Part shown: in pieces, positions 1 through 64,000 of the stretch | How positions within the stretch are numbered: position 1 is the first letter of the stretch | Layout: every line of letters starts with the position of its first letter | Notes under the pieces: generated by a model | The model's database searches: none | Seen by the model: only the letters and a program-made list of their open reading frames with translations | What the model was told of the DNA's origin: nothing | IMG/VR virus record: IMGVR_UViG_3300045988_161114 | Location: 1-64,000 of that record | Strand: one strand, 5' to 3' | DNA length: 64,000 nucleotides | DNA from: a virus | Translations under genes and position numbers: made by a program

Positions 1-240
1 GAGAACTTACTGCTGTGTATATTTTAAGAATCCCGCGAGTCTTCGGTTAATGACTCCCTCCCCAATGAGTGTTATTGGAATGCCGAACATAGCTAGAATA
101 ATGTTGGTTTATCAGTTTTTTCCAAAACTGTTTGTCTTCTTTATATAGTTTCAGACATGGGAAATTATATTGAACCATAGGCGTTAATTATGACTAGAGT
201 TTATCCTTCTAGAGATTGATAACCTGAAAAGGATTACAAT

Positions 241-327
241 GCGAGAGTGGCGAAATTGGCGATACGTGTCTGCCTTAGAAGCAGATGTCCTAGTGGCGTG
301 TGGGTTCGAGTCCCACCTCGGGTACCA
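241..327 (+). tRNA. tRNA-Leu (anticodon TAG), type II, CCA encoded; acceptor stem imperfect
   Basis: Hand fold: anticodon stem tctgc/gcaga with loop cTTAGaa. T arm is gtggg-ttcgagt-cccac, and the D region tggcgaaattgg resembles bacterial tRNA-Leu. The 5' gcgagag against 3' ctcgggt leaves mismatches at 3-70 and 4-69. Confidence 0.55.
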
Positions 328-347
328 TATTTTTAATAGGTGTAATT

Positions 348-740
348 ATGGCATTTGGAATTGTACTTTTAATTTATTTTGCATCTATTGTTGATGGATT
401 AAGGTTTTTCTTTTTTATTGCGGGGATTAGCTGTCTTGTATTTGCTTTTATTTCAGTTCCTGCGGTTTGTGATTTTAAAAATTTACCACATTTTAAAGAT
501 ATTAATCCTATAAAATTATTTAAAAGACTTTTTAGCACTGGTGTTATTTTTTGTTTACTATGTGCATTAATGCCTAGTGAAAAACAAGTCTATTATATGT
601 CTGCGGCATATATTGGCAGCACTGCCATTGAAAATATTACAAATAGTCCAGAAGTTTCTAAAGTAAGACTAATTGTAAATCATAAAATGGATGAATATAT
701 TAAAGAAAATCATATTCAGCCAGTTAAACAAAACAACTAA
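348..740 (+). CDS. hypothetical small membrane protein
   Basis: ORF track 300..740. The first 48 nt overlap tRNA-Leu, so the ATG at 348 (aggtg 7 nt upstream) was chosen. Hydrophobic helices: FGIVLLIYFASIV, FFFIAGISCLVFAFISV, VIFCLLCALM. Confidence 0.6.
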   Translation: MAFGIVLLIYFASIVDGLRFFFFIAGISCLVFAFISVPAVCDFKNLPHFKDINPIKLFKRLFSTGVIFCLLCALMPSEKQVYYMSAAYIGSTAIENITNSPEVSKVRLIVNHKMDEYIKENHIQPVKQNN

Positions 741-750
741 TTGTAGTAAT

Positions 751-839
751 GGAGGATAGGCTGCATGGCGTAGAAGCGGTCTTGAAAACCGTCCCACTGT
801 AGAGATACGGTGATGGTTCGATTCCATTATCCTCCTCCA
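751..839 (+). tRNA. tRNA-Ser (anticodon TGA), type II, CCA encoded
   Basis: Acceptor ggaggat/atcctcc. 3-bp D stem gct/agc. Anticodon stem gcggt/accgt with loop cTTGAaa. Long variable arm cactg..cggtg. T arm gatgg-ttcgatt-ccatt. Confidence 0.85.
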
Positions 840-929
840 GGTTAAATATCCTCGAATGCAGTATACGATTACATTTATTATGGTTAAATAAAGCGCAGTT
901 ATCGTTACATTTTTGTCGAGGACCCTATT

Positions 930-1370
930 ATGATAGAAGAAAAAGGATGGATGTATCAGATTGAAGAAGATTCTGATTATCCGTCATTTTTTTACAAGAA
1001 CAAAATTGGAAACAATTTTGTTTACATCAGTTTTGAATTTAATAGAAAATATAATAAGATTCCTGTTTATACTATTGCTGCTTATATTGGTAGGAAAAGA
1101 AATATTATAGAAACTTCTATGTATAGTAAAAGTATTACTGGTACAATAGGAGTGAGCGGACTTATTAAAATAAAAGAGTGTATTGATTTCTTCATTGAAG
1201 ATTTCTTTGATAATAATGATACTCTTATGATTTCTATTTATGGAACTGATCCTAAAAGAGATAAAGTATATGCTAGAACATTATCTCGTGATGGGTATGT
1301 TCAAAGTAATATATTGGGTAAGATAAAATCTTACTGTAAAGTGTTTCATAGGAATGCGGGTATGGTATAA
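930..1370 (+). CDS. hypothetical protein
   Basis: 146-aa ORF between tRNAs. Its last 15 nt overlap the 5' end of tRNA-Gly. No recognisable motifs. Confidence 0.6.
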   Translation: MIEEKGWMYQIEEDSDYPSFFYKNKIGNNFVYISFEFNRKYNKIPVYTIAAYIGRKRNIIETSMYSKSITGTIGVSGLIKIKECIDFFIEDFFDNNDTLMISIYGTDPKRDKVYARTLSRDGYVQSNILGKIKSYCKVFHRNAGMV

Positions 1371-1430
1371 GGGTTGTGCCTCGGTTTTCCACACCGATGA
1401 AGACAAGTTCAAATCTTGCTACCCGCTCCA
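1356..1430 (+). tRNA. tRNA-Gly (anticodon TCC), CCA encoded
   Basis: Acceptor gcgggta/tacccgc. Anticodon stem tcggt/accga with loop ttTCCac. T arm caag-ttcaaat-cttg. D stem gtat/gtgc has two G-U pairs. Confidence 0.8.
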
Positions 1431-1444
1431 CTAAAGGTTATAAA

Positions 1445-1633
1445 ATGACTCATCGTCAAAAAAGATTAAAAGATGTTGCAGCTCGTTTAAGTAAACGATT
1501 CTTCGTCCCTGAAGAATTACGAGCTAAATTGATTGAATTTCAAGAACGTGCAAATAGAGATGGCAAATTTGATTTTGAAGTCTTGTTTGATTTCAAAAAG
1601 AAACGTGTTCTTGATATTCGAGAAGTGAAATAA
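1445..1633 (+). CDS. hypothetical small basic protein
   Basis: ORF track 1376..1633 overlaps tRNA-Gly, so the ATG at 1445 after aaagg was chosen. Product: MTHRQKRLKDVAARLSKRFF... Confidence 0.5.
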   Translation: MTHRQKRLKDVAARLSKRFFVPEELRAKLIEFQERANRDGKFDFEVLFDFKKKRVLDIREVK

Positions 1634-1640
1634 TTTATAC

Positions 1641-1729
1641 GGAAGCTTGACAGAGTGGTAATGTGCCTGTTTGCTAAACAGAGTCCATGCGAGAGCATGA
1701 CATAGGTTCAATTCCTATAGCTTCCGCCA
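1641..1729 (+). tRNA. tRNA-Ser (anticodon GCT), type II, CCA encoded
   Basis: Acceptor ggaagct/agcttcc. Anticodon loop ttGCTaa. Long variable arm ccatgcgagagcatg. T arm atagg-ttcaatt-cctat. Confidence 0.8.
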
Positions 1730-1731
1730 TA

Positions 1732-1806
1732 GACGAGTTGGTATAGACAGATGTGCCACGGACTGCAAATCCGTAGAGGAAGGTGAAATTCCTTCACTCG
1801 TCTCCA
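1732..1806 (+). tRNA. tRNA-Cys (anticodon GCA), CCA encoded
   Basis: Acceptor gacgagt/actcgtc. Anticodon stem acgga/tccgt with loop ctGCAaa. T arm gaagg-tgaaatt-ccttc. Confidence 0.85.
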
Positions 1807-1811
1807 TATAT

Positions 1812-1881
1812 TGCGAATTAGTGTAACGGTAGCACACGAGGCTCATAACCTTGAGGTCCAGTTCGACTCTGTGGTTCGCAT
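1812..1881 (+). tRNA. tRNA-Met-like (anticodon CAT), short and non-canonical
   Basis: Acceptor tgcgaat/gttcgca. D stem gtgt/gcac. Anticodon stem cgagg/ccttg with loop ctCATaa. The variable loop is only ~3 nt and the T stem tccag/ctgtg has a C-U mismatch. No CCA. Confidence 0.5.
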
Positions 1882-1892
1882 CCGTTTTATAG

Positions 1893-1906
1893 ATTCTTTA
1901 GAGAAT
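1893..1906 (+). repeat. TTAG-loop hairpin (attct-ttag-agaat) followed by a T-run
   Basis: Copy of the recurring motif ATyCyTTAGrGrAT. It lies just after tRNA-Met and ~15 nt before GC-rich island A. Confidence 0.5.
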
Positions 1907-1920
1907 TTTTTATTTGCTTA

Positions 1921-2017
1921 AAAATTTTCAAAGCCCACGGCTCCGTACTATTCCGTACCCGTTTGGCGCATGACCCGCACGGACGTCGAGTACAACGCCA
2001 AGGCTCTTGAAAATTTT
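1921..2017 (+). ncRNA. candidate structured small RNA (GC-rich island A)
   Basis: A ~66-nt GC-rich core with no ORF, set in an AT-rich background. It is closed by a ~15-bp inverted repeat, aaaattttcaaagcc / ggct(c)ttgaaaatttt. The inner stem is ttggcg/cgccaa. It sits inside the tRNA cluster. Confidence 0.45.
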
Positions 2018-2041
2018 TTCTGGCTTTTAGTCAGATTTTTA

Positions 2042-2057
2042 CATTCCTTAGGGAATG
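2042..2057 (+). repeat. TTAG-loop hairpin (cattcc-ttag-ggaatg)
   Basis: Perfect 6-bp stem with a ttag loop, followed by AT-rich tract. Same motif family as 1893, 4473 and 38361. Confidence 0.5.
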
Positions 2058-2071
2058 ATATATTTATTTAT

Positions 2072-2123
2072 TTTTTGATTATCTGATCTGATCACAAGTG
2101 ATCATATCATATCTAATCAAAAA
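2072..2123. repeat. imperfect GATC-rich palindrome
   Basis: Outer arms are tttttgatta / taatcaaaaa and inner arms tgatcac / gtgatca. Three GATC sites fall within ~20 nt. Confidence 0.5.
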
Positions 2124-2144
2124 CAGGCATACGTCTGACTTTTA

Positions 2145-2220
2145 GGTTATTTAGTGTAGTCGGTTAGCACATATCCCTCATAAGGATATAGCAGTAGTTC
2201 AAGTCTACTAATAACCTCCA
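2145..2220 (+). tRNA. tRNA with CAT anticodon (Met or lysidine-Ile2), CCA encoded
   Basis: Acceptor ggttatt/aataacc. Anticodon stem tatcc/ggata with loop ctCATaa. T arm agtag-ttcaagt-ctact. Confidence 0.8.
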
Positions 2221-2226
2221 AGTATA

Positions 2227-2297
2227 GCTGCCATAATATAATGGTATTATATTGGCTTTGTAATCCAGGTATATAGGTTCGATTCCTATTGGCAACA
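2227..2297 (+). tRNA. tRNA-Thr (anticodon TGT)
   Basis: Acceptor gctgcca/tggcaac with one C-A mismatch. Anticodon loop ttTGTaa. T arm atagg-ttcgatt-cctat. No CCA. Confidence 0.6.
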
Positions 2298-2298
2298 T

Positions 2299-2314
2299 CA
2301 ATATTTAGATATTG
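2299..2314 (+). repeat. TTAG-loop hairpin (caatat-ttag-atattg)
   Basis: 6-bp stem with a ttag loop, starting 2 nt after tRNA-Thr. A second hairpin, gaatct-t7-agattc, follows at 2321..2339. Confidence 0.45.
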
Positions 2315-2343
2315 GTTTTAGAATCTTTTTTTTAGATTCCTAC

Positions 2344-2457
2344 TGCTGATCAAACGCAAGGTTAGATCAGCAGGATCCTAGGGCCCTTCCGTGCCGGTGC
2401 CTTCGTGTCACCTGGTCCGGTCAGCCCCTGGCCTACATTTACTGTAGGACTTTTACT
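2344..2457 (+). ncRNA. candidate structured small RNA (GC-rich island B)
   Basis: 9-bp hairpin ctgctgatc/gatcagcag, then a GC-rich tract (ggcccttccgtgccggtgccttcgtgtcacctggtccggtcagcccctggcc) with nested ccgg and ggtg/cacc pairings, then hairpin cctaca/tgtagg. No ORF. Confidence 0.45.
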
Positions 2458-2552
2458 ATCAAGTTATTGATCATATATATGTTCGACTCACTTACTAATT
2501 AACATGATATTGGATCATAAAATTCTAAGTGTGTTATTGTATATGACTTTCA

Positions 2553-2590
2553 AAAAGCTCCGGAGTTTTTTACTCTGGAGCTTTTTCATT
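2553..2590 (+). terminator. rho-independent terminator closing the tRNA/sRNA cluster
   Basis: Stem aaaagctccggag / ctctggagctttt with one G-U pair. Loop is tttttta, and a T-run follows. Confidence 0.7.
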
Positions 2591-2606
2591 TAATAGGATT
2601 TGTTTT

Positions 2607-3161
2607 ATGGGAATATTTACTGGTGATATTTTAAATTATTTTAAAATAATTAAAGATATAGATAATTTAATTGATCCAAATTTTAGATTTTTAAATCCTG
2701 AAGAAGTAAATTCTTTAAAATTCTTTAAAAGATATTTTAGTCATCTTCCTCTTAGATTTTACGATGGCAGGTTAAAATCTGGTGCCGATTTTAAAAAATA
2801 TATAAAAGATTCTAATTTGCTTAAGTTCATTGATTATTTTAGGATTTACCCTATTTTAAGAGACTGTAAAATGTTTTTTGTTATTGTCCCTTATTCTTAT
2901 AATAATCCAATACTTACTAAAAAATCTAGTAATTTAGATTCTATTGCTGCTATTGTTGATAATTTAGATGATTTTGAATTTAGTGGTGATGATGAATTAG
3001 TTTATAAGAATATTATTCTTAAATTTCCTAAATTTAAAAAGAATTATATTTCTTATAGAAAAAGATTCTTTAGAGAAAATGACGATTTGGTTAGAGCAAT
3101 ACAAGAGCGGCGCAATAGATTCAGAATTCGACAAGTTATTTTTGATGAAGTTCTATTTTGA
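2607..3161 (+). CDS. hypothetical protein
   Basis: 184-aa ORF starting after the terminator. No recognisable motifs. Confidence 0.7.
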   Translation: MGIFTGDILNYFKIIKDIDNLIDPNFRFLNPEEVNSLKFFKRYFSHLPLRFYDGRLKSGADFKKYIKDSNLLKFIDYFRIYPILRDCKMFFVIVPYSYNNPILTKKSSNLDSIAAIVDNLDDFEFSGDDELVYKNIILKFPKFKKNYISYRKRFFRENDDLVRAIQERRNRFRIRQVIFDEVLF

Positions 3162-3167
3162 TTTATT

Positions 3168-3647
3168 ATGATTGTAAAGATTATTTTTGATGATAAGTCT
3201 ATAGGCTTATTTGGGTACACTGAAGATTCTGAAGGATATATTCATCTTGCTGAAGTTATTGATATGAATCCATATTATGTTTATGGGCCCAGTATTAAAT
3301 GTTTTCACAAAGATGAAATAAATTTTTACAATAATCCTTATATTATTCATAATCCAAGGTTTCATGTTATTGAATATGAGTTTTCTTATTTGCCTAAAAA
3401 TATTACAAATAAAAAGACTCTTTTTGTTCCTTTAGGAATTGATTCTGCAGATTATGATCAGACTTCTAAGCAAATAGTTAATGAGCTTATGTTTGTTGTT
3501 CATACTGTTCGTAATTTGTCTATGATTGATAGACGCATAAATATTAGTGTCGTTGACCCCAATCAGTTTTCTATGAAATTTAATGATCCAATTGTTTTCG
3601 GATTAGTAAAACACACGGCTGATCAATTGGAGAATTCTAATGATTAG
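3168..3647 (+). CDS. hypothetical protein
   Basis: 159-aa ORF, tightly packed against its neighbours. No motifs recognised. Confidence 0.7.
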   Translation: MIVKIIFDDKSIGLFGYTEDSEGYIHLAEVIDMNPYYVYGPSIKCFHKDEINFYNNPYIIHNPRFHVIEYEFSYLPKNITNKKTLFVPLGIDSADYDQTSKQIVNELMFVVHTVRNLSMIDRRINISVVDPNQFSMKFNDPIVFGLVKHTADQLENSND

Positions 3648-4131
3648 AATGTTTTATGCATGTGAAGGGCGTACAAACGGAATGGGAATAAATAATTCTA
3701 TTCCGTGGAAATGTCCATTAGATATGCAAATGTATATGAAAGTTTTAAAAGAATCTGATATATCCGTTTGCGGACCTAATACATGGGAAAATTTACCTCC
3801 TAATGCCAAGAGACTTAATATCCCTGTAGTGATTAATAATAGAAAAGGATCTAAACAATATCCTTTGTTGTCTAATGTTATCAATACGGATTGCAATGTT
3901 CTTATTAGCGGCGGATCTTCTATTTATAAGTTCTGCGCTGAGCATGGTATAGCAGATGAAATTATTGTAAATAGAATTATTTTTCATGATAAAAAATATT
4001 TAAAATCAGATTTTGACATATTTGGTTTAAGCTTTGATGAGATATCAAAGCATTATTCTTTAGATAAAACGTTTGAATTTAGTGAAAAAGATTATATCAT
4101 TTTTCAAGAAATTTATACAAGGAGAAAATAA
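3640..4131 (+). CDS. folA: dihydrofolate reductase
   Basis: Alignable by eye to E. coli FolA: GMGINNSIPWKCPLDMQMY, VCGPNTWENLP, LISGGSSIY. Length is ~160 aa. Confidence 0.7.
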   Translation: MIRMFYACEGRTNGMGINNSIPWKCPLDMQMYMKVLKESDISVCGPNTWENLPPNAKRLNIPVVINNRKGSKQYPLLSNVINTDCNVLISGGSSIYKFCAEHGIADEIIVNRIIFHDKKYLKSDFDIFGLSFDEISKHYSLDKTFEFSEKDYIIFQEIYTRRK

Positions 4132-4175
4132 AACAAAAATTTGTAGTTTATTCTACATTTATATTGGAGTTTATA

Positions 4176-4460
4176 ATGAATAAAGCATCACTGATTCAAT
4201 CATGGGCTGAACACAAAGGTATCACTAAAGCTGCTGCTGAACGTGAACTTGTTGAAGTTTTTGAATTCACTCATGAAAAAGTAGTAGCTGCACTGAAAGC
4301 CGGTGAAGAAGCTGTTGTTCCCGGCCTGGTTAAGTTTGCTGCTAAAGAACGTGCTGAGCGTCAAGGTCGTAACCCTAAAACTGGTGAAGCATTGACAATT
4401 CCAGCTAAAACTGTTGTTAAAGCAACAGTTGCCAATAGTCTGAAAAACGCATTGGCATAA
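4176..4460 (+). CDS. hup: HU/IHF-family DNA-binding protein
   Basis: MNKASLI..., then GLVKFAAKERAERQGRNPKTGEALTIPAKTVVK, the classic HU arm. ATG at 4176 has ggag upstream; the track's TTG at 4164 was not used. Confidence 0.85.
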   Translation: MNKASLIQSWAEHKGITKAAAERELVEVFEFTHEKVVAALKAGEEAVVPGLVKFAAKERAERQGRNPKTGEALTIPAKTVVKATVANSLKNALA

Positions 4461-4472
4461 TTAAGTTTTCAT

Positions 4473-4484
4473 ATCCTTAGGGAT
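4473..4484 (+). repeat. TTAG-loop hairpin (atcc-ttag-ggat) followed by a T-rich tract
   Basis: Lies 13 nt after the hup stop codon. Same ATyCyTTAGrGrAT motif. Confidence 0.4.
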
Positions 4485-4528
4485 TGTTGTTATTTTTGTT
4501 AGGCAAAGAAGTTACCTAGAAATGTAAA

Positions 4529-4556
4529 TGGCGCTAACATTTGGGCGCCAGCTTTT
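4529..4556 (+). terminator. GC hairpin with T-tract (terminator-like)
   Basis: Stem tggcgc / gcgcca, loop taacatttgg, then gctttta. It overlaps the 5' extension of ORF 4528..4908. Confidence 0.4.
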
Positions 4557-4587
4557 ACGCTGTATGCTAAATCACTATATTTTAAAT

Positions 4588-4908
4588 ATGAAAAATCCTT
4601 CGACTTATATTTTTAAAGAGTTGAAGAATGCGTTTGAAACATTTTGTGATTACGCAAAAATGAGTATTGTTTCTGATGCTCATTATATGTTTAGCAATGA
4701 CACTATCGCTAATACTGGAGTATTGGTATTAGCAACAAGTCATTTTGCTTGGCATACTTTTCCTGAACATGATTATATTTCGATTCAATATAGTACATGT
4801 TCAGAAGATAATTTAAGTGAAGATCAGGTTAAATCATTACTGGAATTATCATTTAAAAATAATAACATAAAATTTGGAGAAATTTTATGTTGTAAAGTGA
4901 TTTTTTAG
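4588..4908 (+). CDS. speD: S-adenosylmethionine decarboxylase-like (pyruvoyl, SpeH/SpeD class 1)
   Basis: VLVLATSHFAWHTFPEHDYISIQYSTCSED matches the family core ESH(I/L)xIHTWPE...D(I/V)FTCG. Start moved to the ATG at 4588, downstream of the hairpin; 4528 or 4564 remain possible. Confidence 0.5.
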   Translation: MKNPSTYIFKELKNAFETFCDYAKMSIVSDAHYMFSNDTIANTGVLVLATSHFAWHTFPEHDYISIQYSTCSEDNLSEDQVKSLLELSFKNNNIKFGEILCCKVIF

Positions 4909-4951
4909 ATACAGTTTTCTATAACAATAATAATAACAAGGAAAACTATAC

Positions 4952-5482
4952 ATGAGTAAGAAAGATTTGCTCATTGTATCTATGCTGAATGACCAAACTA
5001 CAGATAAAAATGGTCCTAGATACATTCGAAACACTGATTCAACTTTAGCTTTTTTGAAATCTAGTATTTCAAAAGGACTTATCAAAGCTGATCGCATATT
5101 GTTAGTAGATTATAATAGAGATACTAATAATATGTGGGATGATAAAAAACATCCAATAGCTCGATTGGTTATAGCTAATGATGATTGGTTCCATGTAGAC
5201 AATAGACTGCACCTGAAAGATGTTACTGATGGTTCTGATGTTGTTGTAAATGGGTCTGATTTAGATTTTGTATTTGATAAAAATACTTATAATTTATCCT
5301 TTGTTGGACTTGATTTATTCGGGTCTATGAGTAATACCATGAAACGTTTTGCCAAAGAAGGATATACTGTAAGATATTTTGCAGATGCTTCTCATCTGTA
5401 TGGTAAAGATGTTAATGCTGAATTAAAAGAAGCCGGCGTTTATAGACACTTTATCAATTATCGTAAAAAGGGTACAAAATGA
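4952..5482 (+). CDS. isochorismatase/nicotinamidase-fold protein (catalytic Cys apparently replaced)
   Basis: LLIVSMLNDQ and LSFVGLDLFGSMSNTMKRFAKEGYTVRYFADAS resemble the family pattern LxxxDMQNDF ... GxxxxxCVxxTxxDAxxxGYxV. Ser occupies the Cys position. Confidence 0.35.
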   Translation: MSKKDLLIVSMLNDQTTDKNGPRYIRNTDSTLAFLKSSISKGLIKADRILLVDYNRDTNNMWDDKKHPIARLVIANDDWFHVDNRLHLKDVTDGSDVVVNGSDLDFVFDKNTYNLSFVGLDLFGSMSNTMKRFAKEGYTVRYFADASHLYGKDVNAELKEAGVYRHFINYRKKGTK

Positions 5483-5838
5483 AGATCAATGTAAGAATGT
5501 GGCCAAAAAGAGCTTCAGATAAACATTCTGGCTCTGGATTTGTAGTGATAGCGGACGCAGTTCAGCTAAACTTTACAATATGGGGAGACCCATCTAAAGG
5601 CTATTTTGTTTCTTATCCAGGTTATAAAAAGACTGATGGTAAGTGGCAAGAAACTGCCGGACCTATCAATAAAGAAGCGCGTGACAGTATTTCTGAGGCA
5701 ATTCTAAAAGAAGCTGGATTGATAGGCGGATTAAAACCAAAAGCTAGCTCAGATGAAGCCCCAGAAGAGACTAAGAAACCTATTAAGGCGGAAGAAGTTA
5801 AATCTGAAGCCCATATACCATCTGGAGCACCTTGGTAA
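5479..5838 (+). CDS. spoVG: SpoVG-like DNA/RNA-binding protein with K/E-rich tail
   Basis: FVVIADAVQLNFTIWGDPSKGYFVSYPGYKKTDGKWQETAGPINKEARDSISEAILKE parallels the SpoVG core ([37 protein letters not shown]..AVL). Confidence 0.6.
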   Translation: MKINVRMWPKRASDKHSGSGFVVIADAVQLNFTIWGDPSKGYFVSYPGYKKTDGKWQETAGPINKEARDSISEAILKEAGLIGGLKPKASSDEAPEETKKPIKAEEVKSEAHIPSGAPW

Positions 5839-6311
5839 TGGCCGAGTATGATGTTTCTAAAGAGGCAAAACATTATTCGATTTTTAAAGGCAAATCTGCC
5901 CTTAGATTTCGATTGGTAAAACCTCAAGTTGTTGAAGAAAGCACTAATAAAAAACTTAATGCTGGATTTGTATTTTTGGAAGCGGCACCTGTAAAAGATG
6001 CCAATGCTAAAAATAAAACATACCAATGGGAAAACAAGAAAATTGGAATAAAATTGGGTATGCCTGATTTACAAAAATTAGGATATGCAATTGAACGTGG
6101 ACTAGATGTTGATTTATTCCATGAATTTAATGGCAACACAAAAACAATTGGACTTAAACGTTCAACTGGTGGAGCCTCTCCATATTTCTTGTCTGTTGCA
6201 CAAAATGTAGATGGAGAAAAATCCTCACTATCTATTCCTTTGAGTGTTGATGAAACATTCGCTTTGAGTGTTTTAATTAAGCATTCAATTCCTTCAATTT
6301 TGAATTGGTAA
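5838..6311 (+). CDS. Whirly-like single-stranded DNA-binding protein
   Basis: YSIFKGKSALRFRLVKP, YQWENKKIGIKLGMPDLQKLG, LFHEFNG..TKTIGLKRS, YFLSVAQNV..SLSIPLSVDETFALSVLIKHSIPSILNW all match the Whirly/p24 pattern recalled from memory. The ATG at 5838 overlaps the preceding stop codon (taatg). Confidence 0.55.
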   Translation: MAEYDVSKEAKHYSIFKGKSALRFRLVKPQVVEESTNKKLNAGFVFLEAAPVKDANAKNKTYQWENKKIGIKLGMPDLQKLGYAIERGLDVDLFHEFNGNTKTIGLKRSTGGASPYFLSVAQNVDGEKSSLSIPLSVDETFALSVLIKHSIPSILNW

Positions 6312-6317
6312 AAACAA

Positions 6318-6728
6318 ATGAATGAAATTAATGTTCGTATTACCGGCGTTGATTTGTCAAATATTGCCCTGTTGGGCGGTGAATTGACCATTACTGTTCC
6401 TGCTCGTTTGCCTAGCGCTGCTCAGGTTCTTAGCGGAAGTGATGTTCTTAGCGCTGTTCGTGGTTCTGGCTCTACTACTGTAGCTGTACAGACTCCGCAA
6501 GTATTGAGCGCGGCTAAACTTACTGGTCTTGTTAAAAAACAACCTTTGGTTGTTCTTGATGAAGATGCAGTTCGTGACGCAGTTCAATCTGATTTGGATT
6601 CTTTGATTGTGTTTAACACTGTTGAAGAGTTTAATGAATTTGTTCGTCAAGAAGGTTTGATCGGCGATCGTATTAAACTTCATGATGAATTTGGTAATGT
6701 TGTGGCTGTACACAGCATTCTTTCTTAA
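6318..6728 (+). CDS. hypothetical protein (first gene of the Ubl-cassette neighbourhood)
   Basis: 136-aa ORF, co-directional and tightly packed. No motifs recognised. Confidence 0.7.
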   Translation: MNEINVRITGVDLSNIALLGGELTITVPARLPSAAQVLSGSDVLSAVRGSGSTTVAVQTPQVLSAAKLTGLVKKQPLVVLDEDAVRDAVQSDLDSLIVFNTVEEFNEFVRQEGLIGDRIKLHDEFGNVVAVHSILS

Positions 6729-6755
6729 TTATTTTTTAAAATTTAAGGCACAAAT

Positions 6756-6950
6756 ATGTCTACTCAATACGTAAAAGGCTTCACTTACAATGGTGAAACT
6801 ACCACTTTCAATGGCGCTGTAGCCCCTGTTTCTGAAGTTTTGTCAGCTCTGGCTCAAGAACATCCTGTTCTAAATAATGCAGCTAACTACACTACCCAAA
6901 TTCAAGATGAAATTTTGGTAGTGTCACTGTCTACTGGCAGCAAAGCTTAA
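6756..6950 (+). CDS. candidate small ubiquitin-like (beta-grasp, Prok_Ub / PRTRC protein C-like) protein
   Basis: 64 aa. VKGFTYNGETTTFNG..VSEVLSALAQEHPVLNNA...ILVVSLSTGSKA resembles the Prok_Ub pattern as recalled (FxYNG..L..P....V...YA..YPEL..A....Y.F....GTKG). It lies upstream of the E2/JAB/E1 genes. Confidence 0.4.
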   Translation: MSTQYVKGFTYNGETTTFNGAVAPVSEVLSALAQEHPVLNNAANYTTQIQDEILVVSLSTGSKA

Positions 6951-7006
6951 TAAAGTTTTATAACTTTACAATTTGATTTATAAGAGATTCAGTTCTCATA
7001 AGAATT

Positions 7007-7052
7007 AAGGCACTTGTATACACTTTATATAGTATACAGGTGCCTTTTAAAT
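7007..7052 (+). terminator. rho-independent terminator
   Basis: 15-bp stem aaggcacttgtatac / gtatacaggtgcctt, followed by ttaaatttt. Confidence 0.65.
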
Positions 7053-7072
7053 TTTATAGAGGTTTATAATTT

Positions 7073-8332
7073 ATGTCTAATGTGTTAAATGTTAGCGACT
7101 TGCGTAGTCTTATATCTGGAAGTAGAAGAGTGGACATAGATGATAGTCCTCGTGGTGAAACTGCTACTTCAAGAATTTTAAGTAGACTTAATTTAAGTTA
7201 TGCGGATCCTCAAACAGGTTCTGATGTTCAGGTCTTTGCAATGCCAAGAGCTGCTGCTGAAAGAATTGCCGTTTCTGTTCCTACACCTTCAGCTGCCCCA
7301 TGTAATAATTATTTTGCTATTGGTCAATTAGGATTAGATGTTTCAGGAAATATTTCCATTTCTGCTGATCCACATCCAAGTGGAGCTTTGCTTTATAGCT
7401 TTAATCTTCATAATTATTCATATATATCTGATTCTAGTAGAAGATTAATTGAGTCTAAAATAGATGAAATTATATCAGTTATGAAGACGTTTAATCCATG
7501 TATTTCTAGAGATAGTATTACAGTACACGATGCAAGAATACTTGTTGAAAAATTGAAAATATCTTTATTTAGAAATTTCTCTTGGATAGAGTTAGGGTTT
7601 AATATTCAGACTAGAAGTATTATTTTAAATTTTGAATTTGTTTCAAGTTATACAGATGATGAATATGCTGACCCGAATTATTATCTAAGAGTTATTAGAC
7701 ATGAAGATTGTGATCCAATTCCTGAATGCATTATATCCACTGTTTCTGAATATTTGTCCGCTTTAGATAAACGTCATTTATCATTGTTCACCGAAGAAGA
7801 GCATGCAAATTTCGAAGACTTTTTTGACGAATATGCGTCTAGATGGAATATTGAATTCAGATCTTATCTTGATGATGGGATTATATCTCTTGTTATTGAT
7901 GATATAGGTGATGTAGAGGATCATGTATTAGAACCTGTGGAAAATGAAATGAGTACTAGTGAATCCTCTAGCAGGGTGTTGTCTCTGCTTAGCTCTTCTC
8001 TTATTAAGGATAAAACTAAAGTAAAAGAAGTCGAAAAGCCTAAAGAAGAGAAAATTCTATTTAATACTTTTGAGGAAAGATTTAAATATATTCTTGACTC
8101 TGCTCAAGATATAAAAGAGATTGAAGAACCTCCTCTTTTGAAAAAGCTTGAGGAAGCACGTAGTAGTGCTTATCTTTCTAGAGAAGAAGTTGTTGCTTTT
8201 GCTGAATCTAATATTAATGAAATTATTGAAAAATATAAAAAAGATTTAGCTATTCATTCTAGAAAACCAATGAGAAATTCTATTAGAAATATTAAATTTC
8301 TTCCTCAAGTTCAACTTATTACTTATTTTTAA
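7073..8332 (+). CDS. hypothetical protein
   Basis: 419-aa ORF with an acidic K/E-rich C-terminal third. No motifs recognised. Confidence 0.75.
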   Translation: MSNVLNVSDLRSLISGSRRVDIDDSPRGETATSRILSRLNLSYADPQTGSDVQVFAMPRAAAERIAVSVPTPSAAPCNNYFAIGQLGLDVSGNISISADPHPSGALLYSFNLHNYSYISDSSRRLIESKIDEIISVMKTFNPCISRDSITVHDARILVEKLKISLFRNFSWIELGFNIQTRSIILNFEFVSSYTDDEYADPNYYLRVIRHEDCDPIPECIISTVSEYLSALDKRHLSLFTEEEHANFEDFFDEYASRWNIEFRSYLDDGIISLVIDDIGDVEDHVLEPVENEMSTSESSSRVLSLLSSSLIKDKTKVKEVEKPKEEKILFNTFEERFKYILDSAQDIKEIEEPPLLKKLEEARSSAYLSREEVVAFAESNINEIIEKYKKDLAIHSRKPMRNSIRNIKFLPQVQLITYF

Positions 8333-8344
8333 TAGGTTAAAATA

Positions 8345-9787
8345 ATGAATGAACATATAGTTTATAAAGCTGCTTTAAATTCTTTAAAGTATACTTTTGA
8401 AGATTTTGGATTATCTAAAACGTTTAAATATAATGGCGATCCTAATAATTTTACTAGGACATATAAGTCTCAAATTGGGAATTTAATTAAGCTTGCTTTT
8501 GAAACAGAAGCTGAATCTAATTCTATAAATTTGATTAATCTTAATAAAAATGTTACGATTACCCTTGAGAAAGTTATTATCAATATTGATGGCAGAGTTC
8601 AAATTGATTCTCTGCCTAGAACTGTAAATGATCTTCAAGATTATCAAAAAGGTGCTTATAAGTTTTTCTTATTTGTAAATTATCCTATGTTCTTTGGTAT
8701 TCAGAATATGTCTGCTGAAGAATTTAATGAGATTAAAAGAGCTAAAAGTTCTACTACTCATAGTGGCAAAATAACGCTAGATGGATATGATATTTGGTAT
8801 AAGGCTATCGGCGGCGATGCTTTTAAATCTGAATTTGCACATCATGTGTCTAAATATTCTGCTCTTTCACATGATGATGTAAGAATCAGCAATGATCAAA
8901 TAGATAATATTTTACAGCTTATTTATGCACATAACTTTATCATTGATGATTATAAAGATATAGATATTTCAAAGCTTAAACTATTTTTTGATGTTGCTAA
9001 TCTTCAATACATTAAAAATGAGAGCGGACTAACTGTTAATGGTTCTGCACCGCCTTTGTATAGAGATGACACTCTTAGTGAGATGAATCTCAATTACGCC
9101 GTTAATAGTGTTGGTGAAATTCCATATGCTGACCCTAATTTTGGATACCACATCTATGAAGGTTTTAATTATGATTTGGTATTAAATAGTGAGAATATGA
9201 AATGCCACAGAATTGATTATATGGCATATGGCTTTAATAACTATTCTACAAGAATGGGAATGGGTTATAAAAATCTTATTAGAACTACTAAATTTGATTA
9301 TTATGAAAGCGAATTTAGTAGAGATTATTCTGAATCACTATTGCTTCAAAAACTTTTTGTATTGTCAATTGTAGCATTAAATTTTGCTACTTTGTCTGGT
9401 GCTACTGCAAGTAACTTTAACAAAGATCAAATACTTAAGTATTATAATCAATTTTCTAATAATATTTCATGTAAGAATTTTTATATTGCCCGCGGTAATT
9501 TTGGACAATATAAAAATAGATTATTTGTTTCTAATAACCCTTCAGATACACCTGCAAATCTTTCATGGGATAATAAATTTTACGATACTACCTTGTTCTT
9601 ATTTAGCAATGATTATACAACAAAATTCTTCATAGTTAATAAGACTGAGGATATCAAAATTGGTATATCTAGACAATCTGGTTTTTATGACAGTATATTG
9701 ATTCCTCATGAAGATTATCTGAATCCTGATAAGCTTACTCCTATTATTAAAAATAGAACAAGAGAAATTTTAAATGCAATTAGATAA
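8345..9787 (+). CDS. hypothetical protein
   Basis: 480-aa ORF whose end overlaps the start of the E2-like gene by 14 nt (translational coupling). Confidence 0.75.
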   Translation: MNEHIVYKAALNSLKYTFEDFGLSKTFKYNGDPNNFTRTYKSQIGNLIKLAFETEAESNSINLINLNKNVTITLEKVIINIDGRVQIDSLPRTVNDLQDYQKGAYKFFLFVNYPMFFGIQNMSAEEFNEIKRAKSSTTHSGKITLDGYDIWYKAIGGDAFKSEFAHHVSKYSALSHDDVRISNDQIDNILQLIYAHNFIIDDYKDIDISKLKLFFDVANLQYIKNESGLTVNGSAPPLYRDDTLSEMNLNYAVNSVGEIPYADPNFGYHIYEGFNYDLVLNSENMKCHRIDYMAYGFNNYSTRMGMGYKNLIRTTKFDYYESEFSRDYSESLLLQKLFVLSIVALNFATLSGATASNFNKDQILKYYNQFSNNISCKNFYIARGNFGQYKNRLFVSNNPSDTPANLSWDNKFYDTTLFLFSNDYTTKFFIVNKTEDIKIGISRQSGFYDSILIPHEDYLNPDKLTPIIKNRTREILNAIR

Positions 9788-10535
9788 TGTCACTTTTAAA
9801 ATCGTAGATAATGATCTTGTAAATCTCGTTATCGAAGAGAATGGTAAAAAATCTACAAAAGTTGTTCAACTTAAAGATTTTATAACTGCTTTTACAGATT
9901 CTACTAGTGTAGAGGAAACTCCTCTTATGCCAGCATCTGTTATTAAATATTGGAAGAATGGTCCAAATACTGTTATCTTTTTGAATAAACCTGGAAGAAA
10001 CGTAGATATGATTTCTTCCTATTCTAAGGATCCCATTCCTATTCGTATTCCAAATACTGTTTATGCTTTAAAATTTAAAAATAATCGGTTAATTAAAACA
10101 ATTATTGGGTCTTATGATGACAAACGTTTGACTAAGAATACAAAAATTTTTAAATTTCCGATGCATAACTATAGTTCAACTTTTAGTCCTGGCATTTGTT
10201 GGGGCTCTAATTTTGATATGGTTGAATCTGTATGTGCAGGTATGGATCTCTTTAATATTGAAACAATACCAGACTTGTATTGGGCTAGTAAGTTCAATAC
10301 AGATTTAGGTGGTGATTGCAGTATTAAGGCTCCATTTGAAGAATTAAGAGAATCTGCGCTTAGAAATGGAATGCCAGAAGGTGTTATGGAGCAGGCATCT
10401 AGATTTAATAGATTTGTTAAACTTTGTGCATTAATGCGCTTTAATCCTGCATTAAAATTTGACGTTTCTAATTATCTGGATGGTGTATCAGCAGATAATT
10501 TGGAAGCTTTTATTTCTCTTAACTGTAGAGTATAA
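9774..10535 (+). CDS. E2/UBC-like protein (prokaryotic E2 family candidate)
   Basis: FPMHNYSSTFSPGICWGSNF resembles the UBC catalytic loop HPN-x(5-8)-G-x-I-C-L. The gene lies directly upstream of JAB and E1, the order seen in Bil/PRTRC-type operons. Confidence 0.5.
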   Translation: MQLDNVTFKIVDNDLVNLVIEENGKKSTKVVQLKDFITAFTDSTSVEETPLMPASVIKYWKNGPNTVIFLNKPGRNVDMISSYSKDPIPIRIPNTVYALKFKNNRLIKTIIGSYDDKRLTKNTKIFKFPMHNYSSTFSPGICWGSNFDMVESVCAGMDLFNIETIPDLYWASKFNTDLGGDCSIKAPFEELRESALRNGMPEGVMEQASRFNRFVKLCALMRFNPALKFDVSNYLDGVSADNLEAFISLNCRV

Positions 10536-10538
10536 ATT

Positions 10539-11948
10539 ATGACAGTAACGAATACTACTATTGGTGGCAGCGATCAAGCTGCCGCTACTGCTAATCCGGC
10601 TCCTGTTATGAGTCTGGCTGCATTATCATCTCTTATTACTGGCGTTGAAAAACCTGAAGTCTTTATTGGCGAAAAAGGTAAAAAACGTGGTGATATTTCT
10701 ATAATGCAGGACGGTATGTACCGTATTTTTTCTTCGCCTATTGGCGACTTTTTTATTCTTAAAGACGAATTTAAGAATAAGCTTTTCCACCTGCCTGAGG
10801 GCAAAGTTACATTTACTCCTAATCCTGATTTCCCTAAAATTCCAGGACGTTATTATAAAGCTATTTGTGATTTTTATAAAACCATTTATGCTACCAATAA
10901 GAACGAAGTAATGGCTCAAATCTGGTGGGATAAAGAACTAAAAGAATTCTTTATTGAGGTTCCTGTTCAACGTGTTGCTGCTGCTAGTATTTCTTTTGAT
11001 AAAACTGGTCCATTCTATGATGACCCTAATAAGGTCCTTGTAGTAACAAGTCATTCTCATCATACTATGGGTGCTTTTTATAGTGGAACTGATAAATCTG
11101 ATGAAGCTAAACACAATGGTATTTATTCATTTGTATTTGGCGGATTAAAAATTAATCCTGATGGTACTTATACTAACACTACAGTACAGCGTTGTGTTTA
11201 TGATAAGTATGAGTTTTTACTTCAATTGTCAGATATTTTTGATTTAGAGGATCCTCTTATCGGGACTATTTCTATTCCTGAAAGTGAATATTCTAAAGTT
11301 ACAGCAATTAATGCTGCCCCTAAATATCCTTCTCATTTGACTGGATATTCTTATGGTAAAACTGGCAGTAATTCTAATGTCAAAAAAGGTGGCCATCAAC
11401 ATTACAATGGTAAAGGATGGAAACCAGGCATTGATTATAATCTTTGGGATTATGATTTTGCTGACGAAGATTATTCTGATCTTTATAATTCTGTAATGTC
11501 CGTAAATAATAATAATCCTGGCTATGGGCATAATCCATTCCCTCATCCTGTTAAGATGAATATGTGGGATTATGTTGACCCTGTTGATTACGATGGAATT
11601 TTTGAACAATATTGCGGTGACTCAACTGGATTTACTACAGAAGAAATTCAAGAAATTTATAAAGCCGGCTCAGTCATTATAGACATTTTGCAGAAAAAAG
11701 CTGGCAGTTATGACAAAAATTGTTGTCTTGTACAATCGTTCATAGATACAATTGCTAGCCATGATGTGTCTGATAAACTTGAAAAAACAATTTTTAATGG
11801 CTTAATGCATGGTATTCATGCATATATGCTTAAAAGTAGTAAAGCTATAGATGAAGACATTGACTCTTTTGTAGAAGAGATAGGAATGGTTAGGTATAGT
11901 ATTCAAGACTGTATTGTTAAAAAAGACCCTTTTAAAAACGTTCCATAG
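10539..11948 (+). CDS. JAB/MPN (JAMM) metallopeptidase domain protein with long C-terminal extension
   Basis: Glu in FFIEVPVQ, then VVTSHSHHTMGAFYSGTD, which gives H-x-H-x7-S-x2-D, the complete JAMM motif. 469 aa. Confidence 0.75.
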   Translation: MTVTNTTIGGSDQAAATANPAPVMSLAALSSLITGVEKPEVFIGEKGKKRGDISIMQDGMYRIFSSPIGDFFILKDEFKNKLFHLPEGKVTFTPNPDFPKIPGRYYKAICDFYKTIYATNKNEVMAQIWWDKELKEFFIEVPVQRVAAASISFDKTGPFYDDPNKVLVVTSHSHHTMGAFYSGTDKSDEAKHNGIYSFVFGGLKINPDGTYTNTTVQRCVYDKYEFLLQLSDIFDLEDPLIGTISIPESEYSKVTAINAAPKYPSHLTGYSYGKTGSNSNVKKGGHQHYNGKGWKPGIDYNLWDYDFADEDYSDLYNSVMSVNNNNPGYGHNPFPHPVKMNMWDYVDPVDYDGIFEQYCGDSTGFTTEEIQEIYKAGSVIIDILQKKAGSYDKNCCLVQSFIDTIASHDVSDKLEKTIFNGLMHGIHAYMLKSSKAIDEDIDSFVEEIGMVRYSIQDCIVKKDPFKNVP

Positions 11949-11955
11949 TTTATGC

Positions 11956-11979
11956 TGGGGCCTAGTGCCCCATTTTTTC
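11956..11979 (+). terminator. rho-independent terminator
   Basis: Stem tggggc / gcccca, loop ctagt, then tttttt. Confidence 0.6.
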
Positions 11980-12002
11980 TAATATTTTATATTGGATTTT
12001 AA

Positions 12003-13676
12003 ATGAGTATTTATAGAGAAGTAAAAGATAGTTCATCTCAAACGTATCAAATTATTAGTGATGAACAACGTCAACGTACAGACTTTTTAAATAAAAAAGC
12101 CGAAGAGATTGGCAAGAAGGCCTTTTTGAAAGGCGGCTTGCAATATCTATTTTCTGTAAAAGATTTGAATAAATTTTATACAGATCCTACACCTGAAATT
12201 AAATTAGGCAAAGTAACTGTAATTGGATGTGGCGGTACTGGTTCATGGTTAATGCCTAAGTTGGCTAAAACTATTAATGATTTAATTCGTAAAAATATTA
12301 TTTTTAAAGACAGTTTTTGTTTAAATCTTGTTGATTTCGACACGGTTAACCTGATTTTTCTAACCGGCCGTGTATAAATTTGCCCTAATTGACTTGGACC
12401 TCTGGCATAACAGAAAACAAGGCGCAAGCAGAGGTTATCCCTCGTGCAGCGTGAACGACTAATGCGGGTGAACACTTAATTGTGAAGCGATAGTCTGTAC
12501 TGCATCGGAAATATGCGATTAAGAGATGCAGAGCAAGGCGGAACAGAAACGACCTTGCCCTTACTTTATGTAAGAGTAACAATAAGCGAAACTAAAAATC
12601 TTGTGCGGCAGAACTTTATTGAGGCTGATATTGGTAAAAATAAAGCTGAAGTAATGGCTATGCGTTATGGATCTACGTTGTCTGAAGGTACTCAATGTGT
12701 ATTTTATGACAAGTATCTTGCACTAGATCCTTCTAAAAAAGAACATCCAGAAGCGTTTATCTCTTTTGATGATGTTTTAGGTTCTACAATTAATAAAAAT
12801 AAATTTGTTAGTGTTATTTTCAATCTTGTGGATAATGATGTTGAGCGTCGTGAATTACATAAATGGATTCGTGATTCTAGATCTCCATACATAGTTATTG
12901 ATATTGGGAATGAACAGACTCATGGTCAGTTATTTGCGTCATATTATAATATGGCTAATATTGATCAGTCATATGAAAAATATGTCAAGAATGTTCCATT
13001 GATTCTTCAAGACTCTTTTGCTGAATATAATCAAGCGATTATTACATCAGATGAAGATGTAGTTGTATTCTCATGTGCAGAAGCTGATGTTTCTGAAGAA
13101 TTTCAAGATCAATTTTTAGTGGCAAATGATGTTGCAGCAACTGTTGGTCATTCATATTTTGTTACATTAATCGATAATCTCACTAAGCATAGATTTACAA
13201 GTCCTTTGCCTCAAGAGATTCGATTTAGTGCAATGTCTCCGGTTCTAGTAACTACTGAACGCAAAGTTTACAATGAGCATGTTCTTTCTTGTATTGAATC
13301 TGCAATTAAGCTTAAAGAAGCTATTGGTGAAGACCAAGTAAAAAGACTGTTTGATATCTTTGATAAAGTTATTTCTTCTCAAAGTTCTTTTGCTTCTAGC
13401 AATAATACTATCAGGATTATTCCTGAAGATGAAAGATGTTATGGCTGGTTTTCTGATTTTATCGATAGAAATATCGGTAATAAAAAGATCAACAAAGAAC
13501 TCAAAAAGCAATTACTAGATGCATGTGCCCCCTCAATGGCTTATCGTACCGGATATCCTAATAACTATAGAGTCAATTATTATGAAATTGATAAAGATTA
13601 TGGCCAATATCTTGGTTATTCTTTAGCCCTTCTTTATTGCGTTTATTCTGTTTTAAAGATTGCTCAATACATTTAA
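12003..13676 (+). CDS. ThiF/MoeB/E1-like adenylyltransferase, two exons: join(12003..12346,12587..13676)
   Basis: Rossmann motif VTVIGCGGTGSW. The spliced junction gives LVDFDTV|ETKNLVRQNFIEADIGKNKAEV, which restores the E1 motif D-x-D-x-V-E-x-x-N-L-x-R-Q...DIGxxKA. Unspliced, exon 1 runs into a stop codon. Confidence 0.75.
12347..12586 (+). mobile_element. group I intron (ORF-less, 240 nt) in the E1-like gene
   Basis: A GC-richer block splits a conserved motif. The exon ends in U (acggt|) and the intron ends in G (aataag|c). Core-like gcgatagtctgtactgcatcgg resembles the gatatagtctgctctgcatgg region of the T4 td intron. Confidence 0.75.
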
Positions 13677-13685
13677 TTAAAACAA

Positions 13686-13719
13686 GCCTGCACTAAATTT
13701 AAAAGTGCAGGCATTTTTA
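13686..13719 (+). terminator. rho-independent terminator
   Basis: Stem gcctgcact / agtgcaggc, then atttttatt. Confidence 0.7.
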
Positions 13720-13734
13720 TTATAAGAAAATAAT

Positions 13735-15834
13735 ATGTATAGATATATTACAGATAATAAGTTTTGGTATTCGCTTGTTGTTGTTACTTCTGGATATGCT
13801 AATAAGTGCTCTTTGATCTTAGATCAAATTATTAAAGGCGAATCCGCTATCAATAAGGACTTAGGTCAAAAATGTTATATTAAGAATAGTAAAGAAAACG
13901 TTACTAAATCTATAAACTTATTGAACCAATGTGTCAACAAGAATAAGTTTCGGGAAATGTACTTCCCCGATTTTGGTAGTAGAGCTGAATTATTAAATGC
14001 TTACTCTATTGTATCTGAATTTTTATCTGATTTTGCCGATACCATTCTGTTTAGAAATTATACAAATAGAAAGGGTCGCAAAATCACTGCAATGAATACT
14101 CTTTTATCTGAAGAAGATAGAGAGAATATAAAATATTTTCATCGGTTATATACAGCTATATTTGAATGTGAATATGATAGAGCACTTCACAATATGTGTT
14201 TGAGCGCCAATGTAATTGGGTTTAGAAAAAGCATGAGCATCGCTAATACTGTACATATGCTCAAATTTAATCGTATTGAAATTATAAATATAGACATTGC
14301 TAAATTTTTTAACAATGTTGATATGAAGAAATTTTTTGATAATGATGTTGTAAATATTCTTTTTAATTCTATTTTGGGTAATAAATATGAATATTTAGAA
14401 TATTTATTTGATAAGCCGCTTAATGTCTTTTCTTTGGATTATTCCAATAAGAATCCTAAAGATTTTGTAAGTTGCCCACCGTCTTTTAAATTTAATGGCA
14501 GTGATGTTATTTCTATAGTACCCTCTTTTGGCGGTACTGCTTTTATTCAAAGAAGGTCGAATAATGATAAGGCAAGATATGGAAGAATGTACAGCTTCTT
14601 ATTGTCTAACTCATCTAATGTTGGCAGTATTTATAAAGTAAATGATTCAGGTTATTCAATAAGATTAAGAGATCCTGGTATTCCAGATAAAAGGGAATTT
14701 TTCCTTCAATTCTTTTATCGAACTCTATCATTCTTAATGCATAATAATAAACTTCCCACAGGTGCTTCTTATAGTCCCGTCTTGAGTAATATATTTTTAC
14801 TTGATTTTGATATAAAGCTCAAAAAACTTCTCGATTCAATGTCTGTAAATACGAGATATAATTTTATTAGGTATGCTGATGATATAACTATTTATACTTC
14901 CAAGAAGAATATTATTAGTGAAACTGTTCTTCCTACTGATGGACGTATTAATTTATATCCTAATACAGATGATATTATTAGTTCTGACAATGAAATAGAT
15001 TTTTCTGTTGCTAAAAGAGTTGAAGAGCTTATTAATCAATACGGACTGTATTTAAATTATAGCAAGACTAAGATTTTTAGAAGGCATGAAGAAGCTTCTA
15101 TTTTAGGCTTAACTATACCAGCTGTTGATAAAGCTACTATTAGCGATATAAAAATCGGATCTTCAAGAAGAAAAGAAATGATTGATTTAATTTCTAATTC
15201 TTTAGATTTCGATTATGATTCTAAGACTAAAGGATTTTTATCCTATTGTATTACTAATGGCGGAATGAGAGATTTTGTGATTCATCATGGTATGAATTCT
15301 AAATTGAATGACCCTAGTTTAAAAAATATCTTTGAAAAGTATTTCAATAAGTCATCTTTTAATAGCTTCAGAGAATTGTTTTATGACATATCTAAAGATT
15401 CTAAGACTATAAGAATTACCATATTTAATGATCTTATCAGAATAAATTTCCATAATAGACTGGTAAATCATTATATGCATAATATAACTGTCAGGAAAGA
15501 TATAAATGTTTCTGAATTCTTTATTGCTCATGGTGACATATTTAATAATATAACTGTTTCCGAATTAAGACTTATGCTTATATATTATATAATGTATAAA
15601 GAATTTATATTTATTGGAAGTTATTTACGAAGAGATGAGGATAGAGTAAGGTTGTTACTTAAGTCTTATACACGAATGGGAAGTGTTATTGCTTTCCCGC
15701 TGGATGTATATTCTGACGCTATTAATGAAGAGTCCTATTATTCCGATTTAAGAAATATTTTTGAAGGCGATGAAAAAGCTTTAGAATATATAGATTTATT
15801 TGAGGCTATTGAAAATAGCAGAGGGGTAAATTAA
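13735..15834 (+). CDS. reverse transcriptase (stand-alone, 699 aa, unclassified lineage)
   Basis: RT motifs in order: A NIDIAKFFNNV; B LPTGASYSPVLSNIFLLDFD; C FIRYADDITIY; D/E LYLNYSKTKIF and ILGLTI. There is a ~170-aa N-terminal extension, an unusually long A-B spacer and a ~230-aa C-terminal extension. Confidence 0.85.
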   Translation: MYRYITDNKFWYSLVVVTSGYANKCSLILDQIIKGESAINKDLGQKCYIKNSKENVTKSINLLNQCVNKNKFREMYFPDFGSRAELLNAYSIVSEFLSDFADTILFRNYTNRKGRKITAMNTLLSEEDRENIKYFHRLYTAIFECEYDRALHNMCLSANVIGFRKSMSIANTVHMLKFNRIEIINIDIAKFFNNVDMKKFFDNDVVNILFNSILGNKYEYLEYLFDKPLNVFSLDYSNKNPKDFVSCPPSFKFNGSDVISIVPSFGGTAFIQRRSNNDKARYGRMYSFLLSNSSNVGSIYKVNDSGYSIRLRDPGIPDKREFFLQFFYRTLSFLMHNNKLPTGASYSPVLSNIFLLDFDIKLKKLLDSMSVNTRYNFIRYADDITIYTSKKNIISETVLPTDGRINLYPNTDDIISSDNEIDFSVAKRVEELINQYGLYLNYSKTKIFRRHEEASILGLTIPAVDKATISDIKIGSSRRKEMIDLISNSLDFDYDSKTKGFLSYCITNGGMRDFVIHHGMNSKLNDPSLKNIFEKYFNKSSFNSFRELFYDISKDSKTIRITIFNDLIRINFHNRLVNHYMHNITVRKDINVSEFFIAHGDIFNNITVSELRLMLIYYIMYKEFIFIGSYLRRDEDRVRLLLKSYTRMGSVIAFPLDVYSDAINEESYYSDLRNIFEGDEKALEYIDLFEAIENSRGVN

Positions 15835-16607
15835 TGCAAAATGTTTATATTATAGCTGATAAGGTTTCTAATGCTGATATAGAAGATATTAAAAAAGTCT
15901 TGTCATTTATTGGTATTTCTGAAAGCTTTATCAAAGTGTTAGATGTATCAGCCACAGATATTGATATATCTGATAAAAAATTATTTATCTGCTTTAATAG
16001 TCTCTTTGGCGTAATTGCCCGTAAGTTTATTGAAGCTAAGATTTATAAAGCAAAAGATCTTTTAAATGGTGCGATAGTAGACAGAGATCGTGGCGTTTTG
16101 TTATATGGTCTTACTGGATGTATTAAAGAGTATGCATCTAGTATTGCTGTAAATGATGATAAGATGCAACTCTGGGAATTGCTTCAGGATTTCAAAAAGA
16201 ATCTTGAATCTTTTAGTGCTCCACAAGAGCCTAAGAAAGAGCCTGAAATACATGATAATGGATCATTTGAATTAGTAGAAGATCCATTGGAAAAAGAATT
16301 AGGCTCTAAAAAACAAGATGAAGTAATAACAAATTCAGAAGAATTAGTATCAATAAATGTAGAGGATCTTCTCAATAAGGTTTTGGAAGAAATAAAACTT
16401 TCTGATCCTGGCTTGGGTAAGTCTCTTAAACTGACAAATAGGATATCCCTGACTAATAGTGATGGTAAAGTCCTTAATATTTACCCTGGCAATGTTATTG
16501 ATGATAAAATTCCTGGGGCACATTTGTCTTACAAAGACATGTGCAATATAGTAAAAATGGCTTTAATTTATGGTTCAGACAAAATTGATTTCTGGATTAA
16601 GGATTAA
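15834..16607 (+). CDS. hypothetical protein
   Basis: 257-aa ORF. Its start overlaps the RT stop codon (ttaatg). Confidence 0.7.
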   Translation: MQNVYIIADKVSNADIEDIKKVLSFIGISESFIKVLDVSATDIDISDKKLFICFNSLFGVIARKFIEAKIYKAKDLLNGAIVDRDRGVLLYGLTGCIKEYASSIAVNDDKMQLWELLQDFKKNLESFSAPQEPKKEPEIHDNGSFELVEDPLEKELGSKKQDEVITNSEELVSINVEDLLNKVLEEIKLSDPGLGKSLKLTNRISLTNSDGKVLNIYPGNVIDDKIPGAHLSYKDMCNIVKMALIYGSDKIDFWIKD

Positions 16608-16609
16608 TA

Positions 16610-16990
16610 ATGGAAACACTTACTACTATTAATGGTGATGGAATAATTGCTACAAGTGGTGAAAGCTCTTCTGAGCTTTCTACTACGCCTCCTAATAATT
16701 TGGATATATTAGATGTTGTATCTGCAGAACATAAAGATGATTCTGTAGATTATAAATCACCTGAAGATAGTCCTACTACATTTAGTAGAGTAAAACCTGA
16801 AGTAGAGTATTTTGACATCCGCTTTAATAATAACGGAGCATTAGAATACAATACTAATATGGATATATATAAAGCTCTTGGCGCTATTGATGTTGTAAAA
16901 ACTCAAATAATGAAGAATATTACATCTGCTGGTGATACTCGTAGTGTAATCGATACTGCACTAGAGAATTATTTCATGGGCCGTAAATAA
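16610..16990 (+). CDS. hypothetical protein
   Basis: 126-aa ORF, tightly packed against its neighbours. Confidence 0.65.
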   Translation: METLTTINGDGIIATSGESSSELSTTPPNNLDILDVVSAEHKDDSVDYKSPEDSPTTFSRVKPEVEYFDIRFNNNGALEYNTNMDIYKALGAIDVVKTQIMKNITSAGDTRSVIDTALENYFMGRK

Positions 16991-16991
16991 T

Positions 16992-17513
16992 ATGGCCTAT
17001 TTTGCTGGTGTAGATATATCTATATCATCAACTGGTATTGCTGTCGTTGAGTATCTCGGCGACAGCAAATTTAGACTTATTGATAAGAAAACTATTAGCC
17101 CTTCAAGACATTCCAAAGGATTTGACAGAAAGCTGGAAAATTATCAAGTGTTTAAATTTTATACTGAAAATTTTTCTGCTGCACAAGGAATATCATTCTT
17201 TGTTTTGGAAAACTATAGTTACGGGTCGCCAGGTAAGATAGCTGATCTTGGTGAACTTGGAGGCTTGTATAGATTTCAAATAGTCAATAATCTTAAAAAA
17301 TCATTTGATGTATTGGCACCTCAATCTGTTAAAAAGATTGTTGCTGGAAGCGGTAGAGCTACTAAAGAAGAAGTAAGAGATTCTCTGTCTAAATATATTG
17401 TAGATTTTGAATCTATAAGTTTCAATAATTATGATGAATCTGATGCTGTAGCTATTGCCGTTGCTTATGGACTTTTATTTGAAAAGAATAATAATGAACA
17501 AAGTAAAAGTTAA
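16992..17513 (+). CDS. ruvC: RuvC-like Holliday junction resolvase
   Basis: FAGVDISISSTGIAVVE (Asp), FVLENYSYG (Glu) and YDESDAVAIAVAY (Asp-x-x-Asp) are the RNase H-fold catalytic residues, in RuvC order. Confidence 0.6.
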   Translation: MAYFAGVDISISSTGIAVVEYLGDSKFRLIDKKTISPSRHSKGFDRKLENYQVFKFYTENFSAAQGISFFVLENYSYGSPGKIADLGELGGLYRFQIVNNLKKSFDVLAPQSVKKIVAGSGRATKEEVRDSLSKYIVDFESISFNNYDESDAVAIAVAYGLLFEKNNNEQSKS

Positions 17514-17772
17514 AAATCTTATTAAGGCTTATTCTGAAGTATTGGAAAAAGATTATCCCACTAATGAAGAGTTCTTAATCATACTTGGTAATATTGTAAG
17601 AATATTTGCTTTACAATTTACCCAAAAAGATCCTGATTTATCTGCATTGAATCCTGATGATGCATGGAGTATTGAACGTCATTGTAATGAATATCCTGAA
17701 CATATAGGATTACAATTATTATTGCAATCTCATGTATTAATAAAGCTATCTGAAAGGTTTAAGAATGACTGA
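17494..17772 (+). CDS. hypothetical protein
   Basis: ORF track 17455..17772. The internal ATG at 17494 (MNKVKVKNLIK...) minimises overlap with ruvC. Confidence 0.55.
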   Translation: MNKVKVKNLIKAYSEVLEKDYPTNEEFLIILGNIVRIFALQFTQKDPDLSALNPDDAWSIERHCNEYPEHIGLQLLLQSHVLIKLSERFKND

Positions 17773-18289
17773 TTCGATAGCTGATACAGCACTAGAAGGG
17801 TATCCGGATTACGATAGTGTAACTTCTGATTTCATGTCTCATGCTAAATTTAGAGGTAAGAGCTTAACAGAATGGGAAAGCTTATTAGAATTGCCGCAGA
17901 TTAATGAAACTGATGGCCTAGATGAATTAAAGACCTCTAATATCGAATTCTTAAGAATATGTAGACTAATAATAAATAATTATTCTTATGCTAAATCGTC
18001 TTTTAAGTCTTGCGAGATGCATTATGAAAGAAATCTTGCATTAAAAAGAGCAGAAGTTATTCAAGAATTTCAGGATACTAATGCCGGTAAAAGAATTCCT
18101 GGCAATGATACAATAAATCAATTAGCTAGTTTTAGATGTAATAAAGAATATATTGCTATGAACATAGCAGAAATCTTTTTGAATTTTTGGGAATCTCAAA
18201 AAGAAAAAATAAAATTTTATGATTCAAGGCTAAATAGCCTTGGGTATATAATTGCTATAGAAAATAAATATCAATTCCAATATCAATAA
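17765..18289 (+). CDS. hypothetical protein
   Basis: 174-aa ORF immediately upstream of recA. No motifs recognised. Confidence 0.7.
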   Translation: MTDSIADTALEGYPDYDSVTSDFMSHAKFRGKSLTEWESLLELPQINETDGLDELKTSNIEFLRICRLIINNYSYAKSSFKSCEMHYERNLALKRAEVIQEFQDTNAGKRIPGNDTINQLASFRCNKEYIAMNIAEIFLNFWESQKEKIKFYDSRLNSLGYIIAIENKYQFQYQ

Positions 18290-18303
18290 TAATAGGAATT
18301 AAT

Positions 18304-20868
18304 ATGGCAAGAGTTGCAAAAGAAGTAAAAGAAGGCAAAGAAATAGTTGCCGAAAGTAGTTCTACTATATCTAAAGATGATAGAGCTGCGATAGAAATAC
18401 TGAAAAGAAGTATGAATAAAAAGTATGGTGATGGCGATCAAGTATTCATAACAGATTATGATATGGATCTTGAAGGTATCCCTACTGGTAGTGCAATATT
18501 GGATGCTCTTATTGGTAATGGTGGTTGGGCAGAAGGACGTGTTCATGAAATTCATGGGCAATCAGGTAGTGGTAAATCCTCTATTGTTACATTGACTTGT
18601 GCTAATGCACTTAAGAAGCATCCTGATAAATTTATACTATACATTGACGCAGAGCAAGCACAAAACTTCCGCTATATGAAGTTACTTGGACTTGATATGG
18701 AAAAAGATGATAGAATTCTTTTTACTCAGGTTAATTCTGCTGAAGAAGCATTTGATATTATAAATAATTCTATTAAAACAGGTGCATTTAGTCTTATCGT
18801 TTTAGATAGTGTGCCTGCAATACAAACTAAACGTGAAATGAGTGGTGATTTCACTCAAGAAACTATGGCCGAGAAGGCTAGGTTCCTGTCTAAATCTATC
18901 CCTCAATTATTGAAACCTCTGAAACGTTCTAATACTACTCTGATCTTTGTTAATCAAGTAAGGGACAAAATGGATCTTTGGGGTGGGATGGTAACTCCAG
19001 GTAATATAAGCTTTTATTTTTTGACATATCATGTTATAATAGTCTTAATATAGAAAACATTAATTGTTTTAATTTTAAGGTTATAATATGAGATGGTCAA
19101 AATCTGAAGACGATATAATAATTGATTTTATCAGAAATACAAATAATAGAACATTCAAAGATTTACATGAGATGTTTCCAGATAGAACTATATATTCTAT
19201 AAAAATGAGATACCGGTATCGTAAAAGAAATATGTCTGGTAATTATATAACAAAAATCTGGACCAAAGATAAAATAAATATTTTACTCGAAAATTATACT
19301 AATAAAAATATATATGAACTTAGTGAAATTCTCGATATTAAATATTCTACTATTCATGCTAAATTAAGGGATATGAATTTAGTCCCTAAACAAATATTAA
19401 AAAGCTATACAGAAGAAGATGATTTATTTATAAAGGAAAATTATAAAAAAATTAAAACTTCTGATATTGCTTTTGAACTTAAAGTATCTCCCGATGCTAT
19501 TATTCAGAGAGCAGCAAAATTAGGACTTAATACATCTAAAACTAAAAATTATACTGAAGATGAGAAAATTTTTATAATTGAAAATTATTCTAAAATTCCT
19601 ATTGCTGAAATTTCCAAAGTAACTGGAAGAAGTTATTCTTCTATAAATAGTTTTGCTAGAAGAAATAATTTAATTCCGTATAGTAAAATACTGTATGAAA
19701 ATAATGTTAAATTTATTTTGGAAAATTATGAGTCAATGACAGATTCCGAGATATCAAGAAAAATTTCTTTATCAATAGATGCTGTTGAAAATATCCGGAA
19801 AAATCATGGGATATATAAGTCCCCTGCGTTAATTAATGGGATTTCATCTATTGAAAAATTTGTAAAAAATGTTCTTGACGAATTATCCATTAAATATGTT
19901 TATTGTGCAGAACTTGGAAATTTTAAACCTGATTTTCTTTTAGAAAATGGTAAAATTATCGAAGTTAATGGTGATTATTGGCATTGTAATCCTCGTATTT
20001 ATGGCAATGGGCCAGAAGATGAGATACAAGTTAAGCATGTATTAAGAGATTATTCTAAGAAATGTTATTATTTGTCAAATAATATCGATTATATAGAGGT
20101 CTGGGAACATGATATTAATCATAACCCAAACCTAATTGTCGAACAGATAAAGGCTTTCTGCCGTTCATAGTAGAAATATTATGAATTATTATAGCGGAAT
20201 TAAGCGAGAAAATCCTCCCTGTTTCATAGGACAACTCGAACCGAAGGCTAGCTTTAAAAGGCTGGTCAGGGGCAACGCATAGAAGCTGAAACTAATAAAA
20301 AGAATATAATGCTTCCACGAGGCCGCTATACCTAAGTCTTTTTAGATATGGTAAAAAAATATGCTGAACTACATTGTAATGATGTAGAAGCAAAGATAAA
20401 AAACTTTGCGATAACAAATTGGGAAGAGCAATTCCATTTTACTCAAGTACACGTGTTAAAGTTAACTCTACTCCATCTATGCGAATAAAAGGATTAAATG
20501 ATAATTATATTGGCCAAAGAGTAGAATTTTCTGTTGTTAAAAATAAAGTTGGCAATCCGTTTGGCGTTGCTGAAAGCAATCTTTATTTTGGTGTAGGTTT
20601 TAATCCTGTTGAAGAATTAGTTTCTACAGCTGTTAAAGCTGGTATTATCACTAGGGCTGGTTCATGGTTTACTATCCCAGTTAAAAATGATAAAGACGAA
20701 TATATTAAATGTCAGGGTGAAAACGGCTGTTGTGTTTATTATAAAGAGCATCTAGATCATTTAGAAGAATTAAGACAAATTGTTAATAAACATAAAGATT
20801 CTATTTTTGATCAAATGTCTGATGAAGATGTAAAAGAGGCATCTGAAAGTGAAGTATTAGATGAGTAA
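18304..20868 (+). CDS. recA: RecA-family recombinase, two exons: join(18304..19002,20422..20868)
   Basis: IPTGSAILDALIGNGGWAEGRVHEIHGQSGSGKSS (Walker A) and LIFVNQVRDKM. The spliced junction GMVTPG|GRAIPFYSSTRVKV restores the RecA motif TTGGNALKFYASVR. Confidence 0.85.
19003..20421 (+). mobile_element. group I intron (1419 nt) carrying a homing-endonuclease ORF
   Basis: The exon ends in U (ccaggt|) and the intron ends in G (aaattg|gga). The 3' ~250 nt (ggaattaagcgagaa...ccacgaggccg...aaatatgctgaac) is clearly homologous to the ORF-less dnaE introns at 29686 and 30414. Confidence 0.85.
19088..20170 (+). CDS. intron-encoded homing endonuclease: five HTH repeats plus a Vsr-like/PD-(D/E)XK nuclease domain
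   Basis: Five ~45-aa repeats (WSKSEDDIIIDF.., WTKDKINILLENY.., YTEEDDLFIKENY.., YTEDEKIFIIENY.., YENNVKFILENY..). These are followed by FKPDFLLENGKIIEVNGDYWHCNP...IEVWEHD. Confidence 0.65.
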   Translation: MRWSKSEDDIIIDFIRNTNNRTFKDLHEMFPDRTIYSIKMRYRYRKRNMSGNYITKIWTKDKINILLENYTNKNIYELSEILDIKYSTIHAKLRDMNLVPKQILKSYTEEDDLFIKENYKKIKTSDIAFELKVSPDAIIQRAAKLGLNTSKTKNYTEDEKIFIIENYSKIPIAEISKVTGRSYSSINSFARRNNLIPYSKILYENNVKFILENYESMTDSEISRKISLSIDAVENIRKNHGIYKSPALINGISSIEKFVKNVLDELSIKYVYCAELGNFKPDFLLENGKIIEVNGDYWHCNPRIYGNGPEDEIQVKHVLRDYSKKCYYLSNNIDYIEVWEHDINHNPNLIVEQIKAFCRS

Positions 20869-21133
20869 ATTCTCTGATATTGTTTACGACCGTGTCCATA
20901 AGGATGCGGTCTCTCTTTTTATTGGAACTTTAGGTCAGGTATTTAATGGTTACCATAGCTTTGATATTTCTGGCTCTAATTTGTATAATGGTTATTCCTT
21001 CGAAATGAATGAAAATTATACAGAACAAGATGTTAGAATTTGTATTAAATTGTTAGAATTAAATGGCTTTGACGTTAAAGTCAAAGAACAGGATTCTAAA
21101 TTAAAGGGTTTTTCTATAACATGGAAAAAATAA
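20861..21133 (+). CDS. hypothetical protein
   Basis: 90-aa ORF overlapping the recA stop codon. Confidence 0.6.
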   Translation: MSKFSDIVYDRVHKDAVSLFIGTLGQVFNGYHSFDISGSNLYNGYSFEMNENYTEQDVRICIKLLELNGFDVKVKEQDSKLKGFSITWKK

Positions 21134-21606
21134 AAAATGCTCAAGATTCGATAATGGAGTTTATGAAAGCTTGTGAGCAAGAAGTAAGAGAAACTCCCTC
21201 TGTGCCATCTAAAGAAGCTGTATATTTAAGAGCTAAGCTTACATTAGAAGAATGTACAGAATTTATTGAAGCGCTGTTTACTGGTGAAAGCAGAAAGCTT
21301 CCTTATACTAAGATGGTTATTGTTAGCCTTAAGGCTGCAATGTCTGCTTTAGAATTGGGGGCTAAACATCAAGATTTTAATCCTGCTGATGTTGATATGA
21401 AAGAAGTATTAGACGCTATTACTGATATTGAGTATGTAAATATTGGTGCGGCCAATACATTTGGATTTGATCTTGAAAAGTCTTTTAATATAGTCCATGA
21501 TTCTAATATGTCTAAACTAGTTGATGGTAAAGCTGTTAAAAATGAATTTGGCAAAGTTATTAAAGGGCCTAATTATTATCCGCCCAATTTAGATGGATTA
21601 TACTGA
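21121..21606 (+). CDS. MazG-like all-alpha NTP pyrophosphohydrolase
   Basis: LRAKLTLEECTEFIEAL and VLDAITDIEYVNIGAANTFGFDLEKSFNIVHDSNMSKL fit the phage MazG/HisE-like pattern (EE..E ... DaLaDi.Yv..G ... vh.SNmSK). Confidence 0.55.
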   Translation: MEKIKNAQDSIMEFMKACEQEVRETPSVPSKEAVYLRAKLTLEECTEFIEALFTGESRKLPYTKMVIVSLKAAMSALELGAKHQDFNPADVDMKEVLDAITDIEYVNIGAANTFGFDLEKSFNIVHDSNMSKLVDGKAVKNEFGKVIKGPNYYPPNLDGLY

Positions 21607-22106
21607 TGAATAAATTTAAAGCTTTCTTGTTCCTAGTATTATTGTTTTTTATTTTAATTGTATCATTACCATTATTGTTTTTGATTTCACTGTATTGTTT
21701 ATTCTTCTGTAAAGAAGATAAAGTTATTTTAAACGAAGCTAAAAAAGAATTGGCTAAGTTTAAAAAGCATTGTGAAGAAGATGAATCATTTAAGACTCAA
21801 ATAAGTGAAATGTCTATATCAGATAAATTTGATGTTTATAACTGTTATATGGCGGCAGTAGACAATAAAATTGATTTTGATGAAAATAAGGCTATTAAAT
21901 TTATTAAAAAGAAATGGCCTTTGCCTTATGCTATGTGGAAACCTAAAGAGGAATCTATGTATAATGAAATCCGTGCTAAAGCATGGTTTCTATGGGCACT
22001 AGAGGATTTGGGAATTGAATTTCCTGAAATAGAAGATATTGAATTTGTTTATAATACAGATTATCTTTCTATCGATATTGAAAAATTTAAAAATATTTTT
22101 AATTAA
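21606..22106 (+). CDS. hypothetical membrane-anchored protein
   Basis: N-terminal hydrophobic stretch FLFLVLLFFILIVSLPLLFLISLYCLFF. Confidence 0.65.
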   Translation: MNKFKAFLFLVLLFFILIVSLPLLFLISLYCLFFCKEDKVILNEAKKELAKFKKHCEEDESFKTQISEMSISDKFDVYNCYMAAVDNKIDFDENKAIKFIKKKWPLPYAMWKPKEESMYNEIRAKAWFLWALEDLGIEFPEIEDIEFVYNTDYLSIDIEKFKNIFN

Positions 22107-22117
22107 TAAGAAATAAT

Positions 22118-23479
22118 ATGGATTTTGTGTCTACTCCTGAGAATCCCGATGGGGATATTAAACCAGAAGATTTTGGTATGTATACTAATCTTCATGCCCA
22201 TAGTGTTTTTAGCCCACTAGATGGTTATGGTAAACTAGATGATTACTGTAAAAGAGCTAAAGCTCTTGGATTCAAAGGTTTATGCCTATCAGAACATGGC
22301 AATATGATGGGTCATAAAGACCAAGAGAAAATATGTAAGAAATATGGTATAAAACCTATTTATGCAAATGAAGGTTATATGACTCTTCATAGCGGTGCGA
22401 GAAAAGAAAAAATAGAAGGATATAAAGCTAATTACCATATCCTTCTTATAGCTATGAATGATGTAGGTTATAAAAACCTTATGAAGATTACCTCTATTGC
22501 GTGGACTAGATATAAGTATTATAAGCCCAGATTTGACCTTGATCTTTTAAGAGAGAATAATGAAGGCATTATTTGCACTAGTGCATGTTTAGGTGGACCA
22601 ATTAATCAGCTGTACCTCGATGGTAAAGAAGAGGAAGCTGAACAGATTGCTCTAATCCTTAAAGGTATTTTTAAGGATAGGTTCTATCTTGAAAAAACCT
22701 ATACTGGATTAAAAGAACAGGACATTGCAAATAAAAATTTAGTTGAATTGTCCAAGAAGCATAACATACCAATGATTATTACTTGTGATAGTCATTATGT
22801 TTATCCGTGGGAATCTGATTCCCATATGAAACTTGTTATGTTAAACACAGGTGGTCAATTAAATAAAGCTGCCAAAAGTGTAGATTTAACTGATACTGAA
22901 AAAGATGATTCTGATGTAGATAATAACTCTATGTTCTATCAGCCATCACAGTATTATGTCAAACCTCATCATGTTCTTGTTGAGGAATATTATTCTAATC
23001 CAGAAGATGCTGAAGCTTTTGCAAATACCAACAAGATTGCCGAGATGTGTAATGTTACATTACCTAGTAGTGATAGAATGGTTTATCCAGAACCATTTGA
23101 TGATCCAGATAAGGTTTTAAGAGATCGTGCATATGTATGGTATGATGTATATACAAAAGATTTTGAAGATGACAAGAAAAAGCTTTATAAAGATAGACTT
23201 GAGGAAGAATTAAGTCTCTACGAAAAGATGGGTTTTAGCTCTTATCCTCTTGTACTTCAAGATATTATTGAATATGCTAAAAATAATGATATTATGACTG
23301 GCCCTGGACGAGGCAGTGCTGCAGGAAGTTTATTGTCATTTGCACTAGGGCTGACCGCTATTGATCCTATTCCATATGGACTATTATTCTCCAGATATTT
23401 AAATTCTGGCCGTGCTAAATATCCTCTTATTGAAATTCCTGGATATCCATTAAAAGAATGGAATAATAAAGAAGTGTAA
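22118..23479 (+). CDS. dnaE: DNA polymerase III alpha (DnaE) N-terminal fragment: PHP domain up to the palm active-site motif
   Basis: NLHAHSVFSPLDGYG, LSEHGNMMG, and GPGRGSAAGSLLSFALGLTAIDPIPYGLLFSRYLNSGRAKYP. The last aligns with E. coli [42 protein letters not shown]. The match stops exactly before PDFDVDF, after which 17 unrelated codons run to a stop. Confidence 0.85.
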   Translation: MDFVSTPENPDGDIKPEDFGMYTNLHAHSVFSPLDGYGKLDDYCKRAKALGFKGLCLSEHGNMMGHKDQEKICKKYGIKPIYANEGYMTLHSGARKEKIEGYKANYHILLIAMNDVGYKNLMKITSIAWTRYKYYKPRFDLDLLRENNEGIICTSACLGGPINQLYLDGKEEEAEQIALILKGIFKDRFYLEKTYTGLKEQDIANKNLVELSKKHNIPMIITCDSHYVYPWESDSHMKLVMLNTGGQLNKAAKSVDLTDTEKDDSDVDNNSMFYQPSQYYVKPHHVLVEEYYSNPEDAEAFANTNKIAEMCNVTLPSSDRMVYPEPFDDPDKVLRDRAYVWYDVYTKDFEDDKKKLYKDRLEEELSLYEKMGFSSYPLVLQDIIEYAKNNDIMTGPGRGSAAGSLLSFALGLTAIDPIPYGLLFSRYLNSGRAKYPLIEIPGYPLKEWNNKEV

Positions 23480-23497
23480 ATAGTTTCTTTTAGGTAT

Positions 23498-23519
23498 AGC
23501 CACTTTTAAGTAAGTGGCT
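23498..23519 (+). terminator. hairpin downstream of the dnaE N-fragment (weak terminator)
   Basis: 8-bp stem agccactt / aagtggct. The downstream T-tract is poor. Confidence 0.4.
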
Positions 23520-23588
23520 TATCATATATAAGATATAAGTGGATATACTTATCCCGTAGAATATATGATTTCTTTTTAAGGAAATAAA

Positions 23589-23798
23589 ATGCCTGAAACA
23601 AGTAAACCTGTTGGATTCAGCATTCCTCAATGGACTACTGGTACTAGCTCTCTAATGAGAACTGATGGTGCTGGATCCGTTAAACGTGTATCTACAAATG
23701 ATGATATCAGAATTAATGATATTAATGATATGCGAACTTTTTTAGAATCTCTATCAGAACATACTCATAGTTATACAGACTCTATTGGGAGCTGTTAA
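23589..23798 (+). CDS. hypothetical 69-aa protein (possible precursor peptide or small structural protein)
   Basis: First ORF of the cassette, with aaggaaataaaatg at the start. It ends ...SEHTHSYTDSIGSC. The next ORF overlaps its stop codon (taatg). Confidence 0.55.
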   Translation: MPETSKPVGFSIPQWTTGTSSLMRTDGAGSVKRVSTNDDIRINDINDMRTFLESLSEHTHSYTDSIGSC

Positions 23799-24439
23799 TG
23801 ACTAGCAAATTCTCTTTTTATGATTTTGATAATTTTGTTATAAATGATCCAAATAAAGAGCGTCTTGGTGATTTTCTAAAAAACGAATGGCAAAGAGATA
23901 AAGATGACACTTTGCTTTGTGAAAGATTGTTTTTCCTTGCCAATGATTTAGAAGATCTAGAATTCGATATAGATATTTATGTCTTTATTAAAGATTTATT
24001 CAATTGGGCAATAGAACAAATTTCTCAAAAAGAGGGTACAGATAAAAATTCTAAAGAATTTATAAACTGTATTAGTTTATTGCGTTTTGGATTGGGTCTT
24101 GTTGAGATGTATTATGTCCCAAGAAGCTTTTCAAAACTTGTTGATAAAACAAAAGATGACAAAAATAATATTCCCTCTACAGTTAGTGCAATAGTTAATT
24201 CTCTTATTGCTACATATGATCTTTGGAATGGAATAGAAGAATCTGATTTCATTGATCTTAAATATCAGTTTGTATTTGACTATGAGACTGATGTTTATTA
24301 TGCTGTAATTAGAGATTATGTTGCTAATATGAATCAAGAAATTAAACCTATTGTTACTCATCCATTTGTTTTATTTGATGATAATAAATCTGGTATTGAG
24401 ACTTTTAAGAAAAGACTTGCTGAAGCTTGTTCAAAATAA
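23798..24439 (+). CDS. hypothetical acidic protein
   Basis: 213-aa ORF, translationally coupled to the preceding gene. Confidence 0.7.
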   Translation: MTSKFSFYDFDNFVINDPNKERLGDFLKNEWQRDKDDTLLCERLFFLANDLEDLEFDIDIYVFIKDLFNWAIEQISQKEGTDKNSKEFINCISLLRFGLGLVEMYYVPRSFSKLVDKTKDDKNNIPSTVSAIVNSLIATYDLWNGIEESDFIDLKYQFVFDYETDVYYAVIRDYVANMNQEIKPIVTHPFVLFDDNKSGIETFKKRLAEACSK

Positions 24440-24445
24440 TATAAT

Positions 24446-24471
24446 AGCCTGCCTTATGGCGGGCTTTTTTA
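24446..24471 (+). terminator. rho-independent terminator
   Basis: Stem agcctgcc / ggcgggct, loop ttat, then tttttt. Confidence 0.7.
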
Positions 24472-24480
24472 GGACTTTAA

Positions 24481-25584
24481 ATGTTATTACCTATTGTATT
24501 TAGTAATCATTGTGATCTTGATTGTACATATTGCTGTATACAATCCAAAAATATGAGTCCATTTTTAGATATCAATAAAATTGATAACTTTATTGCAACC
24601 TATTCTACTAAAAAGAATATAGTAGAATTTTATGGTGGTGAACCTACATTACACAAAGATTTAATTTTTGAGACTATAAAGCTTATTAATGATAAGCATT
24701 CTGACAAAGAATTTTCTTATCGTTTGTATACAAATGGTGTATTTAAAGATTATTCTGTTGACGAGATTAAATTCATAGCATCAAATATAGACGAGATACT
24801 ATTATCTCTTGATGGATTTGATTACGAAGACAATACAAAACGTTTTACATCTATTGATGAATATAATTCTGTAATTAATAATCTGAAAGTTCTTATATCT
24901 AATGATGCTAATGTAGGAATAAGTTCTGTTTTGTATAATATGTCTAACTATTCTAAGATATATGATAATTATAAAAAATTTTTTGACATTGGTGTTAGAT
25001 ATTTTTCTTATGAGCCGTTGACTATATTTCAAACAGATAAGGCTGTTGTTATTCCTAAGAAGTTTATGAAAGCTTTTACAAAAAATATTTATAAGGTTGT
25101 AAAAGATATTTCTGATAATGATTTAATAGGCGAAGTAGAACTATTTGTTGCTAAAGAGTTATTATCTTCTTCTTGGTATAATAATGGGGAAAAGACACAA
25201 TGCAGTAAATGGATTAGGGCATTAAGTCCTCGTGGCAATATATACATGTGTAGGGATCATGCCGCAAATGAAGAAGAGATGTTCTTTTCTCCAAAAGTAA
25301 TACAATTCTTTAACAAGAATAATTTAAAAATAGATAATGGATCATTTCCATTTGTTGAACAAAATGAAAATAATTTAACTCTGTGTTCTGTTAAAAATAT
25401 TCAATACAGAGATTTAAAAATAGATGACAAGTTATATTGGTTAGATGATGAATGGCAAGATTTAATAATAAGGCCATTGTATCAAATTATTATGGCTATT
25501 GATGTTGGTGATAAGTCCATCAAGCCATATATAGAAAAATATATTTCTATGCTCCCTGCTATATTTGAAAGACTTAAAATATGA
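24481..25584 (+). CDS. radical SAM enzyme with twitch/partial-SPASM-like C-terminal Cys motif
   Basis: FSNHCDLDCTYCC gives C-x3-C-x2-C. EFYGGEPTLH is also present. Downstream, CSKWIRALSPRGNIYMC gives C-x10-G-x4-C, the first half of the SPASM/twitch signature. Confidence 0.75.
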   Translation: MLLPIVFSNHCDLDCTYCCIQSKNMSPFLDINKIDNFIATYSTKKNIVEFYGGEPTLHKDLIFETIKLINDKHSDKEFSYRLYTNGVFKDYSVDEIKFIASNIDEILLSLDGFDYEDNTKRFTSIDEYNSVINNLKVLISNDANVGISSVLYNMSNYSKIYDNYKKFFDIGVRYFSYEPLTIFQTDKAVVIPKKFMKAFTKNIYKVVKDISDNDLIGEVELFVAKELLSSSWYNNGEKTQCSKWIRALSPRGNIYMCRDHAANEEEMFFSPKVIQFFNKNNLKIDNGSFPFVEQNENNLTLCSVKNIQYRDLKIDDKLYWLDDEWQDLIIRPLYQIIMAIDVGDKSIKPYIEKYISMLPAIFERLKI

Positions 25585-26144
25585 TTTCTATTAGAAAAGC
25601 TACAGAATCTGATGTAGAATTCATGATCGAATGTATCAATAAAGATTATCAGATTAATGATTATCAAATGGATTTTGATGATTGGATTGCTGACGTATTC
25701 CCGGGCGGCAGAGATTTAAAAACAATTCAAACATATGTTAATCCTAAATTACCCCAAGATTTATATATTGTTAATACTGGATACAAAGATGTTGGATTCT
25801 TTAGTCAAGATGTAGATGAAACTAATTCTACAATTGGCGGTATTGCCTTTATGCATAGACATGCATGTAAAATGGCTATATTAAAAATAATTAAAGCCAT
25901 TGCTATTAGGGGTACTTTAATATCTGATAATTATAGATATTTTGAATACAATACATGGAATAAGTTAATTGTTACTGTTGTTCAGTCAGTTATTCCTAGT
26001 TTAAAAGAATTTAAAATAACCGATGGTTATCGTATTGTAGTTGGTGAAACTAATTACAGTAAAGAAAAGGTCGATGCTGTTAAAGATAAGTATAATATCA
26101 CAGACCTCACAAAAGATTTTACATTTTGTTTTGATGATAGATAA
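25581..26144 (+). CDS. GNAT-like N-acetyltransferase (tentative)
   Basis: It starts MISIRKATESDVEFMIECI, typical of GNAT N-termini, and has the right size (187 aa). The Q/RxxGxG/A motif is not clearly seen. Confidence 0.35.
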   Translation: MISIRKATESDVEFMIECINKDYQINDYQMDFDDWIADVFPGGRDLKTIQTYVNPKLPQDLYIVNTGYKDVGFFSQDVDETNSTIGGIAFMHRHACKMAILKIIKAIAIRGTLISDNYRYFEYNTWNKLIVTVVQSVIPSLKEFKITDGYRIVVGETNYSKEKVDAVKDKYNITDLTKDFTFCFDDR

Positions 26145-26145
26145 T

Positions 26146-26799
26146 ATGAAGCCAGAGTTTAAGACTGAAAATTGTCCTCCAGGATTTTATATAGATGGCG
26201 CCATTCAATGGAGTGCGTCAAAAGAGTATTATACATATTCATTAATATTTCAAAGAATATTTAATTCAATGTTTCCGCCAGGTAAAGCTCCTCAAGAGTT
26301 TTTGAATATACTTGTAGTTGGAGGTGGAGACTTCCAACTTATTAGTGGAAAGACATTTTTATCAAATGAGAATAGAATAACGCTTGTTGATCCTGGTGTT
26401 ACTGAATATTTTAAACTTCTTGAAGAGAATAAAGAAAATATTCCTGAAAGGATTTATAATGAACAAAGGCATTGTTATGAATCTAAGTCCTTCTTAAATA
26501 TTCATGAAAAAACTATTCAGGAATTCTTAAAAGATAATACTCAGACTTTTGATATTATTGTGGTAGATTTAATAGATGAACTTGCTGCTGATCCATATAA
26601 TGAATATGCGTCAGGGCTATATAAAGCTTTGCGTCCTGAAGGAGTTATGATTGGATACGGCGGATTAAGCTATACTGATTTTGTTGTAAATGGATCAATT
26701 CTTCCATTGGAATGGAATGATGTAGTTATACATAAAAAGTATTTTAAATCTTGGAAAGATAATGGTGTCTTTTATGGGCTCAGAAAACCTAAGAAATAA
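26146..26799 (+). CDS. spermidine synthase-like (aminopropyltransferase / class I SAM-dependent fold)
   Basis: ILVVGGGDFQL (compare GGGDGG), ITLVDPG, FDIIVVDLIDELAADPY (compare YDVIIxDxxDP) and LRPEGVM. The ATG at 26146 was used rather than the track's 26041, which overlaps the previous gene. Confidence 0.5.
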   Translation: MKPEFKTENCPPGFYIDGAIQWSASKEYYTYSLIFQRIFNSMFPPGKAPQEFLNILVVGGGDFQLISGKTFLSNENRITLVDPGVTEYFKLLEENKENIPERIYNEQRHCYESKSFLNIHEKTIQEFLKDNTQTFDIIVVDLIDELAADPYNEYASGLYKALRPEGVMIGYGGLSYTDFVVNGSILPLEWNDVVIHKKYFKSWKDNGVFYGLRKPKK

Positions 26800-27346
26800 A
26801 ATCCATAACATTATAAAATGGATGGATGATAATTCTTTCTGTAAAAATATTATTGAAGATGACAAAAACGGGAAGATTATAAAAAAGAATGTTGATGCAA
26901 TAGATCATATTTGTTTTTCCAAGTCTAAATGGTCTGCGTTTCCTGTATATCCATTTTCATGGAACGATAATTTATATGGAATAGAAAACATCTTATTTGA
27001 AAATAAGATTGGATTCGCTTGGATAAATAAATTCTCTGAAGGGTCTATTGTTAGCGAACATTCTGATTCTGAAAAAATAAACGAATATATTAATTATCGC
27101 ATAATAATGTCTATGTCAGATGGTAAATGTTTGTTTAAGACGGATCATAAGCATAGACTTGATACAATGTATCAGTTTTCTGTATTTAAGCCTATGGAGC
27201 CACATTCTCTTATTCAAGAAGAGAATGATGGATATTATCTGATATTAGATGTATATAAAGAAGATTTATCTATTGATGATTTAAAAACCATCTATAAATA
27301 TTACAAAGAAAGATATATAGATGATATTCCAGAAACGAATAAATGA
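26762..27346 (+). CDS. cupin-type 2OG-Fe(II) dioxygenase-like (Asp/Asn beta-hydroxylase-like), paralog 1
   Basis: SIVSEHSDSE provides H-x-D, followed by YRIIMSM and a distal His in MEPHSLIQ. The start is uncertain (26762, 26774 or 26822). Confidence 0.4.
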   Translation: MVSFMGSENLRNKIHNIIKWMDDNSFCKNIIEDDKNGKIIKKNVDAIDHICFSKSKWSAFPVYPFSWNDNLYGIENILFENKIGFAWINKFSEGSIVSEHSDSEKINEYINYRIIMSMSDGKCLFKTDHKHRLDTMYQFSVFKPMEPHSLIQEENDGYYLILDVYKEDLSIDDLKTIYKYYKERYIDDIPETNK

Positions 27347-27929
27347 ATTAAAAGATTCAATATCTGGTTATTTTTCTGATATTTTAGAAGAGTATAAAGC
27401 TGCAAGCTTTGATAATACTATGGATACCTATACTGGTATTTGGCGTAGTGCTGTTGTATATGGTATTGATATAATCAATACAGAAGTATTGCGTAAAACT
27501 AATTTCCGTGGCTATGAAAAACTTTTAAGAGGCATAGATTCTTTTAATAGAATATTGGCTATGGATAATTATAAAATAGCCTCTATTGAATTTAATTACT
27601 TTGAAGATTGCAAAGTAGAACCTCATGTCGATGATCATAATTTTGACGATAGAAGAATAAGAATATTTATTCCTATATCTTATAATAAAAAGCCTGAAGT
27701 TTATATCCATGAAGGAAATCCTTTTAATTCAGAGGAAACTATAAGTGGATATAATGATGGCACACCTTTTATCTTTGATTGTACATTAAAACATTCAGCT
27801 AATATACAAGGAACAGCAACTTGTGCAATAGTGGATTTGCTACCAAAAGATATTAGCGCATTAGACTATATTAAATATTGTTCTAAGCCTTTAATGTATT
27901 ATTGGGAAAAAACTTTTAAACTTACTTAG
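27321..27929 (+). CDS. cupin-type 2OG-Fe(II) dioxygenase-like (Asp/Asn beta-hydroxylase-like), paralog 2
   Basis: KVEPHVDDHNFDDRRIRIFIPI provides H-x-D then R-x-h-h-P, and FIFDCTLKHSANIQG provides the distal His. This is the pattern of the Asp_Arg_Hydrox family as recalled. Confidence 0.45.
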   Translation: MIFQKRINELKDSISGYFSDILEEYKAASFDNTMDTYTGIWRSAVVYGIDIINTEVLRKTNFRGYEKLLRGIDSFNRILAMDNYKIASIEFNYFEDCKVEPHVDDHNFDDRRIRIFIPISYNKKPEVYIHEGNPFNSEETISGYNDGTPFIFDCTLKHSANIQGTATCAIVDLLPKDISALDYIKYCSKPLMYYWEKTFKLT

Positions 27930-27942
27930 AAAGAAAATTAAT

Positions 27943-28206
27943 ATGAACCAAGAATTAGATAAAGCAATAGCATTGTATCAAGAAGGCTTAGATAATGTAA
28001 TGAAGCCTGTTTATGATGCTATATTTTGTGTAGCAAGTAAAGGCGAAGATTCTTATGTATTTAAATTAGATACATATGAGCCGCATATTGTTGATAAAGT
28101 TATCTCTATTCTTAAAAAGAAAAAGTTCACTATTGAAAAAATATCTGATACTGAATTTGAAGTATGGGGATGGGCATATGAAAATCCTCAACTTTATTTA
28201 TTCTAA
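27943..28206 (+). CDS. hypothetical protein
   Basis: 87-aa ORF, the last gene of the cassette before the dnaE C-gene. Confidence 0.6.
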   Translation: MNQELDKAIALYQEGLDNVMKPVYDAIFCVASKGEDSYVFKLDTYEPHIVDKVISILKKKKFTIEKISDTEFEVWGWAYENPQLYLF

Positions 28207-28218
28207 TGTAAGATAAAA

Positions 28219-31200
28219 ATGAAATATAAAACTTTAAGAGAATTAGTATTAAGCCACTCCCAAGAGGAGTGGTTTTTGCATAATAAGAAGAATATCATGT
28301 TTGAGCTTAATCATTGTGAGCTCCACCATATTGATTCTTATTTTTTAAATCTTTACAATGCTGGTATTAAAGATCTAGATAATCCTAATAGTAGTAATAT
28401 TTTATATTTACTAGGTATGACTAGTGTTGAACCACATAAACGTATTGATACTGTTGGTGGTGGCTTCCCGGATTAAATTAGTCCCTTTTGTTAAGAAATT
28501 AACAATAGAAAACTCTGTGAAAACGGTGAAACTCCTGTAAGGACAATACCGTGCGAAACTTTACCAAAGTAAAGGACGTGTAACGACTATTATGTAGGGC
28601 CAAGTGGTTCGAAGCGCAGAGCGCCTAAGTCTTCATAGATATGGCGATGAGATAGTCTGCTCTATATAGTAATATATAGCTGGGTTTTATTCCCGGGTAT
28701 GGATTAACGACCCATACTGAACATAAAGGATCGATAGCGATTTCAGTAATGATAAACGTGAAAAAGTATTTGATTATTTAAAATCTAAATATGGTGATGG
28801 TTTCGCACATTTAGGTACTATTACTTATACTGCTGGCAAACAAGTATTTAAATCAGCTGCCCGCATTCATGGTATGTCATTTGAAAAGGCAAATAAGATT
28901 TCTAATCTTATGCCTGACATAAATTGTCCCAGATTAGAAGTTTTATTAGAAGAAAATTCTGATATAAAGAAACTTTACAATTCTGATACAGAAATTAAAG
29001 AAATATGGGATGATGCTGTTAAATTGCAAGATTGCATTAATGCAACAGGGGTTCACGCTTGCATGTTATCAGGCACCAAAGTTACCATAAAAAGAACTAA
29101 TAATTCTGAACCTGAATACATGAATATTGAAGATGTTAAAGTTGGATATCTGGCTTTAACACATCTATTAAATTGGAAGCCTGTAGTAGATGTTCAGGTT
29201 AATGAATCTAAGTTAAGTAATGTTGTGGCATTTACATACCAGCAAACTGATTATGACGAATTTTCAGTTTTAAGATGTACATCTAATCATCCTATATTTG
29301 TAATTGACACTATTGAAGATGATGATGATCAAAAAGATGAACTTAATGGTACTTGTTATTGGATAAATGCCGGCGATATTAAACGTCGTTATAGAGTTGT
29401 TGGTGCAGACATTAATGGATCTTTTAGAACTCCAAGAATGGTTCTTCATACACATCCATATTCTACTGTATATAATGATTCGAATGATGAAACAGTCAGT
29501 GTATATAACCTTACTGTTTTAGATGATTCCTCATATATCGCTAATGGTATTGTAGTACATAATTGCGGAGTAGCATTATCTGATAGACCATTATGGGAAG
29601 ATGTTCCATTATGGGATAGTAAAGGTAAAACTGTTACCCAATGGGAGGGTAACAAAATTGAAGAATATGCTGGTATTGTTAAGCTAGGAATCTGGCGTTT
29701 CCAATAGGAATATTGGTTATTATTACACCGGAATTAAGCGAGAAGGCTGTGATGCTAACTCGAGTCCGAAGGCTATTTTAAAGCAATAGTCAGGCGCAGA
29801 GCATAGGTAGTGAAACTGTTAATCAGAATATAATCTACCCACGAGGCCGGTGCAACCAGAACGGTTGAAAAAATATGCCGAACCAGATTAAAAAGAAGTC
29901 TGGATTGTTAAGATAAAAAACTTAACACTATATATTTTATATATATAGAATTTTTGAGACATCCTTGGTTTAAAAACGCTTGGTGTACTCGAGTATGCTA
30001 AGAAACTTATTAAAGATAGACATGGTATTGATATAGATTGGTATACATTACCAATGGATGATGAAAAAGCATATAAGATTATGTGGGATAGACGTAATTA
30101 TGGAATATTCCAATTTGAAGAATCTGGTATGTCTTCTTTTATTAATAAGTGTAAACCTAAAACAATACATGATATAGCAGTATGTGTTAGTACATGGCGG
30201 CCAGGACCAATGTCGGTGACTGGACTTGTAGAGCGTATAATAGGTAAGATTAGTGGAGAAATCCCTAAGACTGACTTTATATTCCCAAAATATAATTATA
30301 TTTTTGAAAATGCACATAACGAAATTGTCTTCCAAGAAGGTTTCATCAGATTATCAATGGATATGTGTGGATTCACAGAAATAGAAGCGGATAAACTAAG
30401 AAAAGCAGTAGGTGAGTAATTGCCCCTTGTTTTAGTAATGAAACAATGTGTATCGAGCAAAATCGGTGAAGGCTGAGATGCTAATACCGAGGTAAGCTTA
30501 TAGTAACTATAAGCCACCGTAGAGCGTAGAGATTGAAAAGATATAATATCTCCAAGAGTGTTCGACATCCTTATAGGATGAAAATGTACGCCGAACTTAT
30601 GCAAATATGAAGTATAAGAACTATTGGATAAAAAGCCAATAGGATAACATAATTGAAAAAAGATGCTGCTTTGCTTGCGTCATTAAAAGACAAGTTCATT
30701 AATGGTGCTGTTGCTTCTGGTGAAGATGAGAGAAAAGTTAGTTCATTTTGGGAAGAACTAATGCTGTTTGCGCAGTATGCGTTTAATGCTTCGCATGCGT
30801 ACTCGTATGGTCATTTGACCTATTATACTGCTTGGCTTAAAGCCAATTATCCAAATGAGTTTTATTGTTCTATTATAAGTTGTGAAACTGAGGCTTCTAC
30901 TCAGCGTATTTATATGGAAGATGCTAAAGCTCATGGTATTAAAATTTTACCTCCTAATCTTAATGAATCTGATAGTGGTTTTACACTAGATAGGAATAGT
31001 GATATTATTTATGGTTTATCTGGTATTGCTAATATTGGTGAACCTATTTATAAGCAAATTATAGAATTGCGCCCGTTTAAAAGTTTCGGCGATTTCTTAT
31101 TAAAAACACATCTGTTTGGATCTAGTATTACTAAGAAAGCTATTGATGCTTTAATACGTTCTGGATCTATGGATTGTTTTGGATATAAACGAAGCGTTAT

Positions 31201-32089
31201 GCTTCGTTCTTATGAGAAGTTTAAATTAGACTTTGATCCTAAGAAATCATTTAAACGTGAAATTGCTAAAACTGGCGAAATGTCTGATGAAATTAGGGCA
31301 AGATATAAAGAGTTCTTAGAAAAGGAATCTGAATATTTTGAGGATAAAACATTTAAAGAATTCTCATTGTTTGATATTTTAGAAGACGAAAAGAACTTTA
31401 TTGGAGTGTATATTTCCGGCGATCCAATGGATTTAGTAGTAAAAACTGTAACCGAAAGACACTTTACATCAGAAGAAGTTAAATCTGCTGTAGAGTATAA
31501 AGGTATGTTTTCTGGTTCTGTTATCGCTTATATTTCTTCTGTTCGTGCTTTGAATACCCGTACTGGTAAGAAGATGTGCTTCTTAGATTGTATAGATCAT
31601 GAGGGGAAACGTTTTTCTGCTACTGTATTTGATCCTAATTATACAAAACTGAAAGATATTTTACGTTCTGGTAATTATATACAATTAGTTATTTCTGCTA
31701 AACCAAGTTATAAGGGCAACGGCGAAATAGATTCTATTGTTAATATGGCGATAGATTTAGGTGAACGGTGTAAAGAACAAGTCCGCGAGGAAGAGCATAA
31801 AAATAAAGTTAAAGAAGCCTTTATTATATTAGATGATATTCCTAGTAGTGTAAGATTTAAATCTATTTTGAATAAAGTTCAAGAATTAATTCCTGAAGAT
31901 AAATTTGATTCAGATGGAGCTGTATCAATAGTGGTAAAAGTTCCTTCTAAGAAATATGAATCTGTTAATATCGAAAGGAAAGATTCTGACTTTGAAATGA
32001 GATTTGGGCCTTTTTATACTAAACTTATTGATGTTGAAGTAATCAGAATGCTTAATAAGCTTCTTGATGTTACAATAGCTACAAGATAG
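28219..32089 (+). CDS. dnaE: DNA polymerase III alpha (DnaE) C-terminal gene, four exons: join(28219..28473,28730..29685,29957..30413,30656..32089); contains a mini-intein
   Basis: Spliced junctions restore DnaE motifs: GGGFPD|IDSDF (PDxDxDF), AGIVKL|DILGLKTL (KxDFLGL) and ADKLRKAVG|KKDAA (RRAMGKKK). Also present: IFQFEESGM, WRPGPM, FNASHAYSY, and an OB-fold-like tail. The 85-aa exon 1 carries a degenerate copy (SYFLNLYN...NILYLLGMTSVEP) of the end of the N-fragment. Confidence 0.85.
28474..28729 (+). mobile_element. group I intron (IA2, T4 td-like; 256 nt, ORF-less) in dnaE
   Basis: The 3' half, gagatagtctgctctatatag...ttcccgggtatggattaacgacccatactgaacataaagg, is near-collinear with the T4 td intron 3' half (GAGATATAGTCTGCTCTGCATGG...TTCCGGGGTAAGATTAACGACCTTATCTGAACATAATG). 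U at -1 and a terminal G. Confidence 0.85.
29060..29563 (+). mobile_element. mini-intein (168 aa, no endonuclease domain) in DnaE
   Basis: Begins CMLSGTKVTI (block A) and has LRCTSNHPIFV (TxxH, block B). It ends VYNLTVLDDSSYIANGIVVHN with +1 Cys. Excision gives TGVHA-CGVALSD, aligning with E. coli GKHAGGVVIAP. Confidence 0.85.
29686..29956 (+). mobile_element. group I intron (271 nt, ORF-less) in dnaE
   Basis: The exon ends in U (aagct|) and the intron ends in G (tttttg|a). The sequence (ccggaattaagcgagaaggctgtgatgctaa...ccacgaggccgg...aaatatgccgaac) is homologous to the 3' part of the recA intron. Confidence 0.8.
30414..30655 (+). mobile_element. group I intron (242 nt, ORF-less) in dnaE
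   Basis: The exon ends in U (gtaggt|) and the intron ends in G (ataattg|aaa). It shares gaaggctgagatgctaa and aaatgtacgccgaac blocks with the 29686 and recA introns. Confidence 0.8.
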
Positions 32090-32120
32090 GCTGAGAGAAA
32101 TCTCAGCCTTTTCTTTTTGT
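32088..32120 (+). terminator. rho-independent terminator after dnaE
   Basis: Stem aggctgaga / tctcagcct, loop gaaa, then ttttcttttt. Confidence 0.75.
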
Positions 32121-32177
32121 ATAAAAACAAAAAATTGTATATAATTAGAACAATAATAATTTATATGAAAGTTTCTA

Positions 32178-32570
32178 ATGAAAAAAGAGTTTTATATCGA
32201 TAGTTATAATAATTTTGTATTTAAAGCTACTTTTAAAGAGTATGAAGAAATAAAAGAAGTTCATTACGATGATATTTCTGATCTTATACCTGTTAAAGGC
32301 AATAGGGTAATAGGTGTTTCTATTAATAAGACAAAATTTAAAGAAGCTATTGTAGCAATGACTAAAACTAGAGATAGTGTATATCAGATGGAACTTTATG
32401 CTGATTTCTCCTTTTTTAATTTTGGTGATAATCATCATTTTTTGTTATTCCGCGCAGATGATGGATTAATCGAATGCAAAGTTGTATTCAGAATAGAAGA
32501 TGACTTTTATGCTATTAATATGTCTGATTACCTTCCTATCTCTGTTATAGATTTCTTAACTGAATATTGA
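32178..32570 (+). CDS. hypothetical protein
   Basis: 130-aa ORF. No motifs recognised. Confidence 0.65.
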   Translation: MKKEFYIDSYNNFVFKATFKEYEEIKEVHYDDISDLIPVKGNRVIGVSINKTKFKEAIVAMTKTRDSVYQMELYADFSFFNFGDNHHFLLFRADDGLIECKVVFRIEDDFYAINMSDYLPISVIDFLTEY

Positions 32571-32571
32571 T

Positions 32572-32709
32572 ATGTATTATATTCATTTAATTTATAAATG
32601 GATAAAGAGTAATTTATTCTGCATCCATGATTGGAAATATAAAGAAATGAAGACATATTGTGGTCGCTCATATAGAGAGTGCAGCAAATGTGGAAAAGTT
32701 TCTAATTGA
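32572..32709 (+). CDS. small Cys-rich (zinc-ribbon-like) protein, 45 aa, below the ORF-track cutoff
   Basis: Hand translation: MYYIHLIYKWIKSNLFCIHDWKYKEMKTYCGRSYRECSKCGKVSN. The CxH...C...CxxC spacing is present. The ORF fills an otherwise empty 150-nt gap. Confidence 0.35.
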   Translation: MYYIHLIYKWIKSNLFCIHDWKYKEMKTYCGRSYRECSKCGKVSN

Positions 32710-32721
32710 TGGTAAAATTGA

Positions 32722-33657
32722 ATGCATTTTTTTAATAAATTAAATAATCATTTAACACGTAAGCCTGCCCTTAAAGCCAAACGATTACCAACAATGTATC
32801 CTAGCGCTGCTAGTTGTCGTGATATGGACAATCCAGCAATAGTGTATGGTGCATGTATGAGACAGCAATGGTATCGATGTGCTGGATATAAAGAAAGTGA
32901 TCCATCTGGTGAGTATAGCCAATATATATTTGCTGCTGGTAATCTATGGGAAGATTGGCTTACTGAACAATGTAAACAAATGGGGATTTGGGAAGCTAAC
33001 AGTGTAAAATGGTCACTACCAGAATATTATTTATCTGGTGAGGTTGATATTGTTGTTAGAGATCCTGAAACTGATGAAGTTATAATTATTGAATCTAAGA
33101 CTTATAGTAGTAATAATTATAAAGCTAAGTCTGAATTAATTGGTTTATCAGGTCGTACTCCTACTCCTAAAGTTCAAAATGTAATGCAGGCTGCATTATA
33201 TTTAATGTATTTTTCTAAACCAGAAAACGGCGGAGTTAAAAGAGTCTTGTTGACTTACTTTGATAGAAGCTGTGCTGGCCCAGAAAACAATCAAGAATTC
33301 TGGATTACTTTAAATCCAGTTGAAGAAGGTAAAACCTTTATTCATATTGATTGTAAAAATTCTAAGGGTGCATCATTTTCTTATGATATGCCCGGCATAA
33401 CTATGGAAAATCTACTTGCTCGTTATACAGAATTGATAAATTCTTTACGAGAAAGTCAAGAAGTTCCACCTCGTCCAGATTATGAACATGTATATTCTGA
33501 TGAAAAAGTCATTAGGTTATACAATGCTGGAGAGATTGCAAAAACCAATTACGAAAAATGGGAATCTAATAAAACTAAATATCCTATTGGTGATTGGCAA
33601 TGCGCTTATTGTAACTATAAAACTTTATGTAAAAAACAACAAGAAACATTAGCTTAA
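32722..33657 (+). CDS. Cas4/RecB-family PD-(D/E)XK exonuclease with Fe-S Cys cluster
   Basis: GEVDIVVRDPETDEVIIIESKTYSS (D...E-x-K), VMQAALYLMYF (QxxxY), an N-terminal Cys (GACMRQQWYRCAG) and a C-terminal CAYCNYKTLC (C-x2-C-x5-C). Confidence 0.7.
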   Translation: MHFFNKLNNHLTRKPALKAKRLPTMYPSAASCRDMDNPAIVYGACMRQQWYRCAGYKESDPSGEYSQYIFAAGNLWEDWLTEQCKQMGIWEANSVKWSLPEYYLSGEVDIVVRDPETDEVIIIESKTYSSNNYKAKSELIGLSGRTPTPKVQNVMQAALYLMYFSKPENGGVKRVLLTYFDRSCAGPENNQEFWITLNPVEEGKTFIHIDCKNSKGASFSYDMPGITMENLLARYTELINSLRESQEVPPRPDYEHVYSDEKVIRLYNAGEIAKTNYEKWESNKTKYPIGDWQCAYCNYKTLCKKQQETLA

Positions 33658-33670
33658 TAAAGGCAATAAA

Positions 33671-33988
33671 ATGACTCAACAAAATAATACTCAAGTCTAC
33701 ACTTTAGAACAATTGACAGCTGCTGTTAATAATCTTAGCAGCGGCATAATTAGCCATGAAGAAGGAATTGCTAATATTAGCATTCTTGTATCTTCTGTTA
33801 TGGATGTTCTAATTCAAAAAGGTGTTGTTACAGAAGAAGAACTGACTGCATCTGTTGCTAAAACTTCTGCTAAAGTTACTGAACAAATTGAATTGATGCA
33901 AAAAGAAGCTCTCGCTGATGCTGAAAAAGCTGCTGCTGTACAAACAGCATCTGCTGCTAATGATGAAGAAGTAAAAGCAGCGGAGTAA
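33671..33988 (+). CDS. hypothetical alanine-rich helical protein
   Basis: 105-aa ORF. Its composition suggests a coiled coil. Confidence 0.6.
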   Translation: MTQQNNTQVYTLEQLTAAVNNLSSGIISHEEGIANISILVSSVMDVLIQKGVVTEEELTASVAKTSAKVTEQIELMQKEALADAEKAAAVQTASAANDEEVKAAE

Positions 33989-33995
33989 TATAAGA

Positions 33996-36509
33996 ATGTC
34001 TATTAAGCAACTTACCGACTTTAAGACTCAGATGGATAAGTTGCGTATGTTTCTTCCCCAATATTTGGAAGAGCATGGTCATGATGTGAAAGACGGACAT
34101 AAAATAAGATGTCTGTCTCCAGATCATGATGATCATACGCCATCTATGTCTATGTTTAATACTGAAGAGGGGTACCCTCTTCTTCGTTGTCATGGCTGTA
34201 ATACAGTTATGGATATATTTAATGTAGCAAATGTCTTAGAAGGCAGACCTATTATGGGTGCAGGCTTAATAGACAATACTGCTACATATCTTGCATATAA
34301 ATATGGTGTTGAGCTTGTATATAAAAAACTTAGCGAAGATGATATATATGAACTTAATATGTATCAAGCATATGAAGCTGCTGCAAATTATATAATTTCT
34401 CAAGAAGATTTCAATGAGCTGCAAATAGCAGAAATGAAGAAAAGAAATTTTTCTAGAGAATTTATGAAAGCTTATAAAGTTGGCATATGTAATGATGTAG
34501 ACAAGCTTAGAGAGCATCTTAAGTCTTGTGGCTATATGGCATCATTCATAGATGAGATTGACCTTGGGAATAAGCGTATATTTAATTCTAATAATATAAT
34601 TTATACGATATGTGATGACAATGGTCGACCTGTTGCTTTCCAAGCAAGGAATCTTGCTTATGATGGCAAAGTAGATGAAAGCACTGGCAACTTTATAAAT
34701 GGGCCAAAGTTTATTGGATCTACAATATCTAATATTAAGAAAAATATTTACCGTAAAAAAGAAAGACTTTATCTTTTAGATAAAGCTAAGCGTAATGAAA
34801 GTGTTATTGTAGTAGAAGGTAATTCTGATGCTTTATCACTACATAATAATGGAATTACTAATGCTGTTGGTATTTGTGGTTTAAATTTTTCTGAACATCA
34901 TTTAAATACATTGCGGCGCAATGCTATTTATGAAATTATTATGTGTCTTGATAATGATGATGCTGGGACTGAGAAAGCTAAAGCTATTCTTGATGATGTG
35001 GCATCTAAGATACATGATATAAAAATTAAATTTATATTCTTGCCTGATGAGTATGATGAAGCTGGAAATAAACTTAAAGTTGATCCTGATGAATATATTC
35101 GTAGGCATGGTAAAGAAGCTTTTAAAGCTTTACCTGTAATAGATTCATTTTCTTGGCGATTGCAAAGATTTGATTCTGATACAGATCCTGAAGTAATATC
35201 ACTAGCAGTGATTCCTATTATATGTGCTGAGCCATCTTATATACGCAGAGAGCGTATGATTAATGAGCTTGCACTATATACTGGATATAGTGATAAAGTT
35301 ATTAGGGATGAGATTGAAAAGATCGAATCTGATAAGACTCGTAAAGTTGAAACTGCCAAGAAACGTGTTCTTGAAAATCTTGTACGTAATCTTGAAGAAT
35401 CGTCTTCTGTTGATGCTGAATTAGCTCTTAATGAAGCTCTTACTGAAATTTATGAAATTAACCAGAATTTTAATGCTGGTATAATGGAAACCTCTTCCCG
35501 TATTAATAATATTTTAGCTATTAAAGAATACCAAGAAGATACTGATAGCTTTAGTCTTATTAATTGGGGCAAACCACAATTTCATTCTTTGAATGCTGCT
35601 ACTGATGGAGATACCTCTGGTAAGGTAATATTCATTGGCGGCGGGTCTAATGTTGGTAAAACTTCGTGGGAAGTTAATCTTGCATGGAGAATTGTAGAAA
35701 ACAATCCAGATTCTATGGTTGTATTCCTATCTATTGACGATAGCGCTAAAGAATTGTTGCCTCGTATTTGTTGTTTTGACGCATGTTTAAGAGCATGGGA
35801 AAATGATGATATACGCTTATTTAAGCATTTAGATATTAATAAATTCGCTAAACCAGATTTATATAAAGATAATCCAGTTCTTTATGCATCTATTAAAGAT
35901 GAAAGAGAAATTTTCTATAAGAAATTTCTATCTTATGCAAGAGAAGATAGATTTGTTCTGTATGATTCAATAGATGGTAGAAGTTTAGATTTTATCGAGA
36001 CTCTACTTCGTACATATAGAGATAAATATCCTAATAGAAGACTGTACTTCTTCTTGGATAACTTCCATTTGGTTCAATTAAATAATGGTTCTGAAGGTAG
36101 AGAGAAATATAAAACTCTATCTCATGAAATAAAGGCATTGGCAGTTAAATATAATTCTACTGTTGTTAGTACAGTTGAATATACTAAGATGCCTCTTAAT
36201 CAGAAACCTGATAATAATAATATTGCTGAATCTAACAGTCTTGTATATGATAGTAATTTGATTATGCATGGTTGGAATGAGCTTCATGGTTTAAGAGAAG
36301 AGGCTACTGCATATCATATTGATCCAGATGATCCAAAACGATATAAACGTCCTATTGTAGAATGGGCCGTTGGTAAAAATAAAATAGCTGCATTTAAAGG
36401 TAATATATATACTAAGTCATGGCCTGAAAAGGCATTCTTTGTTGAAATAAGTGAAACTGAGTATAAAACCATTGTAGCTGAAAATACTGCTTATGAAAAA
36501 GGACTATAA
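33996..36509 (+). CDS. bifunctional DNA primase / DnaB-like replicative helicase
   Basis: Zinc finger CLSPDHDDHTPS...CHGC. TOPRIM motifs VVEGNSDALSL and CLDNDDAG. Walker A FIGGGSNVGKTSW and Walker B-like YFFLDNFHL. Confidence 0.8.
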   Translation: MSIKQLTDFKTQMDKLRMFLPQYLEEHGHDVKDGHKIRCLSPDHDDHTPSMSMFNTEEGYPLLRCHGCNTVMDIFNVANVLEGRPIMGAGLIDNTATYLAYKYGVELVYKKLSEDDIYELNMYQAYEAAANYIISQEDFNELQIAEMKKRNFSREFMKAYKVGICNDVDKLREHLKSCGYMASFIDEIDLGNKRIFNSNNIIYTICDDNGRPVAFQARNLAYDGKVDESTGNFINGPKFIGSTISNIKKNIYRKKERLYLLDKAKRNESVIVVEGNSDALSLHNNGITNAVGICGLNFSEHHLNTLRRNAIYEIIMCLDNDDAGTEKAKAILDDVASKIHDIKIKFIFLPDEYDEAGNKLKVDPDEYIRRHGKEAFKALPVIDSFSWRLQRFDSDTDPEVISLAVIPIICAEPSYIRRERMINELALYTGYSDKVIRDEIEKIESDKTRKVETAKKRVLENLVRNLEESSSVDAELALNEALTEIYEINQNFNAGIMETSSRINNILAIKEYQEDTDSFSLINWGKPQFHSLNAATDGDTSGKVIFIGGGSNVGKTSWEVNLAWRIVENNPDSMVVFLSIDDSAKELLPRICCFDACLRAWENDDIRLFKHLDINKFAKPDLYKDNPVLYASIKDEREIFYKKFLSYAREDRFVLYDSIDGRSLDFIETLLRTYRDKYPNRRLYFFLDNFHLVQLNNGSEGREKYKTLSHEIKALAVKYNSTVVSTVEYTKMPLNQKPDNNNIAESNSLVYDSNLIMHGWNELHGLREEATAYHIDPDDPKRYKRPIVEWAVGKNKIAAFKGNIYTKSWPEKAFFVEISETEYKTIVAENTAYEKGL

Positions 36510-37357
36510 TGTTTAATAATGAATTAGAGGAAGATTTAGTTGCTGGCAAAGTAGAATTTAAAGGATTTGATTTACCAAGAACTATTCCTAATTTTAATTC
36601 ATTTAATCATTTGTCAGTATCAATGTTTTGTAAGGCAATGTCAAAATATAATGATGTTGCCTTACATTATCCTGAATTTATAATAGATTTTGAAGGATTA
36701 CATAAAGAAGGTTTACCATTTAAACAATTCTGTAGTGTTATACTATTTGAAGCGTTTAATATATTTTTAAAAGATCCTAATGTTGACATATCTGAGCTTG
36801 CTTTGTATATAGACAATACGGAAAAATTAAAAATATTCAATATGAAGGAATCTGAAATAAAATATTTGTCTACTTTATATATGAGTTTTGTATCATGCAT
36901 AAAGAATTTGAAAGATGAAATTTTAAATTCCGCCGGATTTATTTCTAAAGAGAAAATATATTTTTCTTATGGAAGAAATCCTAGAGAATGTTATCAGCAA
37001 TATATAGATTTGATAACTGTTAAAGAAGAGGGCATTAATGTCTTTATTCTAACGCCACAAGTATTTGGTGCTAGGAATAATTCTAGAACAGTATCTAATC
37101 CTAGAGTTCTTCATATAATAAATCACTTTAATGACCTTGGATTAAATCTATTAAATGTTTATGAAATAACTATTCCGTTCTCTGAGGGGAATAGCGTTTC
37201 ATTGCAAAGAATCCCTATTAATAAAGTAAATGTTCAGTCTGCTATTAATTTTTGTAGGGCTGACCCTACATTTACTAGTAATCTTATTTTTTGTAGAACA
37301 TGTAAATATAATAATAGTTGCTCTATTAAAGATATGATTCCTATATACAGGGTTTAA
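36509..37357 (+). CDS. hypothetical protein with C-terminal C-x2-C-x5-C cluster (possible second Cas4-like nuclease)
   Basis: Ends FCRTCKYNNSCSIK, the same Cys spacing as the 32722 nuclease. A clear D...ExK motif was not found. Confidence 0.3.
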   Translation: MFNNELEEDLVAGKVEFKGFDLPRTIPNFNSFNHLSVSMFCKAMSKYNDVALHYPEFIIDFEGLHKEGLPFKQFCSVILFEAFNIFLKDPNVDISELALYIDNTEKLKIFNMKESEIKYLSTLYMSFVSCIKNLKDEILNSAGFISKEKIYFSYGRNPRECYQQYIDLITVKEEGINVFILTPQVFGARNNSRTVSNPRVLHIINHFNDLGLNLLNVYEITIPFSEGNSVSLQRIPINKVNVQSAINFCRADPTFTSNLIFCRTCKYNNSCSIKDMIPIYRV

Positions 37358-37358
37358 A

Positions 37359-37577
37359 ATGAAAATATATAAAATAAGAGAAGATGCCTATCCTTTTATA
37401 TTTGGATATATAATTGGAATGGTTATTGCATTAAGTATATTTAAAATGCTTGGTGTAATAGCAGTATCATGGATCGTAGTGTTTCTTGGTCCATTAATTT
37501 TTATTGGATGCGTTTCTGCTTCAATAATTATTGTTATGATGATGTTTTGTCTTGTTGGCTACGGAAATCAAAAATGA
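37359..37577 (+). CDS. small membrane protein (two TM helices)
   Basis: FIFGYIIGMVIALSIF and VSWIVVFLGPLIFIGCVSASIIIVMMMFCLVG. Confidence 0.6.
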   Translation: MKIYKIREDAYPFIFGYIIGMVIALSIFKMLGVIAVSWIVVFLGPLIFIGCVSASIIIVMMMFCLVGYGNQK

Positions 37578-37885
37578 AGATAGTACATATGGCTCCATTA
37601 AGTCAAGGATGGATAGTTGAGGGAACTGGAGATACTCAACTTGTAGTATCTGTTCTTGAAGACGATAACGATGAAATTGCCTGTATTGTAGACACTACTA
37701 CTGGCAAGTATTACATCAATAGGATAATTGATAAAAATGCTATTTGGAAATTTGCTCCTCACAACTTCGACCGCGTAGAAAGTGATGATGCATTTGATGC
37801 CTATCATAAATTCTTTTTTGATAATGGTCTTGGATTGGCTATTGATGGCATGAATTACAATTTCACCAGTAAATTAAAATCATGA
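37574..37885 (+). CDS. hypothetical protein
   Basis: ORF track 37469..37885. The ATG at 37574 overlaps the preceding stop codon (atga). Confidence 0.6.
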   Translation: MKIVHMAPLSQGWIVEGTGDTQLVVSVLEDDNDEIACIVDTTTGKYYINRIIDKNAIWKFAPHNFDRVESDDAFDAYHKFFFDNGLGLAIDGMNYNFTSKLKS

Positions 37886-38352
37886 GTGCTGATAATAGGG
37901 GCTCTGAAGAACAGAGAATTATCTATAGATTTCTCAAAGAGCTATATCCTCATTATGATGTGATTTATGAGGCTACTCTTCCGAATGGAATGCGTTTTGA
38001 TTGTTTTGTAAAACAAATTGGTGTAGTCGTGGAAACTGACGGGAAACAGCATACACAATTTGTCAAGCATTTCCATGGCGATTTTAATGGCTTCCTATCC
38101 CAACAGTTAAAAGATTCCAAAAAGGATACTATTGCTGCAGAAATGGGAATAAGGCTTCTTAGGATTAACCAATGGGATTGTCCTAAAACAAAAGAAGAAC
38201 TAAAAGATATGATAGATTCTATACCTGATCCTGGTGTAGAGTATGATTATCTTGTTCTGGATAATGACAAGCCTAATAAAGCTAATGAAAAAATTAAAGA
38301 GATAAAACGCAAACGTTATTTTGAATATAAAAATAGCAGACGAAAAGAGTAG
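37882..38352 (+). CDS. free-standing PD-(D/E)XK (Vsr/DUF559-like) endonuclease
   Basis: GMRFDCFVKQIGVVVETDGKQHTQF...IRLLRINQWD has the same D...E-x-D/N-G-x-x-H core as the intron-encoded nuclease (PDFLLENGKIIEVNGDYWH). Confidence 0.5.
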   Translation: MSADNRGSEEQRIIYRFLKELYPHYDVIYEATLPNGMRFDCFVKQIGVVVETDGKQHTQFVKHFHGDFNGFLSQQLKDSKKDTIAAEMGIRLLRINQWDCPKTKEELKDMIDSIPDPGVEYDYLVLDNDKPNKANEKIKEIKRKRYFEYKNSRRKE

Positions 38353-38360
38353 TCTGCTTT

Positions 38361-38376
38361 AAATCTTTAGGGATTT
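38361..38376 (+). repeat. TTAG-loop hairpin (aaatc-tttagg-gattt)
   Basis: Lies 9 nt after the CDS stop codon, followed by AT-rich tract and then GC-rich island C. Same motif family as 1893, 2042 and 4473. Confidence 0.45.
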
Positions 38377-38390
38377 ATATTTTATATTTT

Positions 38391-38505
38391 CTGTACAATC
38401 GCTTTGGGATTGTACAGACACTCAGCCAGATCTGCATGCATCAGCTGCAGCTCCAGGCTGAGCCGGGTCTATTACCTTAGTATTTATTATTGAGTTATAC
38501 GACCC
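38391..38505 (+). ncRNA. candidate structured small RNA (GC-rich island C)
   Basis: 10-bp hairpin ctgtacaatc / gattgtacag, then the GC-rich stem ctcagcc...ggctgag enclosing ctgcatgcatcagctgcag, then gggtc...gaccc. There is no ORF. The layout matches islands A and B. Confidence 0.45.
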
Positions 38506-38560
38506 ATTTTATTAGGTTTTATACCTAAAGAATAATGATAATAATAAAAAAGGTTTAATA

Positions 38561-39754
38561 ATGTCTTCAAAGGTTTTTAATAGAGATGCTGTATCTGATA
38601 CACTGTTTTTGAATAAAGAAAACGGTTTATCTATTCAGCGTTTTGATGATCCTAAATATCCAGTTATCCTTAAACTATTAGATCAACAACTTGGATTCTT
38701 TTGGCGTCCTGAAGAGATTGATATGTCAAAAGATAGATCTAATTTTAGTGGATTGACTAAAGCTCAAGAACATATAGTTATATCTAATATTAAGCGTCAA
38801 ATAATGCTAGATAGTATTATGGGGCGTGCTCCTGATTTAGTATTTGGAGTTGCTACTAGCGATCCTACTCTAGAGGCATGTGTCAAATGGTGGAGTGCAT
38901 ACGAAACATTACATAGTAAGTCATATACCCATATTATTCAATCTAGTTTTTCTCAACCTAAAGAGGTTCTAGACACTGTATTGGATATTAAAGAGATTGT
39001 TACATGTTCTGATTCTATTGCTAGATATTATGATGATGCTATAGAAAAAGTTCAATTATTTTACGAAAATAAAGTTTCTAGATATGAAGCTTGTAAAGCT
39101 ATTTATTTAGCATTACATGCTGCCAATTCACTAGAGGCATTAAGATTTCATATTTCATTTGCTTGTAGTTTTGCATTTGGTAAGAATGGCGTACTTCCAG
39201 GTCTTGCACGGATTATAACTCTTATCGCTCGTGATGAAAAAGTTCATGTTGCTATAACCAACAATCTTATAAAGATAGTAAAAAATGACGATCCTGATAT
39301 TGCTCTTATTGCGAAAGATCCTGAAGTAATAAAGGCTATTAAAGAGATGTGGCGTACTGTTATTCTTGAAGAAGCAGAATGGGCTAAGTATCTATTTAAA
39401 GAAGGTGAGATATTTGGATTAAATGAAAAAATATTGTTTAAATATCTTTGCTATCTTGCCACTACAAGATTGGAATATTTTGAAATTGGCACTTTAGAAG
39501 AAGTTGCTGGTTTTGAATCTGTACATGAAAATCCTATTGTTTGGATTAATAAATGGCTAGGCAATGATATGGGTGATCAACCTGCTCCTCAAGAAGTAGA
39601 AATCACTACATATGAAAAGGGTATTGTAGATTATGGTTCCGGCGATTATCGTGAAGGCTTAACAATGATTAATCTTGGGTTGCCCGAAGATATTGAACAT
39701 GACACTCCTGGTATCACAACAGAAGAAATCAAAGGATTGTTTTATGGAAATTAA
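38561..39754 (+). CDS. nrdB: ribonucleotide reductase class Ia beta subunit
   Basis: FFWRPEEIDMSKD, ETLHSKSYTHII, EALRFHISFACSFAF and ARDEKVHV are the di-iron and tyrosyl-radical motifs, in the canonical order. Confidence 0.9.
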   Translation: MSSKVFNRDAVSDTLFLNKENGLSIQRFDDPKYPVILKLLDQQLGFFWRPEEIDMSKDRSNFSGLTKAQEHIVISNIKRQIMLDSIMGRAPDLVFGVATSDPTLEACVKWWSAYETLHSKSYTHIIQSSFSQPKEVLDTVLDIKEIVTCSDSIARYYDDAIEKVQLFYENKVSRYEACKAIYLALHAANSLEALRFHISFACSFAFGKNGVLPGLARIITLIARDEKVHVAITNNLIKIVKNDDPDIALIAKDPEVIKAIKEMWRTVILEEAEWAKYLFKEGEIFGLNEKILFKYLCYLATTRLEYFEIGTLEEVAGFESVHENPIVWINKWLGNDMGDQPAPQEVEITTYEKGIVDYGSGDYREGLTMINLGLPEDIEHDTPGITTEEIKGLFYGN

Positions 39755-39935
39755 TGTCTTTTATAATAGCAAATTTGATAAAAGAATTATACAGTCTAAT
39801 TCTGATAAAAATATAAAATTTTTTCGTATTAATGAATCTAAATCTAAAGAGGCTTTAGATAGATTCTTTGAAGGCGATTCATATATTGATTCTGGATGCC
39901 AAATATACGTATATGATAATAAGGCTTTAGTATGA
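39744..39935 (+). CDS. hypothetical small protein
   Basis: ORF track 39675..39935 overlaps nrdB. The ATG at 39744 (MEINVFYNSKF...) was chosen. Confidence 0.5.
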   Translation: MEINVFYNSKFDKRIIQSNSDKNIKFFRINESKSKEALDRFFEGDSYIDSGCQIYVYDNKALV

Positions 39936-40210
39936 AAATAAAAGTTTATTCAAAAAATAATTGTCCCCACTGTAAAGAAGCTTTACATGCTTTGAAATCT
40001 TACCTTCCTGATTTTGATAAAACAGTTGAAGTTATTTATGTGGATGAAAAGCCTGAACTTAAAGATGAATTGCTAAGTATATTTGATAATCTGGGACTTC
40101 CTCGTCCTAGAACTGTTCCACAAGTATTTAAATATACTGAAGAGAAAGAATTAGTGTATCTTGGTGATAATAAAATAATCCAAGAAAAGATTGTAAATAA
40201 GACACTATGA
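39932..40210 (+). CDS. glutaredoxin/NrdH-like redoxin
   Basis: MKIKVYSKNNCPHCKEA provides the CxxC motif, and TVPQVF is also present. The gene lies between nrdB and nrdA. Confidence 0.75.
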   Translation: MKIKVYSKNNCPHCKEALHALKSYLPDFDKTVEVIYVDEKPELKDELLSIFDNLGLPRPRTVPQVFKYTEEKELVYLGDNKIIQEKIVNKTL

Positions 40211-42543
40211 TTGTAGTAAAACGTAATGGTTTAAGAGTAGAATATAATCCCGAAAAGATAAATAAATTTTTAGAATTTGTTTGCGATGGATTAGATGCAT
40301 CAATGTCTGATATTGCAATGAATTCTGATCTTCTTATTTATGACGGGATCACTACTGATAATATTAATAAGGCATTAAGAGACTCCGCTGAATCTTTAAT
40401 TTCTGAGAATAATCCCGACTATGCTATAGTTGCAGGTAGAATCTTGATGTCAGATCTTCGTAAGAAGGCTTATGGTGATTTTACTCCTGACAGTCTTCTT
40501 TCTATTATAAAAGAGAATACATATCTTGGTATGTATACTGAAGATCTATTGGCTAATTATACTGAAGAAGAAATTGAATATCTTGATTCTCTTATTGATC
40601 ATGATAGAGATTTCAATTTTAGTATTTCTGGCGCACTAGAATGGGAGAAGAAATATCTTGTCCAGAATCGTGCAACAGGAACTTATTTTGAAACACCGCA
40701 GATATCATATATGTGTGTTGCAATGATGTATTTCCTTAATGAAGATAAATTATATTCTAAAGAGGAAAGACTTCAATATGTTGCAAAAGCATATAAGTAT
40801 TTATCTGAAGGCGTGTGGAATATTCCAACCCCTCATTTAGCTAGACTCAGAACGCCTACAAGGGCGTTTAGTAGCTGTGTTGTTATCAAGACAGGTGATT
40901 CGATTGATTCGATTTCTGCGGTCGATATGGCGGCACGTAGATATGCTACTCTTGGTGCAGGACTAGGAATCCATACTGGTGATCTTCGCGGGAAGTTGTC
41001 GCCTATTCGTAATGGTGCTGCTATTAACACTGGGGCATTATATCATGCCCAATCAATAGAACGTGCTGCATTGTCTTGTTCTCAAGGTGGTGTTCGTAAA
41101 GGTAGTATTACATTCCATTGGCACGGATTGCATAAAGATTTCTTAGACACTGTAAGTTATAAAAACAGTGCTAGACCCGATGCAGATTCTATGAAACATA
41201 GTGATCATGCTATTTGGATTAATGGATTTATTCTTCATAAGATTCGTCAAAATGAAGATATTTATTTATTTGATCCGCCTGAAGTTCCTAAGCTCTGGAA
41301 ATTATTTTATTCTTCTAAGCTATCTGAATTTGCTAAAGAATATAATCGTTGTGTAGCTGATCCTAAAATAAATAAGGTTGCTGTTCCATCATCAAGATAT
41401 ATTGAACTTCTTGTTGCTGAACGTATTGGTACTGGTAGAGTATATATTGGATTTGCAGATACTCTTAATGAGAAGTCTACTTATGACGAAGATAAATATC
41501 CTATATTCTCTAGTAATCTATGTATGGAAATTGCATTACCTACTGCTGATTTAGAATTTAAATATGATAGCACTACAGAGAAATATGATGTAGATGGATT
41601 AATTGCATTATGTAATCTTGGTGGTATTAATTGGGGCGCGGTTAGTAACCCTAATGAATTCTATGATATTGCAGATGTAATGATGAATGCAATTGACAAT
41701 ATATTGAGTTATCAAGAACACCCATTTGGTGCTGCTAAACGACACAATAATTTATTCCGACCTATTGGTCTTGGTATAACAGGTTTCGCATATTGGCTTG
41801 CTAAAAATAATCTTACTTATAATAATAATTACGAATTGACTGATTATTGGATGCAAACATATTCACATGCTGTTATTAAAGCATCTATTGAATTAGCTAA
41901 AAAACGTGGTCCATGTGAAGGCTGGATGGATACAAAATGGGCAGAAGGTATATTGCCTTTAGATATCCGTAAACCCGCGCTAGAAAGTGTTATCCCTCAT
42001 AAGGAATATTATGATTGGGATGAAATAAGAAATGAAGTTAAAAAATATGGTGTAAGAAATGCATCTATGATTGCATTGTTCCCTGCTGAAACTTCTGCTA
42101 AAATTTCTGGATCAGGTACTACTAATGGTATTGAACCCGTTAGAGCTCTAATTCAAAGTAAGGGCGGCAAAGAAACTGTTGCTAAATTTACAGTTCCCGA
42201 ATTAATAAGATTAAAAGATAAGTATGATATAGTATGGGATTGGAAAAACAATGAAGGGTATATAAAAACAGTTGCTGTTTTGCAAAAATATACCGACCAG
42301 GCTATATCGGCCAATACTTATACTAATAGAAAGAATTTTTCAAATGACAAGGTTCCAGTTACATCCATTATTAATGAACTATACCTTGCCTATGCTTATG
42401 GTCTAAAAACTCTTTATTATAATAATAACCAAGATACAATGGATACTTCTTTGTATAATGGAGATGCTCAAACAAAGGCAGAGGTAGTAGTTGAACCTGT
42501 CGCTTCTGAGGAAGAAGAACATTGTGAGAGTTGTAGCTTATGA
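40207..42543 (+). CDS. nrdA: ribonucleotide reductase class Ia alpha subunit
   Basis: N-terminal ATP-cone (VVKRNGLRVEYNPEKI). Also SSCVVI, SSNLCMEIALP, the PAETSAKISG-type loop, and a C-terminal CESCSL redox tail. Confidence 0.9.
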   Translation: MIVVKRNGLRVEYNPEKINKFLEFVCDGLDASMSDIAMNSDLLIYDGITTDNINKALRDSAESLISENNPDYAIVAGRILMSDLRKKAYGDFTPDSLLSIIKENTYLGMYTEDLLANYTEEEIEYLDSLIDHDRDFNFSISGALEWEKKYLVQNRATGTYFETPQISYMCVAMMYFLNEDKLYSKEERLQYVAKAYKYLSEGVWNIPTPHLARLRTPTRAFSSCVVIKTGDSIDSISAVDMAARRYATLGAGLGIHTGDLRGKLSPIRNGAAINTGALYHAQSIERAALSCSQGGVRKGSITFHWHGLHKDFLDTVSYKNSARPDADSMKHSDHAIWINGFILHKIRQNEDIYLFDPPEVPKLWKLFYSSKLSEFAKEYNRCVADPKINKVAVPSSRYIELLVAERIGTGRVYIGFADTLNEKSTYDEDKYPIFSSNLCMEIALPTADLEFKYDSTTEKYDVDGLIALCNLGGINWGAVSNPNEFYDIADVMMNAIDNILSYQEHPFGAAKRHNNLFRPIGLGITGFAYWLAKNNLTYNNNYELTDYWMQTYSHAVIKASIELAKKRGPCEGWMDTKWAEGILPLDIRKPALESVIPHKEYYDWDEIRNEVKKYGVRNASMIALFPAETSAKISGSGTTNGIEPVRALIQSKGGKETVAKFTVPELIRLKDKYDIVWDWKNNEGYIKTVAVLQKYTDQAISANTYTNRKNFSNDKVPVTSIINELYLAYAYGLKTLYYNNNQDTMDTSLYNGDAQTKAEVVVEPVASEEEEHCESCSL

Positions 42544-42767
42544 TTATAAGCATGAAAGATATTATTAATGCCTCCATAGGGCAAAGTCTTGCTGAAGTTA
42601 ACAATAGGACTTGGAGAAATGAAAGGTTTATGGAAAAGTATGGACGCATTCCGCCTGAAAATGTATATGTTGAGCCCGCTCCTGTTAAGCCTGAGCCTAA
42701 GAGTCCCGGAGATTTCATTATGCTTGGCATTAATAGGGTTCTAGATTATCTTACCCCTATAAAATAA
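42540..42767 (+). CDS. hypothetical protein
   Basis: 75-aa ORF overlapping the nrdA stop codon (atga). Confidence 0.55.
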   Translation: MIISMKDIINASIGQSLAEVNNRTWRNERFMEKYGRIPPENVYVEPAPVKPEPKSPGDFIMLGINRVLDYLTPIK

Positions 42768-42770
42768 AAT

Positions 42771-42959
42771 ATGTTAATTGATTTGAAATATTCACTCAAT
42801 GAAAGTGGGAGAGAAAAACTCTCTCACTTTTCTTTAAATTTTAATGATGAACAGCAAGAAGCTATTGCTGCATCTGTTGGGACTATAGACATAACAATCG
42901 ATGTAGATGATACATGGGGATTCGTAAATATAGTTGCAATTAATGGAAATGAAATATGA
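42771..42959 (+). CDS. hypothetical protein
   Basis: 62-aa ORF, coupled to the next gene. Confidence 0.5.
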   Translation: MLIDLKYSLNESGREKLSHFSLNFNDEQQEAIAASVGTIDITIDVDDTWGFVNIVAINGNEI

Positions 42960-43510
42960 AGAAAATAATCGGCTTTTGTGGTAAAGCTCATAGTGGCAAA
43001 AGTTATGCCGCAAATATAATTAAGTCAGAATATCCTAGTGCTGAAATAATATCATTTGGTGATGCAGTTAGAGATATGCTTAAAGCTATTGTTGATGTTG
43101 ATTCTATTTATGAGTCTGAAACAAAAGAAGAGATTATTCCTGAATTAGGAGTTTCCTTAAGAAAACTTATGCAGACTCTTGGAACAGAATGGGGAAGAAA
43201 CTCTGTTTCTGATTCTTTATGGGTTGACATTTTAATGATGAAAGCTAATAAATCTGAATCTGATATAATTATTGTTCCAGATGTTAGATTTAAAAATGAA
43301 TATGATGCCATTATAAATAATGGTGGCATAATTATAAATCTTAAAACTGGAGATGATTTTAAAGATATTGATCTTTCATCACATATATCAGAGTCTTTTA
43401 TTCCAGAAGATAATGATAAAACTTTCAATATTAAAAATACTTTCGATAAACGATTTGCCGGTTTTCTTAAGGTTGTTTATAAACCTTATTTAAAAGACCT
43501 TCAGGATTAA
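42956..43510 (+). CDS. deoxynucleoside monophosphate kinase
   Basis: P-loop IIGFCGKAHSGKSYAA and LMQTLGTEWGRNSVSDSLWV fit the phage dNMP-kinase family pattern as recalled. Confidence 0.6.
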   Translation: MKKIIGFCGKAHSGKSYAANIIKSEYPSAEIISFGDAVRDMLKAIVDVDSIYESETKEEIIPELGVSLRKLMQTLGTEWGRNSVSDSLWVDILMMKANKSESDIIIVPDVRFKNEYDAIINNGGIIINLKTGDDFKDIDLSSHISESFIPEDNDKTFNIKNTFDKRFAGFLKVVYKPYLKDLQD

Positions 43511-43512
43511 AT

Positions 43513-43770
43513 ATGACATTAAATAATTGTATAGAAGCTGAAGAGGGTATGGAATTTGATTCAATAGAGTCAGCTTTAATGACGTCATGTCACCTTTGTG
43601 GTACACCATTGGAGTGGTCATTATCATTAGTATGGAATGACATCCATGAATTGAATTTTATTCATGGAATTTCTCATAGTTGCGGCGCAACGTTTACTAT
43701 AGAACCAATTCTTAGTCCCGAATCTCACGATGGCTACATACTTCACATTGATGAGAGTAAAATAGAATAA
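43513..43770 (+). CDS. hypothetical protein
   Basis: 85-aa ORF. Confidence 0.55.
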   Translation: MTLNNCIEAEEGMEFDSIESALMTSCHLCGTPLEWSLSLVWNDIHELNFIHGISHSCGATFTIEPILSPESHDGYILHIDESKIE

Positions 43771-43801
43771 TATCAAAATTGAAGTAGTTCGTTTTATTTT
43801 T

Positions 43802-43954
43802 ATGGTTTCTGTTTCAAAATTTTTAGGTATCTTAACTTTTCAAGCAATGCTTATTGTCGCTAAAAGAATAATAAACTTTCTTCTTGATTTTATAACTCAA
43901 AAAGAAAAAAGATTTAATAAGCAATATAATTCTTATAGATTACAAAATGTCTAA
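43802..43954 (+). CDS. possible small membrane protein (50 aa, below the ORF-track cutoff)
   Basis: Hand translation: MVSVSKFLGILTFQAMLIVAKRIINFLLDFITQKEKRFNKQYNSYRLQNV. Its end overlaps the start of the next gene. Confidence 0.25.
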   Translation: MVSVSKFLGILTFQAMLIVAKRIINFLLDFITQKEKRFNKQYNSYRLQNV

Positions 43955-44558
43955 AGGTAAATATTTAACTAGTAAGCTAAGATATCAAAATATTAAAAAA
44001 CTGGCCAAGTTTACTGGCTCTAAATTATCCAGAGATTATGGAATAGCTACCCTATACTCTGGAGCAAAATTAGACCATCTAGTTAAAGATGGTAATTATT
44101 TGAGAGGCACTGAATACTTATTAAAAGTATACAGTAATAAGGATTTGTGTCTCTCCTTTTTACAAAGCGATAAAAAGGATCCCGTTTTAAATCATATGTT
44201 ATCTAAAGCGGGATATTATAAAAACGAATATATAAGAAATATAATAAACGATAATTGGCTAGATATTATTAGCAGAGCCTTTTATAAGTTTATTCGCACA
44301 TCACTTGATAAATATGATATATCTTATGGAATAAAATTCTCTACCTTTTTTGGTTCATCAATACCGTACTGCTTTCAAAAAGAGGTATTGGAATTTATGC
44401 GATCTAAAAATGCTAAAGAAGAATATGATATTAATATAGACTTAAATATAGAAATAAATGATAATAAAGATATAGAATCTTTTGATAATGATATGCGTCT
44501 TAATAGAGATGGAATTGAACTTATCTCTATTGCATTAAAGAATAAGAGGACCTTGTAG
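43947..44558 (+). CDS. hypothetical protein (weak sigma-70 region-2-like stretch)
   Basis: YKFIRTSLDKYDISYGIKFSTFFGSSIPYCFQKEVLEF loosely resembles sigma region 2 (kF.TYA.wwIr..I). This is not conclusive. Confidence 0.3.
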   Translation: MSKGKYLTSKLRYQNIKKLAKFTGSKLSRDYGIATLYSGAKLDHLVKDGNYLRGTEYLLKVYSNKDLCLSFLQSDKKDPVLNHMLSKAGYYKNEYIRNIINDNWLDIISRAFYKFIRTSLDKYDISYGIKFSTFFGSSIPYCFQKEVLEFMRSKNAKEEYDINIDLNIEINDNKDIESFDNDMRLNRDGIELISIALKNKRTL

Positions 44559-44574
44559 TCCTCTTTTTTATTTT
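44545..44574 (+). terminator. rho-independent terminator
   Basis: Stem agaggac / gtcctct overlapping the stop codon, then ttttttatttt. Confidence 0.6.
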
Positions 44575-44584
44575 GAGGATTAAT

Positions 44585-45088
44585 ATGAAAGAGTATAGTT
44601 TAGAGCAGCTTAAATGGCTTAAAGTAGAATCATTTAAAAGTAAAAATAAAGTAAAGGAGAATATCCTTGCACTTGTTATTTCTAAAATAGAAACTGAAGG
44701 CAAACTTCATAATAATACTGATAAGGATTTTGAAGCAAAAGTTGTTTTAGAAGCTTTACAGTCTTTCTATAAAAGTTTAACTAAAACTCTTTTTGAGTTT
44801 TCTGATCGTATAAAAGATTCTGAAGAAGTTGAATCTGATAAAGCTCTAACGTTTATAAATAAAACAGAGCATGAGATTGAATTTATTTTATCTCTTCTTC
44901 CTGATCAATTATCTGATATTGAAATAACCAATATCGTTGAAAGTTTTGTTGAAGCAAATGGTCTTGATCTTAATGATAAGAAATCAATAGGGCAAATTAT
45001 GGCACATATGAATGCCAATTATAAAGACCAGTTTGATTCTAGAATTGTAATGGAAGTTATAAATTCTCTTAAAGGTAGTAAAGCTTGA
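44585..45088 (+). CDS. YqeY/GatB-C-terminal-domain-like protein
   Basis: LEQLKWLKVESFKSKNKVKENILALVISKIE, EHEIEFILSLLPDQLSDIEI and IGQIMAHMNANYKDQFDSRIVMEVINSL fit the YqeY pattern. ATG at 44585 has gagga upstream. Confidence 0.55.
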   Translation: MKEYSLEQLKWLKVESFKSKNKVKENILALVISKIETEGKLHNNTDKDFEAKVVLEALQSFYKSLTKTLFEFSDRIKDSEEVESDKALTFINKTEHEIEFILSLLPDQLSDIEITNIVESFVEANGLDLNDKKSIGQIMAHMNANYKDQFDSRIVMEVINSLKGSKA

Positions 45089-45987
45089 CTATTATAAAGC
45101 CTATGTTAGCTTCTCCTGTAGAGGAGAAGCATTTATCTAATTTAGAGTATCCTGTTATATGTAGTCCTAAAATAGATGGTGTAAGAGTTTTAGCTTTGAA
45201 TGGTGTTCTGTATAGTCGATCTATGAAGCCTATACGGAATAAAGCTCTTATAGAGAAATTCTCCAATTCTAAATATAAAAATATTAATTTTGACGGCGAG
45301 ATAACTGTTGTTGATAAAAATGATCCTAATGTATATAGGATAACTACTTCCTATGTCAATTCTTTTGATAAAGAAGAAGATGAATCTCATAAATTCGTTA
45401 TTAATGTATTTGATATTTTGAATATAGATAGTCTTGATACACCCTATATTGATAGATTGAAATCTATTCCTGATTTTGATGAACCTTTATTTTCAAAGCT
45501 TGAATATAAGCTATGTAACAATAGCAAAGAGGTATTGGAATATGAGCAGTATTGTCTTAATGCCGGATATGAAGGTATAATGGTTAGAAGCTATAATGGG
45601 AAGTATAAGTTAGGGCGATCTACATTAAAAGAGGGAATTATTCTTAAGCTGAAAAGGTTTAGTGACTATGAAGCCATTATAGTTGGCTTTGTAGAAGAAT
45701 ATAAGAATCTTAATGAAGCTAAAAAGAATGAGCTTGGTCGTACCGAAAGATCTTCTGCTAAGGATGGACTAGTTCCTAATGGTAGACTTGGTGCTTTGAT
45801 ATGTAAATTTAATGATATTGAATTTAATATTGGCTCTGGGTTTACTCATGAAGAACGTACTGAAGTATGGGACAATAGAGAATCCTATATTGGTAAACTT
45901 GTTAAATTTAAATGCTTCGAAGTTGGTGTTAAAGACGCTCCTAGATTTCCAATCTTTTTAGGATTTAGAAGTCCTGATGACTTATAA
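45085..45987 (+). CDS. lig: ATP-dependent DNA ligase
   Basis: KPMLASP...VICSPKIDGVRVL provides the KxDG adenylation motif. Also FDGEI, EGIMVRS, ILKLKRF and a C-terminal OB-like region. The TTG start overlaps the preceding stop codon; an ATG at 45103 is an alternative. Confidence 0.85.
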   Translation: MTIIKPMLASPVEEKHLSNLEYPVICSPKIDGVRVLALNGVLYSRSMKPIRNKALIEKFSNSKYKNINFDGEITVVDKNDPNVYRITTSYVNSFDKEEDESHKFVINVFDILNIDSLDTPYIDRLKSIPDFDEPLFSKLEYKLCNNSKEVLEYEQYCLNAGYEGIMVRSYNGKYKLGRSTLKEGIILKLKRFSDYEAIIVGFVEEYKNLNEAKKNELGRTERSSAKDGLVPNGRLGALICKFNDIEFNIGSGFTHEERTEVWDNRESYIGKLVKFKCFEVGVKDAPRFPIFLGFRSPDDL

Positions 45988-46111
45988 GGATTTATAAATG
46001 GATATTCAAAAACTCACTTTTATAAAAATGTCCGGTTTCATAGCATGGTTGCCGGGCATGTCACAACTATTCAAGAAAAATAATAAATAATTTAGTTTTA
46101 TAGGTATCTTT

Positions 46112-46564
46112 ATGCATTATGTACGCTCTGATATAGAAGATGGCATTAATAAATTCTTTGTATTGATATCAAAAGACGTCTTATCAGATATTGACGTTGG
46201 ACTCTCTTGTAATATAGAAAGACTATATAATAATGGTCTGCTTATAGAGAATAATGAATTTGAATTTTTCAAATTTCTTATAAAGACATTGATTAATTCT
46301 GATAGTATTGAAAGCGTTATAGACTCTGTCGGTATCACTACTGTAAAAGATTTGAGTCTATTGATGGAGTCTAAAAGGATAGAATCAGATATGCGCATTT
46401 GGGGTAAATATCTGTTAAATGAGTTTATTAAAACTTATGAAAAGTATTCCTTTTTGGTATATAAATTAAATAGCGGCACGTTATCTTTAGATGAGTGTCT
46501 TGATGCATATGAGAATTATAGCTCAGAAGATATCTATAATAAAATTATTGATTGTATTTCGTAA
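46112..46564 (+). CDS. hypothetical protein
   Basis: 150-aa ORF, the last plus-strand gene before the strand switch. Confidence 0.65.
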   Translation: MHYVRSDIEDGINKFFVLISKDVLSDIDVGLSCNIERLYNNGLLIENNEFEFFKFLIKTLINSDSIESVIDSVGITTVKDLSLLMESKRIESDMRIWGKYLLNEFIKTYEKYSFLVYKLNSGTLSLDECLDAYENYSSEDIYNKIIDCIS

Positions 46565-46572
46565 AAATAAAG

Positions 46573-46598
46573 AGCCTATAGAAATTAAGCTATAGGCT
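46573..46598. terminator. bidirectional terminator at the convergence point
   Basis: Stem agcctatag / ctataggct, flanked by an A-run (aaaaataaag) upstream and a T-run (ttctttttttatttt) downstream. It lies between the 3' ends of convergent genes. Confidence 0.75.
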
Positions 46599-46606
46599 TT
46601 CTTTTT

Positions 46607-47398
46607 TTATTTTGCTTTTCTTAAGGCTGTTTCAAACTTATCTGCGTAACTCGCAATAGTAAGTTGTTTGTCAGTTCCGTTTATAATTCTTCTAGCTTCA
46701 GAATAATTGGCATCAAACATACTTATATAGTCTGATAGTTTCTTACCTGTAAACCATCCGTAGGTCATACCCCAAAGCATTATTTTAGCAGCGTTTGTAG
46801 GCTCTAATGCTAATTCTGGTTTATTTACAAAATCTTGCCCAATATGCTTTTTAGCTTTTTCATAGTTATCTAACCATGTTAATTGGACATATCCTCTACC
46901 ATAGTAGAAATGATCTAAATCTGATTGGTAATAAACTTTAGTTCTTGAACCGTTTGAGTAGCATGCATTTTTACCATTGTTTAGATGCCATTTGCCGTAT
47001 ACATAGTTCTTACCCTTGCCGTATTCACCAATAGGTTGCATTGTTTTAGCGCATTCATGGTATATGGTAGCCAACATGTATGCTTGTTCTGTTATAGTAT
47101 TTTTACTTATAACATCTAAGATTGTATTAATGCCGTCTACTTGAGATTGAGTAAAAGAAGAAAATAATTTTTGTTCTTTTAAAGCATTAAAGAATACTTG
47201 TCTATTTAATTCTTTGTGTTCTTTCTCTACAATAATTGCATATACATATAGCATTGTTTTATTACCGGCAACGCCGTCTACTACTAATCCATTTTTAGAT
47301 TGTAATGCTTTTATTGCTTCAACGGTTTTTGGTCCGATTACGCCATCTATCTCTAAGCCGAGTGCATGTTGTATTAATTTGTTTTTAGTTAAACTCAT
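46607..47398 (-). CDS. endolysin: N-terminal peptidoglycan-binding domain plus GH19 (chitinase-like) muramidase domain
   Basis: LEIDGVIGPKTVEAIKALQSKNGLVVDGVAGNKT resembles PG_binding_1. YHECAKTMQPIGEYGKG and YYGRGYVQLTWLDNY are GH19 catalytic-region motifs. Confidence 0.8.
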   Translation of the reverse strand: MSLTKNKLIQHALGLEIDGVIGPKTVEAIKALQSKNGLVVDGVAGNKTMLYVYAIIVEKEHKELNRQVFFNALKEQKLFSSFTQSQVDGINTILDVISKNTITEQAYMLATIYHECAKTMQPIGEYGKGKNYVYGKWHLNNGKNACYSNGSRTKVYYQSDLDHFYYGRGYVQLTWLDNYEKAKKHIGQDFVNKPELALEPTNAAKIMLWGMTYGWFTGKKLSDYISMFDANYSEARRIINGTDKQLTIASYADKFETALRKAK

Positions 47399-47820
47399 TT
47401 TAATCTTTCATATAATGATGCTTTTTCTTCTAACAATTTTACTCTGCTTTGTAGTTCACCTAGAGTATCATGTATTTCTGTATATGTAACTCTTTTACTC
47501 AATTCTTTTGATAATCTATTCTGGACATATATAATTTCGCCAAGAATTTTGATTATCTTAGTAAGAGTTGAATTTGATAAATTTTCAACAAATGTAGTTT
47601 TGGTTACATTTTTATTTGCACCATCACCTGTTTTATAGGTAATAGTAAATTCTTTGTCTTGATTTATAGGCGGCTCTATTAGGAATAATCCAGCACTAGG
47701 ATCTAATTCATCTATCCTATGTCCAGACCTATTGATTTGTAATGAGCCAGCAACATATGATTCAGATAATGTATATAATGTATTTCCAATAGACGTTAAT
47801 GTTGCTGTTTTTGTATTCAT
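47395..47820 (-). CDS. hypothetical protein within the lysis cassette
   Basis: 141-aa ORF, overlap-coupled on both sides. No TM segment was seen. Confidence 0.65.
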   Translation of the reverse strand: MNTKTATLTSIGNTLYTLSESYVAGSLQINRSGHRIDELDPSAGLFLIEPPINQDKEFTITYKTGDGANKNVTKTTFVENLSNSTLTKIIKILGEIIYVQNRLSKELSKRVTYTEIHDTLGELQSRVKLLEEKASLYERLK

Positions 47821-48089
47821 TTTAACTCACCGTTTATTTTGTCAATTTGGTTAATTAGTGAAGCTTTTTCAATTTTACACTGTTCAATATGGTCAATAAG
47901 TGAAGCGGCATAGTTTACTAAGTCTCTAGAAGTATTTCCTGTTAGTAATGCTCGATCTTTTTCGCATTCACCGTGTCTGATTTCTTCTGGTATTTCTATT
48001 TTTGTTTTGTTTGTTAGGTTAGGATTATATAATGATTTGCATCCTACTAGGAATACTGATAGAAGTGAAAGTAATAATATGTTTTTCAT
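47817..48089 (-). CDS. o-spanin (outer-membrane lipoprotein)
   Basis: Signal peptide plus lipobox, MKNILLLSLLSVFLVGC|KS. The gene overlaps the end of the i-spanin gene by 4 nt. Confidence 0.7.
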   Translation of the reverse strand: MKNILLLSLLSVFLVGCKSLYNPNLTNKTKIEIPEEIRHGECEKDRALLTGNTSRDLVNYAASLIDHIEQCKIEKASLINQIDKINGELK

Positions 48090-48424
48090 TTTCTGCCCCG
48101 TTTGTTAAGTGCATCTACAACATCTTGTTTAACACAAATTTGATCGTAAAAGTCACCTCTTAAGATTTCAATCAGCTGATAGTTTTGTTTTTCAATAGTC
48201 TTTTTAAATTCTTCTTTTTGTAAAGAATTATTTTTGCTGATTTCATATCTTATGTCATTCATTGCTGCATTTAGTTTATTGTTTGAATCATCATATGCTT
48301 TTTGCGCAGCTACATAACCATCATTAAATTTTAGATCCCCATATGCTTTTATTGCGAATAGAGATACCAATATAACCAATAATAGTCCTATTGCTATGTA
48401 TCCGTATTTATTTAGTAAAGGCAT
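48086..48424 (-). CDS. i-spanin (type II inner-membrane protein with coiled-coil periplasmic domain)
   Basis: N-terminal TM helix YIAIGLLLVILVSLFAI, followed by a charged helical region. It lies immediately upstream of the lipoprotein gene. Confidence 0.65.
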   Translation of the reverse strand: MPLLNKYGYIAIGLLLVILVSLFAIKAYGDLKFNDGYVAAQKAYDDSNNKLNAAMNDIRYEISKNNSLQKEEFKKTIEKQNYQLIEILRGDFYDQICVKQDVVDALNKRGRK

Positions 48425-48552
48425 TATATTATTCCTTGTTAGTGGGGCAACCCATTTTAAGTGGGCGCCCCTTTATAAAAGATTATCTAAACTCCCCAAA
48501 TAGATATAAAACTACCTTGCCTGTTTTATACCATTAGTTTAGATTTTCTTTT

Positions 48553-49107
48553 TTATTCTTTTGGAAGTATATTTTCTTTAACAGTTTTAATATAGTTAGC
48601 AATAATGTCGTCTTCTATTTTTCCTTTAACGATCACCATGCTTTCACCAAAGTCTGCTTCTAGTCCATAACGAGATTTATGTCCAGAACCTAATAATAGA
48701 CCTTTTGTTTTAGCTAGCCCTTGAACTACTAATATATGCCATTCTCCAGCATTAACTTCTGTACCATAGCTTAATGTTTCTGGATCTTTGCTAGTTACTA
48801 CTGTGCGTGGGCTATTTTTATTAGTCCATTCATCCCATTGTGCTGTCCAGCTTGTAGCAGCAATAGAGAATTTCTTAACGCCATCCACTTCTCGTTTATA
48901 AACTGTCAAATATCCTGTACCGCTAGTTTCATTACCATCAGGAGTATCTATAACTGTGCCAAACAGTACAGTTCTTTCCGATGGAGCATCGTGAAATCTA
49001 ACTGGAATTACTGCAGTAATTTGTTCTCCGGCTTGGATATCTAAACCATCAATTCTAGGATAGTGGCCATAACCAACTGCATTAACTTTTGATTGTAAAA
49101 AATACAT
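48553..49107 (-). CDS. hypothetical structural protein (N-terminal region resembles that of 49125..50840)
   Basis: 184-aa ORF. HYPRIDGLDIQAGEQITAVIPVRFH parallels LHPVIKAGLRADHGEHTVFVPFRLE in the upstream gene. Confidence 0.6.
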   Translation of the reverse strand: MYFLQSKVNAVGYGHYPRIDGLDIQAGEQITAVIPVRFHDAPSERTVLFGTVIDTPDGNETSGTGYLTVYKREVDGVKKFSIAATSWTAQWDEWTNKNSPRTVVTSKDPETLSYGTEVNAGEWHILVVQGLAKTKGLLLGSGHKSRYGLEADFGESMVIVKGKIEDDIIANYIKTVKENILPKE

Positions 49108-49124
49108 TTTTATTCCCTATATTG

Positions 49125-50840
49125 TTATTTATCTTCTTTAACTATAAGTTTATATCCAACTACTGGAGTAGATGTTGCTACTGCTCTAACTGTTAAACCT
49201 TCTCCATCAGATTTAACTGATTCTTCTGTTGCATTTTTAAGATTAAAGGTGTACATACCTTTAGCTTCTTGTCCTTTTGCAGTTTCCTCTTCGTCTTCGG
49301 TTTCGCTGTTTTCAGTATTACCGCTAGTTACTGGAGGGTTTGTTTCTGCCGTACCGCTAGGTTGCTCAGTTTCACCAGCAGGTTTGTTTCCTTCAGATTC
49401 TGCAGCTGGTTGAGCTGTGTTAGCTCCACCATTTTGTGCTTCAGATTCTTTAGGAGTGTTTTCTGCATTAGGAGTAGCTGTTTCAGATGGTGTTACAACT
49501 GGAGACTCATTATTTTCTGGTTTAGGTTTTACTTCTTCACTAGATCCACTTTCTACTGGTTTAGCCACCTCTCCTGTATTTTGTTCAGATTGTGACCCTT
49601 CTGTTGCAGGAGCAGGAATTACGGCGGCAGTAGATTCAGTTTCTGAATTGGCTGGTGCTGGTTGAGTAGCTGCTGCAGCTTCAGATTCTTTTAATTCGGT
49701 GTTGCCACTCTCCGAGTTACCTGGTTGGGTAGCCTCACTTGTTGGAGGTGTCCCTTGTGGAGATTCTGGCTGTGTTACAGCACCGTTATTCCCTGACTCT
49801 GTAGTAGCTGGGTTTTCAGTTTGTCCTGACTCACCTGATGGTTGTGGTGATGCTGGAGCTACTGGTTGTGGTTGTGTTACTGTGGGTTGCTCACTTACTT
49901 CTGGCTGATTCGCTGCGGTATCTGAACTTGTTTCTGGTGCAGGTTTTTTAACTGGTTTATCTGTTTGGGCAACATAGTTTGGTTGTCCCTTATCCTCATC
50001 ATTATCAGTTGCGTAGAATATATATCCTTCTACTGGAGGCACAGATTTAACTACACTAATCTTTAGCTCGCCTTTGCCATCAGACTGAGATGTTTGAGTT
50101 TCATTATCTGATAAGACTAAATTAAATGTGTATATGCCAAACTTAGCTCTGTCTCCCTCACCTAATTCTAATATATTATTATTAGGAATGTTAGGATTTA
50201 CATTTTTAGGCGTTTCAGGTACTGCAGGAGTTGCAGGTGCTGGATTAGCCGGTGTAGCTGCTGGTGGTTGTGCCGGTGCAGGTGTAGGCTCTACGGGGGT
50301 GGCAGGCTTAGGCTGTACTGGAACTAATTTAGCTGCTTCAATAGCTGCTAATGTTTTAGTTTTCTCTTCGCCATATTTAGTAGTCCACTTAGTATGTTCA
50401 GCGACTATTGATTCACCCTCTATTTTTCTTTCAGAGAATACTTTTATACCCTGATAGAAATCTGCAGTTACAAGTTTGGATGCACCAAGATGAACAAGTG
50501 TTCCAAGCTCTGCTGAGAATGATAATGTATAAATTTGGCCGAAGTCTAATTCTCTACCATCATATTTTTGTCCATCAATATAGATATTATATTTTTCTAC
50601 ATTGCTAGTAATCTTGAACTTTTTGCCCCCTTTTGTAGGGTCAGTTACAACTATACCGTGTGAATATCCATTACCAGATACCAATACGCCAATATTATGC
50701 TGCGTATTGATAGACTCAAGTCTGAATGGGACAAATACAGTATGTTCGCCATGATCAGCTCTAAGTCCTGCTTTTATTACTGGATGTAAGCCGGCTGAAT
50801 ATGTAGTTTCTTTTCTGCCTGATCTAACAAATTTTAACAT
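49125..50840 (-). CDS. virion-associated protein with long P/T/E/A-rich low-complexity linkers and a duplicated ~50-aa module
   Basis: Repeated modules: FGIYTFNLVLSDNETQTSQSDGKGELKISVVKSVPPVEGYIFYA and GMYTFNLKNATEESVKSDGEGLTVRAVATSTPVVGYKLIV. They are separated by PATP/PQP/ESG-rich spacers. Confidence 0.7.
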   Translation of the reverse strand: MLKFVRSGRKETTYSAGLHPVIKAGLRADHGEHTVFVPFRLESINTQHNIGVLVSGNGYSHGIVVTDPTKGGKKFKITSNVEKYNIYIDGQKYDGRELDFGQIYTLSFSAELGTLVHLGASKLVTADFYQGIKVFSERKIEGESIVAEHTKWTTKYGEEKTKTLAAIEAAKLVPVQPKPATPVEPTPAPAQPPAATPANPAPATPAVPETPKNVNPNIPNNNILELGEGDRAKFGIYTFNLVLSDNETQTSQSDGKGELKISVVKSVPPVEGYIFYATDNDEDKGQPNYVAQTDKPVKKPAPETSSDTAANQPEVSEQPTVTQPQPVAPASPQPSGESGQTENPATTESGNNGAVTQPESPQGTPPTSEATQPGNSESGNTELKESEAAAATQPAPANSETESTAAVIPAPATEGSQSEQNTGEVAKPVESGSSEEVKPKPENNESPVVTPSETATPNAENTPKESEAQNGGANTAQPAAESEGNKPAGETEQPSGTAETNPPVTSGNTENSETEDEEETAKGQEAKGMYTFNLKNATEESVKSDGEGLTVRAVATSTPVVGYKLIVKEDK

Positions 50841-50854
50841 AATTTACCTTTTAT

Positions 50855-50875
50855 AGAGGGGCTGTTAACCCCTCT
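50855..50875 (-). terminator. intergenic GC hairpin between two late genes (weak terminator or attenuator)
   Basis: Stem agagggg / cccctct, loop ctgttaa. There is no strong U-run on the minus strand. Confidence 0.35.
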
Positions 50876-50885
50876 TATTAAGTTA

Positions 50886-53800
50886 TTAAATAGCACCTAC
50901 TAATTTAAATCCATCTGGAGCATATTTAGCTTCAGCTGAATCTAATGATTCTGTACTAACCAATTCTATAGTTGATGTGCCGGTGTCTTCAACAACTTTA
51001 TTGTCGCCGACATTTGCTTTATCCATAGAGAATACTATCTCTCTAACATCCGGAAGATCTTCTGGATCTTCGATACCAGATTTAACAGACAACTGTTTCA
51101 TCTCTTCAGGAGTTCTTTGAATAAACTTATCTACTATGAAGTTTCCTCTAGCAACTAAATCTACAGCTAAATTACCAGCACCTTTGCTATATCTACTACC
51201 AATGCCAATAGATTTTCCTTTAGCATTAATATGTGTAGATATTCTAAACCATTGGTCTAACATAACCTTAGTGGCGCCATTTCTTTCTGCTGCGCCTGAT
51301 GTAATATCTTCATCAGTTGTGGTAATTACTTCTTTACCGTCTATATAAATAGTATTTTGATTTTTATTACGCATTATATAGAAGTAGTTAGCCTTTTTAC
51401 CGCCTATTGTAGGTACTAAGCCTTCAACAGATTCATTTTCATTACCAAATAAAACTACTCTTCCATAGCCATTAATACCTTTGCTACTTACCCTCATTTC
51501 TGCAGAAATTGTGGATTTTTTATTATCTGAATTTTCGCCGAAATCTATTTGAAGTAGAGCTATTTGTCCTCCAGTAACTGGGGATCCATTTATTCTTCCA
51601 ACACGTGTTACTAGTCTACCACGTTCACGATATGGGTCGATATAATACCATGTAGGATCAGTATATCTGTTTACCTGATTTGTAATTGTTACAAATGGAA
51701 CTACAGGGTATTTACCGTTTGTATCCCAAGCATACTCATCTGGCTTTTCACCTTTGAAGTTGAATATAATTCTTTCTTCGCTGGCGTCAAATGCTGGCAT
51801 TACAAGTTCTCTATCTGGACTCTTATCTGCTCGTACTGGAACTGTAACTACTTTATAGTAATTACCATTGAACATATTACCATCAATACCATATGTATCT
51901 TTATTGGTAGGAGGTTCTTTAATGTAAGAATATTTACCAGTTGCATCGTTGACCATCCAGTTGTTATCCCATTTAGAGGCTATAACACCTGTACCGCCAT
52001 CTGATGTATCCATATAGTATGTATTAGTTTCGATACCAGATCTGAATGCGCGTTTAGACGCATAAGGCATCGTTAATGTTTCTTTCATTACAGGGTCAAT
52101 AGTGTAGTAAGGTGCACTTTCTACTATATTGCCAGTGATTGTTGCATTAACAAGTGAATACAAGTTGAATGCGTATGCAAAGTTACCGTCGCGGCTATTT
52201 CTAACTCTGTTGTCAACGATTTTATCGCCGAATGCTGGACCACGATGTCTCCACGCACCCATAGTGATTGCAGAAGATCCGTTAATTGTGCTTGTTTCAA
52301 ATTCAGCACCAGTACCATTTTCTGTTATCACATGTGATACTTGAGGAGCTTTATAGTAATCAGATCCTCTATTTACACCAACTGCTCTAATACCGCCGTT
52401 TGCGTCAACTTCTGTTACCCAACCGAAGCATCCACGTGCATCATGTGAACCTGTAGATTTATAACTATTATCTATAATAATACGGTCATGCACTTTATAT
52501 CCGGTACCAGGTTTTGTAACCTTAATGTTTCTTACAGCTCGGCTTCCGTATGGCTCACCAAATGGCAATGCATATGTAAATACATTATCTTTGATTGAGA
52601 ATCCATAGTGTCCATAGTTGTAATATAGGCCAGATGGGGCATATATATTGTTGCCATGAACAATAAAATTACCGCGCAACCACCATTTGTTTAGTTTACG
52701 TCTTTCATTAGGACCAAGGTCACCATTGCTGAAATGCAGGCCCATAACTCCAACCACAAATGTGTTGTAAGAAATATCCATTACTGAGTCTGAATAAGTA
52801 TGTGTTAACAGCTCTTCTGTTACACCATCATCGCCTGTAGCTAATGATTCACCAACTACAACTGATACACCATAGTAACCTGCTGTACCTTTATTCCATC
52901 TGTAGTAGATTTTAGAGCCACAGTGAGCATCCATTACTTTACGGGCACATGTACCGAAGTCATTATGTTCGGCACGGATATCTGTCATTGGCAATGATCT
53001 AGAAACCCATAATCCATAACCAGGGTCGATGTTAACACCAGTACCAGAACGAGAATGTTGTACACTCCAATCTGGGTGTCCTACTATGCCATCACATTCC
53101 AGCCCTGATATAACAATACGGTCAACACGGTTTAATCCTATGATACCGGTATAGTTGTAGCGTCCATTACCACCAAGTAGATATTGTCGTCTTGCAACAA
53201 GGCCATTTGCCTCAGCAGTTTTAATATCTCCACGTCCAACAGATACACCGTCAATACGACCTAAACGTCCGTATACAATTGCACCACCGTGGAAACCTTC
53301 TGCTAAGAAGTTCATAATTACAGTGTCTTCATCACCGAAGATTGTAATTGCGTTACCGTTAGAACCATATTGCATTCCGCCCCATGTTCCCCATCTTTCA
53401 GCAGTAGTACCATCTTCTTGAGGGAATTCATGTTTGCCTGTTTGTTTATTTATATAACCACCAGGACTAACCCTTGAACGACAATTTAATTCTTGTGCGC
53501 TAAGTTTAGTTACAGGGTCGGCTTGTAATCCAGCATCGTTACCGTTTTCATACACACGGTTAAGAATATCTCTAGTGATAAGTTTAGTTAACGCAGGAGT
53601 TTCTTGTATATTTTCCGTTATGGCAGAGTTGTTATCAAATACTGATAAATCAATAGTATAATTAGAAGTATTGAAACCGAACTTCCAATAACCTTTTGTT
53701 GCATAGCTATTACCGTGGTTAGGATGCTCTTCTGACCATCCATCTATAGGAGGCATGAATCCTTTTTTGCCACCTTTATATCCACGTTCCTGGAACCAAC

Positions 53801-54524
53801 GAGTAGTAAATGTACCGAAATCTTTAATGAAGTGATTACCGGAATTGTAACCATCATGAGATCCAAGATAGAATGCTGATTGACCAAGTTTCTTAACGAT
53901 AAACATTGTTCCGTTAAAGTCGATATACAGTCTACGCTTGTGATGTATGTACACACATGGCTGCATTGTTCTAAGTTCTAATCCTAGATCCTCATGTCTC
54001 ATTTCGCCAGCTTCTACAAGCTGTCTTTGTAATTGTCCACGAGTATCTGGACCATCAGATTGTTCTACTCTGGAAACTTTTTTATACACGCCGTTTTCAA
54101 GGACTTTAAATGAGAACTCATCTACCATGTAGTTTTCATTTTTGTCAATCAAGAATCTAGATGTCTTACGAGTCTTGATTATAGAGCCATCAGGAATAGC
54201 ATCAAAGGCTTGTTGAAGTATTATAGAGTGGTTAGTTTCAGCATCGCGGCTTCTATTCTTTTCATAGAAACCAGAGATGATTCTTTCTTTTTCTTCGCCT
54301 TCAAACCAGTCTTCCAAATAGAAAACTTTGTCTTCATCATGAAGTGGCCACTTAAGGGCCGCTTCATTTAATAAGGTTTGTTTACGTTTCTCTGCTAACC
54401 CTCTTGATGTTTCTTCATCATAGAAAGAGCTTTGAATTGTTTTAGGCAATGTTTCTTTAAGTTTAAATTGGTCTAAGCCTATTTTAAATATAGACTTATT
54501 AACACTTGCTTCATCAAATGCCAT
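50886..54524 (-). CDS. large tail fibre/tailspike-like protein (1212 aa)
   Basis: Long Gly/Asn/Thr/Tyr-rich ORF in the late cluster. The composition suggests beta-helix-like repeats, but no specific catalytic motif was identified. Confidence 0.6.
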   Translation of the reverse strand: MAFDEASVNKSIFKIGLDQFKLKETLPKTIQSSFYDEETSRGLAEKRKQTLLNEAALKWPLHDEDKVFYLEDWFEGEEKERIISGFYEKNRSRDAETNHSIILQQAFDAIPDGSIIKTRKTSRFLIDKNENYMVDEFSFKVLENGVYKKVSRVEQSDGPDTRGQLQRQLVEAGEMRHEDLGLELRTMQPCVYIHHKRRLYIDFNGTMFIVKKLGQSAFYLGSHDGYNSGNHFIKDFGTFTTRWFQERGYKGGKKGFMPPIDGWSEEHPNHGNSYATKGYWKFGFNTSNYTIDLSVFDNNSAITENIQETPALTKLITRDILNRVYENGNDAGLQADPVTKLSAQELNCRSRVSPGGYINKQTGKHEFPQEDGTTAERWGTWGGMQYGSNGNAITIFGDEDTVIMNFLAEGFHGGAIVYGRLGRIDGVSVGRGDIKTAEANGLVARRQYLLGGNGRYNYTGIIGLNRVDRIVISGLECDGIVGHPDWSVQHSRSGTGVNIDPGYGLWVSRSLPMTDIRAEHNDFGTCARKVMDAHCGSKIYYRWNKGTAGYYGVSVVVGESLATGDDGVTEELLTHTYSDSVMDISYNTFVVGVMGLHFSNGDLGPNERRKLNKWWLRGNFIVHGNNIYAPSGLYYNYGHYGFSIKDNVFTYALPFGEPYGSRAVRNIKVTKPGTGYKVHDRIIIDNSYKSTGSHDARGCFGWVTEVDANGGIRAVGVNRGSDYYKAPQVSHVITENGTGAEFETSTINGSSAITMGAWRHRGPAFGDKIVDNRVRNSRDGNFAYAFNLYSLVNATITGNIVESAPYYTIDPVMKETLTMPYASKRAFRSGIETNTYYMDTSDGGTGVIASKWDNNWMVNDATGKYSYIKEPPTNKDTYGIDGNMFNGNYYKVVTVPVRADKSPDRELVMPAFDASEERIIFNFKGEKPDEYAWDTNGKYPVVPFVTITNQVNRYTDPTWYYIDPYRERGRLVTRVGRINGSPVTGGQIALLQIDFGENSDNKKSTISAEMRVSSKGINGYGRVVLFGNENESVEGLVPTIGGKKANYFYIMRNKNQNTIYIDGKEVITTTDEDITSGAAERNGATKVMLDQWFRISTHINAKGKSIGIGSRYSKGAGNLAVDLVARGNFIVDKFIQRTPEEMKQLSVKSGIEDPEDLPDVREIVFSMDKANVGDNKVVEDTGTSTIELVSTESLDSAEAKYAPDGFKLVGAI

Positions 54525-54536
54525 TATTTAAAATCC

Positions 54537-56123
54537 TTATTCAGTAAATACTTCTACACCAGGTTTAGGGTTTAGATCTTCGTCTAATTGTGCGTCACCA
54601 TTCGCTAAGACATAACTGGTAAGCTCACTTGGGTCAACTTTAGGTCCAGATATGTAAAGTTTTTGTCCATTATCTTTTCTGATTATGTATTTATTTGGAT
54701 TAGCTGGCTGAGCCGGAGTTGGTTCTGCTGGGGCAGGAGCTGCAGGAGTTCCACCTTGATCACCATTTCCAGGTGTTGGAGCTACTGGGCCTGGAGTGTT
54801 GCCAGGTTGTCCAGGAGTAGGTGCTGGAGCAGGGTTATCTGGCTGAACTGGCTGTGCATTAGCTTTTTCAAGTGCCTCAACTTTAAGTCTTAATGCGCTC
54901 AGAGCTTCTTCCAAGCTTGTAGCTTTAGTGGCAGCTGTACCAGCTAAGGTTTTAACCTCATTAATAGCCAACACTGTACTTCCTTTAGCTTCTGTTTCCA
55001 GAGCAGTTAAAGCACCAACTTTGTCTTCTACAGATTTAACAGATTCTTTTGCTTCAGTGGCAGATTTAGCAGCTTCATTTGCAGTGCTTGTAGTGACAGA
55101 CAAATCAGTTTCTACTTTAGTGATTTTGCCTTCATGTTCAGTAACTTTTGTTGCAGCCTGTTCGATTTTGCTTGTAGCTTCATTTACACGAGCTTCAGCT
55201 TGAGATGCTTTTGTTTCAGCAGCTGATGCTTTACTTTCAGCTTGAGTAGCCTTTGTTTCGGCCTGTTCTACCTTGCCAGTAACTGCTTCTGCTTTTTCTT
55301 GTGCGCTTGCAGCTTTTTTCTCTGCTTCTTCAATTTTGTTTGTAGCAGAATCAACTTTAGATGAAGCTTCCAATGCTTTTTGTTCAGCCTGGGTTATTTT
55401 GCTTACAGCTTCATTTGCTTTAGATTCTGCCTCGTTTGCTTTAGTAACAGCTTGTGAAGCTTTTGTTTCTGCCTCATTAGCTTTACCACTAGCTTCGGTA
55501 GCCTTAGTTTCAACTTCTGTTACTTTTCCAGCAGTCTCTGCAGCTTTAGTAGCAGTATCCGTAGCTTGTTGTGCTTTTTCGCTAGCAGATTGTGCAGCTT
55601 CCAATGCTTTGCGGGCTTTTTCTTCGGCATCAGTTGTTTTAGTATTTATGATTGTAATTGCTCCAGATACATCGCTTGCTGTTTTGGCAGCTTGTGAAGC
55701 TTGTTGTGCAGCCTGTTGTGCAGTTTGTTGAGCAGCTGATGCAGTTTCTGTTGCCTTAAGAGCTTTTGTACCGGCTTCTTCTGCGGTAGTTTTAACTCCT
55801 GAAACTATTTGATTTTTAATAGCTTCATCTGTTAATGCTGAATTTACAGCACCACTAACTGCTTGCTTAAGCATTTCTTGGTCTATGCTTGCTGCATCTA
55901 AAACTGCTGTACCATCTCTAGCGGCAATTAATGCGCCCTGTTTTGACAGAACAGTTGATCTAGGTGCGTCTGAAGTAACACGGCCATCGTCTATAGCAGC
56001 TAAGATGGCAGAGACTGTCTCTAAGCTAACTTTATCCAGATCAACTTTAGTTCCATTACGTGTAACAGAGATACCGTTTACAAAGGTAAAGCTGGTATCT
56101 TTAGAAGTTAATGTAACTTGCAT
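54537..56123 (-). CDS. fibrous coiled-coil protein (about two dozen A/K/E/T heptads), P-rich hinge and C-terminal knob
   Basis: Consecutive heptads ...ANEAESK ANEAVSK ITQAEQK ALEASSK VDSATNK IEEAEKK AASAQEK AEAVTGK VEQAETK ATQAESK ASAAETK... are followed by QPVQPDNPAPAPTPGQPGNTPGP... Confidence 0.75.
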   Translation of the reverse strand: MQVTLTSKDTSFTFVNGISVTRNGTKVDLDKVSLETVSAILAAIDDGRVTSDAPRSTVLSKQGALIAARDGTAVLDAASIDQEMLKQAVSGAVNSALTDEAIKNQIVSGVKTTAEEAGTKALKATETASAAQQTAQQAAQQASQAAKTASDVSGAITIINTKTTDAEEKARKALEAAQSASEKAQQATDTATKAAETAGKVTEVETKATEASGKANEAETKASQAVTKANEAESKANEAVSKITQAEQKALEASSKVDSATNKIEEAEKKAASAQEKAEAVTGKVEQAETKATQAESKASAAETKASQAEARVNEATSKIEQAATKVTEHEGKITKVETDLSVTTSTANEAAKSATEAKESVKSVEDKVGALTALETEAKGSTVLAINEVKTLAGTAATKATSLEEALSALRLKVEALEKANAQPVQPDNPAPAPTPGQPGNTPGPVAPTPGNGDQGGTPAAPAPAEPTPAQPANPNKYIIRKDNGQKLYISGPKVDPSELTSYVLANGDAQLDEDLNPKPGVEVFTE

Positions 56124-56158
56124 GTTTTGTTTCCTGATTATATTTTAATCTTCTTATA

Positions 56159-57919
56159 TTAGACGACTTTAAATATTATTCTTGTTATTTCAGGTTTAGT
56201 ATATGAATCCAATGATTTCATATCTGCCCTTATCTTAACAGATTTAATAGAAGAATATCTACTACGCGCCAATACATACAGTTTTGAAACGTCGTCAGAT
56301 GTCTGCAATTGAACACCATCTTCTTTAGTGTTCAATTCAATTGTATCTGTTATTTCGTTTCCAAGTATATAGTCAAATGTATTAACAATAAGTACGAACA
56401 TATTGTTTTCGTAATCATTGTCATGTACAGTTGATTCTATATTATCTTTTTTGATAGTAAATGTTCCATTTGAATACGAAATTATTTCGACATTTGAATA
56501 ATCAAATAGCTTATTAAATTTACTTTTTGGAACATCTATTGTTAATAGGCCGCATCTTAGTAATGTATCTCCGCTAAATGGTACACCATTTATAAATACA
56601 GTATCTTTAAAATGAACCTTTTTATCTTTTGTAACTATTCCTGTTATAGATATACTATCACCATTATCTACAAATGGGTTAGACCCATTGTAGAATTTTA
56701 TAAGATTGCTTTCAAACATTCCTTTATCAATAAGATTAGTATATATGTGTTTTCCATTAGATTCTGTGAATCTTGTCATTACACCAACATTATTATCTAT
56801 AAAATCATTTATAGGAATTAAAGATCTTATTGTATAATCACTTCTAGATATAGCTCTTAATGGTTTTATTGTTTTATATATTCCACCATCAATAGAGATC
56901 ATGTAATTTATGCTTACGTTTTTATTTTCGTAATTATCACATGTATCTATTGCGATATATTCCCCGGCGGCGTTTATATCTATATCGTTACTTTGGAATA
57001 TCGTTTCCGTTTTGTATTTCTTCATAGCTATGAATATATGACTAACATCCCATATATAGTTGTATAATCCATTATTCAAAGCTGTATGCCTAGAGAAATG
57101 AACAGATATTTTTACATATCTGTCATTAGACATATTGAATGACAAATCTAATTCATCCGTCAATATTTTATCACTGTTTAGATAATTATAATAGACCCCA
57201 TCGCTACTGGTGTACACTGTATAGACATATGGCTTTTCTGTCTTTATTTGTATATTGTTAAATGAATTATATTCTGCGCGGTCAACTACAAATTCTAATG
57301 TTTTACTGCCAGATAATGAAGATGTACCAGTAACATTAAATTGCTTCATGATGTTTATTATTTCATCAGATTTCATAATTGGCGTATTATCAACACTTCT
57401 TATTAAACATTCATTGACGCCAGTTATATCAGACATTGTACATCTTATATGTTCTAATGTTATCTTAGAATTTGATATATCCTTATCATTGTCGAATTTG
57501 TCTGAACTGTTTACACCAAATATTTTACCATTTGATACTGATGCTGTTGTACTTGCAGAATTATAAGATTTATTAGTTGGAGTGTAATACACTATCTTTG
57601 TATATTTAGAGTTTGATCTATCTGCTAGTGCAGCACCTTTTGCAGATGTAGATAACTTATTTATTCTGTTACCTATATCTGTTGTATAGTTTAACATTTT
57701 TTCATAAATCTTATTTGCCTTTTCTGTCATTTCAGTAACTTTATCTTGATTATGAAATAATATTTTATGCCAATTCCAAAAAGTATCTCTAAGATTTTTA
57801 TCAGTGTAAACACCGTTACTTAATGATAACGGTGTTACATCTGATCTTTCGGTATTTATAGTAGATTCATTTATTGGCGAATATGAATCAAAAAGCCTAG
57901 ATATTTTATTTAAATCCAC
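56159..57919 (-). CDS. hypothetical tail/baseplate structural protein
   Basis: 586-aa N/S/T/Y-rich ORF in the late operon. Confidence 0.65.
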   Translation of the reverse strand: MDLNKISRLFDSYSPINESTINTERSDVTPLSLSNGVYTDKNLRDTFWNWHKILFHNQDKVTEMTEKANKIYEKMLNYTTDIGNRINKLSTSAKGAALADRSNSKYTKIVYYTPTNKSYNSASTTASVSNGKIFGVNSSDKFDNDKDISNSKITLEHIRCTMSDITGVNECLIRSVDNTPIMKSDEIINIMKQFNVTGTSSLSGSKTLEFVVDRAEYNSFNNIQIKTEKPYVYTVYTSSDGVYYNYLNSDKILTDELDLSFNMSNDRYVKISVHFSRHTALNNGLYNYIWDVSHIFIAMKKYKTETIFQSNDIDINAAGEYIAIDTCDNYENKNVSINYMISIDGGIYKTIKPLRAISRSDYTIRSLIPINDFIDNNVGVMTRFTESNGKHIYTNLIDKGMFESNLIKFYNGSNPFVDNGDSISITGIVTKDKKVHFKDTVFINGVPFSGDTLLRCGLLTIDVPKSKFNKLFDYSNVEIISYSNGTFTIKKDNIESTVHDNDYENNMFVLIVNTFDYILGNEITDTIELNTKEDGVQLQTSDDVSKLYVLARSRYSSIKSVKIRADMKSLDSYTKPEITRIIFKVV

Positions 57920-57923
57920 TATA

Positions 57924-60545
57924 TTATCCTATCACTGTATTTAATGTTATATTTGATACAACAGGAGTTTTGTTAATATTAATACTTATAGAATCTTCTA
58001 GTAAAGATAATACTGCATACGTGTCAGAATCTGAAGGTTCTTTTATATTAATTGTTCTTCCAGATATATCGTATTTATCTTTAGCTATTGTTTCCATACT
58101 TTGACCTTCTATAAATACATTAGAGTATAAATATGAAACCTTTATATCTCCACTTATTATAGATTGGGAATATATAATTCCATTATTATAATCAATAGAG
58201 AAATATCCTGTTCCCGCCGAAGATATATTAGTATCTAGTATTATAGATGTATCTATCAGGTCATGGGTTTTTGCATTATCAGCCAATGTTATATATGTCT
58301 GATTGTTTTCATCTGTTAATAAATAATCCCCGGCATATATTAGTTCCGATTCAGAATACACTTGTGTTTTAAATATATCAGTATATCCCACAAAGTTTAA
58401 ATCAGAGAAGTGATCTATTAGTCTTCCTAATGAAAACTTATTTACGCCTTTGGGTATTTGAATCTCAATACTATTTCCTGTGTTGAATTCGTCTATACCA
58501 TTTATGAAATCTACTTCTTTTAAGAATGTAAATACTGATGCATTTTTGTATGAAAACTCTAGAGAACCTTTTATTATTTGTGTCTTAGAAAGTTTGGCAA
58601 CTTTTAAGCCATCATATTGATTTAATGATTCAGATGTCTTAGATAGTCTTACATCATCTGTATAGATATCTATACTATTTATAGAGAAGTCTGTATTTAT
58701 ATCAAGTTTATTTTTTACAACATAGTCTACATTTATTATTGCTGAACTATTGTGGGCAAAAATCTTGCCATCAACTATTGTAAATTCAGAGTCCTCTAAT
58801 TTAACCTCTGGATATTTTTTATTAAACTTCATGTTTACCGGTGACTTACCAGAAGATACCGGCGCTGTAAATGTAAAATAATCAAGAAGGTTAACTGGCT
58901 CTTCGGCTTTAAATGTATGAACTATTGTTCCAGATGGGCCATATAAATATAAATCCTTGCTATATGGTTTAAATGTCCATTGGAAACATGATTCAAAGAA
59001 TCCAGATGTGAGATCTAAATCTCTATAGATATTTCCATCCGTAAGTCTATATACACCAGCATGTTCATTAAATGATAGAACAACATTTTCTGAATTAGCT
59101 ACCCTTATATCTCTTCTTATAGGGTTAGAGTAAGAATAAACTTTAACTGATTCTGGTTCTATTGTATCACTAGAGATTATTTTGTATTTATTGTCTTTTT
59201 CTACTCTACATCTTCTGGGTGTATATCTTACTTTTGTTTCGCCCATATATCCCATACTATCAAAAGATCTGTACACGTATTCATTATTTCTTTTAATAGA
59301 AGATATATAATCAGTTGTGCCAGTTATATCTGAGTAAGATGTTGTTGTGATACTTCCGCCGTAATAACTATTCAATAACTTCCCTAGTATATATTTTTCT
59401 CCAAGATCAAATGGTGATACTATTACAGGATTTATTTTAGTTATACTTTGTGTATGTTTTTGCACTCTATTATCAGAATATGAATTGCTGTATTTTTTAC
59501 CAGAGAATATGATTCTTAAATATAAAACCCTTACCGGATTTTCAGTAGATATTGAATCTTTTGATATAGTATTAAAGTCTAAATGTTTAGGTTTTTCACT
59601 TATAGAGTATGGTGTACTTATATCGTACCATTTTGTAAGATCGTAACTTATTGAGAACTGAAGATTGTTAAAAGAGAATCCATCATTATTTATTTTTGCG
59701 GCTATAGATGCTTTTAGGATCTCATATCCAGAATTGAATGGGCCGAATATAATTTCGCCAGAATCAGCAACAGTGGTTATACCAATAGACAAATTAGATA
59801 TACCTATTGCAAACCTATTTCTCTTGCCGTCGGAAATATATCCGTTATCCTGAACTATGGTTATTCTTATAGTTTTTATGAATGACTCATCTATTTGGAT
59901 ACTTCTCAATGTATTATTAAGAACTGTAAACGGAACTCTCTTAAAAGATTTTCCATCTGTTGATACGTCTATAGATACTATCTCTGGAAGACTGACTCCG
60001 AAATTAACATCTTTAAATGAAATCAAATTTACTGGAGATAATTTAGACAGTTTTATGGTATACACTGCTGATACAGGAAGATTAAATCTCTCAACTTCAA
60101 ATTGAGTGTCTGATACTATTGAATCCTTGTTATAAAATCTTGAATTTTCGTAGTCAGAAGAATTTCCATATACGCCAGATGTATTTACATCTATTGATTC
60201 AATTGTGTATTTATTAGAGATCTTTGGTTTCAAATAAACAGAGTTGTTCTTAATAACGACATTTTCTGATGAATACACAACACTAGATGAGATATCATAT
60301 TGTGTATTACTATTGCCGGATATTGTAGCCATAGACAATGACATATCTACAGCCTCGGCCATCTTATCTCTTAATGCGGCAATATATTTGGCAAACTCCC
60401 CAACATTACTAGTCATCTTATTATTGAGTTTATTTATATCTGATATCAGAGTGTTTCCATCCTCTTGGACTTTATTAATTAAGCCAGACTGCCAGTTAGG
60501 ATGATTGCCAACATACTTTTCAGATGTATTTAAAAAATTGTTCAT
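57924..60545 (-). CDS. hypothetical tail/baseplate structural protein
   Basis: 873-aa ORF. Its start overlaps the upstream gene by 4 nt. Confidence 0.65.
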   Translation of the reverse strand: MNNFLNTSEKYVGNHPNWQSGLINKVQEDGNTLISDINKLNNKMTSNVGEFAKYIAALRDKMAEAVDMSLSMATISGNSNTQYDISSSVVYSSENVVIKNNSVYLKPKISNKYTIESIDVNTSGVYGNSSDYENSRFYNKDSIVSDTQFEVERFNLPVSAVYTIKLSKLSPVNLISFKDVNFGVSLPEIVSIDVSTDGKSFKRVPFTVLNNTLRSIQIDESFIKTIRITIVQDNGYISDGKRNRFAIGISNLSIGITTVADSGEIIFGPFNSGYEILKASIAAKINNDGFSFNNLQFSISYDLTKWYDISTPYSISEKPKHLDFNTISKDSISTENPVRVLYLRIIFSGKKYSNSYSDNRVQKHTQSITKINPVIVSPFDLGEKYILGKLLNSYYGGSITTTSYSDITGTTDYISSIKRNNEYVYRSFDSMGYMGETKVRYTPRRCRVEKDNKYKIISSDTIEPESVKVYSYSNPIRRDIRVANSENVVLSFNEHAGVYRLTDGNIYRDLDLTSGFFESCFQWTFKPYSKDLYLYGPSGTIVHTFKAEEPVNLLDYFTFTAPVSSGKSPVNMKFNKKYPEVKLEDSEFTIVDGKIFAHNSSAIINVDYVVKNKLDINTDFSINSIDIYTDDVRLSKTSESLNQYDGLKVAKLSKTQIIKGSLEFSYKNASVFTFLKEVDFINGIDEFNTGNSIEIQIPKGVNKFSLGRLIDHFSDLNFVGYTDIFKTQVYSESELIYAGDYLLTDENNQTYITLADNAKTHDLIDTSIILDTNISSAGTGYFSIDYNNGIIYSQSIISGDIKVSYLYSNVFIEGQSMETIAKDKYDISGRTINIKEPSDSDTYAVLSLLEDSISININKTPVVSNITLNTVIG

Positions 60546-61324
60546 CTAGATACAACTCCTATATATTTTATTATAGGATAAGATGATAATGTATCAAGAA
60601 CTGTAGCTGTTATTGAGCACTCAATTTTATATGTATCTTTGTTTAGTATAAAGATACTATTGTTTCCATTTATTGCTATATTCTCTGATATATTCTTCTT
60701 ATCTGAGCTGTCAATATATTTTGGGTGGCATATATAAAACGTTTCTTCATCAAACGTTTTTATATTTGTAGACTTAGAATATTTACTTACTACGCCATCC
60801 TTGAAGAATCTTATTTTATCAAATTCTATATTGCCATCTTTTTTATATAAAAATTCTTTTGAATCACCAATACCTATATTAATTGATTCATTAAATAGCG
60901 TTCTTCCGTCAGAAGATATTCCTCTTATACTTATATCGGCTGATACTATTACACCATTATTGTTATCTATTTTTATTATAGGGGCTATATACCCTTTGCA
61001 CAATATTTCAACAGGTTTAGTTTTTAATACTCCGGCATAGTTACTTCTTATTCTTGAAATGTCTATATCTATATAATCAGATATTTCTGTATCATTTGAG
61101 AAGTTGCTGTGCTCGAATACTATTTCTATTGCAATAGAGTCTTTATGTAAACTGTTTATATTAACTATGTCGTCTATATAGAACGGGTTTGTTATTATAG
61201 GACTAACTGTACCGGCGCTATTTATAGATGATATAGATTTAATAAAGATATTAGATATTTTTGGTTTAAGTATTATCTTATTAAAGAATAATGACTCAGA
61301 AGAAAATGTTTTCTTTATTTCCAT
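60542..61324 (-). CDS. hypothetical structural protein
   Basis: 260-aa ORF, overlap-coupled to its neighbours. Confidence 0.65.
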   Translation of the reverse strand: MEIKKTFSSESLFFNKIILKPKISNIFIKSISSINSAGTVSPIITNPFYIDDIVNINSLHKDSIAIEIVFEHSNFSNDTEISDYIDIDISRIRSNYAGVLKTKPVEILCKGYIAPIIKIDNNNGVIVSADISIRGISSDGRTLFNESINIGIGDSKEFLYKKDGNIEFDKIRFFKDGVVSKYSKSTNIKTFDEETFYICHPKYIDSSDKKNISENIAINGNNSIFILNKDTYKIECSITATVLDTLSSYPIIKYIGVVSR

Positions 61325-61716
61325 TATAATAATTCTTTCTCATCATAGCTGCTAAGTACATACCCCTTATCTGATAATGAATATATTACAGAATTAGGAT
61401 TTGATGTATCTATCTCAAATAACGAGTAGTATCCGCTATCTTCTGTAGATAAATTTAACAGTTGTATAAACATATTATTTGACTCTGCTAAATCTATCTT
61501 TTTTATATATCCAGAATACCATTCTTCTAGTTGGGTATCTATTCTATCCAGTGATTCTTTTAGAAATTCTACAGATGGATTTGCCTGTAGTGATACTCTT
61601 AGTAGGCTTCTATTTATGAAATCAATGCCAAGTCTATTAATATTGCCGCCAAGAAGAGATAGGTTTAATATATCATTGACATAATTAAACTGCTGATTTT
61701 CAATAAACTTTCTCAT
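61324..61716 (-). CDS. hypothetical structural protein
   Basis: 130-aa ORF, overlap-coupled to its neighbours. Confidence 0.6.
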   Translation of the reverse strand: MRKFIENQQFNYVNDILNLSLLGGNINRLGIDFINRSLLRVSLQANPSVEFLKESLDRIDTQLEEWYSGYIKKIDLAESNNMFIQLLNLSTEDSGYYSLFEIDTSNPNSVIYSLSDKGYVLSSYDEKELL

Positions 61717-63437
61717 ACCTTATGCACCATAGTTGGAATTGAATCATTATAAACTACACTTAGCCTATAGTCAGGTTTTATATCTTCTTTATTTATTATG
61801 AAGTATACCTTATCATCAAATAATTTCTTTACACTATTGATTTTAGAATATGTTTTCCCATCTATATGGACCATTTCGTATTTCATTGGATCTTTATTTA
61901 TAAATACAGGATTTTTAAAATCTAGATCTTTTTGTAGATCCTCACCAACATATTCAACATCGCCTATATACTTATCTGCTGAATAATCTAACTGAAATAT
62001 TATTTTTGTATCAGTATTTAAATATAGAGATAGTGACCCTTCTGTAGACATGCCAACATTCAGTTCTGATACTCCAGAATTAAAATATGATTCTTTTTCT
62101 TTTCCAATCGATATTCTACAGTATGCTAGATTAGGAATATATACCTCTCTAAGCCCGTGTCCACCAGAAACAGGGAGTGATGGCCTTTTATTTAAAACAT
62201 ATTTAAGTTTTGATATATCTTTCATATCTATTTTAGATATCTCTATAAAGTCATCAGGGATCTTCTCTCCGTTGTAAACATTTCCGCTATTTTCAGGTTT
62301 TCCAGAAATGTTCCATTTTAATGGAGCTTTATCTTTTAGATTTACTGCATAGGGTTTATTATCTATCTTACTATTAGAATATATAATAAAACCAAAAGAA
62401 TCATAAGCATAATATTTAACCCCTTCTTTTGTTAGACCAACAGAAATATATTCTGAAGAATCAATAATATATCTAGGTATTCTTATATTATTGGATATAA
62501 AATCATAATAATTATATGTAACATAAACAGAGTCATAAGATATTTGTGCTATCTCATCTTTAAATCTATGCAATTTGATAGATCCGTATTTAGGCTCTAT
62601 TTCATAATTTTTAAGAGATTCACCTAAAATGTCTTTTACAGATGAACCATTTTTCATAAAGGATATTTTAATTCCGGATTTTGATAATCCAGAATGTTTT
62701 AGCAATATCTCATTATTAGAATATTTAGCGATTTCATTATTTACTTTTACAAGATTTAGTCCATGCCGTATTGTCGAATAGTCGATGCCATTCCTATGCA
62801 TAATGAAACTGTTAATGTAAATACTTAACATATCTGTATTATATATTGAATATTCAGATACGTTAAAAATTGGAGTGTCTAATACTTTATAAGATGTATT
62901 TGTATTCGACCATGTTACTTTATAGTGATCTTTATCAAATACAGATTTAAATACTTTTCCATCAATAGAGGATATTGATTCATAATTCTTATACGCACAA
63001 TTTATATATACTGGATATGTAGTATCCGAATACTCCAATATTAGTGAGCCGTTCTTATAATAAGAAACATGAACACTATCATCATTGGTATATAAAAAAT
63101 TAGAATCAGATATTGGTTTTTCGCCGTTAACTAATATACGGTCGTAGTCTTTAAATCGTATTGGAGTTTTTCTATACAGTGGTGTTCCGTTATCATATAC
63201 ATCTGTAATTAATATATTTTCAGAATTTGATCGTACAGCTACACCTTTTATATTTTTTGATACAAATTTTATAAATCTGTTCTCATTATCTTTAGATGTA
63301 TTTCTTATATTGAATAATGAATTATTTAAAGGTTTTGTATCTACTGCATAAATAGTGTTCAATGTATTATCTGATTGAACCAAATGAGGGGCCTTTTCGA
63401 CCCCTCCTATTTTTATGTTATATGTGATAGTATTCAT
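61713..63437 (-). CDS. hypothetical tail/baseplate structural protein
   Basis: 574-aa ORF in the late operon. Confidence 0.65.
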   Translation of the reverse strand: MNTITYNIKIGGVEKAPHLVQSDNTLNTIYAVDTKPLNNSLFNIRNTSKDNENRFIKFVSKNIKGVAVRSNSENILITDVYDNGTPLYRKTPIRFKDYDRILVNGEKPISDSNFLYTNDDSVHVSYYKNGSLILEYSDTTYPVYINCAYKNYESISSIDGKVFKSVFDKDHYKVTWSNTNTSYKVLDTPIFNVSEYSIYNTDMLSIYINSFIMHRNGIDYSTIRHGLNLVKVNNEIAKYSNNEILLKHSGLSKSGIKISFMKNGSSVKDILGESLKNYEIEPKYGSIKLHRFKDEIAQISYDSVYVTYNYYDFISNNIRIPRYIIDSSEYISVGLTKEGVKYYAYDSFGFIIYSNSKIDNKPYAVNLKDKAPLKWNISGKPENSGNVYNGEKIPDDFIEISKIDMKDISKLKYVLNKRPSLPVSGGHGLREVYIPNLAYCRISIGKEKESYFNSGVSELNVGMSTEGSLSLYLNTDTKIIFQLDYSADKYIGDVEYVGEDLQKDLDFKNPVFINKDPMKYEMVHIDGKTYSKINSVKKLFDDKVYFIINKEDIKPDYRLSVVYNDSIPTMVHKV

Positions 63438-63446
63438 GTCGTTTTA

Positions 63447-64000
63447 TTATGGGGCATATCTAGCTCTAGCAGCACGGATGTTCATCACTGCAGAGTTCTC
63501 ATCAAATCTATTATTTGATCCTGGAACTTCAATTACCTGCATATCGCCTACATATAATGTACCTAAACAGAATATATCACTAGCGTTAACTTGTGAATCT
63601 TCTACATAGATATTATCCATTACTGTATAACGTTTATTGGATAAGCTTACGGCTTTTGTTGCTGCTGTTGAATTTCTTGATGATACCGAACCTATTACTT
63701 TAGTAGCTCCACCGCTTAATTTATCTATTACAGCTGTTTTAGATGTTATAAGTGATGTTGGTCCATTAAGTGTTACAGAGTTACCCTCTATTGTTACACC
63801 TGATGTTTGAGTACCAGATATAATAGAGCCTTTTATTGTTGCGTTGCCCGCAATTGTTATATCGTTATTGAATATACTTGATGCTGCAAATTGGTTACTT
63901 CCTGAGTTATCAGATTGGTTGATAAACTTAGTTACGTTAACTGTACCAAGTGTAGCTACTGATGTAGATAGTGTTGTTATGTCGCCGTTATAAGAAATAG
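63447..64000 (-). CDS. 3' part of a minus-strand CDS running off the window (G/S/T/N/V-rich beta-repeat protein)
   Basis: Absent from the ORF track because its start lies beyond 64000. Hand translation of the frame ending at TAA (63447..63449) is open through to 64000. It reads ...GNSVTLNGPTSLITSKTAVIDKLSGGATKVIGSVSS...VMNIRAARARYAP*. Confidence 0.55.
   Translation of the reverse strand, partial: ISYNGDITTLSTSVATLGTVNVTKFINQSDNSGSNQFAASSIFNNDITIAGNATIKGSIISGTQTSGVTIEGNSVTLNGPTSLITSKTAVIDKLSGGATKVIGSVSSRNSTAATKAVSLSNKRYTVMDNIYVEDSQVNASDIFCLGTLYVGDMQVIEVPGSNNRFDENSAVMNIRAARARYAP

Follow-up and report, generated by a model that had tools for sequence, protein, structure and literature searches.

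A full-length DnaE-type polymerase split inside its catalytic centre into two neighbouring genes in a lineage of large uncultured phages

Results

Architecture of the split dnaE

We analysed 64 kb (referred to below as the window) of the 185-kb genome of a human-gut phage, represented by one metagenome contig. Its DnaE-type polymerase occupies two ORFs that lie 4.7 kb apart (22118–23479 and 28219–32089), and many uncultured relatives share such a two-gene polymerase. All features described here lie on the plus strand. The neighbouring halves are set in a replication module together with RecA and a primase-helicase.

The division of dnaE into two genes at these positions, proposed in a first-pass annotation, agrees with the Pfam matches, with the product of the joined exons and with the related genomes. 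In bacteria, replication relies mainly on Pol III alpha, which usually consists of one chain. Neither in this phage nor in its lineage relatives is there the single polypeptide of ~1100–1200 aa typical of Pol III alpha (DnaE). The elements of a Pol-beta-like palm (GS motif, DxD strand and third Asp) are all present, spread over two polypeptides. The break falls inside the catalytic centre, leaving the nucleotide-binding GPGRGS on one side and the metal-holding strand on the other. Gene structure, junctions, homology, conservation and distribution were read directly in this analysis.

The N-half gene

The upstream gene (N-half, 22118–23479, 453 aa) encodes a PHP domain and the start of the palm through GPGRGS, as supported by Pfam, pN/pS and AF2. 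It matches Pfam PHP at 7e-41 and positions 12–105 of the 260 in the PF07733 profile. The Pfam match reaches residue 439, and ~110 palm residues beyond the PHP domain are retained. An alignment of 60 sequences shows little or no variation at the nine PHP metal ligands (H26, H28, D35, H60, E85, H107, C157, D224 and H226). The hG[GS] nucleotide-binding motif of the Pol-beta-like palm, GPGRGS (23300–23317), was recognized by sequence and is invariant in the relatives; it occurs only in the N-half and not in the C-half.

The last canonical residues of the N-half read ...LNSGRAKYP, with P436 encoded at 23423–23425. They are followed by a tail of 17 codons, LIEIPGYPLKEWNNKEV (23426–23476), a stop codon and a hairpin with the arms AGCCACTT and AAGTGGCT and a 6-nt loop (23498–23519), an ending already outlined in the first-pass annotation and confirmed here from the sequence. 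The hairpin, which has no T run, was not called by the terminator scan. The tail follows the motif P-[LM]-[IV]-E-[FIL]-x-x-[YF]-P-x-x-[EY]-[WY], kept in all close relatives as well as in distant ones, with a pN/pS of 0–0.10. Its likeness to the catalytic strand is confined to the P-x-I-[DE] pattern and to the Pfam match, which ends at residue 439; the hhalign alignment of the leader with N-half C-termini (see below) does not extend into the tail.

For the whole N-half gene, pN/pS against close relatives was 0.03–0.08. Additionally, two different inteins are inserted at GPGRG/S in the N-halves of relatives (a slash within a motif marks an insertion site), which points to an expressed N-half gene and a conserved motif. 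Both observations contradict the scenario, considered at first pass, of the N-fragment as an unexpressed pseudogene remnant.

AF2 was run on the separate halves and was read only for secondary structure and confidence. The isolated N-half was modelled with a pLDDT of 86, and its best PDB matches were Pol III alpha structures. Residues 390–399 and 430–444, where a strand of the palm sheet is expected, were coil or of low confidence, and the tail appeared as coil followed by a short helix, also with low confidence.

The C-half gene

The downstream gene consists of four exons that join into an open product of ~865 aa after removal of three introns and a 168-aa mini-intein. Exon 1 (28219–28473) encodes an 85-aa leader ending in GGGFPD and is supported by conservation in all relatives, AF2 and DnaE homology. 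Exon 2 (28730–29685) carries the palm and thumb and contains the intein (Pfam, alignment). Exon 3 (29957–30413) encodes the finger domain (Pfam DNA_pol3_finger), while exon 4 (30656–32089) adds the remaining fingers, the HhH (Pfam HHH_6, 2.5e-18), a weakly matched OB-like C-terminus and the stop codon. A terminator-like hairpin was found by the terminator scan just past the gene (32088–32109).

The intein-free C-half matches positions 69–260 of PF07733, so that positions 69–105 are matched by both halves, followed by the finger domain (PF17657, 4e-35) and HhH (HHH_6, 5e-18); its OB-fold match is weak, below the cut-off (E=1.4e-3). From ...PDIDSDF on, it aligns with Taq and E. coli Pol III alpha, an alignment that identifies D85 as the first catalytic Asp. 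The C-half contains the full set of three catalytic aspartates, in the PD/IDSDF strand and in KLDILGL.

The interruption of the C-half by three introns and a mini-intein, suggested earlier, is borne out by comparative evidence. A junction search that maximized protein continuity, with T required immediately upstream of the 5′ splice site and G at the 3′ end of the intron, returned exactly the three junctions of the first-pass annotation (28473/28730, 29685/29957 and 30413/30656). The same three also follow from protein continuity on joining the exons.

It had further been proposed that the leader is a copy of the end of the N-fragment. In a comparison of diverse leaders with diverse N-half C-termini, hhalign aligned the two over 57 columns (E=3.5e-4) in the register noted at first pass; the match was significant only with diverse sequences and remained weak with close relatives alone (E=0.013). 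MAFFT likewise places the leader on the corresponding segment of full-length DnaEs. By this homology, the leader represents a shortened duplicate of the helices found in DnaE ahead of the catalytic strand. It lacks both GPGRGS and the strand before it, which are invariant in N-halves across the lineage. In the homologue P0002, AF2 rendered the leader as a confident helical module (pLDDT 74–97 over residues 1–80), followed by coil or low-confidence structure at residues 81–94 of the isolated C-half, where the catalytic strand lies.

Introns and mini-intein

Intron 1 (28474–28729; 256 nt, no ORF) is inserted between the D85 and I86 codons of PD/IDSDF. Searched alone, it matches RF00028 with 73.8 bits (E=3e-19, gathering score 50) over model positions 1–253 and, judged by this match, is a complete canonical group I intron on its own. 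Rfam scans of the entire window at the gathering threshold and of 23300–31000 at E<=10 detected no intron. The negative whole-window scan is not proof of absence, because intron 1 was recovered only by the single-intron search.

Intron 2 (29686–29956, 271 nt) interrupts the Leu codon before the third catalytic Asp (VKL/DILGL), and intron 3 (30414–30655, 242 nt), which belongs to the same family, follows the Gly codon of RKAVG/KK; both are supported by their junctions and by covariation. Neither gave a match to RF00028 when searched alone, even at E<=10. The covariation alignment of this family, which was also searched with nhmmer, comprises seven sequences only. From it, RNAalifold gives P2, P3, P4, P6, P7.1, P8, P9 and P9.1. 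With P7 added, 89.6% of cells were paired, compared with 67% in shuffles and 34–41% with slid partners, and none of 500 shuffles paired as highly. Compensatory changes were seen in 37 of the 62 pairs, and the structure contains the P3/P7 pseudoknot.

The earlier assignment of all three introns to group I is thus directly supported by Rfam for intron 1, while introns 2 and 3, lacking an RF00028 match, are assigned from their covariation-supported P3/P7 topology to a group I-like (IA-like) family that RF00028 overlooks. The recA intron belongs to this family as well. All three dnaE junctions read ...T/intron...G/, and by eye we recognized the P1 hairpins GGAU/UA..UAGUCC, GCU/AGG..UCUGGC and GGU/GA GUAA UUGCC. 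The introns are presumed to be self-splicing.

The mini-intein (29060–29563; 168 aa, CMLSGTKV...GIVVHN, +1 Cys) lies in GVHA/CGV and was identified from its sequence and from its absence in relatives. It carries the motifs of class 1 mini-inteins (Cys1 in CMLSG..., block B TSNHP and the C-terminal ...GIVVHN/C) and has no endonuclease domain; its Pfam Intein_splicing match reaches 26.1 bits (E=8.7e-6) against a cut-off of 35.8. Excision would leave the predicted extein junction peptide ...ATGVHACGVALSDR....

The occurrence of these elements varies. Intron 1 is absent in P0001, L003–L007, L009, L013 and L014, intron 2 in L001 and L002, and intron 3 in L001. The intein is precisely absent in P0001, P0002, L002, L007 and L010–L012, with both P0001 and P0002 reading ...HACGVA... 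at the site. In P0001 (93% identity), where neither intron 1 nor the intein is present, the uninterrupted sequences are ...GGGFPDIDSDF... and ...GIHACGVALSD.... In total, dnaE of this clade has at least seven intron sites and two intein sites.

Genes between the halves

The gap is occupied by a cassette of eight cargo genes (23589–28206), delimited from ORFs, Pfam and PHROGs. In order, they encode proteins of 69 aa and 213 aa, a radical SAM enzyme of 367 aa, a 187-aa protein, a spermidine-synthase-like protein of ~222 aa, a 194-aa protein, a 202-aa protein with weak likeness to Asp/Asn hydroxylases and an 87-aa protein. With the exception of the 194-aa and 87-aa ORFs, the cassette genes (six of eight) keep their synteny in each of the 14 close relatives. 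In distant relatives the slot holds a reduced or different gene set, so that its content ranges, by lineage, from one to eight unrelated cargo genes.

Searches of the cassette ORFs against Pfam and PHROGs gave no match to any endonuclease family, and hence no homing endonuclease or remnant of one between the halves. The single middle ORF of L018 and that of L019/L020 are unrelated to each other. We therefore rejected the middle ORF as a conserved third subunit or an endonuclease: it is non-homologous between lineages and has no nuclease signature.

Inside the cassette, after the 213-aa gene, the terminator scan found a terminator-like hairpin with a T run (24446–24465). This suggests that in this phage the halves are possibly on different transcripts, in which case equal dosage would not be guaranteed.

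Conservation and distribution of the split

Comparison with related phage genomes, recommended earlier as a search for an unsplit allele, revealed the split in 14 of 14 close relatives, with the same break, N-half tail and leader. Several distant relatives, on contigs of 24–211 kb and with N-halves 44–66% identical, show the same break, tail and leader, and throughout the lineage the halves are always neighbours and co-oriented. Among INPHARED phages, the relatives found by tblastn did not exceed 38% identity, and the closest of them appear to have an unsplit gene. A search of the 50%-representative library returned mostly full-length DnaEs.

As the window comes from a single metagenome contig, we considered that the split might stem from errors of sequencing or assembly, or from the recent disruption of a genome that is defective. 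The same architecture is seen again in over 20 contigs, assembled independently from various samples and sources (IMG/VR, ENA, Logan and GTDB MAGs), which refutes an assembly artefact, and every part is under purifying selection; the probability of such an explanation is negligible.

The leader had been read at first pass as the scar of a duplication or allele-mosaic event. The presence of both leader and tail in all relatives, down to ~44% N-half identity, and their purifying selection (pN/pS 0.03–0.13 for the leader and as given above for the tail) speak against a recent event or an allele mosaic. On these sequence comparisons, we do not regard the split as recent, nor as a scar in decay.

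One codon separates the break from the insertion site of intron 1, and joining P436 to D85 would recreate ...RAKYPDIDSDF. In a lineage rich in introns and inteins, this raises the question of whether the halves are rejoined covalently, be it by trans-splicing or a giant intron over 23.4–28.7 kb, by a split intein of the sort known from fractured genes (PMC2677866), or by an unknown protein ligation of tail and leader. Removal of the whole cassette as one giant intron, a possibility named in the first-pass annotation, is excluded by relatives that lack intron 1 and have the leader contiguous with exon 2. Many relatives with no intron at that site keep the split, the tail and the leader, so that the split does not depend on intron 1. 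Intron 1 is already complete by itself, and no second copy of any intron sequence was found after the N-half.

At the protein level, the tail starts with Leu and not with Cys, Ser or Thr, and the leader ends in ...GGGFPD/I and not in HN plus a nucleophile. The leader, a homologue of DnaE itself, has no Pfam intein match, and we found no intein or intron element that bridges the halves. Moreover, in L018–L020 a single ORF separates the halves, and the three ORFs, which use different frames, abut or overlap one another. We consider covalent rejoining very improbable.

Discussion

The above results allow us to propose, with reasonable confidence, that this DnaE-type (Pol III alpha, C family) polymerase consists of two polypeptides that must associate non-covalently; the enzyme is probably assembled from two proteins. 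The N-half would supply the intact PHP domain and the nucleotide-binding part of the palm, and the C-half the three catalytic aspartates, thumb, fingers, HhH and C-terminal domains. Because GPGRGS comes from one half and the catalytic aspartates from the other, the active site would be composite. A second polymerase may be encoded in the part of the 185-kb genome beyond the 64 kb analysed here.

One could instead imagine that the C-half alone is the polymerase, with the leader replacing the missing palm helices and the N-half acting as a separate PHP exonuclease/pyrophosphatase or being dispensable. The leader is indeed a homologue of helices that would otherwise be missing and folds confidently by itself in AF2, yet it has lost GPGRGS and the preceding strand, both invariant lineage-wide in the N-half. 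The location of all three catalytic Asp residues in the C-half fits such an arrangement, but the catalytic strand is of low confidence in the isolated C-half homologue. Similarly, the intact PHP ligands would suit a free-standing N-half enzyme, whereas its ~110 post-PHP palm residues and tail are under strong constraint, and the two genes are always adjacent and co-oriented, overlapping or abutting in the minimal arrangement. We regard a self-sufficient C-half as unlikely.

Returning to a polymerase of two associated polypeptides, we propose that the break arose once, long ago, by a partial duplication of ~90–100 codons around the catalytic strand, after which each half would have retained, in shortened form, a copy of the adjoining elements of its partner. 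The N-half would have kept the tail PLIE(I/F)xGYP, maybe a relic of PDIDxDF, and the C-half the 85-aa helical leader, a copy of the pre-strand helices in which GPGRGS was lost. Such conserved overlaps probably help the halves to dock and fold. The space between the halves may then have come to accept cargo genes. That the halves associate and polymerize DNA, that the introns and the intein are spliced and that tail and leader have these roles is inferred.

A bolder version of this model is that tail and leader form a dedicated docking pair, possibly metal-bridged via the invariant ELNH-x-ELHH-x-D, and that active-site assembly is a regulated step. The timing or dosage of a separately transcribed half, or a cargo product (a radical SAM, aminopropyl-transferase-like or hydroxylase-like enzyme), would then control the start of replication or nucleotide use, and the split would be an adaptive switch rather than an accident that is tolerated. 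We find this improbable.

Several phage enzymes are known to reassemble from two polypeptides, among them the split PolB gp43A/gp43B of Aeromonas phages 25 and 44RR, the genes-in-pieces NrdA of phage Aeh1 and the T4 topoisomerase gp39/gp60, and their non-covalent reassembly is backed by co-purification and activity experiments (PMC2988022). As in those systems, an essential replication enzyme is cut here in a conserved region, with an insertion between the ORFs. Unlike them, the enzyme is a C-family Pol III alpha. The break separates the nucleotide-binding from the metal-binding elements of a Pol-beta-like palm, the flanks are conserved, overlapping degenerate duplicates, and the insert is variable cargo of 1–8 genes and not a homing endonuclease. 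Moreover, the split is fixed across a deep lineage, while the earlier cases occur in few phages.

A minimal split Pol III alpha, with separate NTP-binding and Mg-binding subdomains, was predicted in group 2.2 jumbo phages (Iyer et al. 2021, PMC7824862). Its topological break point is the same, dividing an NTP-binding from a Mg-/DNA-binding protein. However, that version is devoid of PHP and of the remaining Pol III domains, is encoded by widely separated genes and occurs alongside a family B polymerase, whereas the enzyme described here is full length (PHP, palm, thumb, fingers, HhH and OB-like) and its halves are neighbours.

Replication genes in two pieces are also represented by the cyanobacterial split DnaE with its split intein and by 'fractured genes', the latter with unrelated ORFs between the pieces (Dassa et al. 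2009, PMC2677866). There, the pieces are religated by protein trans-splicing; in our case the break has no intein motifs on either side and falls at another site.

Regarding the mobile elements, gut phage genes with multiple group I introns and inteins have been described in crAss-like and Jug phages (PMC12880540). Both there and here, short ORF-less group I introns and mini-inteins lie in the most conserved motifs of essential genes, and their presence varies between relatives. What differs is that introns 2 and 3 and the recA intron represent a family that RF00028 misses even when they are searched alone.

It is worth considering the split as an instance of gene fission as well. Fission by duplication and complementary degeneration is a concept from eukaryotic gene families, in which each daughter carries an overlapping, partly degenerate copy around the break. 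The halves of dnaE resemble such daughters, but their overlap is short (~70 aa plus ~17 aa), lies within one catalytic domain and is conserved.

In the literature searched, which lay outside subscription journals, we came across no description of a phage DnaE that is both full length and split. The full-length split Pol III alpha is best read as a further variant among the known split phage enzymes.

At present, the N-halves are annotated as 'PHP domain-containing protein' or 'hypothetical protein', and the leader exons are called as orphan ORFs of 82–116 aa. Under such labels, annotators will overlook the polymerase of these phages. The family of introns 2 and 3, for its part, reveals a blind spot of RF00028-based intron detection.

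In general, our analysis describes a split full-length Pol III alpha that has persisted throughout a deep and widely distributed lineage of uncultured large phages. Should the halves assemble, this would mean that a C-family palm can form from two chains. The locus would then document gene fission by overlap duplication within an active site, and it would offer a natural split site with its own docking modules, both for engineering and for studies of palm folding.

The polymerase gene is divided and interrupted at catalytic motifs

We observed that a DnaE-type Pol III alpha is encoded by two separate genes, the N-half (22118-23479) and the C-half (28219-32089). They lie in a phage replication module of low GC content (about 30%) with every gene on the + strand, and the window comes from a metagenome contig of 184,711 bp from the human gut (ENA ERZ914781, run ERR589438). 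Seven clustered tRNA genes (241-2297) mark the start of the window, while genes for a PD-(D/E)xK nuclease (32722-33657) and an 837-aa fused DnaG-primase/DnaB-like helicase (33996-36509) lie downstream of dnaE. No INPHARED phage was more than 38% identical at the protein level to the phage studied here.

The N-half ORF (453 aa) matches the Pfam PHP domain (7e-41) and positions 12-105 of 260 of the Pol III alpha NTPase model PF07733, and carries a GPGRGS motif (23300-23317, + strand). Its canonical sequence runs to ...LNSGRAKYP (P436). Beyond it come a tail of 17 extra codons (LIEIPGYPLKEWNNKEV) and the stop codon, then a hairpin (23498-23519).

In the C-half, exons 28219-28473, 28730-29685, 29957-30413 and 30656-32089 join into an open product of 1033 aa. 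Once residues 196-363 are taken out, it matches the finger domain, HhH and positions 69-260 of PF07733, and its alignment with the Pol III alpha of Taq and E. coli starts at PDIDSDF. An intein lies at 29060-29563; it begins with Cys1, includes a TSNHP block, ends in HN and is followed by a +1 Cys. Its score in Pfam falls under the curated cut-off.

A junction search that maximised protein continuity, with T before the intron and G at its end, returned all three junctions proposed in the first-pass annotation and no others. Natural alleles confirm the C-half junctions: a 93% identical homologue (P0001) has neither intron 1 nor the intein, its sequence running ...GGGFPDIDSDF... and ...GIHACGVALSD... 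across the two sites, the related contig L001 lacks introns 2 and 3, and L002, L007 and L010-L012 lack the intein. The exon product, the junction search and these alleles together bear out the observation as a whole, that is, a dnaE in two genes with three introns and an intein.

Every interruption falls within a catalytic motif. The gene break lies directly before P-D. Intron 1 separates the first catalytic Asp codon from I-D (after D85, hence site 85), intron 2 lies in the Leu codon preceding the third catalytic Asp (KL/DILGL), the intein at GVHA/CGV and intron 3 at RKAVG/KK. Taken over the whole clade, C-halves are interrupted by introns at seven or more sites (after residues 85, 404, 486, 533, 557, 598 and about 601-604). 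Some of the introns measure about 1 kb and are likely to contain endonuclease ORFs.

Introns 2 and 3 have a predicted group I core

Searched alone, intron 1 scored 73.8 bits against RF00028 (gathering score 50). It was missed in RF00028 scans of the whole window, because of speed filters, and of a 7.7-kb region. Introns 2 and 3 (29686-29956 and 30414-30655), each searched alone, gave no Rfam match; they resemble one another, several introns of relatives (L002, L005, L007, L012) and a third copy elsewhere in the window (20152-20421). This family of short group I-like introns shares the conserved blocks CGUAGAGCAUAG, GAAUAUAAU, GAAAAUGUAUGCCGAAC and GGAUAACAUAAUUG.

RNAalifold on seven members predicted P2, P3, P4, P6, P7.1, P8, P9 and P9.1, to which we added a P7 pseudoknot (GCAUA/UAUGC, in some members GCGUA/UACGC). 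With P7, 89.6% of cells were paired, while shuffles gave 67% and slid partners 34-41%; 37 of 62 pairs showed compensatory changes. The order P3-P4-P5-P6-P7-(P7.1)-P3'-P8-P7' is that of a group I core, and the extra hairpin stands at the position typical of subgroup IA. Splicing activity of the introns is inferred.

The third copy is the core of an intron of about 1.4 kb in a recA/uvsX-like gene (exon 1, 18304 to about 19020; exon 2, about 20422 to 20868). Within this intron, a 360-aa ORF (19088-20170) combines Myb/HTH repeats with a C-terminus that is Vsr/endonuclease-like.

The split is widespread and its slot holds cargo

Searches of IMG/VR gave 14 related contigs with N-halves 77-97% identical, all of which have an N-half and a C-half starting with the leader (85 aa in the window; exon 1, 28219-28473). 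A protein search seeded with the N-half added about 45 cluster representatives (425-465 aa, 44-66% identical, on contigs of up to 211 kb), which contain PHP and PF07733 only. The tail motif ...GRAK-x-P-[LM]-[IV]-E-[FL]-x-x-[YF]-P... and an identical stop position recur in every distant N-half read, and all C-halves carry the leader motif FE[LI]NH[LC]E[LI]H...N-x-NNS-x-I-x-YL-x-G-x-T...GG-x-x-PD. Stand-alone leader ORFs form 38 clusters (62-157 aa, mostly 82-116 aa), which shows that introns often occupy site 85. Judged by these sequences, the split is old, fixed and widespread.

The cassette between the halves (23589-28206) comprises eight genes co-oriented with dnaE, including those for radical SAM, spermidine-synthase-like and weakly hydroxylase-like proteins. 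Six of the eight occur in unchanged order in all 14 IMG/VR contigs; in the distant contigs their products share no more than 28-58% identity. The other two, the 194-aa and 87-aa ORFs, turned up in just the three closest contigs. Three distant contigs have instead a single ORF of 182-190 aa between the N-half and a C-half of 842-858 aa, and the three ORFs abut or overlap. These middle ORFs show no homology among themselves, which argues that the slot holds cargo and not a fixed third subunit; one of them is related to the 187-aa cassette protein of the window. In a fourth distant contig, a cassette with a radical SAM gene is followed by the leader exon and a LAGLIDADG-bearing intron at site 85. 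In the window's phage, a terminator-like hairpin (24446-24465) suggests that the halves may be on separate transcripts.

The radical SAM enzyme of the cassette has a CxxxCxxC motif. Near its gene are those for the spermidine-synthase-like protein and two possible cupin/hydroxylase-like proteins, and two genes upstream is a conserved 69-aa ORF ending ...HTHSYTDSIGSC (region 23589-25584). Together these genes could form a module that modifies either peptides or nucleotides/polyamines.

The distant relatives L018-L020 keep the primase/helicase and nuclease synteny downstream of dnaE. A few kb ahead of recA and dnaE they also encode a reverse transcriptase (RVT_1; L018 804-2414, L019 283-1599, L020 1-843). 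A ThiF-like gene adjoins it in L018; another lies upstream in L022. Lineage contigs L023 (JAYRNA010000040.1) and L024 (CALAYS010000077.1) are binned in MAGs labelled Candidatus Saccharimonadales or 'uncultured bacterium', and one N-half (P0064) is named 'PHP domain-containing protein [Candidatus Woesebacteria bacterium]'. These labels either hint at CPR bacteria as hosts or reflect mis-binning. On a 13.9-kb Logan contig (L021, ERR14949368), a more distant, 37% identical N-half-only DnaE of 431 aa (P0102) ends ...GRSSTPLILSTEMREMIKE; its gene adjoins rIIB-like and ATP-ligase genes, and the following gene is encoded on the other strand. P0102 may reflect a split at the same site that arose independently or is more dispersed.

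Leader and tail are functional sequences

The leader had been described as containing a degenerate copy of the end of the N-half, and this holds. PF07733 positions 69-105 are covered by both halves. With diverse sequences on both sides, hhalign of leaders and N-half C-termini gave E=3.5e-4 over 57 columns (E 0.013 with close relatives only). MAFFT aligned the leader to full-length DnaE LEFELNVINTMNYTDYFLIVWD[FIRFARE]QGIPTG[PGR]GSAAGSLVAFTLGITKIDP[IKYGLLF][18 protein letters not shown], where brackets mark segments deleted from the leader; as a result, GPGRGS survives only in the N-half. In the tail, P-L-I-E-[IF] looks like P-D-I-D-x, and the N-half stays within its Pfam match as far as residue 439; homology to that catalytic strand is only suggestive.

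Values of pN/pS were 0.03-0.08 for the whole N-half, 0-0.10 for the tail and 0.03-0.13 for the leader. At GPGRG/S of the N-half, relatives carry two different, unrelated inteins: one of about 149 aa (about 11198-11644; L004-L007, L012, L013) and one of about 206 aa (about 11216-11812; L009-L011). Low pN/pS and these inteins rule out an N-half pseudogene and mark leader and tail as functional. The first-pass interpretation stands overall, but not its view of the leader as a scar of duplication or allele mosaicism.

Modelled alone, the N-half (pLDDT 86) matches Pol III alpha structures. The strand preceding GPGRGS (390-399), however, is coil, and residues 430-436 score below 50; in the tail, coil gives way to a short helix of low confidence. 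In P0002, a 327-aa C-half homologue with neither intron nor intein, the leader is confidently helical (pLDDT 74-97 over residues 1-80) and the GGFPDIDSD strand (81-94) scores below 50. Both models are consistent with, though no proof of, a palm sheet that would form only once the halves meet.

Proposed assembly of the enzyme

Covalent rejoining of the halves is unlikely, since intron 1 is complete by itself and absent from many relatives, no intron fragment was found downstream of the N-half, and neither tail nor leader has intein features. On the best reading, the two polypeptides would come together non-covalently as a single enzyme whose active site is composite. Tail and leader would be conserved docking or folding modules, and may be remnants of an overlap duplication that produced the split.

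Split phage enzymes that reassemble include gp43A/B, NrdA of Aeh1 and T4 topoisomerase (PMC2988022), and gut phage genes with heavy intron and intein loads are known (PMC12880540). In jumbo phages, a minimal Pol III alpha is predicted to be split at the same topological point (PMC7824862), whereas the DnaE described here is full-length. Our literature search found no published full-length DnaE with such a split. The split of a full-length DnaE is a variant among known split enzymes, and a moderately surprising one.

Follow-up and report, generated by a model that had tools for sequence, protein, structure and literature searches.

A conserved gene module between the dnaE halves of uncultivated large phages and its possible role in peptide modification

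Background

What is the function of a compact set of enzyme genes that lies where the dnaE gene of a phage is broken in two, and how did it come to be there? The window analysed here (the whole stretch of 64,000 nucleotides, positions 1 to 64,000 of IMG/VR virus record IMGVR_UViG_3300045988_161114) derives from a human-gut phage contig of about 185 kb. Its dnaE is translated as two separate halves, N (22118-23479) and C (from 28219), and between them lies a conserved cassette of eight co-directional genes on the plus strand, in a neighbourhood of replication and nucleotide-metabolism genes (RecA, RuvC, DnaE, primase-helicase, RNR, dNMP kinase, and ligase). The system is undescribed in the papers and databases searched. 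The initial annotation likened the cassette to RiPP-type maturation clusters, with nucleobase hypermodification as an alternative, and suggested arrival as a mobile cargo unit. Our results are best explained if the cassette is an ancient module that has been inherited vertically within a clade of large, uncultivated phages. Judged by sequence comparison, it may specify a RiPP-like post-translational pathway that modifies the tail of a co-encoded 69-aa peptide, a proposal to which we give an even chance of being correct.

Results

Gene organization of the cassette

All eight ORFs were confirmed at the dnaE break, on the plus strand, and the gene calls of identical public contigs include every one; the N half stops at 23479 and the C half begins at its own ATG at 28219. 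The features are, in order:

22118..23479, plus strand: dnaE N half, PHP domain and start of the Pol III alpha core (PF02811, 7e-41; PF07733, 4e-29)
23589..23798, plus strand: 69-aa peptide (PEP), conserved domain of about 50 aa, HxHxYxD, short linker, terminal Cys69
23798..24439, plus strand: 213-aa acidic partner protein (pI 4.5), start overlapping the peptide stop codon (ATGA)
24446..24471, plus strand: terminator-like hairpin and T run between the partner and radical SAM (rSAM) genes
24481..25584, plus strand: twitch-type rSAM enzyme (PF04055, 1.8e-15), C11/C15/C18 and auxiliary C241/C257/C302
25581..26144, plus strand: p187, 187-aa GNAT-fold protein (AF2 model and Foldseek), invariant Cys96 (HPxSCKM)
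26134..26799, plus strand: SpeE-like aminopropyltransferase-fold protein (PF01564 above gathering), GGGD and invariant D145-x-x-D148
26762..27346, plus strand: cupin A, matching the N-terminal domain of the relatives' two-domain oxygenase-like protein, HxD...H
27321..27929, plus strand: cupin B, AspH-like Fe(II)/2OG-oxygenase-like domain, H102-x-D104...H158
27943..28206, plus strand: 87-aa ORF, lineage-specific accessory gene (phrog_8208, 6e-5)
28219..32089, plus strand: dnaE C half, own start, conserved N-terminal head, three non-coding gaps and an intein

A terminator had been annotated after the acidic protein gene; the hairpin (24446-24465) and T run found there form the sole terminator-like site within 22000-29000. 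Its position 3' of the peptide and partner genes would be compatible with a highly expressed precursor unit. It is not kept in L004, where the partner and rSAM genes abut. The start of the SpeE-like gene, first placed at TTG 26041, is likelier to be ATG 26134 (221 aa), as in the public contig calls. The 87-aa ORF occurs only in the window and in its closest relatives (L003).

Split dnaE and conservation of the module

The dnaE N half ends at a stop codon of its own, after a conserved C-terminal tail (YPLIEIPGYPLKEW...) that L004, L007, L009, and L039 share; within the head of the C half there is a degenerate second copy of the helix preceding the split. The break at the cassette is exact, as annotated, but it is not the sole break: a tblastn search with the uninterrupted L007 C half as query located three non-coding gaps in the C half (28474-28729, 29693-29957, and 30417-30655), in which an Rfam search gave no match, and an intein lies at about 29060-29476.

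In a synteny survey of relatives, the order dnaE N half, peptide, partner, rSAM, GNAT-fold, SpeE-like, (cupins), dnaE C half recurred in dozens of phage contigs with rSAM identity down to 29-34%; it was seen in the analysed IMG/VR contigs of 170-187 kb and is kept by the distant relatives L007 and L009 (29-32% rSAM identity). In the L008-like phages the peptide gene is about 6 kb away from the enzyme genes; there and in L183 it does not adjoin any recognizable dnaE half. The module core consists of the peptide, the rSAM enzyme, p187, and the SpeE-like gene together with the partner protein, which evolves fast. Conservation of the cupins is narrower, and what lies between the dnaE halves differs by lineage. 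A point missed at first is that in almost every lineage the dnaE N half is immediately followed by the peptide gene, even in the enzyme-poor relatives L039 and L040, which lack the rSAM gene. The gene order persists at rSAM identities as low as 29-34%, which makes the split and the module ancient and not recent mobile cargo.

The peptide family

The peptide family is narrow: 1.84 billion representative proteins contain about 20 clusters of it, and 40 of the 55 metagenome pattern matches encode the peptide. Each member has a conserved domain of about 50 aa (an amphipathic helix, then HxH), the invariant HxHxYxD motif (H58-x-H60-x-Y-x-D64 in the window), a Gly/Ser/Thr linker whose length varies and, in nearly all cases, a final Cys (Cys69 in the window; at least 90% of members). 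Alignment gave W15, G18, R33, D44, N46, R49, H58, H60, and D64 as invariant. The spacing from Asp64 to Cys ranges from 4 to about 14 residues, and in some rSAM-bearing lineages the peptide ends in Lys, Trp, or Cys-Gly. No hydrophobic signal-like stretch is present at the N-terminus, and no similarity to known replisome proteins or solved structures was detected.

L039 and L040 encode a triplicated peptide domain in one polypeptide and no rSAM; L039 retains the GNAT-fold gene. The three-repeat proteins P0069 and P0066 are the sole two versions without the linker and terminal residue, and their loci carry no rSAM gene: rSAM loss tracks tail loss. Retention of the triplicated domain in these two rSAM-less relatives argues for a further, independent role of the domain, one that would not need the rSAM enzyme. 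The AF2 single-sequence model of the three-repeat protein reached a pLDDT of 36.

Partner protein and radical SAM enzyme

The gene of the fast-evolving partner protein is in the same position in most loci, while sequence similarity was demonstrated for the gut clades and L007 only; the protein had no match in Pfam, PHROG, NCBIfam, or PADLOC and no recognizable RRE. In the rSAM enzyme the annotated motifs CX3CX2C and C241-x10-G-x4-C257 are present and, together with C302, invariant across the family. Its top NCBIfam matches are peptide maturases, among them PapB (best, 3.6e-16), HxsB, and the SCIFF maturase, all far below the curated cutoffs, so that no RiPP class can be assigned. When the family profile was searched against PDB, CteB was matched at 6.9e-23, the next entry at 2.5e-12, and viperin and MoaA at about 1e-9. 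In marine and sediment lineages, whose linkers are Thr-rich, other rSAMs adjoin the peptide; PapB is the best NCBIfam match of the 498-aa rSAM of L041 and the second match of the first-position rSAMs of L167 and L176.

Tailoring enzymes

The proposed GNAT-like nature of p187 holds at the fold level: in a Foldseek search against PDB with its AF2 model (pLDDT 79, pTM 0.79), 50 of 50 among the matches listed were GNAT-family or related acyltransferases, including SpeG spermidine N-acetyltransferases. The canonical acetyl-CoA loop is absent, and Cys96 is invariant in the alignment. A p187 homologue is also found in L039, in a locus with neither rSAM nor SpeE. The label spermidine-synthase-like was likewise borne out (PF01564, 1.4e-8; spermidine synthases in PDB matched by the profile at 3e-11, GGGD and DxxD being aligned), and the protein showed no detectable cellular relatives and scored far below the spermidine-synthase equivalog cutoffs. 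The SpeE-like gene of L008 has an AdoMet decarboxylase gene (4.6e-22) two genes downstream; in L239 a SpeE-like gene is near the peptide, with no rSAM in the 12 kb searched there.

The two cupins, annotated as paralogous, both keep the HxD...H triad, which for cupin B is invariant in the alignment, but they have no detectable mutual similarity (BLASTP E 3.6). In relatives they are represented by the N and C domains of a single two-domain protein of 355-396 aa, a correspondence that had been overlooked. Cupin B matches the protein-hydroxylase family PF05118 weakly (0.031), and 6 of 10 family members match it (best 5.4e-5). From their retained catalytic motifs, the SpeE-like protein and the cupins look active.

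Discussion

The resemblance to RiPP maturation gains support from three observations: the small ORF belongs to a real conserved family, the families nearest to the linked rSAM are all peptide maturases, and the tailoring enzymes vary by lineage. In the proposed pathway the 69-aa peptide is the presumed substrate, and its conserved domain would serve as the recognition handle. The rSAM enzyme, with three invariant Cys ligands for an auxiliary cluster, would act on the C-terminal tail, most likely binding the terminal Cys thiolate and joining it through a thioether to the HxHxYxD region, where Asp64 is the candidate; alternatively, it might oxidatively transform the terminal residue. The AspH-like Fe(II)/2OG oxygenase domains may hydroxylate a side chain, e.g. 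of Asp or Asn. The SpeE-like enzyme could transfer aminopropyl from decarboxylated SAM to a peptide nucleophile, or to a polyamine later attached to the peptide, and the GNAT-fold protein would acylate an amine. Because the peptide has no signal-like N-terminus and the cassette ORFs match no transporter or protease family, the product is likely to act within the infected cell while replication is under way.

Several features sit poorly with this pathway. The putative modification site falls within the most conserved part of the peptide, the variable Asp64-Cys distance is odd for a defined macrocycle, and the Lys, Trp, or Cys-Gly ends in rSAM-bearing lineages, the triplicated domain without rSAM, the 6-kb separation in L008-like phages, the missing acetyl-CoA loop of p187, and the lack of a recognizable RRE or leader peptidase all count against it. 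The SpeE-like protein, AdoMet decarboxylase, and GNAT could also be plain polyamine metabolism. On that account the enzymes, with AdoMet decarboxylase in some phages, would form a polyamine pathway, e.g. making or acetylating spermidine-like polyamines to condense the 185 kb genome, and the peptide and rSAM would be functionally separate neighbours; the intact SpeE-like motifs, the solid decarboxylase gene in L008, the SpeG matches, and the rSAM-less L239 locus agree with it. We consider it unlikely, as it does not account for the close and long-standing linkage to the peptide and to an rSAM resembling peptide maturases; the SpeE-like protein stands apart from cellular enzymes and the synthase cutoffs, p187 has an invariant Cys in place of the acetyl-CoA loop, and in L039 p187 adjoins the peptide domain without SpeE. 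A conceivable though doubtful alternative is that the peptide is no natural-product precursor but works as a small protein within the replication module, e.g. as a metal-binding accessory that oligomerises and assists the split DnaE, or as a carrier whose swinging arm ends in a thiol; the enzymes would decorate it as a protein cofactor or act on its cargo. It is favoured by the position behind the dnaE N half, by the rSAM-less triplicated domains, by the tether-like linker ending in a thiol, and by the amphipathic helix and HxH, a combination common in metal-binding trimeric phage fibres and spikes. Moreover, the L008 peptide and its flanking genes of about 400 aa and 280 aa recur in L227, L197, and L229, interspersed with homing-endonuclease-like ORFs as around conserved core genes. 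Against it stand the peptide genes remote from any dnaE half (L008-like phages, L183), the absence of similarity to known replisome proteins or solved structures, and the uninformative three-repeat model; it would still need enzymes acting on the peptide and thus overlaps the main explanation.

Hypermodification of phage DNA or nucleotides, akin to thymidine hypermodification by radical SAM, acyltransferase, and amine-adding enzymes, is improbable. Radical SAM enzymes reportedly occur in thymidine hypermodification pathways, and Mom of phage Mu is an acyltransferase-fold DNA modifier. One account describes Mom as a DNA-modifying enzyme derived from an ancestral protein fold (PMC7261163). The module also lies in a replication and nucleotide-metabolism region and in L008 adjoins ThyA and DHFR. 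However, the cassette and tested neighbours encode no 5-hmdU kinase, amino-acid:DNA transferase, hydroxymethylase, glycosyltransferase, glycosylase, or transglycosylase, the rSAM is nearest to peptide maturases and not to viperin or MoaA, and the conserved peptide is left unexplained; the initial suggestion thus found little support. Very improbable is a recently acquired mobile cargo disrupting dnaE. Mobile elements clearly target both dnaE and recA in this phage (an intein, gaps resembling introns, and within recA an endonuclease-like ORF), and the inter-half content is lineage-variable; but gut and environmental relatives at 29-58% rSAM identity have the split site, the two tails, and the core genes in common, a search for flanking repeats found none, the GC content is like that of the surroundings, and no relative with an unsplit dnaE was found within the peptide-bearing clade. 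Recent cargo is already contradicted, while an ancient insertion that created the dnaE split is possible.

For the proposed RiPP-like pathway the nearest comparison is CteB, a Cys-thioether peptide maturase, which is the closest solved relative of the rSAM enzyme by ten orders of magnitude. The usual RiPP pattern is a constant precursor and class enzyme accompanied by varying tailoring enzymes, and the peptide/rSAM loci resemble it.

Results

The split dnaE gene and its conserved content

The dnaE gene of this phage is carried as two ORFs, and the eight ORFs of the cassette, which are also called as genes on public contigs, occupy the break between the N and C halves exactly, as the initial annotation had placed them. 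The features of the region are as follows:

22118-23479, + strand: dnaE N half (PHP and DNA_pol3_alpha), with its own stop codon
23589-23798, + strand: 69-aa peptide
23798-24439, + strand: 213-aa partner
24481-25584, + strand: radical SAM enzyme (rSAM; PF04055, 1.8e-15, 58 bits vs a cutoff of 29.5)
25581-26144, + strand: p187, GNAT-fold protein (AF2 model, pLDDT 79)
26134-26799, + strand: SpeE-like, aminopropyltransferase-like protein (PF01564, Spermine_synth, 34.9 bits vs a gathering cutoff of 22.9)
26762-27346 and 27321-27929, + strand: cupins A and B, with an HxD...H triad
27943-28206, + strand: 87-aa ORF
28219-32089, + strand: dnaE C half, with its own ATG; extent from comparison with the uninterrupted C half of L007

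The terminator noted behind the second ORF corresponds to one terminator-like hairpin with a T run (24446-24465). A perfect 8-bp hairpin, AGCCACTT TTAAGT AAGTGGCT (23498-23519), lies just past the stop codon of the dnaE N half, ~70 nt before the peptide gene, and was missed by the terminator scan for lack of a T run. A 19-nt motif, TATAAGTGGATATA(C/A)T(T/G)AT (23534-23552), also precedes the peptide gene and is found again with 89% identity inside cupin B (27740-27758); it may represent a promoter- or operator-like phage element, or have arisen by chance.

Scans of IMG/VR and metagenomes plus exact look-ups gave dozens of related phage loci (L numbers), and a codon pattern composed by hand located further peptide loci in metagenomes. 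The gene order in the gut clades that were analysed is dnaE-N, (extra gene), peptide, partner, rSAM, GNAT-fold, SpeE-like, (cupins), dnaE-C. L009 and L007 keep this order from dnaE-N to dnaE-C despite rSAM identities to the window's enzyme of 32% and 29%, respectively. In the same gut clades and in L009 and L007, the N-half tail (...GRAKxPxIExxGYPxxEW) and the C-half head (...TLRELVxSxxxxEWF...ELNHxELH...) are conserved at the break, and the head holds a degenerate second copy of the pre-break helix ...YLLGIT..P. dnaE therefore bears the hallmark of a gene in pieces, i.e., two ORFs with their own stop and start codons and unique conserved tails at the break, and we infer that the two DnaE halves reassemble. 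A split-intein reading of the break was rejected, as the N tail lacks a Cys/Ser start and the C head lacks an HN-C junction.

No flanking repeats were found around the cassette, and its G+C content resembles that of the surroundings. Since gene order and tails are common to distant relatives, and given the lack of flanking repeats and the similar G+C content, the split and its content appear to be ancient and vertically inherited. The position inside dnaE had initially been taken to suggest arrival as mobile cargo; as a recent event this is contradicted by the deep conservation, the lack of repeats and the ordinary base composition.

Three non-coding gaps of ~240-265 nt with many stop codons (28474-28729, 29693-29957 and 30417-30655) interrupt the dnaE C half, which also contains one intein at ~29060-29476 (GVHA/C...VVHN/C). 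Further inteins and LAGLIDADG ORFs are present at other dnaE sites in L004, L007, L009, L039 and L040. An Rfam search over 18900-30800 (gathering threshold and E <= 0.1) detected no intron family at the gaps of dnaE or of recA, which is also interrupted; the dnaE C-half interruptions may be an unmodelled kind of small intron.

The peptide family

The peptide family is narrow, with 20 clusters of nearly all 65-79 aa in a HMMER search of 1.84 billion representative proteins. The residues common to its members are M-P-x-T-x-x-P, W15, G18, R33-V, D44-I-N46-x-L-R49, E53 and H58-x-H60-x-Y-x-D64, and D64 is followed by a Gly/Ser/Thr-rich linker of 3 to ~13 residues and then nearly always by a terminal Cys. 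A conserved domain with a variable tail fits leader or follower logic, and the single Cys at the C-terminus differs from the several Cys-X(n)-acceptor motifs that are a feature of ranthipeptide/SCIFF substrates. The peptide has no hydrophobic signal-like N-terminus. Pfam gave no match for any of the peptide members, the peptide profile matched nothing significant among PDB sequences, and tblastn with the peptide against GenBank phages found no match. The short precursor gene is co-localised and co-conserved with the rSAM gene, with the exceptions of L039 and L040 (no rSAM) and the L008-like loci (~6 kb apart). Family-model searches recognised no RRE, peptidase or transporter for the module.

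The radical SAM enzyme

In an alignment of 22 family members, the CX3CX2C motif (C11-x3-C15-x2-C18) is invariant, as are the auxiliary residues C241, C257 and C302, while G252 of the C-x10-G-x4-C element is nearly so; both motifs read from the sequence at the outset are thus family features, the second falling under the SPASM/twitch pattern used here, C-x(9-15)-G-x4-C located C-terminal to the barrel. A full SPASM motif of seven Cys adds C-x2-C-x5-C-x3-C, which this protein (seven Cys in total) does not have, and the enzyme is therefore twitch-like, with C19 as a possible fourth ligand. The top NCBIfam models are peptide maturases, namely PapB (3.6e-16), then HxsB, SCIFF and others, with all scores far below cutoff: against the ranthipeptide and SCIFF equivalogs, 59.3 vs 340 bits were obtained for PapB (NF047865) and 47.6 vs 425 bits for TIGR03974 (ScfB/CteB). 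The QhpD model TIGR03906 matches at 1.7e-6. When the family profile was searched against the PDB, the SCIFF thioether synthase CteB was by far the closest solved structure (6.9e-23), followed by an entry at 2.5e-12 and by viperin-like proteins and MoaA at ~1e-9. A DNA pattern for the rSAM motif CRDxAANEE matched at least 120 loci in genome contigs, and no family member was among the matches listed. A role in defence or anti-defence was considered for the cassette and dropped, as PADLOC gave just a generic rSAM-core match to pVip.

Putative tailoring enzymes and other cassette ORFs

The protein described initially as spermidine-synthase-like passes the Pfam threshold, and its family profile matches spermidine synthases at 3e-11. 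G63-G-G-D66, D86, D145 and D148 are invariant and align with GGGDGG and DSSD of Plasmodium SpdS, supporting that description. Its scores stay below equivalog level (TIGR00417, 20.3 vs 249.6 bits; PRK00811, 18.3 vs 260), and a homologue search returned 7 proteins only, none of them cellular.

The "GNAT-like" label of p187 holds for the fold: all 50 listed Foldseek matches of its AF2 model in the PDB are GNAT-family or related acyltransferases (E ~1e-6, TM ~0.5). It does not extend to sequence, where neither a Pfam GNAT nor another family match was found, the profile retrieved nothing from PDB sequences, and the acyl-CoA pyrophosphate loop Q/R-x-x-G-x-G/A after strand 4 is replaced by H-(P/R)-x-(S/A)-C-K-M, in which the Cys is invariant and Gly is absent. 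The model was built on a 6-sequence alignment because the homologue search gave only 7 proteins. A toxin-antitoxin pair of GNAT toxin and small antitoxin was rejected, as p187 lacks the acetyl-CoA loop and is usually not adjoining the peptide.

The triad H102, D104 and H158 is invariant in both cupin domains. The two cupins had been called paralogous; they show no mutual BLASTP similarity and instead match the N and C domains of one 355-396-aa protein in relatives. Cupin B has AspH-family affinity, with 6 of 10 relatives matching PF05118 (best 5.4e-5; window protein 14.5 bits, cutoff 22.6), and the cupin profile found nothing significant among PDB sequences. The 213-aa and 87-aa ORFs had no informative match in family searches.

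Variation among phage lineages

L008-like phages keep the rSAM, a weak AspH-like cupin, the GNAT-fold and the SpeE-like genes, with no recognisable dnaE nearby and with the peptide ~6 kb downstream of the enzymes. They add an AdoMet decarboxylase (4.6e-22), encoded in L008 two genes downstream of the SpeE-like gene; as this enzyme makes the aminopropyl donor, its presence argues that the SpeE-like protein really transfers aminopropyl groups. On either side of the peptide gene, these phages have ORFs of 474-626 aa whose DUF723 and DUF4379 domains are treble-clef zinc fingers (L197, 207-3712; L227, 6023-7696, - strand; L229, 2969-4633, - strand). The ORFs are probably free-standing homing endonucleases and suggest that mobile elements target the peptide and its neighbours as conserved core genes.

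In marine and sediment lineages, the linkers are Thr-rich with ends C, CG, K or W, and one or two other rSAMs adjoin the peptide. The best NCBIfam match of the 498-aa rSAM in L041 is PapB, and for the first-position rSAMs of L167 and L176 the top match is TIGR04084, with PapB in second place. GNAT-fold and SpeE-like genes were not seen in the marine and sediment DNA examined. Two further loci, L039 (10001-10759) and L040 (1158-1943), carry between the dnaE halves a gene whose product (252 and 261 aa, respectively) repeats the peptide domain three times in tandem. Each copy has H-x-H-x-(Y/H)-x-D or a variant, and the linker and the terminal Cys are missing. No rSAM is present in either locus, and in L039 the GNAT-fold gene follows the three-copy protein directly. 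AF2 prediction of the three-repeat protein P0069 without an alignment gave an unusable model (pLDDT 36). From this lineage pattern, the rSAM travels with the tail and the GNAT-fold protein with the domain, and the three-copy proteins of loci lacking rSAM indicate a separate function for the conserved domain itself. A constant peptide with lineage-specific tailoring enzymes is the usual pattern of a RiPP family.

Separate clusters of four rSAM genes (396, 365, 338 and 373 aa) within a few kb were observed among small conserved ORFs in L025, L029 and L031 (~10001-14500 on 220-290 kb gut phage contigs), and five rSAMs in L032; apart from the rSAM core, they have no relation to the present module.

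Relatedness and other features of the window

By exact look-up, human-gut metagenome contigs of ~185 kb contain the identical radical SAM protein. A megablast search of GenBank phages with 22000-32200 gave chance matches of 34-37 nt only, tblastn with the dnaE C-head found nothing there, and the dnaE N half shows <=38% identity to GenBank phages; the megablast and tblastn searches thus yielded no cultured relative. G+C content in the window is mostly 27-36%, rising to 36-42% at 49-56 kb, and the window encodes a tRNA array (seven tRNAs at the window start, 241-2297), RecA, RuvC, primase-helicase, ribonucleotide reductase, dNMP kinase and ligase. Features upstream of dnaE include:

9774-10535: Prok-E2_D (7.6e-6)
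10539-11948: Prok-JAB (1.2e-4)
12003-12377 (weak ThiF match) and 12513-13676: ThiF/E1-like gene, seemingly in two pieces
18304-19053: recA, N part
19088-20170: 360-aa endonuclease-like ORF
20419-20868: recA, C part

No Ubl partner was identified for the ubiquitin-like conjugation gene set of 9774-13676, and a link of these E1/E2/JAB genes to the cassette was rejected, as ThiF is also present in L039, which has no rSAM. A 699-aa reverse transcriptase (13735-15834) directly follows the ThiF/E1-like pieces, and the ThiF-RT adjacency recurs in L007 and L039. recA is intact (363-381 aa) in L003, L022 and L023 and split in L004, L017 and L018; the interruption looks like an intron with a homing endonuclease, with no match to an Rfam intron family. 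At 47000-64000 the coding strand turns to minus, and the large ORFs (1212, 873, 586, 574, 571 and 528 aa) probably form the structural module.

Discussion

We propose, on sequence evidence, that the module is a variant of radical-SAM peptide maturation that belongs to no named RiPP class, since the curated cutoffs are not reached and the substrate features are lacking. The conserved peptide domain would be the handle recognised by the enzymes. CteB has an open iron site in its auxiliary cluster; the three invariant auxiliary Cys ligands of the present enzyme may likewise leave an open iron site, which could bind the terminal thiolate, and the enzyme might then form a thioether to the invariant HxHxYxD region or otherwise transform the terminal residue. 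The specific thioether idea is weakened by the varying distance between Asp and Cys and by termini that are K or W. The AspH-like domains would hydroxylate Asp or Asn, the SpeE-like enzyme would add an aminopropyl group from dcSAM, and the GNAT-fold protein would acylate an amine.

A plain polyamine pathway explains the module in part, as it accounts for the SpeE-like, AdoMet decarboxylase and GNAT genes, but leaves the peptide, the maturase-like rSAM and the odd active site of p187 unexplained. DNA hypermodification would suit the genomic neighbourhood; its hallmarks, however (hydroxymethylase, 5-hmdU DNA kinase, amino-acid:DNA transferase and transglycosylase), were found neither in the cassette nor among the 30 window neighbours tested. 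A third alternative, in which the peptide is a small replisome protein with a structural or carrier role, agrees with the three-copy proteins of L039 and L040 and overlaps with the peptide-maturation reading that we prefer. Within peptide maturation, the product more likely acts inside the cell during replication than as a secreted toxin, because the peptide has no signal-like N-terminus and no cassette ORF matched an exporter or peptidase family. That the mature product is a cross-linked, aminopropylated small protein or cofactor-like arm, not secreted, which works with the split DnaE or against the host replisome, is a speculation that we consider improbable. In that case, the split dnaE could be a co-localised resistant or partner enzyme.

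Phage biosynthetic gene clusters are rare, and those known are almost all prophage bacteriocins (bioRxiv 10.1101/2020.10.01.322628). Full-text literature searches found no description of the present module, nor of the combination of rSAM-peptide and aminopropyltransferase-like enzyme. New here is a peptide and rSAM module that large uncultivated phages, both gut and environmental, have retained throughout a deep clade. It lies inside a split polymerase gene in the replication module, together with an aminopropyltransferase-like enzyme. If the proposed modification of the peptide is right, the module would represent new RiPP-like chemistry (a C-terminal Cys tail with possible aminopropylation), and viruses would be using such peptides inside the cell in a new way. 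If the replisome-component reading is true, the viral DNA replication apparatus would contain a ribosomally encoded, radical-SAM-matured part; we know of no RiPP-like system with such a role. dnaE itself is a clean case of an essential gene that has stayed divided in two during long evolution.

Comparison with known systems

As in SCIFF/ranthipeptide systems (CteB, PapB), a small ribosomal peptide adjoins an rSAM with CX3CX2C and C-x(9-15)-G-x4-C, and Cys is the special residue of the substrate tail. The present enzyme differs in having three auxiliary Cys instead of a seven-Cys SPASM and no RRE domain, the peptide in having one Cys at the very C-terminus instead of several, and the module in its location within dnaE of a phage genome and its association with SpeE-like and GNAT-fold genes. 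The rSAM QhpD makes Cys to Asp/Glu thioethers in the small gamma subunit of quinohemoprotein amine dehydrogenase, which is further oxidised and acts as a protein subunit. That system also combines a small ribosomal polypeptide with an rSAM, its product being a protein subunit and not a secreted natural product, but the sequence relation is limited to the rSAM core, there is no dehydrogenase partner here, and our peptide is single-Cys.

The SpeE-like protein shares with SpeE the class I fold and the GGGD and D-x-x-D aligned to spermidine synthases, but is much shorter, far below equivalog cutoffs and without detected cellular relatives. Microcin C (MccD/MccE) is a ribosomal peptide that becomes aminopropylated, and its cluster likewise includes a GNAT domain. 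It is a precedent for this combination, although it uses another enzyme pair and its terminal Asn is activated by an E1-like enzyme.

The sublancin cluster on SPbeta is a prophage-borne bacteriocin cluster (bioRxiv 10.1101/2020.10.01.322628). In such clusters, too, both the precursor peptide and the enzymes that modify it are phage-encoded; the phages are temperate, and the clusters include genes for immunity to and export of a secreted toxin, whereas the present module has neither and lies in the replication module of a large phage with a different enzyme set. The closest precedent for the split dnaE is nrdA of Aeromonas phage Aeh1, which is split by mobE and reassembled through tails (PMC3045599). 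In both cases an essential replication/nucleotide gene is found as two separately translated ORFs with unique tails and genes in between. The dnaE break, whose DnaE halves presumably reassemble, differs in holding 4.7 kb of conserved biosynthetic-type genes instead of a single homing endonuclease, and in an arrangement that is conserved across a deep clade.
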